This document shows positions 1 through 32,000 of a stretch of DNA of 32,000 nt, piece after piece. Location: positions 7,500,001 through 7,532,000 of the forward strand of contig NC_008312.1 of NCBI RefSeq assembly GCF_000014265.1. The letters run 5' to 3'. The DNA comes from Trichodesmium erythraeum IMS101 (lineage in GTDB: Bacteria > Cyanobacteriota > Cyanobacteriia > Cyanobacteriales > Microcoleaceae). The translations under genes were made by a program, and so were the position numbers. Below the pieces are notes generated by a model, which saw only the letters and a list, made by a program, of their open reading frames with translations, made no database searches and had not been told where the DNA came from. How positions within the stretch are numbered: position 1 is the stretch's first letter; every line of letters begins with the position of its first letter.

Positions 1-624
1 TAGAAGAGTGTTGAAGAAATGATACTTAATGCCATAAATAATAAGAAAATACCATTTAAAACATTATTAATGGATTTGGGTATGCAACACAAAGATTAAT
101 GGGATTAATAGATAATGATAGAAAAATTTACTACTGTCCTTTAAAAAGTAATCGCGTGCGTTGATGATACACGAGGTGCAGAAAAATACAAAAAAGTTCA
201 AGATTTAAATTGGAATGAAGCTGAAAAAAAGTCAGGAAAAATAATTCAAATTAAAGGGTTTCCACTCTGCCAAAAGGTGAAAATATTTTGGATTAGGTGT
301 ATCTGCCAACTTCAGCAGAATATATTGTCACTAATGACTTGACTCAATCATCACTCTTATGATGTAGAGTTTGAATCTCAAACTAGATGGAAAATCGAAG
401 AATTTAATAGAGAAATTAAGCAATTAACAGGTTGAGGATTTTGTCAGTGTCGTCTGCGAATAATTCAGAAAAATCATATTGTTTGTGCAATGTTAGTGTG
501 GAACTTCTTCAAAAGATTTGCTACTAAAATAGGCAAAAGTATTTATCAAGTTAAGCATAAATTATTATCAAAATATCTAAGGGATCAATTGAAAAATTCT
601 TCAATTAAAATGAAAGTTATTTGA
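1..624 (+). pseudogene. C-terminal part of an IS4/IS701-superfamily DDE transposase, broken by stops and frameshifts; the 5' end lies outside the window
   Basis: Plus-strand translation gives KIPFKTLLMDLG, YCPLKSNR, KGFP..KVKIF, RWKIEEFNREIKQLTG, CQCR..IQKNHIVCAMLVWNFF and ends SSIKMKVI-stop (622-624). Several in-frame stops and frame changes link these blocks. Confidence 0.6.
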
Positions 625-759
625 CTTGAAAAACTCAAGGTTTTTTGAGTCAAAATAGTTAGGCGATTGCTAACGCAAAGCTCCGCTAACGCACATGACT
701 ATAGTGAAGTTCGTCGAAGTTGTCATGCGCTATATATAGTGTCTTTGCGTAAGTCCTGA

Positions 760-1114
760 TAGTTTGTAAGCGATGAACCCAATAATGTGCTTGACTACGG
801 TCGATATCAAACAAGATACCAGCTAAGTCAAAAGTCGGGTAACATTTAAAGTAGAAGAGAATGTCAAACAATTTGTCTTGTAGAGTGCGTAAACGAGCCA
901 AAAGACCTCCTCCAACAGAGCGTTGACGAGGTGAGCGAGTGCAATGTTTGCTCATACATTTGCCCAAAGGACTCCAACAAAGATTCAAATGCTTTACGGT
1001 TTAATGGGTGTTAATGCTCTGAGTAATCTGTCTTGTTTTAAGGCTCGTTCAATATTTAGCATTTTTATGGCAAATTTTTTCTGAAATTATTTTACCTTAT
1101 TTCCCAACAACTCT
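760..1114 (-). mobile_element. 5' fragment (left inverted repeat plus N-terminal coding part) of IS5/DDE_Tnp_4-like element ISX-A
   Basis: Reverse complement matches the first ~355 bp of the full copies at 7504 and 13374, including the terminal AGAGTTGTTGGGAAATAAGG (ends at 1114). Homology stops abruptly at ~759. ORF 686-988(-) encodes the HTH part ...RQRSVGGG..DKLFDILFYFKCYPTFDLAGILFDIDRSQAHYWVHRLQT. Confidence 0.85.
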
Positions 1115-1219
1115 AATGATTTTGGAAACGTATTGGATCGGATGGTACATGAATATTTTCCATCTCGTTATGAAAATGCTATGACGGCATTAAATGCTTT
1201 AAAAGCAAGTGCTCAATAA
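1115..1219 (+). pseudogene. 3' remnant of a gene truncated by the ISX fragment; the tail resembles the end of a Hanks-type kinase domain
   Basis: The in-frame reading NDFGNVLDRMVHEYFPSRYENAMTALNALKASAQ-stop starts directly at the IS terminus and has no start codon. The P..RY..A...L.AL pattern is only suggestive. Confidence 0.3.
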
Positions 1220-1220
1220 A

Positions 1221-2654
1221 ATGAAGAATAACAGACAAAAAAAGTTAAACTACTATCATCTACACTCAACAAATTTATAGCAAGTATAGTCGGGATTATT
1301 TTTGTAGCTACAGTTTTTTTTATTACAAGTTCTATAAACACGAAATATAAAAAAACTAATGATTATTACAATAGAGGTATTGATTATTATAGTCAGAGAG
1401 AACATGAAAAGGCGCTCACTCTGTTTAATGAAGCTATTCAACTCAATCCCAAATTTGTTTATGCTTATTACGGCAGAGGTGATGTTTATCGTGAACAAAG
1501 AAAATATGAGAAGGCAATCACTGAGTACAATAAAGTTATTGAAATCAATTCCGAATTTGCTGATGCTTACAATAAAAGGGGTTTGGTTTACTATAATCAG
1601 GGAGAAGATGAAAAGGCTATTGATGACTATAACCAAGCTATTAAAATCAATTCCGAATATCCTACTACTTACTACGACAGAGGCTTAGTTTACAAAGTTA
1701 GAGGAAATATTGAAAAAACGGTAGTGCTAAAAAGGAAAGGATAGAGGAAAATATAGGGTAACAGTAGTAGAGAGATGCATTTTAATGTCAGACCCCAAGC
1801 CACCCTGTCCATCATGCAATTCTGTCTTCAGTAGTCAAGAATGGTAAAACCCGTCATGGTAGACAGAATCACAAATGCCTAGACTGTGGTCGTCAATTTG
1901 TGGAAAATCCCAAGTGGACAAGAGTCTCAGAGCGTACCCAATCAACCCAAGAGGTGATAGACCAAATGCTACTTGAGAAGATACCCCTGGCTGGAATTGC
2001 CAGAGTGGCGTAGGTCTCAGAAGCATGGTTGCAGAATTATGTCAACCAGAAATACACAGAGTTCTCTGAGCAAGTGGAGGTACAACCGAAGGGGAAGGGA
2101 AGCTTAAAGGTACAAATGGATGAATTATGGTCATTTGTAGAGCATAAAGGAAATAAACAGTGGGTCTGGTTAGCTCTGGATGTAGACACCCGTGAAATTA
2201 TTGGATGCTATATTGGAGACCGTTCTACGGGTTCAGCTCAAAAGCTTTGGGAGTCGTTACCTGCAGTCTATCGTCAGTGTGCGGTTTGCTATACAGATTT
2301 CTGGTCGGCTGGCTGCAGAAGTCTTACCCAGCAAACGACATCAAGCTGTGGGGAAAGAAACTGGTAAAACAAGTTACATTGAACGACTTAACTGTACTTT
2401 ACGGCAACGAGTTTCACGTTTAGTGCGCAAGACCTTATCTTTTTCCAAAAAGCTAGAAAATCATATAGGGGCTATCTGGCATTTCATCCATCATTACAAT
2501 TCCTCATTACCTATAGCTTGATCCTTTCCTTTTTAGGACTACCGAAAAAACTATATCAGATTTTGAAAAAGCTGCTGACCTGTATAAAGAACAAGGAAAT
2601 AAAAAATGGTATCAAAACTCTCTAGATAGACTCAAAGAATTACGAAACAACTAA
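1221..2654 (+). pseudogene. Membrane-anchored TPR-repeat protein gene, inactivated by a frameshift in an A7 run (1237-1243) and by an IS1 insertion
   Basis: ATG 1221 gives MKNNRQKK, then a frame change to VKLLSSTLNKFIASIVGIIFVATVFFITSS (TM helix), followed by TPR units (AL.LFNEAIQLNPKFVYAYYGRGDVY.., AITEYNKVIEINSEFADAYNKRGLVY.., AIDDYNQAIKINSEYPTTYYDRGLVY..). The frame continues exactly across the IS1 element: ..RGNIEKT (ends 1719) joins ISDFEKAADLYKEQGNKKWYQNSLDRLKELRNN-stop (2552-2654). Confidence 0.8.
1720..2543 (+). mobile_element. IS1-family element (824 bp) with a degraded insA/insB-type transposase
   Basis: Terminal inverted repeats GGTAGTGCTAAAAAGGAAAGGAT (1720-1742) and ATCCTTTCCTTTTTAGGACTACC (2521-2543) match at 22/23 positions. 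There is a perfect 8-bp target duplication, GAAAAAAC, at 1712-1719 and 2544-2551. Translation gives CPSCNS..KNGKTRHGRQNHKCLDCGRQF, DELWSFVEHKGNKQWVWLALDVDTREIIGCYIGDRS and KETGKTSYIERLNCTLRQRVSRLVRKTLSFSKKLENH, with at least 2 frameshifts and 1 stop. Confidence 0.9.
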
Positions 2655-2704
2655 AAAAGTTTAAATAAAGGCATTCTAGAGATTAAAATTTTTTGCTTTA
2701 AATG

Positions 2705-2922
2705 GGCTTTGTTCCATAAAAGTTGCGATCGCAGCCAACGCCCTGACTGGTAGTTAGCTAGATTTTAACTTTGTAGGTTTTAGGCTTACCTATTTGAATC
2801 ATCAGGTTGACCATAGCATATTGTATGAATAACTCCACTGCCTGAGCATCAAATTGATGTTGTCGCAACTTCCCTCCAAGTATCACTTTGAGCCTAAACA
2901 TAGTGACTTCAGGGAGGAGGCG
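2705..2922 (-). mobile_element. 3'-terminal remnant of an IS903-group (IS5 family) element
   Basis: The reverse complement reads ..EVTMFRLKVILGGKLRQHQFDAQAVELFIQYAMVNLMIQIGKP.. This parallels the C-terminus of the copy at 4401-6627 and ends in the inverted repeat GGCTTTGTTCCAT (reverse complement of 2705-2717). It is cut off at 2922 by the ISY terminus. Confidence 0.7.
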
Positions 2923-3150
2923 CTCACGGGGTGACAAGCAAGCTGAAAAATAGATGTATCAAAGTTTTTACAGGTTTATAGCAATGAGCGCTGGCATCTT
3001 TACATACTACATAAATAGCTACAATGTAATATATGGCTCCAGTATGACTTGCAGTATGACCTGCATTTTTCATAAATTAGGCGATCGCTAAACGTTAAAG
3101 TTTTAAGGATGCGTGTAATGGTATTGACAATGAGTGAGTTGATAGCTTTA

Positions 3151-4177
3151 CAGCAATTTTCAGGTAAATAGACCACAGTGGTTGAACCAACCGAAGGCAT
3201 CATCTTCAGTAATGAAATTTACAACTTCAGCCATTGCTTGCTCCAGTGATTCATGGGTACGTGCCTCACAAGAACGGAGAAATTGCTTCAGTTTCGACCA
3301 ACAAAGCTCAATAGGTGGTAAATCAGGAGAGTAAGGGGGCAAAAACTTGACTTGAGCACCGACGGACTCAATGGCAACTCTGACACGTTCAGCATGATAA
3401 ACCTTGAGATTATCCATTACCACGATTGCCCCTTGCCACAACTGAGGTAGTAAGACCTGGGTTTAATAAAGTGATAAATACCTCAGTATTTGTACTTCCT
3501 GGTACAGTCATCGACGCAATCAGTCCATCCAGGTTCAAAGCACCAATCAAAGAAACATTTCCACCCTTGCTACCTGGGATACTACCAACAGCTCGTTCCC
3601 CATCTACGGCTCTGGCGAATAAACGAGACATTGACAAATTTATTCGGGCTTCATCAACAAATACTAAATTTCTGACATCAATTTTATCTAACCAACGTCG
3701 ATAGTCATGTCTTAACTCTTGGACTCTTGGGGTATCTTGCTCACTGGCATAAAGACTTTTTTTTTGCACCGTAAGCCTAATTTTTCTACGGCGCGATGCA
3801 TTGTGGAGATACTCACCCTAATTCCTGTTGTTTCTTGATAGCGAGCGCATAATTCTCTCAGCAATAAGTCATTTTTCTCCTCTACCAGAGATTTGATGAT
3901 GTTGAGATTATCATAGGAAATTATTGGCTGCTGATATCCTCCACGTCGTTTGGCCTCAATTTGTCCAAGAGTGACGATAATGACGCAACAAATTTCGTAC
4001 CATAGACAAGCTGACCTTAAATCTTTCAGCCAACTGACGTTGAGAGCCTTCTTTTGCTTCCCAAGCTATAATCACGCGACGACGCAAATCACTCGAATAC
4101 GATACTGGCATTAAATTTAACAATTACATCAAACCCATTTTACCGCACTTTGTGGTTCAATTACCTGAAAAGTGCTG
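3151..4177 (-). mobile_element. IS630-family element with a frameshifted transposase pseudogene
   Basis: The inverted repeats are CAGCAATTTTCAGGTAA.. (3151 on) and ..TTACCTGAAAAGTGCTG (to 4177), each flanked by TA. ORFs 3160-3441(-) and 3410-3769(-) encode VFVDEARINL..., VVMDNLKVYH..., PPYSPDLPPIELCWSKLKQFLR (DDE). The N-terminal HTH part (MPVSYSSDLRRRVI.., 3770-4115) is in other frames. Confidence 0.85.
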
Positions 4178-5461
4178 TAAAGTAGAAGAGAATGTCAAAC
4201 AATTTGTCTTGTAGAGTGCGTAAACGAGCCAAAAGACCTCCTCCAACAGAGCGTTGACGAGGTGAGCGAGTGCAATGTTTGCTCATACATTTGCCCAAAG
4301 GACTCCAACAAAGATTCAAATGCTTTACGGTTTAATGGGTGTTAATGCTCTGAGTAATCTGTCTTGTTTTAAGGCTCGTTCAATATTTAGCATTTTTATG
4401 GGCTTTGTTGCATAAAGATAGAAAATATGGTAACAATAAGCGTGTGGCACAAGAAACCTATAGTAAGGGTAGAGATGAGTAAGTCCAAGTCCAAGTCTAA
4501 GTACCTCTTCAGCAACTGGTCGTAGGTCTGATGCGTCCCTAAGACAGAGAGGGAGCCTCACATTTTGGTTGAATGATGAAGTCATAGAGCAGTGGGTAAA
4601 TCAACAAAAAACTGGACGTAGGGGGGCATCAAATACCTATAGCAATACGGCCATTGAATTTATGGTCACTATACAATTATTGTTTGGTCTGGCCGGACGA
4701 CAGACTGAAGGTTTTGTCGAATCTATATTTCAATTGATGGACTTAGATTTACCAGTACCAGACCATAGCACTGTATCCCGTCGCTTGCTCAAACTGAATA
4801 TCCAACTGCCAGTTATACCAACTAATGAAACTATTCCGTACAGTAGTAGACTCTACAGGGGTGAAAGTTTACGGAGAAGGTGAATGGAAAACAAGAGTTC
4901 ATGGTGTCAGTAAACGGCGTACATGGGGTAAATTACACCTAGGAGTAAATGAGGCTACAGGAGAGATTGTCAGTGGAGTAGTGACTACCAATGATGTCAG
5001 TGATTCACAAGCATTTTCTGAACTTGAGAAATGGAGTAGATGGGGAAATAGCCCAAGTATCAGGAGATGGAGCAGAGCACAAGTATAAATGTTACCAGAA
5101 AGCTAACCAACTAGGAGCAAAAGTAACAATTCCACCCAGGAAAAATGCAGTAATAGGTCAACACGGCAACTGCAAATGCCCACCTCATCCCAGAGATGAA
5201 AACCTCAGAAGAATCAGAAAGGTAGGACGCCAAAAATGGAAGCATGAAAGTGGTTACCATCGGCGTTCTCTATCAGAAACCACAATGTTTAGACTCAAAG
5301 TGAGCTTTGGAGGTCAGTTACGACGAGGAAAATTCGAAAGCCCAAGCAGTAGAGTTGTTCATACAATGTGCCATGCTGAACCGTATGATTCAAACAGGTA
5401 ATACTAATTTCATAAACTTAAGCTACACTTTTAGAAGTAACCTATTATAGAAAATGTCCCC

Positions 5462-5965
5462 ATGTCAGGAGTAGTAAAAATTGAGATAAATGAATCGGTA
5501 GAAACTCTCAAAAAACTTTTAAAAAGTGCGAGTACAGCTCAAGAAAAGGAAAGACTTCAAACTATTTACTGGTTGAAAACTCAAACAGTAGAAACAGTAA
5601 AAGAAATTGCGATAATGTTAGGACGCAATCGAGTCACAGTACAAAAATGGTTAGGGAAATATCGTACAGGTGGACTGAATCTTTTACTAGAACCAAAGAA
5701 AAATCTAGGAGGGAGGCCAAGTTCAATTCCACCAAATGTAATCGAGAAATTAGAAGCAGAATTGCAAAACCCGGAAGGTTTCCAAAGCTATGGTGAAATT
5801 CAACAGTGGTTAACGACTTGTTTTGACATCGAGCTGTCTTATCGAACAGTTCATCAATTAGTCAGATATAAATTAAAAAGTAAATTAAAAGTTCCACGTC
5901 CAAATCACATAAAACAAAATAAAGAAGCTCAAGAAAACTTTAAAAAAAACTCTCATCTCAACTAG
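5462..5965 (+). CDS. IS630-family transposase, N-terminal HTH part (orfA)
   Basis: A 167-aa ORF with HTH-like segments (VKEIAIMLGRNRVTVQKWLGKYRTGG; SYGEIQQWLTTCFDIELSYRTVHQLV). It ends just after an A8 run at 5942-5949. Confidence 0.8.
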   Translation: MSGVVKIEINESVETLKKLLKSASTAQEKERLQTIYWLKTQTVETVKEIAIMLGRNRVTVQKWLGKYRTGGLNLLLEPKKNLGGRPSSIPPNVIEKLEAELQNPEGFQSYGEIQQWLTTCFDIELSYRTVHQLVRYKLKSKLKVPRPNHIKQNKEAQENFKKNSHLN

Positions 5966-6534
5966 AAGAGAAAATTAAGTTAATTAATAAATATTCGGAA
6001 AATCAACTGCCAATTCGCTATTGGTGTCAAGACGAGACTAGAATTGGATTAAAAACTATAACAGGTAAAGTCATTACTGCTTGCGGTGTTAAGCCCATTG
6101 GTTTATATCAATGGCTATTTAAATATCTATGGCTTTATGGTTTAGTAGAACCAAAAACAGGAGATTCCTTTTTTTATGAATTTAGTCATCTAGATACTCC
6201 TTGCTTTGAAAGATTTTTAGAGCTTTTTTCTCAAACATATCCTGAAGAGATTCATATTATTCAACTAGATAACGGGCGAGGGCATCTAGGGAATGATTTA
6301 TCTATCCCTGATCACATCATTTTATTATTTCAACCTCCTTATTGTCCCGAAGTTAATCCCATTGAAAGACTGTGGAAAGAGGTGAAAAAATTCTTGAAAA
6401 ATCGAGTTTTCGATTCCTTAGATTTCTTACGCAGAATCCTGAGAAATATATTAACTGGATTTAGTCAAAAAGATATTGCTTCTTGTACAGGATATGATTT
6501 TATTCTTGAGGCATTATGTGTAGTCGGACTTTAG
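5944..6534 (+). CDS. IS630-family transposase, DDE catalytic part (orfB), in the -1 frame relative to orfA and without its own start codon
   Basis: The frame is open from 5944 to the TAG at 6532-6534: ..LEEKIKLINKYSENQLPIRYWCQDETRIGLK.., IHIIQLDNGRGH.., LFQPPYCPEVNPIERLWKEVKKFL (D, D, E). It is absent from the ORF track only because it has no ATG/GTG/TTG. Confidence 0.75.
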   Translation, partial: KKLSSQLEEKIKLINKYSENQLPIRYWCQDETRIGLKTITGKVITACGVKPIGLYQWLFKYLWLYGLVEPKTGDSFFYEFSHLDTPCFERFLELFSQTYPEEIHIIQLDNGRGHLGNDLSIPDHIILLFQPPYCPEVNPIERLWKEVKKFLKNRVFDSLDFLRRILRNILTGFSQKDIASCTGYDFILEALCVVGL

Positions 6535-6684
6535 GAAATTGGTATAAACCCAAAAGTCACAAAGTGAAAATCTAGTTAACTTCCATCAGGAAGTTTTTGG
6601 CGATCACTACTTTCATGCAACAAAGCCATTTTTATGGCAAATTTTTTCTGAAATTATTTTACCTTATTTCCCAACAACTCTAAT

Positions 6685-7503
6685 ATAAGTCGGCCTACTC
6701 TTCATCAATGGCGAGAGATATATTTAACCACAGGTTCAACAACTCAATCAGCCAATATACCTCCCCCTCAGACATCTAAAATTAAAAACTGGGAAGAATG
6801 TGAAAAGTTTGTTGAGGACACTAAGTGAGCAAACTCAAAAACAAATGGCTGCAAAATGGGGAAATTGTAGTCGTTTTACTATTAGTAGAAGTTTAAAAAA
6901 ACTTGGGTTTACTCGTAAAAAAAAACATATGGTTATCAAGAAAGAGACGAAATAGAAAGAGAAAAGTTGGCCTTAAAACTGAATCAAATAGACAAAAAAG
7001 ATATTGTTTATGTAGATGAAGCCGGAATAGATAATAGAGAAGATTATCCTTATGGTTATGGATTTAAAGGCATTCATAGTACCAGGCATGAAGTCCGGAA
7101 AAAGAACTGAGAGAGTTAGTTGGATTGCAGCTATAAATCAATCAAAAATGTTTGCTCCTTTAACATTTACAGGAAGTTGTAATCGTGACTTGTTTGAGAA
7201 CTGGTTGGAAAATTGTTCCCATACCAAAATTACAACCAGGGCAAGTGATTATATTGGATAACGCAACGTTTCATAAATCAGTTTATATTGAAGAATTAGT
7301 GGCCAAGCAAAGGTGTGAAATCTGGTATTTACCACCATACTCACCAGATTTTAATAAGATAGAATGTTGGTGGTTTGTGTTAAAAAACGATCTGCAAACA
7401 AAGACTGAAGAAATTTGATCATTTTAGAGACTGTGTGGATGCAGCTTTTATAGAAAATCCTCAAGTTTTTCCGTAGTGGTGAAAGATATCAATTATTAAT
7501 ATA
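6685..7503 (+). pseudogene. 5'-truncated, frameshifted IS630-family transposase; probably the original transposase of the 2981-8875 host element
   Basis: Translation gives SRPTLHQWREIYLTTGS.., QMAAKWGNCSRFTISRSLKKLGFTRKKK, IVYVDEAGIDNREDYPYGYG, and VIILDNATFHKS..WYLPPYSPDFNKIECWWFVLKN (ORFs 7052-7261 and 7185-7418). Confidence 0.75.
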
Positions 7504-8530
7504 AGAGTTGTTGGGAAATAAGGTAAAATAATTTCAGAAAAAATTTGCCATAAAAATGCTAAATATTGAACGAGCCTTAAAACAAGACAGATTACTCAGA
7601 GCATTAACACCCATTAAACCGTAAAGCATTTGAATCTTTCTTGGAGTCCTTTGGGCAAATGTATGAGCAAACATTGCACTCGCTCACCTCGTCAACGCTC
7701 TGTTGGAGGAGGTCTTTTGGCTCGTTTACGCACTCTACAAGACAAATTGTTTGACATTCTCTTCTACTTTAAATGTTACCCGACTTTTGACTTAGCTGGT
7801 ATCTTGTTTGATATCGACCGTAGTCAAGCACATTATTGGGTTCATCGCTTACAAACTATGTTAGAAGCAGCCTTGGGAGAAAAAAAGGCGCGATGCATTG
7901 CGTCAAATTAACAGTGTCCAAGGATTCATAGAGCGTTTCCCTCGAGTAGAACGAGTGATAATGGATGGCACAGAACGGCCAGTACAAAGACCAACTCACT
8001 CTGAAAAACCAAAACTGAATTATTCAGGAAAAAAAAAGCGTCACACTCGCAAACATCTAGTAGCAGTTAATCAAAACAAGAAAGTGCTGGTATTGAGTCA
8101 GGCACGAGAAGGAAAGCTGCATGAAGTCGAAGTTCCATGACCAGGAAAAATTGATAGGAAATATACCTCTAGAGATTCCGATAGAAGTAGACAGTGGTTT
8201 CCAAGGTCTCCACGCATCAGTATGAAAATATCCGAATCCCCCATAAAAAACCAAAAGGGGGAGAGTTAAGTGAGCAACAAAAACCAGATTTTCGGAAATT
8301 GAGTCAATCAAGGGTAGTCTGTGAAAACGCCTTGGCGGGCGTCAAGCGTTATGGAGCTGTCAGTCAGATTTCTCGTAATCACAAGTATGATTTTGATGAC
8401 AAATTAATGCTAACAGCAACTGGTGAGTGGAACTTATATCTGATGACAGCATAAGTAGTCAAATTACTAGGGAAATATGTCAAGTTTTCGTTTGAGTTTT
8501 TTCTCTCCTAAGTTATTTCCCAACAACTCT
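7504..8530 (+). mobile_element. ISX-A, full-length copy A (1027 bp), IS5/DDE_Tnp_4 (Harbinger-like) family; the transposase is broken into at least 5 frame segments
   Basis: There are 18-bp perfect inverted repeats, AGAGTTGTTGGGAAATAA (7504-7521) and TTATTTCCCAACAACTCT (8513-8530), flanked by ATA on both sides. Coding blocks are MLNIERALKQDRLLRALT, RQRSVGGG..FYFKCYPTFDL.., VIMDGTERPVQRP..NYSGKKKRHT, FHDQEKLIGNIP..EVDSGFQG, and QYENIRIPHKKPKGGELS..VVCENALAGVKRYGAV. Confidence 0.9.
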
Positions 8531-8923
8531 ATAGAATATAGTTGATCTTTGAGGCGATTCTCTCACTCGAGAGGCTTCGCGAATACACTCCCATAACACT
8601 GTGATTCTTTTGTTGTCAGTTAAATCAAAGTGCAACGCGGGAGTCTATAATACCAAATTTTAATCCGAGCTGCCATGCTATAATTATTGCCTGGCAAGGA
8701 TTTTCTGACATCCTTATGTCACATTATTTTTTCAGGCATGGCATAAAACTTTAAGGTAGTGCGATTGCGCCTCCGTTCCGTTGTCACGATCGCATAGAAA
8801 AAATGTCAGTCATGTAGCAGGATGTATACTACATGAATGACATTGGTAGTATGTAAAGATGCCAGCGCTCATTGCTATAACTGAATAATAGTCCAAATCA
8901 AATGGAAAACTTGTTGAGAATAA

Positions 8924-8959
8924 GGGAGAGTTTGTGAACTCTTTGCCACAAACTCTCCC
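8924..8959. repeat. GC-rich palindrome in the left end of ISY copy 1
   Basis: GGGAGAGTTTGTG (8924-8936), a 10-nt loop, then CACAAACTCTCCC (8947-8959): perfect 13-bp arms. Confidence 0.9.
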
Positions 8960-10190
8960 CCTATCCTGGGTTGATTATTTATTCAAAAAACTTTAAATAC
9001 TCTTAAAAATATGATAAAAAAGGGGTGATAATTAAACAAAAAAAATAAAAATGAACATAGGTAATTATCAAGACCAAATAAAGTAGAAATTAAGTCCAGC
9101 TCAATTGAAAATATTAAAAATATTGTTATACTTAATTTCAGTACATAAAGTTGTACAAATATCAAAATTATCACCTTATTTTTCTCTACCAATTCAATCT
9201 AAAAGTCGCCAAAAACACATATAACGTTTTTCAACATTAAAACAATTAATTTTTCCTATATTCTGGTTTATTTTCGTAAAAATCATGGTGAAAACTCTGC
9301 TGTTATCACCATCATAATTAGTGTTATTGTTAGATAAAATCTAGTGGCAAAATATTAATATTTTCATGTTTAATATTATTTGAAAAAAAATAGAATTACC
9401 TATATCATAGAAGATTTGAAGTGATAAAAGTGCAAGTTATCTCACAAAAAAAACAAGCAGAAATTCGTTCTATATTAAGATTGTTGAAGAAATATAAACT
9501 AATTTTAGTAATAGATATAGAATTTCATAGTATTTATTTATCATATTGGTTAAAAAATTATCGTCAAAAACATCTATATTTTGCATTTAGACAAAGAAAA
9601 ATAACCCAAATTAAGGTTGGGAATAAGTATTGTGAAGTACAAAAATTAAACGTAAATGTCGGAAAAAAAAATATTACTCAAATTAAGCAAGTCGGTCTCC
9701 AAAATTTATTAATATATAAAAAACGCCAAATAAACAAAAAAAATATATTATAAACCTGGTATATAATCAGTAATTTCTCATCATCGGATAAAATTAATAA
9801 AGTATATAGTACAAGAATAGGAATTAACGCCATGTTCAAAGATTGTCACCTCTACTTTTACAATCTTGAAGGACCAAAAGCAAATTAAACTAGACTAAAT
9901 AATTTGATTTTACTAACAGCTATTTCTGACATAATTAGTTCATTTAAAGGAAAAAAAATCAAAAATTAAGATATTTAAAAATATATGAATAAAAAAGGTA
10001 GGATAGAGAGAATAAGTAGTAGCTTTTGGCTTAGATTATATGGTTTTTTTGGACATTTTATGATGTTTTTATCCAAGAATAGGTAGAAAATTTAATGAGG
10101 CTAAATTCTCATAAGTTACCCTATTATCGAAAAGGAATTCAAGCTATATTAAAGATTAATATGCTGTACAATAGTTGATTTTTTATTATT

Positions 10191-11324
10191 AGACATCTCC
10201 AAAATAAAAAATAAGGTAAAATTATCAAAACCATTTATTTATAAAGTCTCCCAAATGAATCCAACTTTAGAATATATTTATAACCATCCAAAAGAAACAA
10301 AAAGAATTATTGGCATTACTTATGAACAGCTAATAAAATTAATAGCAAAGGCCCAAATAATAGAATCAGAGAAAAAGAAGGCGATCGCTAAAACAGAAAA
10401 AAGATTAATTAAAGCAGGTGGAGTCAGAAAAAAGAATTTAACAAAGGAGGAAGAAATAATTTTAACGTTATTTTATTTACATCAAATACCGACTTTTCAA
10501 ACATTAGGAATTAACTTTGGTATAAGTGAATCAAGTGCTAATAATATTTTTCATTACTGGATAGATATTCTCAGAGAATTACTGCCAGCAAGTTTATTAG
10601 AACAAGTAAAAAAAAAAAGAAAATGAATTGGAATGGGTAAAGGAGATATTAACAGAATTAGAATTAATTGTAGATAGTACAGAACAAAGTAGAGAAAGAC
10701 CAAGTGAATATAAAGACCAATAAAAATATAAAATATGAAAAAATAAAAATCATACTTTTAAAAATCAAATAATAACGACACCAAAAGGAACAGAAATAGT
10801 AGATGTAATAGTAGGAGAAAAAGGTCCAGTAAGTGATGTAAAAATATTAAGAAAACAACAGGATAAATTTGATAAAAAACAAAAATTTCAAGGAGATAAA
10901 GCTTATGAAGGAGTAGAAAGAACTACTACACCAAAAAAGAAACCAAGAAAAAAAGAAATGCCGCTAGAAATCAAAGAAGAAAATCAAGAAAAAGCCAGAA
11001 AGAGAATATTTGTAGAACATGTAATAAGATTAATTAAAATATTTGGAATTGCTAGAGAAAGATTCAGATTAAAAGATAATAATTATCAAAAAGTAATCTT
11101 AACAATATGTGGTTTAGTGCGACTAAGAATTGGATCTTTTATATTAGCATAAACCATCAAAAGCTGAGATAAAAAGAATAAATTAAAGTACAATAAATAT
11201 TTGAATTAGTAACACAAAGTATCTCTGATGCCCATAAAACTGTACAAATTAACTATCTTCATAAGTAGCGATCGCACCACTAAAGATAGTTAGGATAAGC
11301 GTTTGAGTATTTTTGGAGATGTCT
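10191..11324 (+). mobile_element. Small IS5/DDE_Tnp_4-family element (ISZ) nested in the tail of ISY copy 1; the transposase has an A-run frameshift and in-frame stops
   Basis: The inverted repeats are AGACATCTCCAAAA (10191 on) and TTTTGGAGATGTCT (to 11324), with a 3-bp duplication ATT (10188-10190 and 11325-11327). ORF 10255-10626 is the HTH part (..LFYLHQIPTFQTLGINFGISESSANNIF..). The downstream frames give LIVDSTEQSRERP, stop-containing ..KNHTFKNQ.., FQGDKAYEG and RIFVEHVIRLIKIFGIARERFRL (ORF 10958-11152). Confidence 0.85.
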
Positions 11325-11400
11325 ATTAATTAAAACTAATAAGATTTACCTTTTTTATAATATTGTTTGCTATCTTACTTGAACTATTATTTAAGGCGAT

Positions 11401-11445
11401 TAGGGGGTGTAGTGCGAGCGCAGAGCGCTCGCACTACACCCCCTA
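11401..11445. repeat. 45-bp perfect palindrome at the head-to-tail junction of ISY copies 1 and 2
   Basis: TAGGGGGTGTAGTGCGAGCGC - AGA - GCGCTCGCACTACACCCCCTA: 21-bp arms and a 3-nt centre. Confidence 0.95.
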
Positions 11446-12831
11446 CCCATGGTTGATTATTTATTCATTAAAACATTAAAAAAAACTGTTAAAAATATGA
11501 TAAAAAAGGGTTAATAATTACAAAAAAAAAGAAGAAAAAGTGAATATATTAGGCTTTTATCAAGACCATATTAAGCAAAAGTTGAGTCCATCTCAAGTAG
11601 TAACATTACAAATATTATTATACTTAATTTCAGTACATAAAACTGTACAAATATCAAAGCTAACCAATTATTTTCAGCTACCAATTAAATCAGAACGTAA
11701 GCGAAAACTTATGCGAAAGATTTTTAACCCTAAAGGAATTAAGTTTACCTATATTTTGGTTCCCTTTAGTCAAAATAATGGTAAAAAATCTCTTCAGCTT
11801 TACCTCAGAGTTAGTGTTGATTTTAGACCGCACTCAGTGGCAAAATATTAATATTTTAATGATAACTGTAGCTTGGAAAAAGAGAGCTTTACCTATATAT
11901 TGGAAGATTTTATCTCATAAAGGAGCTAGTAATTTAACCGAACAAAAATCAGTAATTCGCCCTGTATTAAAATTATTGAAAGCACACAAAATAATTCTCA
12001 CAGCACCCTAGAATTCCACAGTATTTTCCTGTGCCATTGGTTGAAAGAATATAAAAAAAAAGACGTATATTTTGTCTTGAGACAAAAAAAATCAACTATG
12101 ATAAAACGAGGGAGAAAATATTGTCAACTCTCAGAGTTAAAAGTAAATATCGGTGAATCCCAACTATTATTGAATCAAAAAATTACCAAAATTTTGAAGG
12201 TAGGAACATATAATTTACTTGTATATAAAAGACAGAAATATCGTCACAATTCTGTTTCAGAGAAATGGTATATTCTCTCCAATTTATCATAGTAATGTGG
12301 AAAAGTTAAAAAAATATATAGCCAGAGAATGGCCATAGAAGCCATGTTTAAGGATTATAAAACTGGTGGTTATAATCTAGAATCAGCAAAAGCCAACGAA
12401 ACTAGACTTAATAATCTAATTTTATTAATAGCTATTTCATACACAATTAGTTCATTTAAAAGACAATAAATTAAAAATAAAGGAGTTCAAGAATATATAT
12501 CAAGAACTAATGAAAGAGGTAGAAAAGAAAGAAGAAACAGTAGTTTTTGCTTAGGGTTATCTAGTATTTATTGGGCAATAAATGATGATTTAATGTGGAA
12601 ATTAGTAGAAAATTTAATGAGCCTTAATCCTCATAAATTACTATATTATCGCAGGGGAATAAAAGCGATGAATAAAGTGGTTAATTAGACTGTAATTTTT
12701 GATTAAAAATTAATTAATAAAGTTAAGTTTTTTCATGATATTATTCTACCGCACAACTTGAATTATTCCTCAGCCCCTGAAGGCAAATCCTTTTATATAT
12801 ATAGCTTTCAACTGGCTTGTCACTCCGTGAG
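11401..12831 (+). mobile_element. ISY copy 2, the least decayed IS4-family-like copy (frameshifted transposase, roughly 11540-12690); it lacks the outer ~100 bp of the left end
   Basis: ORFs 11540-11851, 11778-12011 and 12041-12292, plus downstream frames, give ..ILDRTQWQNINILMITVAWKKRALPIYWKIL.., (D)REFHS.., MAIEAMFKDYKTGGYNLESAKANETRLNNLILLIAISYT and ..LMSLNPHKLLYYRRGIKAMNKV, an IS4-like DDE layout. The copy ends in GCTTGTCACTCCGTGAG (12815-12831), the inverse of the left terminus at 2923-2939. Confidence 0.7.
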
Positions 12832-13014
12832 GGGCTGTCCATAGCGGTTTTCATTTTAGTAGACTACAGTAGGGACGTTCTATGAAACCTTCCTACAAGG
12901 TTTTGGTTGTGAGGATGTGGTTTATCAATCTGAAAAGCGCTGTCAAAATAATATTACTAACTTTTGCAACTAGACACTAGCTGATAGTTGACAGCTGAAT
13001 GCTTACATATAATC

Positions 13015-13353
13015 TGGAAATTAGTGGAAAATCTAATGAGCTTTAGTCCTCATCAATTCACCTATTATAAAAAGGGAATTAAAGGGATGAATAAACTACT
13101 TAATATTAAATTATCTCCCTCGTCACTAAAATTAATAAAAGTCAGTTTTTTCTGATGTTGTTTGCTACTTTAATTGAACTATATGTTCAATATATAAATG
13201 AATAAATAATCAACTCAGATAATAGATAGGAGTGAATTGGCGATCGCTACCTCTCAAACTCAATAAGCTTTCTTTTTGAATTGAAGAATAATTCAATTTA
13301 TTGTCTCAAATTGTCACTATATTTACCATTAAGCTTGCTTGTCACCCCCTGAG
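13015..13353 (+). mobile_element. Solo 3' end of a further ISY copy
   Basis: It repeats the tail ..LVENLMS.SPHQFTYYKKGIKGMNKL, then TGAATAAATAATCAAC (the inverse of GTTGATTATTTATTCA in the left ends). A degenerate palindrome centred on GCGATCGC follows, then the terminus GCTTGTCACCCCCTGAG (13337-13353). Confidence 0.6.
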
Positions 13354-13373
13354 CCTGCATATATAGATATATA

Positions 13374-14399
13374 AGAGTTGTTGGGAAATAAGGTAAAATA
13401 ATTTCAGAAAAAATTTGCCATAAAAATGCTAAATATTGAACGAGCCTTAAAACAAGACAGATTACTCAGAGCATTAACACCCATTAAACCGTAAAGCATT
13501 TGAATCTTTCTTGGAGTCCTTTGGGCAAATGTATGAGCAAACATTGCACTCGCTCACCTCGTCAACGCTCTGTTGGAGGAGGTCTTTTGGCTCGTTTACG
13601 CACTCTACAAGACAAATTGTTTGACATTCTCTTCTACTTTAAATGTTACCCGACTTTTGACTTAGCTGGTATCTTGTTTGATATCGACCGTAGTCAAGCA
13701 CATTATTGGGTTCATCGCTTACAAACTATGTTAGAAGCAGCCTTGGGAGAAAAAAAGGCGCGATGCATTGCGTCAAATTAACAGTGTCCAAGGATTCATA
13801 GAGCGTTTCCCTCGAGTAGAACGAGTGATAATGGATGGCACAGAACGGCCAGTACAAAGACCAACTCACTCTGAAAAACCAAAACTGAATTATTCAGGAA
13901 AAAAAAAGCGTCACACTCGCAAACATCTAGTAGCAGTTAATCAAAACAAGAAAGTGCTGGTATTGAGTCAGGCACGAGAAGGAAAGCTGCATGAAGTCGA
14001 AGTTCCATGACCAGGAAAAATTGATAGGAAATATACCTCTAGAGATTCCGATAGAAGTAGACAGTGGTTTCCAAGGTCTCCACGCATCAGTATGAAAATA
14101 TCCGAATCCCCCATAAAAAACCAAAAGGGGGAGAGTTAAGTGAGCAACAAAAACAGATTTTCGGAAATTGAGTCAATCAAGGGTAGTCTGTGAAAACGCC
14201 TTGGCGGGCGTCAAGCGTTATGGAGCTGTCAGTCAGATTTCTCGTAATCACAAGTATGATTTTGATGACAAATTAATGCTAACAGCAACTGGTGAGTGGA
14301 ACTTATATCTGATGACAGCATAAGTAGTCAAATTACTAGGGAAATATGTCAAGTTTTCGTTTGAGTTTTTTCTCTCCTAAGTTATTTCCCAACAACTCT
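13374..14399 (+). mobile_element. ISX-A, full-length copy B (1026 bp)
   Basis: A base-by-base comparison with copy A (offset 5870) shows identity except for one missing C (A: AAAACCAGATTTT at ~8281-8293; B: AAAACAGATTTT at ~14151). The inverted repeats are the same. The flanks are ATA (left) and ATT (right). Confidence 0.9.
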
Positions 14400-14461
14400 A
14401 TTACGTCAGTCCTATTTATATTAACCTTGAAACTTCTGTGGTACTTTGAACTGACTATAGT

Positions 14462-14478
14462 GCGGGCAGGATGCCCGC
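14462..14478. repeat. Short GC-rich hairpin (GCGGGCA-GGA-TGCCCGC) downstream of the 108-aa gene; a related copy lies at 23445-23461
   Basis: A 7-bp stem and 3-nt loop lie 47 nt past the stop of the minus-strand ORF, with no U-tract. The reverse complement matches 15/17 with GCGGGCATCTTGCCTGC at 23445-23461, and the flanks are loosely similar. Confidence 0.4.
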
Positions 14479-14524
14479 CAGCTAATGAATTCAATCAAAT
14501 TTCCTAGGAACTTAACTTCTGAGT

Positions 14525-14851
14525 TCAACATGACTCTGGTAAAATCTCAGTAACAGTCTCATAAAAATTAATTTCTGGTGGTTTGGCAAATAAATGTGAA
14601 ATTTTTGCCAATGTTGCTTTATAATCATCAGTTGAATTAGCATCCATATCTTCAACTCCTTCCCAAAAAATTACAGCAATACCTTTATCTGTTCCTGGCA
14701 ACTGTAATAAATAGGCACCTTTAAAACCTTTATTATAAGTCTTAACTGCCTTTTCATAAAGTTCTTTTGCTTCTTGAAACCTTCCAGGTTTAAATTCTCC
14801 CACCGCAACATAAGCGTATTTGTGCTTCAAAAAGTCCATAAAATCTGACAT
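14525..14851 (-). CDS. Hypothetical 108-aa protein
   Basis: An intact ORF with non-repetitive composition (..AYVAVGEFKPGRFQEAKELYEKAVKTYNKGFKGAYLLQLPGTDKGIAVIFWEGVEDMDAN..). It lies on the same strand as the PAD-like gene, 355 bp downstream of it. I cannot assign a family. Confidence 0.6.
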   Translation of the reverse strand: MSDFMDFLKHKYAYVAVGEFKPGRFQEAKELYEKAVKTYNKGFKGAYLLQLPGTDKGIAVIFWEGVEDMDANSTDDYKATLAKISHLFAKPPEINFYETVTEILPESC

Positions 14852-15206
14852 TTCTTTCTCTCAATCTACAAGTTTTAAATTTTTGACTGTATTAGAACTC
14901 ATACCATATAATGAGAAAACTATTATATTAAAAATTTAAGTAGGTATTGAACCTAGCTTAATTAACTGCTAATTAACCCCACACAAATCGAAAATGATGG
15001 TGTGAGGCTCAAGAGCAACTTCTAATAACCCATGATATTGCTTCCTTCGACTCCATTCTAGTCCCAATAACTTTATAGTTAGTGTTTATCCTGATATAAT
15101 ATCACCCAAATATCAAAGAAAATTTGAAAAATATAATTATTGTAGTTAGCAATTTACCAGGATTTTACTCTCGAAACCCTCCATATAGCTGTTAATTGCT
15201 GCTATA

Positions 15207-17504
15207 TTATTTCGTATCTACCATATCTAAACTTTGCCCTCTAAACCCTAATATATTTTCAGATAAGGATTTCCAGAAAGGATGATTTTTTCCTAAGCGA
15301 GTTGTATTCACAGCATCATGTACATTTCCTCTTAGTTGTTGATAATATTGATCATCCATAAAATTAATATTTAAGCTTGAATTCGACACCAACCTGCGAA
15401 ATTTCTCTTGAGTATAATCTCGACCATTAATTAATGCTCCTCCGGGACTAGAAACCAATAATTCTCCATTAATTACCACTGAATTAACCATATTCGGCCA
15501 CCAAGCATAACCGCTATATCCAAACATAGCTGGTACTTGAATTATCTGGTCATTGCTCAGATTAAATTCCTGTTTTAACTTCTCAATTAATGGGTTTAAT
15601 TTTTCCCGTTGTAAATAGAGATTATGCTGAACTAACTTTTCATTTTTCAACGCAGCCCGCACTGTTATTTGAGTGCTTAAACCACGATTTATAGCAGCTT
15701 TACCATAGTTTTCTTCACTGAGTTCTTCTAATAATTTGACCCCTGCTTCTGGACTCACAATTAACATTAGAGGTTTGCCAGTTTTACTAGGAATAAAACT
15801 AATAATTTCATCTACATGACGCATCATTAACCAAGAAGTATCAATATCTACTGGGGGACCCTGAATTTTCTGTGCTTTGATGAAATCAATAATATCAGGA
15901 TTCATACCCACTTCACCTGCTTTCCCATAATAAACTCTTCCCATAGGATATCCTGGTAAAGGTGGTGTTACTTCTAGATTTCCATAAGCATCTGCCCACC
16001 TGTTGAGAGGATCTAGTTGTCTGGGTTTACCAACTTCAAACCAACCAAAATTTTCTTTGAGGAGGCTTCTAGCATACTGATCATTTTCCTGTAGACGGTT
16101 ACCTTTAAGTACCACATTCATATTGTGCATTTTACCTTGAGTGGGAAACTGCACATAACCTATTTTTTTAGTATCTTGCATCCAGGTTGTTCCGCCAGGA
16201 TTAATTTTAGCTGTCACACCTGTTTTTTCAATAATTTCAGTGATTTTACTGATAAACTTTTGATTAGCTAAACCTCGCTCACTAACGTGCAGTTCTTTGA
16301 CTGGAGCAGTATTAGGAGACATTAACCAAGGAACTACACCTATTTGAATACTATCAGAAGCAATTTGTCTACCATTTTTTTTAGCTATCGCTGTCAAGTT
16401 AACAACTCCTTTCCAGTCCCTGTCAGCAAATTGTTTAGCTTCTACACCTAATACTATCTTTGCTCTAGATATTAATGCTTCAGTGCCAGAAAGATCTACT
16501 GGTTGCCATCCAGATTCTGTTTTTTGGAAGATATTGATATAGTTATTAACATCTGCGTCAGTAGAGATGTAGATTTGAGCATCTCTATAGTTTTCTGCTA
16601 ATCGAATATTGACAATAGCTAAATCTGCTACATCATTTTCACCATTAACATCCCCATCTCGCCAATCTGGGATTAGATCGCCGTTATCATCATCATTATT
16701 AAATAACATTAATGCACCTTCTGATAAAGACCAGTTTTCTCTACCTGACTTGTCAGTTTCATCCACTTTCCCATCTCTGTTAGTATCACCATACATGGTA
16801 AAACCTGGAGATAAACTATATGCAATGGGTCGATAAGTTTTGGTATGGCTATTTGTCTTCTTTTCTTTCTCTTTTTCCCATACTCTTACTGCCATTACTT
16901 TTTCATAACAGGCCACTGCTAGATACCCCTGATATTCAAGCATTTTTTCGATCGCTTTATCTGTCATCAATGAATCTTGAGGAATTTGACGTAAACTATA
17001 AATTGCCTCTAACCAAAGATTTTCTGCTTCTTCCCAGGTTTGATAATTTGCTTGTAGTTTTTTTCCTTTTGCTACAGCATTGGTTGCTATGCTCAGTGCT
17101 TGTTTCCAACTTTGAAGAGCTTTTTCTTCTTTAATAATTTTTGCTTCTATACTGCGGAAGTCTTTCAAAGTTTTTTCATACTGTTGTAACTGGAATTGGT
17201 ATTGCCAAGGTTCCCTAACTTTCTTGAAGTTTGGCATTTTAGAGACTCGCTCTAGTTCTACTTTTAATTGATCTTTTATCTGGTACAGTTCTGTCAGTGA
17301 ACTTATTGTTTTAGGAATTTTTAAGTTCTTGTTTATCGACTTGATAGTTTCTAAGGCAGAAATTTCTGAGTTAGCTGGCTCAGGAAGTGAAGATTGTGCC
17401 ACTGCTTGAGGTACAGGTACCCAGATAATTCCTACTAATGCCCCAACAGTATTTACTAGAGCTATTTTTATGTATTGTATCCAACCCATAATATATATCC
17501 TCAT
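15207..17504 (-). CDS. Secreted protein-arginine deiminase (PAD)-family homologue with an N-terminal signal peptide and helical extension; the catalytic Cys position is Asp
   Basis: A 765-aa intact ORF. The N-terminus IALVNTVGALVGIIWVPVPQAVA-QSS is signal-peptide-like. PAD-type blocks are DTNRDGKVDETD, GALMLFNNDDDNGD, VVPWLMSPNT, TTWMQDTKKIGYVQFP, YGNLEVTPP, WLMMRHVDEIISF, WWPNMVNSVV and C-terminal GNVHDAVNTTR. A possible alternative start is Met6. Confidence 0.85.
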   Translation of the reverse strand: MRIYIMGWIQYIKIALVNTVGALVGIIWVPVPQAVAQSSLPEPANSEISALETIKSINKNLKIPKTISSLTELYQIKDQLKVELERVSKMPNFKKVREPWQYQFQLQQYEKTLKDFRSIEAKIIKEEKALQSWKQALSIATNAVAKGKKLQANYQTWEEAENLWLEAIYSLRQIPQDSLMTDKAIEKMLEYQGYLAVACYEKVMAVRVWEKEKEKKTNSHTKTYRPIAYSLSPGFTMYGDTNRDGKVDETDKSGRENWSLSEGALMLFNNDDDNGDLIPDWRDGDVNGENDVADLAIVNIRLAENYRDAQIYISTDADVNNYINIFQKTESGWQPVDLSGTEALISRAKIVLGVEAKQFADRDWKGVVNLTAIAKKNGRQIASDSIQIGVVPWLMSPNTAPVKELHVSERGLANQKFISKITEIIEKTGVTAKINPGGTTWMQDTKKIGYVQFPTQGKMHNMNVVLKGNRLQENDQYARSLLKENFGWFEVGKPRQLDPLNRWADAYGNLEVTPPLPGYPMGRVYYGKAGEVGMNPDIIDFIKAQKIQGPPVDIDTSWLMMRHVDEIISFIPSKTGKPLMLIVSPEAGVKLLEELSEENYGKAAINRGLSTQITVRAALKNEKLVQHNLYLQREKLNPLIEKLKQEFNLSNDQIIQVPAMFGYSGYAWWPNMVNSVVINGELLVSSPGGALINGRDYTQEKFRRLVSNSSLNINFMDDQYYQQLRGNVHDAVNTTRLGKNHPFWKSLSENILGFRGQSLDMVDTK

Positions 17505-17633
17505 GTATAGTTATAAATTTTAGCTAATTTCTACCAATTTATTCTGTGTTACAGAAGTCGAAACTTATAAGTCAAAAGTTAATAGTCAATGGTGAGTAGG
17601 GAGTAGCTTATAAGGGGAGATTATTTATAATAG

Positions 17634-19265
17634 TTTATTGGGTGACAAACAGGTCAAAACTATTGTGAGAGCATTAAATTTCTGTAAAAAATTGACGATT
17701 TTTGTAATAATAATAATTATTCTTAGTGAGGGTGTTGCTTCAGATCACCGACACCCAGAGCCTATATTGACTTAATATTCATTCAATGCTAACGACAAAG
17801 TTTATATAAGTCAATTTTCATTCCATAAGCATTTATTGCACATTTTTTACTGCCAGAGTTATGCCTAGGAGCCGTAATGGTGATGGATAATTTACCTTCA
17901 CATAAACTATAGCAATCTGCTTATAGGTTATGGTATAATTTTTTATGGAAAAATTTTTGGAAAATCGAATATTTGACTATCTGCAAAAAACTTAAATAAC
18001 TACTTAACTACTTTAAGATAACTGCAAAAATGATCAAGTTGTCTAATAAAATTTTTGGTTTGTAACCAAATATCTTTAACAGGATTTTGCTCGGTAGTAT
18101 TTTGAGCTAATTTTGTAAATTTATCAACTATTCTTATTTTGATAAATCTTGATTATTTGAGCTAATTTTGTAAATTTATCAACTATTCTTATTTTGATAA
18201 ATCTTGATTAATTGTCCTTAAGTATTATAGAAATTATTGAGAGTTATGGTAAGTTTCTCTATCCCCAAATCTTACTAATTTTTTACCAGGTATTTGAGCA
18301 GTGAAAATATTTCATAAATTGTATGGTATTTTTAGTATTTCCACGGATCTAATTTTTGTACAATAAATTATTGGGTTTGATAGTCTAAGTCGCTATAATA
18401 AGTCTGGATTTTAAATTAATTTTTAATTACAACTTTTATTTTTTAATCTGTTTATAGCCAAGCATCAGCTAATAAATATACCCATAAAATATTACATCTT
18501 TAATATAAAGAATATAAGCTTTTGATCTACTATTTCAGGTTGCATTATGGCTCAAAATTCCTTCCTAGCTTTTTTTTATTGCACTAATTAATCATTTTTA
18601 TTTAGCTTCTTTTTTTGAGGTTTTTCAGTTTGATAATATAGGTTTTTTTATAGTGATATATTTATCTATATAATGGAAAATATAGACTAAATATTCATAA
18701 GTTATGACTCACAATTCACCATATATAACTTACCAAAAATTGCTATTCATTCTATTTTTTTTTACCTGGATAAAAGAATCAATAAATGTATTTTTAATAC
18801 CTGGATTTTTTGATGATAATAACAAAGTTGACCAGAAAATCCTATAAGCACTATTCTATCAGTCAAACTAAATTGATCAATTGTTGGGTATTAGCTTGAC
18901 CTTCTCTAAAATTATATCCTCCTGTTTTACAGTCAAATAACATAGCTTCAATACCCATTCTCGAACGAGAATTTCTTCATACTTCATCTAAATTGTCAAT
19001 ATTTATCAACAGGTACTATCGTTCTTTTTCTACTTTCTGATTATATTTACTTTTTTCTAGCTATTTACATGCTAGATTTGTATCATTCAAGCTAAATTGA
19101 ATAATCAATCAACTTAGTGTTGGGGTGTCTAGAGCGCGATCACGTTCGGTAAATACTGATCAATAATAATTATTATTCTTGCAAAAACTACCAATTTTTG
19201 AGGTTAGTGAATATCCCACAAACCACTATCTCATAATAGTTTTAAGGTGCTTATCACCCCGTAAG
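17634..19265. mobile_element. Fully decayed ~1.6-kb element bounded by ~125-bp imperfect inverted repeats (possibly IS630-like)
   Basis: 17641-17765 (GGTGACAAACAGGTCAAAACTATTGTGAGAG...TTTTTGTAATAATAATAATTATT..) aligns with the reverse complement of 19120-19262 (GGTGATAAGCACCTTAAAACTATTATGAGAT...TTTTTGCAAGAATAATAATTATT..). The interior has no long ORF. One relic, ..GAVMVMDNLPSHK (~17865-17905), resembles an IS630 DDE block. Confidence 0.5.
18101..18210 (+). repeat. Perfect tandem duplication of a 55-bp unit (2 copies)
   Basis: TTTGAGCTAATTTTGTAAATTTATCAACTATTCTTATTTTGATAAATCTTGATTA occurs at 18101-18155 and again at 18156-18210. Confidence 0.95.
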
Positions 19266-19389
19266 AGCAATAGATATGATGTGAAAAAGGATACAGAGGA
19301 GAATGAGCCAAAGTCCTTATGAATAGGAGCTATAAGTAAAACTTCTGAGACTAGAAGCACTCAAAGGTCAAGAGAAAGAAAGGAGAAAT

Positions 19390-19650
19390 TGATTTAAGAT
19401 ATTTAGATGAAAGTGGGTTTAATTTGATTTGATTCCTTAGGAATGGCCATATAAAGATTTAATAATAACTTGTAAAAGTTCTTCAAGTAATGTTATGGGA
19501 TTAATGAATTACTAAAACGAATTATTTGATGCCCATAGTCAAGGGAAATATTAATAGTGCAGTAGTTATTAAGTTTTGGGAAAAATTTAGTTAAAAATTG
19601 TCCAAAAGAATTGTAGTAGTTACGGACTAAGCTTCAATTTATTAGAGCGA
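19390..19650 (+). pseudogene. Relic of an IS630-family transposase (central part)
   Basis: Translation fragments are ..IDLRYLDESGFNL.., ..NVMGLMN.. and ..KELVVVTD-stop-ASIY.., interrupted by many stops. Confidence 0.4.
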
Positions 19651-19814
19651 TCGCGCAGTGAATAAATTAGAAGAACAGCTGATGGGAATTCCTATAGTAA
19701 TTACTATATATTTCCGGTTGAGAGATCATAATTATAAATTTTGTAGGATATTAACCAATATCTCTTTAGCTTGATTTTATCTGTCTAATTATGACTTTTC
19801 AACCGGAAATTATC

Positions 19815-20591
19815 CTAAGGTTCTCTAACCATATCCCTATTTGGTTGAGACCAATTAGCTGTTTCCTCATTATTAGTACTGGACCCATTACTAGGTAATT
19901 CTAAGCAATAGCCAGCACCATATACGGTTTTAATATACCGAGGATGACGAGGATCTGGTTCCATTTTAGTTCTGAGATGTCTAATATGGACTCGAATTGT
20001 CTCAATATCATCGTCTGGATCGTAACCCCAGACTTCCTTAAGAATTTCACTAGGAGATACTGTCTGGCCATGGCGTTGTAGTAAACAATGGAGTAACTCA
20101 AATTCCAGATGAGTTAATTTAACTGTTTGATCAAACCAGATAGCCTCAAACCTTTCGGGAACCAGGGTCAAAGGGCCATAACTTAGTATTTCACTATGTT
20201 TAGCTGCTTGAGGAATTCGATCTGTGCGTCGCAGTAAAGCACGGACTCGTGCCAGCATTTCTTCTATTTCAAAGGGTTTTGTTAAATAATCATCTGCACC
20301 AGCATTAAAACCTTCTACTTTATCTTGGGTTTGACCCAAAGCAGTTAACATCAACACTGGAATATCCGCTGTTCGTTCATCACGACGCAGACGTTGACAT
20401 ACTGTAAACCCATCTACTTTCGGCAGCATTAAATCTAACACTATCAGGTCTGGTAATAGTTGCAAAGCTAGAGCTTGTCCTTTTATACCATCTTCTGCTT
20501 GACTAACTTCATAGCCAGCCATTTCTAAGTTTACGGCAACGAGTTCTGCGATCGCAGGATCATCATCAATGACGAGTATTCGGGGCATCAT
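19815..20591 (-). CDS. rpaA: OmpR-family response regulator RpaA (circadian/global output regulator)
   Basis: A 258-aa ORF. The receiver domain ([103 protein letters not shown]) and winged-helix domain (..[73 protein letters not shown]) closely match the Synechococcus elongatus RpaA sequence as I recall it. Confidence 0.9.
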
Positions 20592-21189
20592 TTCCTACAC
20601 TTAACCTACGATTTTTTCTTATTGTAATGTTTAATTAAGATTTTTAAGCTTTTCCATTAAATGTGAGATTTTTCCTTCAAAACATTACTCTTCTTTGATC
20701 TTCATTTTTATATTTTTCTTTAACACGAATTTATTTTATTGTCAAGCTATTAAATGATAACAACAAATCTTTGCTGGGACTGTAACCAAGTTCTTTTATT
20801 CTAATGATGCTGTTTAGATACGACTTAAGGCCAAATGTTTTGTTCATAGACATTTATTTTCCCATTCTTCAACAGAAAAAAATCCCGAGAGATTGGCATC
20901 CTAATTGTAATAACTCGTATTTAATACAATCATCTTCAAGAGAAGTCGCCGATACTATACTAGTTAAAATTGACTTGACAGTTTCCTCTGTTTTGGGAGG
21001 GCAACAATAGACTTACAGTATAGGAGGACATAGTTGATTAGATTTTAGACTTAACAACTAATATACAGCACTTTCCCCACGTGATGAGGTACACTTACAA
21101 ATAAGAATTTAATGGTATAAATATAAAGTCATATCTAACAAAACTCACCAGAAAAAATAGTTGCTACATATATTCGATCATAAGATATT

Positions 21190-21790
21190 AATTGGCATTT
21201 ATGGCCATCTTATGTTCTGTTACTAAAAGTTTAGCCCAAAAACTGGTAAAACAACAAAAAACAGATGGAAATTTAGAACCATTAAAACCTGGGAAACAAA
21301 GATTTAGTTATCCCACAAATACATATAAGAATTTAAAATAACTTGTGTCAGAATATCTAAGTACTACTATTGCAAAACTATGTGAATTGTTTGAACCTTT
21401 TAACAGGAAATTTGGTAAGTCTTACTGCCATGTGTCGAGCTTTAAAAAAATTGGTATTAAGCCGTAAAAAAAATGCAGAGTAGCAGCCAAACCGAGACAG
21501 AAAGAGTACAAAGATTAAGATAAGAATAGAAAAAAATATAGGCCCATAAAATTTAGTATTTATACATAGAATAGGTGTGATGCTAGGTTTAAACAGAAAC
21601 CATGCACCCTAACTCTAAGGGGACAATGAGTTAATGAAACGAAAGCATTTTATTGAGGTCAGAAATTTATAGTAATTGGTGTAGTAAGCATTAAAGAAGA
21701 GTATGATTCATGACAATAAATAATTCAATGATCAGCATTACATTTTAAAGTATTTATTGAATATTTTTTACTTTGTTCCATAATCTAGAT
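21190..21790 (+). pseudogene. Strongly decayed IS630-family transposase relic (N-terminal and central parts)
   Basis: Fragments such as ..LVKQQKTDGNLEPLKPGKQ.., ..TIAKLCELFE..FGKSYCHVSSFKKIGIKP.KK and ..TERVQRLR.. are scattered over frames with many stops. Confidence 0.4.
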
Positions 21791-22258
21791 ATGAATTACA
21801 AATATTCATGCCTCTTGACTATTTATTCTCGTTCCTATTAATTTGTCGATAAATTAGAGTAATGGCAGTAGGAAAATAGTATAATAAACAATTATTTTAT
21901 GTAATTTATCACTCAGCACCAAATTCTTTCCCTCTTTCATCAAAAAAACTCTTGGACAACTTTTCCTGATAGTTGAGACTTCATTGCTAAGTCAAAACCT
22001 GTAATGTGTCCCTAATTTTTTTTAACTAACAGGTAAAATCAATTATTCAAGTAATTTTATTGCTGCTCATGTTGTTTATGTATAGTAGATAATTATCTAG
22101 GTTAATCCATAAATTGCAAATAAGCGTCAGGATTAACTTAGCATTAAGAATCCCAATACAAGAGAAGTTACAATAGAAAAAATATTTGTATGACTTTAAA
22201 GGTTTTTCGGTATTTTGGATATATTTATTATTCTTGAGGCAGATTTTTTTGCCTCTTA

Positions 22259-22338
22259 GATGTACTTTCGCTTTATCTATTTGTACCCTATAGTATCGAT
22301 TTGTACTCTATATTATTAATTTTGCACTATTTTAAAAT
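22259..22338 (+). promoter_or_regulatory. Array of four phased ~20-bp direct repeats with a TGTAC/TGCAC core, ending at the start codon of the lipoprotein gene
   Basis: The cores lie at 22261, 22282, 22302 and 22323 (spacing 21, 20 and 21 bp). The units are GATGTACTTTCGCTTTATCT, ATTTGTACCCTATAGTATCG, ATTTGTACTCTATATTATTA and ATTTTGCACTATTTTAAAAT. Confidence 0.3.
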
Positions 22339-22803
22339 ATGTTTCGTAAATTAACAGTTATTGGTAGTATTATTGTGGTTTGTTTATGGAACACTGGTTG
22401 TAGCGATAGCATGATTGTCCAGTGTAGTAAATTAACTGGTATTATTCAAAGTGGTAATGCTCTTCTTGAGACTAAAGCTCCTTATGATGCTGAAACAACT
22501 GATAAGCTTGGAAAAGATCTAAACGAAATTGCTCAAAAGGTCAAAGCTCTAGAACTTAAGGACGAAAAGCTTCAACAGCTTCGGAATCGCTTTTATCAAG
22601 TTTTTCAGAAACTTTCTCAAGAATTTATGTATATGAGTTCAAATCTTAAAACTATCACACAAGTAGAACCTTCATTAGAGGGTAGAAAAAAGTTCCATCA
22701 GGCCAAGGCTGGAATTACTGAAGCAGGGGAAAAGGCAAGTAAATTTGCTGTAGATGAAGATACCTTGGTAGAGGAACTAATTAGTTATTGCAAAGAGAAA
22801 TGA
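22339..22803 (+). CDS. Small putative lipoprotein (154 aa), helical and Lys/Glu-rich
   Basis: The signal sequence MFRKLTVIGSIIVVCLWNTG-C has a lipobox-like LWNTGC. The ORF is intact, with no recognisable family. Confidence 0.6.
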   Translation: MFRKLTVIGSIIVVCLWNTGCSDSMIVQCSKLTGIIQSGNALLETKAPYDAETTDKLGKDLNEIAQKVKALELKDEKLQQLRNRFYQVFQKLSQEFMYMSSNLKTITQVEPSLEGRKKFHQAKAGITEAGEKASKFAVDEDTLVEELISYCKEK

Positions 22804-23880
22804 TTAGCAAAAATTTGAGTTTAAAGCTTTCCACTTCTAGGGGTACTTTATTTGATTATTAGGTTAAAAGGTACAAAACAACTTTAGTCTGTAACAAAAA
22901 GTAAAATGCCTCTAAAATCTTTTCCCTTTTATCTGCTGCCTTTTCATTAAGATAATTTTGAATGCTGAGAAACAATATTTAGCTAAAAACCAAAATACAA
23001 ACCTTTTTTAAATTGCTTATTATGTAATTATGTAACTTGAAAAAGTTTTTTGGAAAAATTTGGTCATTTATTTGAGAACAGCTCAAAAGTAAAGTCATGA
23101 TTTGTAAAATTAGTAACAAGTTTAATAAGGGAATACTCCCGCCTAACCACAAACTAAAAGCCATGAAAACATATGGCTGGTCGTAAAATGACATCAAAAA
23201 AAAATATATCTCAGTGTTGTTACGATACGGGCAACGATCAGGCAATATTTTCCAAACTATCAACCCATTTGCGTTTGATCACAATAGTAAGGCAATGCCT
23301 GTAATAGCCGTCACTTTAATCAGTGATTATACAGATATTAAGGTGTAAGTTTTGAGTCGCTTAAATGTTGCAAATATCTACTTAAGAATGATAGCAGATT
23401 CCAAGTATATGAAGTAAAAATATTAACAATTGAATGTTTCCGGTGCGGGCATCTTGCCTGCGTTGGTATATCTTACCAAGGTTTAATTCGTTGTAAAACT
23501 ATTCTTGATTCTTAGAATTTAAAAGATAAATAATATCATGTTTGGATCAGTGCGTTATAATACTGGAGCTGAATAAGTTTTCTCTTTCTTATTTTCACCG
23601 AATGTTATCAGTTACAATTTCTCCCAAAATATTTGGCCATAAATCTAGAGAGCTTATACCATTGTGAAAAAAAGGATATTATAAGTGATTAGAAGCGATA
23701 ACTTTTTAAATATTAGATACTGAAAGGTAATCCCTACCTAAATATTGGCCATTGATAAAGCATCAACAATAAATTCCCAGCCAGTGGTTCGAGCTATTAC
23801 TTTTTTTTGGTCTACAAGCAGCTTTTTTAGGGTTTCTTCTGGGTCAATAATATTAATTTTTATATTCCAGGACTTATGGT

Positions 23881-25360
23881 ATGACAAGCCAGCTGGGAGA
23901 TAGATATATCAAGAAATTTACAGTTTAAGCTGAATAATAATTCAAGTCCAATGGAAAGCTTATTGAGAATAAGGGGGGGTTGGTGAACATAAAACGTTCA
24001 CCAACTCCCCCCCTATTTTAGGTTGATTATTTATTCAAAAAAAATATTTTAAATGCTATTAAAAATATAATAAAAGATTGTTTATAATTCAACAAAAAAA
24101 CAATCTAAATGAAGATATTGGGTAATTATCAAGACCAAATAAAGCATAAATTAAGTTCAGCGATCTAGTTGAAATATTAAAAAAAATTGTGGTATTTAAT
24201 ATCAGTGCATAAAAATGTACAAATATCAAAGTCATCAGCTTTTTTTTACCTACAAATTAAATCTAAAAATAGCCGAAAATATATATAATTATTTTTAATG
24301 TTAAAAGTATTAATTTTGTATATATGGTTTACTTTAGTCGAAATTATGATAAATACACGGCTTTTATTTTCATCATAGTTAGTGTTAGTTTTAAATAATA
24401 ATTAGTAGACAAAAATATCAATATATTAATTATAAGTGTAGTGTATAAAAAAAAAGAGCATTACCTATATACTGGAAAATTTTAAGTCATCAAGGTGTAA
24501 GTAATAGAATGGAACAATAAGAAGTAATTCGTCTTTTTTTAAGATAATTGAAAAAATATTAACTAATTTTAGTATGAGATAAGGAATTCCATAGTATATA
24601 TCTATCATGTTGGTTAAAAAGTCATTTTCAAAAATATCTATACTTTCCATTTATACAAAGAAAAAAAAACCGAAACTAAGGGTAGTAGTAAATATTTTAA
24701 ACTATAGCAATTAATAGTAAAAATTAGCTTAAAAAAAATATTACTAAATAAAAAAAGTCGAAAATCAAGGAATTCATTTTTCGCAATTTTTGATCTATAA
24801 GAAAAGTGTAAAATTAACCAGAAAATCTATCATAAACATGATAAATTATTAGTTCTTTTCATCATAATATAAAATCAAGAAAGTATATATTCAAAGAATA
24901 ATAATTGAGGTCATTTTCAAAGATTGTAAGAGTAAAATTTACAATATTGAAGGAGCAAAAGCAAATAAAACTAGATTAAATAATTGAATTTTACTACATA
25001 GCTATTTCTTAGACAATTAGTTAATTTAAAGAATAAAAAATTAAAAATAAAGGTATGTAAAATATATGTAAAGAAGGAATAAAACAGGCAAAATAGAGAG
25101 AAGGCATAATAACTTTTGGATTAGATTCTATGGTGTTTTTTGGATATTTTATTATAGTTTCATTCAAGAATAGGTAAAAAATTTAATAATGCTAAGTTCT
25201 CATAAGTTACCCTATTATCAAAAAGGAATTAAAGCTATGTTAAAGATTAATAATCTGTATAATCGTTAATTTTTTATGATTAATTAAAATTAATAAAAGT
25301 GACCTTTTTTCTAATGTTGTTGGCTATTAAATTTAAACTATTTTTTAACGAAAGTAGGGG
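23881..25360 (+). mobile_element. ISY copy 3, extremely decayed (A/T-run expansions, no ORF left); the left terminus is slightly truncated
   Basis: It is collinear with copies 1 and 2: ATGACAAGCCAGCTGGGAGATAGATATATC.., GCTGAATAATAATTCAAGTCC.., a palindrome, GGTTGATTATTTATTCA, and a body and tail (..SHKLPYYQKGIKAMLKINN.. region ~25190-25260). Confidence 0.65.
23973..24013. repeat. GC-rich near-perfect palindrome in the left end of ISY copy 3
   Basis: GGGGGGGTTGGTGAAC - ATAAAA - CGTTCACCAACTCCCCCCC. The arms are complementary except for a 2-nt bulge (CT). Confidence 0.85.
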
Positions 25361-26986
25361 TGTAGTCAGGGAAAATGCATCTAATTTTTTTGACAAATGA
25401 CCAAGAGGTACATTTCGAGAACTTACTCTGTGAGATATCTAAGTTGACGCTCAACAAATGCTATTTTTGGGAGCGCGAGTGACTTTCCATGAGTGCGCGT
25501 CTCCTCAATTAATCAATGATAACTGATATAAGGCTATTTATTGTTTATATTTCTATCTGCAATCACTCATTTTTTTAAATTATAAATAAATATTATTCTG
25601 GCTTTTATTGTAGCTATTACAGTCTGCAAGTACTTAATTTTTTCAAGAATCATAAGTTATTATTATTTGACTTTTATTCTGGATATAGCTAGCCGGCAAT
25701 TACCCTTAACTCATCAAAGTAAAATCAATAATAGTTCTCTTAATTCACGGTAAAACATAATCATACTAAGGAATATTTTTACTTGTTTCTATTCAGAATT
25801 TATTGTGAGCCGAATAAAATTTTGAGGAGGTAATTATTGTTCCATCCTACTCTTTTTTATTGATTTTTTATTCCAGTTATAACAGTTTTTTCTTGACTTA
25901 ATAAATTTCAAGCTATTTGTCTAATTACTGGGAAATTTTCTGGAGTATTATCCTTTATTATTCTAGAATCATCATCTTGGAATTGAAGATTCAAAACCCA
26001 ATTTAATTGGTTTTCAATTCCCCAATAACCACAAATAGCTTCGGCTAAAAGTTCAGCATTATTAGGTAAACTACTAGAGTTATTGGCTATTTGCGAGATA
26101 TTTTTCCTTTCAATCTGCCCTATTAATCCACCTAGATAATGCCAGAATCATATTTTTTGAGGTTGATTTTTCCAATAATTGTCAAACTGTTGACACCACC
26201 TTTCAAAGCAGGGAGCTATGGTGTTAATGGTTGTTTTTCTCATCTTTAAAAGCTTCGGTTAAATCGTTATTTAATAAGCATTATAGCTTAATTTTACTCA
26301 TTAAGTTGTGTAATTCTCATTCGTAAAAATATACTCTGCTGAAATTGTCAAAAACAGTAACCCAAAATATTTTTATTTTTTTGTATCGTGAAAAGCCTTT
26401 AATTTTGATTATTTTTCCTAATAATTTTTTAGTTTTGCTCCAAATTAAATATTTAAAATATTTATATTTTTCTGTATTATTCATATCATCAACGCGCACG
26501 ATAAAAATATCCAGTAATATTATTTGATAATCCTGTGAAGTGGTAGGAATATTATTTGTTTTACTTCGATTACTTAAGTGTGATTACAGATAGTATGACC
26601 AACAATAAAAATCAAATATTATTATTTGAGTCCCCTCAAAAAAAGTGATGGCTGGCTGTGACATCAGCAACCAAGCCCAAAAAATTGTAATTGAATAAAG
26701 TTAAAGGACGAAAGCGTTTGATGGAGCGACATGAAATGGCGAGAGGGTTAGACAACGGTGTATCGTGGAACAGAGTTCTATTGCTATCGCTCACAGGAAA
26801 ATAGTGTTTGTGGATGTGATATCAGATGTAAGCTGAGACGCATTCATATTGCATTTTGATGCCATGGAAAGTCTTATATATGATTCGAGAGGAAAAATTC
26901 ATGCCTCCAATACGATCGCAGAGTGTGTCCTCGAAGCCTAGTATTGGTTATTTGTCAAAAAAATTAGATGCGTTTTCCCTACAACA
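25361..26986 (-). mobile_element. IS with ~42-bp inverted repeats, carrying an internally deleted transposase pseudogene with an ISAs1-type C-terminal block
   Basis: TGTAGTCAGGGAAAATGCATCTAATTTTTTTGACAAATGACC (25361 on) pairs with the reverse complement of 26945-26986 (TGTTGTAGGGAAAACGCATCTAATTTTTTTGACAAATAACC). The minus-strand reading from the ATG at 26243 gives MRKTTINTIAPCFERWCQQFDNYWKNQPQKI-stop..YLGGLIGQIERKNISQIANN.. joined directly to ..YWGIENQLNWVLNLQFQDDDSRIIKDNTPENFPVIRQIA-stop-NLLSQEKT. Confidence 0.6.
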
Positions 26987-26990
26987 ATTC

Positions 26991-27441
26991 TCTTGTGTTA
27001 ATTCATTTGACTGAAAGTGTTTTTATTTTTTTGGAGGAGATGACCAAAACTCATCACTGCTAATTTGTGAGGTTTCAAGCTCTTGGACATGAGCATTATG
27101 AATCATCTGTCCTTTTTGAGAGGCAGCTCTTAGCAAACTGACTACTGTATTATAGGAAAAATTAACTGTGCGACTAATTCCTCTTAAGCTACTACCCTCG
27201 ACATTAGCTAGCAAAACTATCCCCATTTGTTCAGGTAAAAGTTGTCTGGGATAGTAGAGAGTGTCGAAGGTATCACTGAAAATTTGCAGGCATTCGGGAC
27301 AATAATATCATTGAGAACATTGCTAGTTTTTCTATGGTGGGCGAGTTTTGTGATAGCCACATAGAGGATATTCCATGATGATTAAAAGTATTGAGGGATA
27401 ATAGTTATATTACTATTCCCACACTTTCTTGATGCACCACC
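26991..27441 (-). mobile_element. 5' fragment of an IS1-family element (left inverted repeat plus degraded insA-like part)
   Basis: The reverse complement of 27418-27441 is GGTGGTGCATCAAGAAAGTGTGGG, an IS1-like inverted repeat. ORF 27023-27226(-) encodes ..LLANVEGSSLRGISRTVNFSYNTVVSLLRAA...ISSDEFWS.., preceded by the zinc-finger relic ..CPECLQIFSDTF.. with stops. Confidence 0.6.
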
Positions 27442-27494
27442 TACAATTAACTATTCCTATCCCACGTGAGGGTAGCTTTGCGGAACACAAACAT

Positions 27495-28184
27495 AAACAG
27501 TAAATTTGACTGATAGCTCCATAACGCTTGATGCCTGCAAACAACTTTTCACATATCACCCTAGACTATTCTTAATTTCCGATTTTCCAATTTTTGTTTC
27601 TTGCTTAATTGTTTTCACTTCAGTTTTTTATGGGGAATACAGATATTCTCATGTTGATTTTGGATACCTTGAAAACCACTCATAACTTCTATCCCACATT
27701 CCGCACTTCATATTGTATCACAAGAGGTTACAAGAAAATATCTATTTAATTAAGTAGAAATACAAATGGAGTTTAGTAACTTCAAGTGATATCATAAAGC
27801 TGATAATTGCATTCTTATTGAAGATCAAAAAATGTCTTTAATAGAAGAAATATCAGTTAAAAATATTGACCATTTAGGAATAGTTGCAGGGTTAATTGAT
27901 TTGAAATAGAAAAGTATGTAGAATAATTTATCTTTACTAGTGTGTAAATAAGCCTTATAGCTTTCTCTTATAGAACGTTGACGAGTTTTTTTCAGTAATG
28001 TTTGCTCATACATTTGATTAAAAGAATTTAACAAAGATTCAAATACTTGAGGGTTTAATGGGTGTTAATGCCCTGAATAATTTATCTTGTTTTAAGACTC
28101 GTTCTATATTTAGCACTTTTCTAATTTAGCATTTTTCTAGTCAATTCATTTTTGAATCATTTTACCCTATTTCCCAACAACTCT
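27495..28184 (-). mobile_element. ISX-B (diverged ISX subfamily), decayed copy lacking its 3' terminus and carrying foreign DNA at ~27700-27905
   Basis: Its left inverted repeat ends at 28184 (..CCCTATTTCCCAACAACTCT). 27906-28184 and 27495-27700 align with the reverse complement of the 5' and 3' coding parts of ISX (..FNQMYEQTLLKKTRQRS..DKLFYILFYFK; ..CEKLFAGIKRYGAISQIY..). Confidence 0.7.
27832..27905 (+). pseudogene. Short N-terminal relic of another transposase type (DUF4277-like start of IS4/IS1634-type proteins), embedded in the decayed ISX-B copy
   Basis: MSLIEEISVKNIDHLGIVAGLIDLK-stop. The ..DHLG.VAG.ID.. pattern is typical of that N-terminus, but only 24 codons remain. Confidence 0.3.
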
Positions 28185-28671
28185 ATTGATGAATTTCCAG
28201 CTCTAGTACATAATGTCCCATCCGTAACTGTTGAGACCATAGTTCATATTCTAGGCGCAAATAATCAGGAATTGGTTTACCCAGAACTTGTAAGTTACGG
28301 GTAAAGTTACGTAGTTGCAACTGATGATGTAAATTTAATGAATCATCTTGAAGCCAATAACGACAGATGCCGTATACTCCTGTTTGCCAAACATGGCGGT
28401 AACTATATTTACCGTTTCCTTGCATAGTCATAATAATTCTAGACAGAGAAACTTCTAACCACAAAAGTCTGGGTTTAGCAGCAGTTGGCAATATTGGTAA
28501 TTCGTCTGTATATGATACTTTTGTATCCGTAATTGCAGGTTCATGCAATAATATATGGAATTTATCCCGGTCTTTGTGATAAAGAGTAGCTGAAGTTTTA
28601 ACTATAGACCAAATTGGTAAGTCTGTTGATATCAGTGATAGACTTATAGGTTTGCGTTGATAGGTTAACAT
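28183..28671 (-). CDS. Hypothetical 162-aa protein; its stop codon overlaps the terminal bases of the flanking IS
   Basis: An intact ORF with ordinary composition (..RLLWLEVSLSRIIMTMQGNGKYSYRHVWQTGVYGICRYWLQDDSLNLHHQLQLRNFTRNLQVLGKPIPDYLRLEYELW..). The stop TAG is the complement of 28183-28185, and 28183-28184 are the last two bases of the ISX-B inverted repeat. Confidence 0.6.
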   Translation of the reverse strand: MLTYQRKPISLSLISTDLPIWSIVKTSATLYHKDRDKFHILLHEPAITDTKVSYTDELPILPTAAKPRLLWLEVSLSRIIMTMQGNGKYSYRHVWQTGVYGICRYWLQDDSLNLHHQLQLRNFTRNLQVLGKPIPDYLRLEYELWSQQLRMGHYVLELEIHQ

Positions 28672-28859
28672 ATATGTTCTCAGATTGTAGTTCTTGGTTT
28701 ATATAGTTGTTATTTTGTTTGCAATTTTTCCAGATACATCAGGTAATATGCTTGTTAATAAACTGACAAAAAAATCAAACAGATAGAAGCAATAATTTTA
28801 TCAATAACTTGGCTATTGGGATAAGTTATTGGTTTTTTACGTTTTAATTATACCACATT

Positions 28860-29882
28860 AGAGTTGTTGGGAAATAAGGTTAAATTAAGTTAAGAAGAAA
28901 TTGGTGCTGAGAAATGCTAAATATAAAACGGGCCTTAAAACAGGATAGGTTACTCAGAGCATTAACACCAATTAAATCGTAAAGCATTTCAATTCTTACT
29001 CTTAACCTTTACTCAAATATATGAGCAAATATTGAGGAACAAACCTCGTCAACGCTCTGTTGGAGTAGGCCTTTTGGCTCGTTTACCCACCGTTGAAGAC
29101 AAATGATTTTATATCCTCTTCTACTTGAAAAGTTATCCCACCTTTGATTTGGCTAGTATTCTGTTTGACATGGACCGTAGCCAGGCACATTATTGGGCTC
29201 ATCGCTTACAGCCTATATTAGAAGCAACCTTGGGAGAAAAAAAAGCACTACCAGAACGCCAAATCAACAGTTTCCAAGCATTTATAGAATGTTTTCCTTG
29301 AGTAGAACGAGTAGTAATGGATGGCACAGACGGCGCAACGACCCAATGACTCAGAAAAACCAAAACTGAATTATTCAGGAAAAAAAAGCGTAATACCTGT
29401 AAACACCTAGCAGCAGTAGACCAAAACAAACAAGTGCTGGTATTGAGCCAAGATCGAGTTGGAAAATTACATGAGGAAGAAATTACATGAGGAAGAAAAG
29501 TTGATAGGAAATATACCAGGGGAGATACTAATTGAAGTTATGAGTGGGTTTCAAGGTATTCAACAGCAGTATAAAAATATCCACATACCCCATAAGAAAC
29601 CAAAAGGGGGAGAATTAATAGCAACAGCAACGCCTTGAAAATCGGACATTAAGTCAATAAGCGGGTGATATGTGAAAACGCCTTTGCGGGTATCAAGGGC
29701 TATGGGGCTGTTAATCAGATTTACCGTAATTATAAGTATGATTTTGAGACAAATTAATGTTAACAGCAACTGGACTATGGAACCTGTAACTGATGGCAGC
29801 ATAAATAATAAAATCACGCTCTCAAAATTGATTAGTTTGATTTTTATTGTTCGCGCTCCCTAAGTTATTTCCCAAGAACTCT
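28860..29882 (+). mobile_element. ISX-B, full-length diverged copy (1023 bp), transposase pseudogenised
   Basis: The inverted repeats are AGAGTTGTTGGGAAATAAGG (28860 on) and ..TTATTTCCCAAGAACTCT (to 29882), with a 3-bp duplication ATT (28857-28859 and 29883-29885). By eye it is roughly 80 percent similar to ISX-A. Coding blocks are RQRSVGVG.., DRSQAHYWAHRLQPILEATLGEKKALPERQINSFQAF and HIPHKKPKGGEL.., with stops and frameshifts. Confidence 0.85.
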
Positions 29883-29883
29883 A

Positions 29884-30080
29884 TTGTTGTTAAAGCAAGA
29901 ATTTGGTCAATCTGTGCCTAATGGTACTCGGCTAAATATTCACTTGATCCATCAAGATATTGCTGCTGCAATTGGTACAACACGAGTAACTATCACCAGA
30001 CTCTTAGGAAAATTAAAATAGCAGGAGTGGCTGAGTACAGATAAAAATCATTATCTAATTTTGAAAAAATCTCTCTTTTC
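29884..30080 (+). pseudogene. C-terminal HTH remnant of a Crp/Fnr-family transcription regulator; its 5' end abuts the IS and it carries an internal stop
   Basis: LLLKQEFGQSVPNGTRLNIHLIHQDIAAAIGTTRVTITRLLGKLK-TAG(30019-30021)-QEWLSTDKNHYLILKK. This is the typical Crp-family LTHQDIA..IG.TR.T.TR.L..L..G.L pattern. Confidence 0.7.
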
Positions 30081-30484
30081 AAATTCATCAGACTTGTTTA
30101 GATTTGATAGTAACATTAATATTAACTACCAACTACCAAAATTGACAGACTCTCGGCATTGCACTTATGCAAAAATGTAGAATTCTGAAGTCTAGAAAAT
30201 TTTAACCACAGTTTTGAGGTAAGGTGAAATCTTTCCCCTGTGTTAATAACAATGCTCTTTTTTGTTTTACTGTTACTGTATCCAATCTGAACACTCCTAA
30301 AAGTTATAGTTATGCTGTGGTAGTGTCAGTATTTCAGTACAAAAAAAGTGCATACATAATCAGGATGTGCTCCATACATGATCCCTGGCTTTGAGCCGGA
30401 TGCTTCTTTTCTAAAGAAGACGGGAATTCATCTCAGGGGAATTAATTTGCTGCTATCTTCACCCTAAAAAAAAATGGAAAAAAT

Positions 30485-31666
30485 TTATGGTACAGAGCGC
30501 CGGCGTCGTAAACGACGTTCTTTTAATATTAGAACTTCTGCCTGATTTTCTTCTCTAGCAACCCTAACTAATAATCCAGCTAAAAGCAAACTACTAATCA
30601 TTGAACTACCACCATAACTAAACATTGGTAACGGCAAACCCGTAGTTGGTAGTACACCAGTAGCAACACCTATATTTAGTAAAGACTGTCCTACTAAAGC
30701 TACCATAACCCCAATGGCTACAAGTTGATGTTCCATCAGTCTAGCTTTGAAAGCAACTTTTAGAGCAATAACACTGTAGACAACTAACAAGATCAATAAT
30801 ACTAAAGCTCCTACAAAACCAAATTCCTCAGCATATACAGAAAATATAAAGTCGCTATAGGGAATAGGGAGAAAATGTAACTTTTGTTGAGATAACCCAA
30901 AACCACGTCCCCAAATATCTCCAGAAGCAATTGCTAGTAAACTCTGAACCAGCTGATACCCATCACCCATTGGATCTACCCAAGGATTTGTAAAAGAAAG
31001 AACTCGGCTTCTTTGATAATCATTAATACTGACACTAATAGTAGCTAAAAGAAATCCAGCTACAGCAATACCTCCAAGATAAAAGTAAGGTAGTCCAGCA
31101 GCAAAGGCAATAAACCATATTATTATACCACATAAAGCTGTGGTACTCAAGTTTGGTTGTAATAGAATAGATCCTAGTACCAAAGAGAAAATAGATAACC
31201 AACTTATTCTCACTAACCAAGTTAGATAATTCCATCTACTAAATAAATAGGCAGCTTGTAGTACCAGGAAAGGTTTGATTAGTTCAGAAGGTTGAATAAT
31301 GACTGAACCTAAAGATATCCAGCGAGTCGCTCCATTAATAGTGGTCCCTATTCCTGGTATCAAGGTCAGAAGTAGCAAACTCAGTATCAGAATTACACCA
31401 ACTTTGGCACTTTGTAATATTCGATACAAGGGGCTATATACAACTACATTGAATACTAGCATTCCTGCTAAAATCCATATTAATTGGCGTTTAAAGAAGT
31501 ATAGACTATCTCCGTATTCTGTTGCAGCATTCGCATATGAAGCGGAAAATAGTATTACTAAACCCATAGATAACCAAAGAAATGTTAACCATCGTAATAA
31601 TCTCGCTTCTATTGCCCATGTTTGGACTTTAGGGTCAAAAAAAGGAATTAAATAACGTACATCCAT
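30485..31666 (-). CDS. ftsW: SEDS-family peptidoglycan glycosyltransferase (FtsW/RodA/SpoVE), most likely the division protein FtsW
   Basis: A 393-aa polytopic membrane protein. Family-typical segments are ..FFKRQLIWILAGM.., ..INGATRWISLGSVIIQPSELIKP.., ..LQPNLSTTAL.., ..GDGYQLVQSLLAIASGDIWGRGFGLSQQKLHFLPIPYSDFIFSVYAEEFGFVGA.. and ..LPLPMFSYGGSSMISSLLLAGLL... The ftsW versus rodA assignment rests on size and the N-terminus only. Confidence 0.8.
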   Translation of the reverse strand: MDVRYLIPFFDPKVQTWAIEARLLRWLTFLWLSMGLVILFSASYANAATEYGDSLYFFKRQLIWILAGMLVFNVVVYSPLYRILQSAKVGVILILSLLLLTLIPGIGTTINGATRWISLGSVIIQPSELIKPFLVLQAAYLFSRWNYLTWLVRISWLSIFSLVLGSILLQPNLSTTALCGIIIWFIAFAAGLPYFYLGGIAVAGFLLATISVSINDYQRSRVLSFTNPWVDPMGDGYQLVQSLLAIASGDIWGRGFGLSQQKLHFLPIPYSDFIFSVYAEEFGFVGALVLLILLVVYSVIALKVAFKARLMEHQLVAIGVMVALVGQSLLNIGVATGVLPTTGLPLPMFSYGGSSMISSLLLAGLLVRVAREENQAEVLILKERRLRRRRSVP

Positions 31667-31859
31667 AATCAGAAGCCATAAGTTGGAAATTAGAAGTCAG
31701 AAGTCAGAAAAAAAAATTTCAGTAGGACCTATATAGAAGCTAGGTTATGAGACGAAATTTTCTATTACTCCAAAAAACAATAATAAACCCAGTTTTTTTT
31801 GTTTGGATATGTGAGTCCTGGTCATGGTTATTTCAACACAAGTCCATACAAATTAAAAC

Positions 31860-32000
31860 CTACAACCTAATATCTAGTCTAAAACTTTCTTGTAAACGCC
31901 ATTGTAACCCATATATTATTATGAGACCAGTTATTAACTTATAACCATTACTTTGATATAATTTAACAGCTTTTTGCAAGACTCTTGATATTTCTATCAA
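31860..32000 (-). CDS. 3' end of an unidentified gene running off the window
   Basis: An open minus-strand frame, ..LIEISRVLQKAVKLYQSNGYKLITGLIIIYGLQWRLQESFRLDIRL-stop (stop at 31860-31862). Only 46 codons are visible and I cannot assign a family. Confidence 0.3.
   Translation of the reverse strand: MIEISRVLQKAVKLYQSNGYKLITGLIIIYGLQWRLQESFRLDIRL

Follow-up and report, generated by a model that had tools for sequence, protein, structure and literature searches.

What does a bacterial member of the protein-arginine deiminase (PAD) family do when aspartate stands in the place of its nucleophile cysteine? Work on PADs centres on the enzymes of vertebrates, and the bacterial ones chiefly serve arguments about the origin of animal citrullination. 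The question is raised by an open reading frame (ORF) of Trichodesmium erythraeum IMS101, lying in a stretch of 32,000 nucleotides (the window). It had been singled out as the longest intact ORF among IS remnants; indeed, it is intact, encodes 765 amino acids and is the longest of the window, with repeated IS fragments around it. The accompanying description of the genome as eroding is off, as the host is the free-living T. erythraeum. The genome of this species has an unusually high IS content and a low share of coding sequence, and the window contains many IS fragments and broken ORFs.

15207..17504, (-): complete ORF, 765 amino acids plus the stop codon at 15207-15209
17487-17489, (-): Met6, the conserved and annotated start, which gives 760 amino acids

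The ORF corresponds to ABG53851.1/Q10V73, whose database name is 'protein-arginine deiminase', and the protein is identical on 29 contigs; no NCBIfam model names it. Cummings et al. (2022; PMC8826395) include the gene as a row of their supplementary alignments and in their trees, but their text is silent on the loss of the cysteine. Literature searches for Trichodesmium together with protein-arginine deiminase, for bacterial PAD pseudoenzymes and for the accession numbers returned no papers, and in the searchable papers we did not find a description of the Cys-less, putatively exported PAD-like clade of filamentous cyanobacteria analysed here. The study of Schriek et al. (2007) concerns the Sll1336-type enzyme Tery_4659, which is unrelated to the PAD-like gene. 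A large and well-conserved cyanobacterial branch that is probably no citrullinating enzyme is yet named 'protein-arginine deiminase' and used in PAD phylogenies.

PAD fold and domain organization

The protein contains the two C-terminal domains of PADs.

16371..16808, (-): PAD middle (Ig-like) domain, residues 233-378 (Pfam PF08527 and Foldseek match to PAD4)
15273..16364, (-): PAD catalytic-type (alpha/beta-propeller) domain, residues 381-744, with zero cysteine (Pfam PF03068, PAD4 alignment, Foldseek TM 0.73)

Both Pfam families scored above their cut-offs: PAD (PF03068) with E=1.7e-62 and 212.1 bits against a cut-off of 25 (residues 381-744, profile positions 2-394 of 395), and PAD_M (PF08527) with E=2.6e-7 and 30.9 bits against 24.8 (residues 239-371). 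The cupredoxin-like PAD_N domain gave no Pfam match in the protein. A phmmer search of PDB sequences matched residues 224-745 to human PAD4 (E=8e-49), and every block quoted in the original prediction aligned as claimed. The paired blocks, Trichodesmium first, are GALMLFNNDDD/GAILLVNCDRD, VVPWLMSPNT/VAPWIMTPNT, TWMQDTKKIGYVQFP/QWMQDEMEIGYIQAP, YGNLEVTPP/FGNLEVSPP, RHVDEIISF/GHVDEFLSF, WWPNMVN/FFPNMVN and GNVHDAVN/GEVH(C645A)GTN. The AF2 model (pLDDT 77.7; mostly 80-97 in the PAD part) superposes on PAD4 (5n0z) with E=1.4e-45, a TM score (target) of 0.73 and an rmsd of 2.9 Å over ~550 columns (Foldseek).

The nucleophile position and the active site

15315..15317, (-): Asp730 codon GAT in GNVH-D-AVN, at the PAD4 Cys645 nucleophile position (PAD4 and family alignments)
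16173..16184, (-): W441-M-Q443-D444, equivalent to PAD4 W347, Q349 (Ca1) and D350 (catalytic Asp), all kept (alignment)
15810..15818, (-): H563-V-D565, equivalent to PAD4 H471 and D473, both kept (alignment)

The phmmer alignment with PAD4 places Asp730 opposite Cys645 (mutated to Ala in 1wd9, where its chain index is 652), in agreement with the proposed exchange of the nucleophile for Asp. The Asp350/His471/Asp473/Cys645 tetrad is thus incomplete, with the first three residues kept, as also predicted, in the form of D444, H563 and D565. An assembly or sequencing error at the Asp730 codon is excluded, since GAT recurs at this place in 13 orthologues as well as in four independent metagenome contigs whose encoded protein is identical. 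Nor can another cysteine serve as a replacement nucleophile: the sole cysteine of the protein, C199, lies in the N-terminal domain, leaving PAD_M and PAD_C without any.

Equivalents of PAD4 W347, Q349, D350, R372, E411, H471, D473, H644 and N648 are kept in the Trichodesmium protein, and the changes outside the Ca2 site are E353K, R374Q, D388N and Cys645 to Asp. Among the residues that contact the substrate, W441 (W347) and R470 (R372) are present and the R374 equivalent is Gln472. The latter position is variable also in Cys-keeping two-domain bacterial PADs.

A single clade without the cysteine

The loss is no isolated oddity, for the nucleophile cysteine is absent from 117 of 117 full-length relatives (44-100% identity; Trichodesmium, Okeania, Dapis, Planktothrix, Microcoleus, Kamptonema, Lyngbya and Arthrospira), and the gene was already annotated. 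The residue at the Cys645 position is Ser in 73 of these sequences, Asp in 19, Thr in 11, Gly in eight, Ala in four and Gln and Asn in one each; 111 of the 117 are free of cysteine throughout PAD_M and PAD_C. Nearly all of ~140 more distant representatives retain G-x-x-H-C.

In a distance-based neighbour-joining tree of 41 sequences (Kimura-type correction), the Cys-less sequences, which were found only in filamentous Oscillatoriales/Microcoleaceae, are monophyletic with a bootstrap of 91/100. Their sister, at 100/100, is a Cys-keeping protein of Microcoleus FACHB-68 (P0122; 60% identical). As to whether the Asp variant forms a clade of its own, the Asp-bearing sequences of Trichodesmium, Okeania and Dapis group together at 87/100 in this tree, with one outlier left out. 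The Cys loss is old, being common to members of the clade that are only 44-60% identical.

In the published Newick trees (Cummings et al., 2022), a long branch amid the two-domain bacterial PADs unites Trichodesmium_erythraeum_IMS101 with Arthrospira, Lyngbya, Planktothrix and Oscillatoria, outside clade Aii and outside the SPM/NX clade of cyanobacterial and metazoan sequences. Both this position and the missing PAD_N domain set the protein apart from the animal-type three-domain PADs (clade Ai of that work). Since it is the SPM/NX clade that is said to have yielded the animal PADs, the suggested link of this protein to their origin is weak.

Compared with the 13 orthologues, dN/dS is 0.15-0.24 overall, at dS of up to 0.89, and is lowest in PAD_C (0.10-0.18). 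Thus, the gene is under purifying selection and is not decaying; the reading frame is intact in every full-length relative.

Within this conserved fold, it is the active site that is relaxed. Across 45 Cys-keeping homologues, 34 columns reach a conservation of at least 95%; 14 of them are more variable in the Cys-less clade, and 13 of these 14 are catalytic, substrate or Ca2+-ligand positions (Fisher p=1.4e-6), drawn from C645, H644, R372, E353, H471, D350, D473, Q349, W347 and the Ca3/4 ligands. The structural G/P/F/Y columns remain at 100%. R372 varies across the clade, and the R374 equivalent is Arg in none of its members.

Ca2+ sites

16164..16166, (-): Lys447 at the position of PAD4 Glu353, a Ca1 ligand (alignment; Okeania orthologues keep Glu)
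16623..16700, (-): acidic cluster N269, D271, D273, D280, D283, D285, D291 and D294 (alignment)
16752..16787, (-): EF-hand-like loop DTNRDGKVDETD, residues 240-251 (invariant columns; the loop is also found in Cys-keeping bacterial PADs)

Acidic motifs of Ca2+-binding type had been pointed out, and the ligand clusters of the middle domain are indeed kept: the acidic cluster matches, in order, PAD4 N153, D155, D157, D165, D168, E170, D176 and D179, the ligands of Ca3, Ca4 and Ca5. The other sites are less complete. For Ca1 and Ca2, the sites by which Ca2+ shapes the active site in PAD4, two of the three Ca1 ligands (Q349, E353 and E411) are kept, the exception being E353K, and none of the four Ca2 ligands (E351T, D369K, S370G and N373L). 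Ca2 is likewise absent from Cys-keeping two-domain bacterial PADs (alignment; PMC8826395). In the EF-hand-like loop, D240, N242, R243, D244 and D251 are invariant across the Cys-less clade. The loop corresponds to Ca site 6 of PAD2. Bacterial PADs carry a D125N/E131D form of site 6 (Cummings et al.; PMC8826395).

The N-terminal region

17397..17504, (-): predicted N-terminal export signal, residues 1-36 (hydropathy, orthologue N-termini)
16881..17321, (-): clade-specific helical N-terminal domain, residues ~62-208 (AF2 models, pLDDT 81)
16809..16880, (-): charged linker WEKEKEKK..., residues 209-232, predicted to be disordered (pLDDT <50)

The N-terminus looks like a Sec signal, with no twin-Arg: judged by eye, Lys13 is followed by a hydrophobic stretch (14-31), Pro-x-Pro and a putative cleavage motif AVA36/Q37. 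This pattern is conserved throughout the family alignment (G21 and Q37 invariant, A36 in at least 90%), and conservation of such unusual strength could point to an uncleaved membrane anchor. The predicted export is no special feature of the clade, contrary to the original view, as hydrophobic signal-like starts also occur in Cys-keeping bacterial relatives.

The expected Lys/Glu-rich helical region in place of the PAD N-domain was recovered, with 26 Lys and 21 Glu in 195 residues and AF2 helices over 70-208. The domain comprises four long helices rich in Lys, Glu and Gln, contains C199 and is absent from the Cys-keeping sister P0122. Single-sequence and profile searches of a 5.8-billion-protein set with this domain retrieved only fragments of its own family; a profile search of the PDB gave nothing below E=0.07, Pfam on 13 members gave scattered chance matches only, and a Foldseek search with the AF2 model gave nothing below E=0.3. 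The linker, ~20 residues in Trichodesmium, is enlarged in Microcoleus to 100-150 residues with KELERQE-type repeats.

Genome neighbourhood

19815..20591, (-): upstream OmpR-family response regulator (syntenic, 94% identical in Okeania; not in Kamptonema, Planktothrix or Microcoleus)
14525..14851, (-): downstream 108-residue ORF of no known family (syntenic, 88% identical to the Okeania ORF)

We considered the neighbourhood as a functional clue and rejected it, because a 154-residue ORF, the OmpR-type regulator and the 108-residue ORF are common to Trichodesmium and Okeania only; in Kamptonema, Planktothrix and Microcoleus, the neighbours of the PAD-like gene are unrelated to these. Since its synteny is missing in these three genera, the regulator is probably just a neighbour. 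Rfam gave no match in the window, and promoter and terminator scans were at chance level.

Proposed function and alternatives

The protein is probably a Sec-exported, Ca2+-binding pseudoenzyme with the PAD fold, which would not deiminate arginine and would serve as a binding or scaffolding module. This, one of the readings first offered, is the best one. The fold, the residue mapping, the single clade-wide loss, the relaxed active site and the purifying selection are results, and from there on we infer the lack of activity, the ligand binding, the location and the cellular role. In the proposed history, one ancestor of the Microcoleaceae/Oscillatoriales clade would have lost the thiolate nucleophile and gained the helical N-terminal domain of ~150 residues; afterwards, the catalytic, substrate and Ca1 positions would have drifted by sublineage, with the fold held by purifying selection. 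In Trichodesmium, Okeania and Dapis, the pocket would keep Asp444 and Asp565 (the guanidinium clamp), His563 and Trp441, and Asp730 would add a third carboxylate in the former place of the thiolate. By analogy with PAD4 C645A, which binds substrate peptides in crystals without turnover (PDB entries 1wda and 2dew/2dex/2dey), we infer that such a pocket may still bind, but not turn over, a guanidinium group, be it that of peptidyl-arginine or of a similar ligand. The site of action might then be the periplasm, the cell envelope or the thylakoid lumen, and the helical domain and the charged linker might provide a tether or spacer. Binding of arginine is doubtful: because the R374 equivalent is never Arg, R372 is variable and E353 is Lys, the active-site cleft may not form as in PAD4. 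A bolder version, to which we give only tentative credence, sees in the clade a prokaryotic counterpart of PADI6, an exported, cysteine-free PAD-fold family of single origin; in its Trichodesmium/Okeania branch, the intact Asp-His-Asp pocket and the third carboxylate would allow the protein to read arginine or guanidinium groups in the envelope without catalysis.

It is unlikely, but compatible and overlapping with the pseudoenzyme explanation, that the protein is a purely structural envelope component to which the former active site is irrelevant, with the PAD fold as an oligomerizing block, as in PADI6, and the N-terminal domain and spacer setting distances in the periplasm or septa. The restriction of the clade to filamentous cyanobacteria, the variable length of the E/R/K-rich spacer and the differences in pocket residues among subclades would fit such a scaffold, as would the ring oligomers of PADI6 in oocyte cytoplasmic lattices (PMC13253339) and the dimers of vertebrate PADs (PMC9174705). 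However, there is no conserved partner gene, synteny being confined to Trichodesmium and Okeania, and the full D/H/D trio of the Asp subclade is left unexplained.

Another alternative is an enzyme of altered chemistry, in which Asp730 would act as nucleophile, or as general base activating water, and together with D444, H563 and D565 would hydrolyse a guanidino or amidino compound, perhaps one other than peptidyl-arginine. Such a deiminase-superfamily member with carboxylate replacing thiolate would be the more radical form of the bolder version above. The equivalents of W347, D350, H471 and D473, together with Asp at position 645, are invariant in all 19 Asp-bearing sequences, down to ~56% identity, a pattern that is also compatible with a catalytic site kept in altered form. 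Each of the other subclades is short of one more catalytic residue (H471Q in Microcoleus, D350G in sequences of Planktothrix type and D473S in those of Lyngbya type), and PAD_C has the lowest dN/dS. Nevertheless, we consider this idea, also among those first raised, improbable. Sister subclades of equal architecture and conservation carry S, T, G, A, Q or N at the same position, so the clade as a whole needs no particular residue there, and the active-site and Ca1-ligand columns are those specifically relaxed. Furthermore, E411, R372 and H644 vary inside the Asp subclade itself, and the Trichodesmium protein has E353K. A carboxylate nucleophile is not known to us from any member of the guanidino-group-modifying superfamily.

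Recent inactivation on the way to a pseudogene, or an erroneous Asp codon, might be suspected amid the IS fragments and broken ORFs of the window, but the dN/dS values refute decay and, with the intact frames, the recurrent GAT and the age of the loss, leave next to no room for either.

Comparison with known systems

Human PAD4 and PAD2, which are Ca2+-dependent protein-arginine deiminases (PDB 1wd9, 1wda, 5n0z and the 4n2x series), share with the Trichodesmium protein the PAD_M Ig-like and PAD_C alpha/beta-propeller folds, at 26-27% identity, and the acidic ligands of Ca3/4/5. Besides the exchanges given above, the differences lie in the Ca2 site, absent from the Trichodesmium protein, and in the N-terminus, where they have the PAD_N cupredoxin domain and the Trichodesmium protein has the helical domain and a predicted export signal.

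The closest relatives outside the clade are the Cys-keeping two-domain PADs, such as those of Microcoleus sp. FACHB-68 (WP_190761010.1, P0122) and Phormidium/Sodalinema (P0124). The identity to P0122 extends over residues 234-747, and P0122 has PAD_M, PAD_C and the DTNRDG loop and begins with a hydrophobic signal; the motif G-N-x-H-x-A-x-N is common to this group and the Trichodesmium protein. Unlike the latter, they have the cysteine and an invariant W/Q/D/E/R/E/H/D/H set and lack the ~150-residue helical domain. A single loss, a surviving sister with the cysteine and an active site that has decayed to different degrees by sublineage would make the clade a clean natural experiment in the passage from enzyme to pseudoenzyme.

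Porphyromonas gingivalis PPAD is likewise a bacterial protein with an export signal from the guanidino-group-modifying superfamily, and its substrate is peptidyl-arginine. By description, it differs in being agmatine-deiminase-like rather than PF03068, in its Ca2+ independence and in keeping the catalytic cysteine. It appears as 'pPAD' in PMC9174705.

The 'cyanoPADI' of Cyanothece sp. 8801, a three-domain PAD of the SPM/NX clade, is active and Ca2+-dependent and citrullinates proteins in vitro (Cummings et al., 2022; PMC8826395). It is a cyanobacterial PAD homologue of the same superfamily and from the same data set, but belongs to another clade; its PAD_N domain is degenerate and its set of catalytic residues complete. 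The loss in the Cys-less clade does not bear on where animal PADs came from. The database names and citrullination inferences for Trichodesmium, Planktothrix, Microcoleus and Arthrospira need correction.

The nearest functional parallel is mammalian PADI6, an inactive scaffold in which the catalytic cysteine is absent (PMC9174705; PMC13253339). In both, the PAD fold remains, the catalytic cysteine and part of the Ca2+ ligands are gone, and selection would maintain the protein for a role other than catalysis. PADI6, however, is cytoplasmic, whereas the Trichodesmium protein is putatively exported, with another N-terminal domain and no known partners. The PADI6 chains among the PDB sequences match the Trichodesmium query at E=1e-22 to 3e-19, far below the PAD1-4 scores (phmmer). 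Since the sister of the cyanobacterial clade is a Cys-keeping bacterial two-domain PAD, the likeness is, judging from the tree, an analogy of independent origin and not common descent. The clade would then be a second independent non-catalytic reuse of the PAD fold, after PADI6, which makes such uses testable in bacteria.

Family membership and fold of the PAD-like protein

The PAD-like gene, ORF 15207..17504 (-), is intact, encodes 765 aa and is, as the original prediction had it, the longest ORF in the window by a wide margin. Both Pfam families proposed for its product were matched: PAD (PF03068; 212 bits, E=1.7e-62) over residues 381-744 and PAD_M (PF08527; E=2.6e-7) over residues 239-371. 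Human PAD4, PAD2, PAD1 and PAD3 matched residues 224-745 (E=1e-46 to 1e-49) in a phmmer search of all PDB sequences, which also picked up the inactive PADI6 (E about 1e-20), and the seven sequence blocks quoted in the original prediction all align as stated in this output. An AlphaFold2 model calculated with 40 homologues as input (mean pLDDT 77.7; PAD part mostly 80-97) was matched to PAD4 (5n0z) by Foldseek with E=1.4e-45, a TM of 0.73 and an rmsd of 2.9 Å. The Pfam thresholds and the fold comparison place the window protein in the PAD family, by sequence as well as by fold.

Residues were mapped by counting along the chain of 1wd9, the C645A mutant of PAD4, in which the chain index equals the native number plus 7.

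Residues of the window protein and the PAD4 positions that they occupy (1wd9 alignment)
Asp730 (codon GAT, 15315-15317, minus strand): Cys645, the nucleophile
Asp444: Asp350
His563: His471
Asp565: Asp473
Trp441: Trp347
Arg470: Arg372
Gln472: position of Arg374

The Asp in place of the nucleophilic Cys, as well as the retention of the other three members of the Asp350, His471, Asp473 and Cys645 set, had been predicted correctly. The catalytic tetrad that defines active PADs is incomplete, and the protein should therefore not be classed as an enzymatic protein-arginine deiminase. Its single Cys, C199, lies within the N-terminal domain, and PAD_M and PAD_C lack any Cys in 111/117 full-length homologues; thus, no other residue is able to act as a thiol nucleophile, and a substitute elsewhere in the PAD part is ruled out.

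Loss of the nucleophile across a clade

A homology search yielded 286 proteins at E<=1e-5, and the nucleophile position was inspected in the best 120 of these. They comprise a close group from Trichodesmium, Dapis and Okeania (75-100% identity) and a remoter group from Lyngbya, Planktothrix, Kamptonema, Capilliphycus, Arthrospira, Tychonema and Microcoleus (44-60% identity), and none of the 120 has Cys at this position. When 117 full-length homologues were aligned with PAD4 using MAFFT, the column contained Ser (73), Asp (19), Thr (11), Gly (8), Ala (4), Gln (1) and Asn (1). When 1.84 billion cluster representatives were searched exhaustively with HMMER, 1612 relatives emerged; of the 150 best, nearly all that lie outside the Cys-less clade keep G-x-x-H-C-[GA]-[TS]-N. 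The closest Cys-keeping relative within these 150 is P0122 (WP_190761010.1, Microcoleus sp. FACHB-68), a 623 aa protein with the motif GNTHCATN and 60% identity to the window protein over residues 234-747; its N-terminus is hydrophobic and the helical N-domain is missing.

A neighbour-joining tree built from 516 columns places the Cys-less sequences in a single clade (bootstrap 91/100), with P0122 as its sister (100/100). The idea that the Asp variant might form a clade holds in part: the Asp-bearing sequences form a subclade (87/100) once one outlier is set aside, but the loss of Cys itself is clade-wide. The simplest history is that Cys was lost once, at or near the time when the helical N-domain was gained, after which the residue at this position was swapped several times. 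Codon changes from TGY through GGY to GAY, and from TGY to AGY/TCY, predict Gly or Ser as the intermediate residue. The unit of interest is the whole clade rather than a single gene in an 'eroding' genome.

Separate, unrelated PAD homologues (P0161, P0180, P0233 and P0249) also lack the nucleophilic Cys and have Arg there (e.g. GGVHRATQ, DGVYRRTS); prokaryotic PAD-fold pseudoenzymes may therefore have had more than one origin.

A relaxed active site

Across 45 Cys-keeping homologues, 34 alignment columns reach a conservation of at least 95%; the conservation of these columns was then scored in 41 non-redundant Cys-less proteins. Twenty of the 34 are still 95-100% conserved, many of them Gly or Pro, and only the Ca2+ ligands N153 and E252 among these are catalytic, substrate or Ca2+-ligand positions. 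Such positions account for 13 of the 14 relaxed columns (Fisher p=1.4e-6). Residues were assigned to the separate Ca sites as we take them to be given in the PAD4 and PAD2 structure papers.

Relaxed columns and the fraction of the 41 Cys-less proteins that keep the ancestral residue
C645: 0.00
H644: 0.37
R372: 0.49
E353: 0.66
G408: 0.68
D155: 0.76
H471: 0.78
D176: 0.83
D350: 0.83
D157: 0.85
D473: 0.85
D165: 0.88
Q349: 0.88
W347: 0.90

Relaxation of the active site is thus a feature of the clade to which the window protein belongs. Further losses differ between sublineages (H471Q in Microcoleus, D350G in a Planktothrix-like group and D473S in a Lyngbya-like group), as is expected once catalysis is gone and the fold alone is needed. 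In the Trichodesmium/Okeania/Dapis branch, the equivalents of both guanidinium-clamping Asp residues, the His and Trp347 are invariant.

Domain architecture

Segments of the window protein
Residues 1-36: predicted export signal, with Lys13, a hydrophobic stretch (14-31), P-V-P and AVA36/Q37
Residues ~62-208: four long helices, rich in Lys, Glu and Gln (pLDDT 81 modelled alone)
Residues 209-232: charged, disordered linker
Residues 233-378: PAD_M
Residues 381-744: PAD_C

Owing to the absence of a twin arginine, the N-terminus looks like a Sec signal. Across the clade G21 and Q37 never vary and A36 hardly does, and this unusual conservation of the N-terminal segment makes an uncleaved anchor possible. 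The Lys/Glu-rich helical region noted in the original prediction corresponds to the four modelled helices, for which searches by sequence, by profile and by fold gave no relative. In Microcoleus the linker has grown to 100-150 residues with KELERQE-type repeats. The Microcoleus/Tychonema homologues P0080-P0120 and P0121 (e.g. L009 8001-10712) carry a 100-150-residue KELERQEFEKQELAR-type charged-repeat insertion between the helical N-domain and PAD_M, which Pfam labels HC2; it looks like a single-helix spacer, the variable length of which hints at a distance-setting structural role.

One loop of PAD_M, the EF-hand-like DTNRDGKVDETD, does not vary within the clade and occurs in Cys-keeping bacterial PADs as well, and the acidic cluster N269...D294 of this domain corresponds to PAD4 N153, D155, D157, D165, D168, D176 and D179. 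Because both are kept, homology supports the predicted binding of Ca2+ by the middle domain, which had been proposed earlier. We take the loop to be Ca site 6, assuming our mapping onto PAD2 residues. This site is described in the D125N/E131D form by Cummings et al. (PMC8826395). Two of the three Ca1 ligands are present in the window protein, the other being altered (E353K; Okeania has Glu), and the Ca2 ligands are absent, as they likewise are in Cys-keeping two-domain bacterial PADs (PMC8826395).

Selection and reliability of the sequence

The window gene was compared by the Nei-Gojobori method with 13 orthologues, which come from Dapis, Okeania, Trichodesmium and Microcoleaceae genomes. The dN/dS is 0.15-0.24 overall, not near 1, with 0.10-0.18 for PAD_C and 0.23-0.33 for the helical N-domain (dS 0.26 to 0.89). 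The gene is held by purifying selection, and a decaying gene is ruled out. The Asp codon is GAT in all 13 orthologues and in four independent metagenome assemblies, which show four nucleotide differences from the window and an unchanged protein; this rules out an error in the codon.

Genomic surroundings

The 'IS graveyard' of the original prediction is real, with two fully identical (100%) copies of a 1-kb IS fragment, a diverged third copy and several debris ORFs of DDE transposases. The identical copies (~1 kb, with DDE_Tnp_4 / HTH_Tnp_4 debris ORFs; 7499-8532 and 13369-14401) lie in direct orientation 5.87 kb apart and therefore point to very recent transposition or gene conversion; further copies (28857-29747, 759-1117, 4178-4401) comprise the third one, at 75-90% identity, and inverted partial ones at 99-100%. 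An AT-rich (~21-28% GC) repeat of ~1.2 kb, whose three copies (8953-10191, 11439-12713, 24009-25282) are 62-87% identical, one of them overlapping ORF 10255-10626 with an HTH_Tnp_4 domain, is probably a second, older mobile-element family. An IS-rich state is normal for the genome of this free-living organism and no sign of a shrinking symbiont genome, and the 'eroding genome' framing did not hold.

Directly downstream of the PAD-like gene, a 108-aa ORF (14525-14851, minus strand) matches no Pfam or NCBIfam family and shares 88% identity with the ORF at the syntenic position in Okeania hirsuta, and is therefore a real conserved small protein. On the other side, the spacer 17505-19814 between the response-regulator and PAD-like genes measures 2.3 kb versus ~0.6 kb in O. 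hirsuta; it holds no ORF of at least 60 aa and no Rfam match, and includes a tandem repeat (18101-18214; 55-bp unit, 2.1 copies, 98% matches). The OmpR-family response regulator (19815-20591, minus strand) is 94% identical to its Okeania counterpart and scores 226 bits against the RpaB model, below the 330-bit cut-off; presumably it resembles the clock-output regulator RpaA. Elsewhere, three tandem copies of a 102-nt unit (1359-1664; 69-71% identical) sit within ORFs that overlap on opposite strands (1256-1636, minus; 1359-1688, plus), and an intact FtsW/RodA-family (SEDS) gene (30485-31666, minus strand; Pfam FTSW_RODA_SPOVE, E=6e-100) is among the few other intact housekeeping genes.

Previous records

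In an exact-sequence look-up, the protein shared a 90% cluster with ABG53851.1 / WP_011614146.1 / UniProt Q10V73; this entry, named 'Protein-arginine deiminase [Trichodesmium erythraeum IMS101]', has 760 aa and starts at Met6 of the 765-aa ORF. The window accordingly comes from Trichodesmium erythraeum or from a strain nearly identical to it. The identical protein occurs on 29 contigs, Tara Oceans assemblies among them. In the study of Cummings et al. 2022 (PMC8826395), excerpts of the supplementary alignments carry the sequence as the row 'Trichodesmium_erythraeum_IMS101', with the N-terminus MGWIQYIK... and a C-terminal part with ...RGNVHDAVNTTRLGKNHPFWKSL... Databases list the gene and its relatives under the enzymatic name, and seven of them are included in this data set. 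The text of that study treats 'representative' sequences, calls all catalytic residues conserved among PADI homologues and makes no mention of Cys loss. A full-text search of open-access papers and bioRxiv preprints found no bacterial PAD pseudoenzyme, no Trichodesmium PAD and none of the accession numbers. What we rate as new is a prokaryotic clade of apparently exported, probable PAD-fold pseudoenzymes, the annotation of which needs correction.

Possible function and comparison with known PADs

The window protein is exported-looking and its PAD fold bears Ca2+ ligands but no thiol, and we infer that it does not deiminate arginine. In the Trichodesmium/Okeania/Dapis branch, a third carboxylate now stands where the thiolate was. 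As the clamping Asp pair, the His and Trp347 are kept alongside it, guanidinium binding may persist: the pocket could accommodate the side chain of an arginine, or some other guanidinium group, with no turnover, in the manner of the PAD4 C645A crystals with histone peptides (1wda, 2dew/2dex/2dey). The helical domain and charged spacer might tether or space such a module in the periplasm, cell envelope or thylakoid lumen. As an alternative that overlaps with a binding module, the protein could serve a purely structural role, by analogy with PADI6, the ring oligomers of which scaffold oocyte lattices (PMC13253339). That the Asp branch instead retains catalysis with Asp as nucleophile or base is disfavoured, since the position varies across sister branches and the Ca1 and R372 positions are relaxed. 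Moreover, we know of no precedent for a carboxylate nucleophile in this superfamily.

The Cys-less clade offers a tidy, testable case of pseudoenzyme evolution. Since the window protein lacks the PAD_N domain of animal-type three-domain PADs and falls outside the SPM/NX and metazoan clade in published trees, it is not a PAD of that type; the suggested bearing on the origin of animal PADs lapses, and with it any on the origin of animal citrullination. With PADI6 it shares a Cys-less PAD fold under selection, but not descent.
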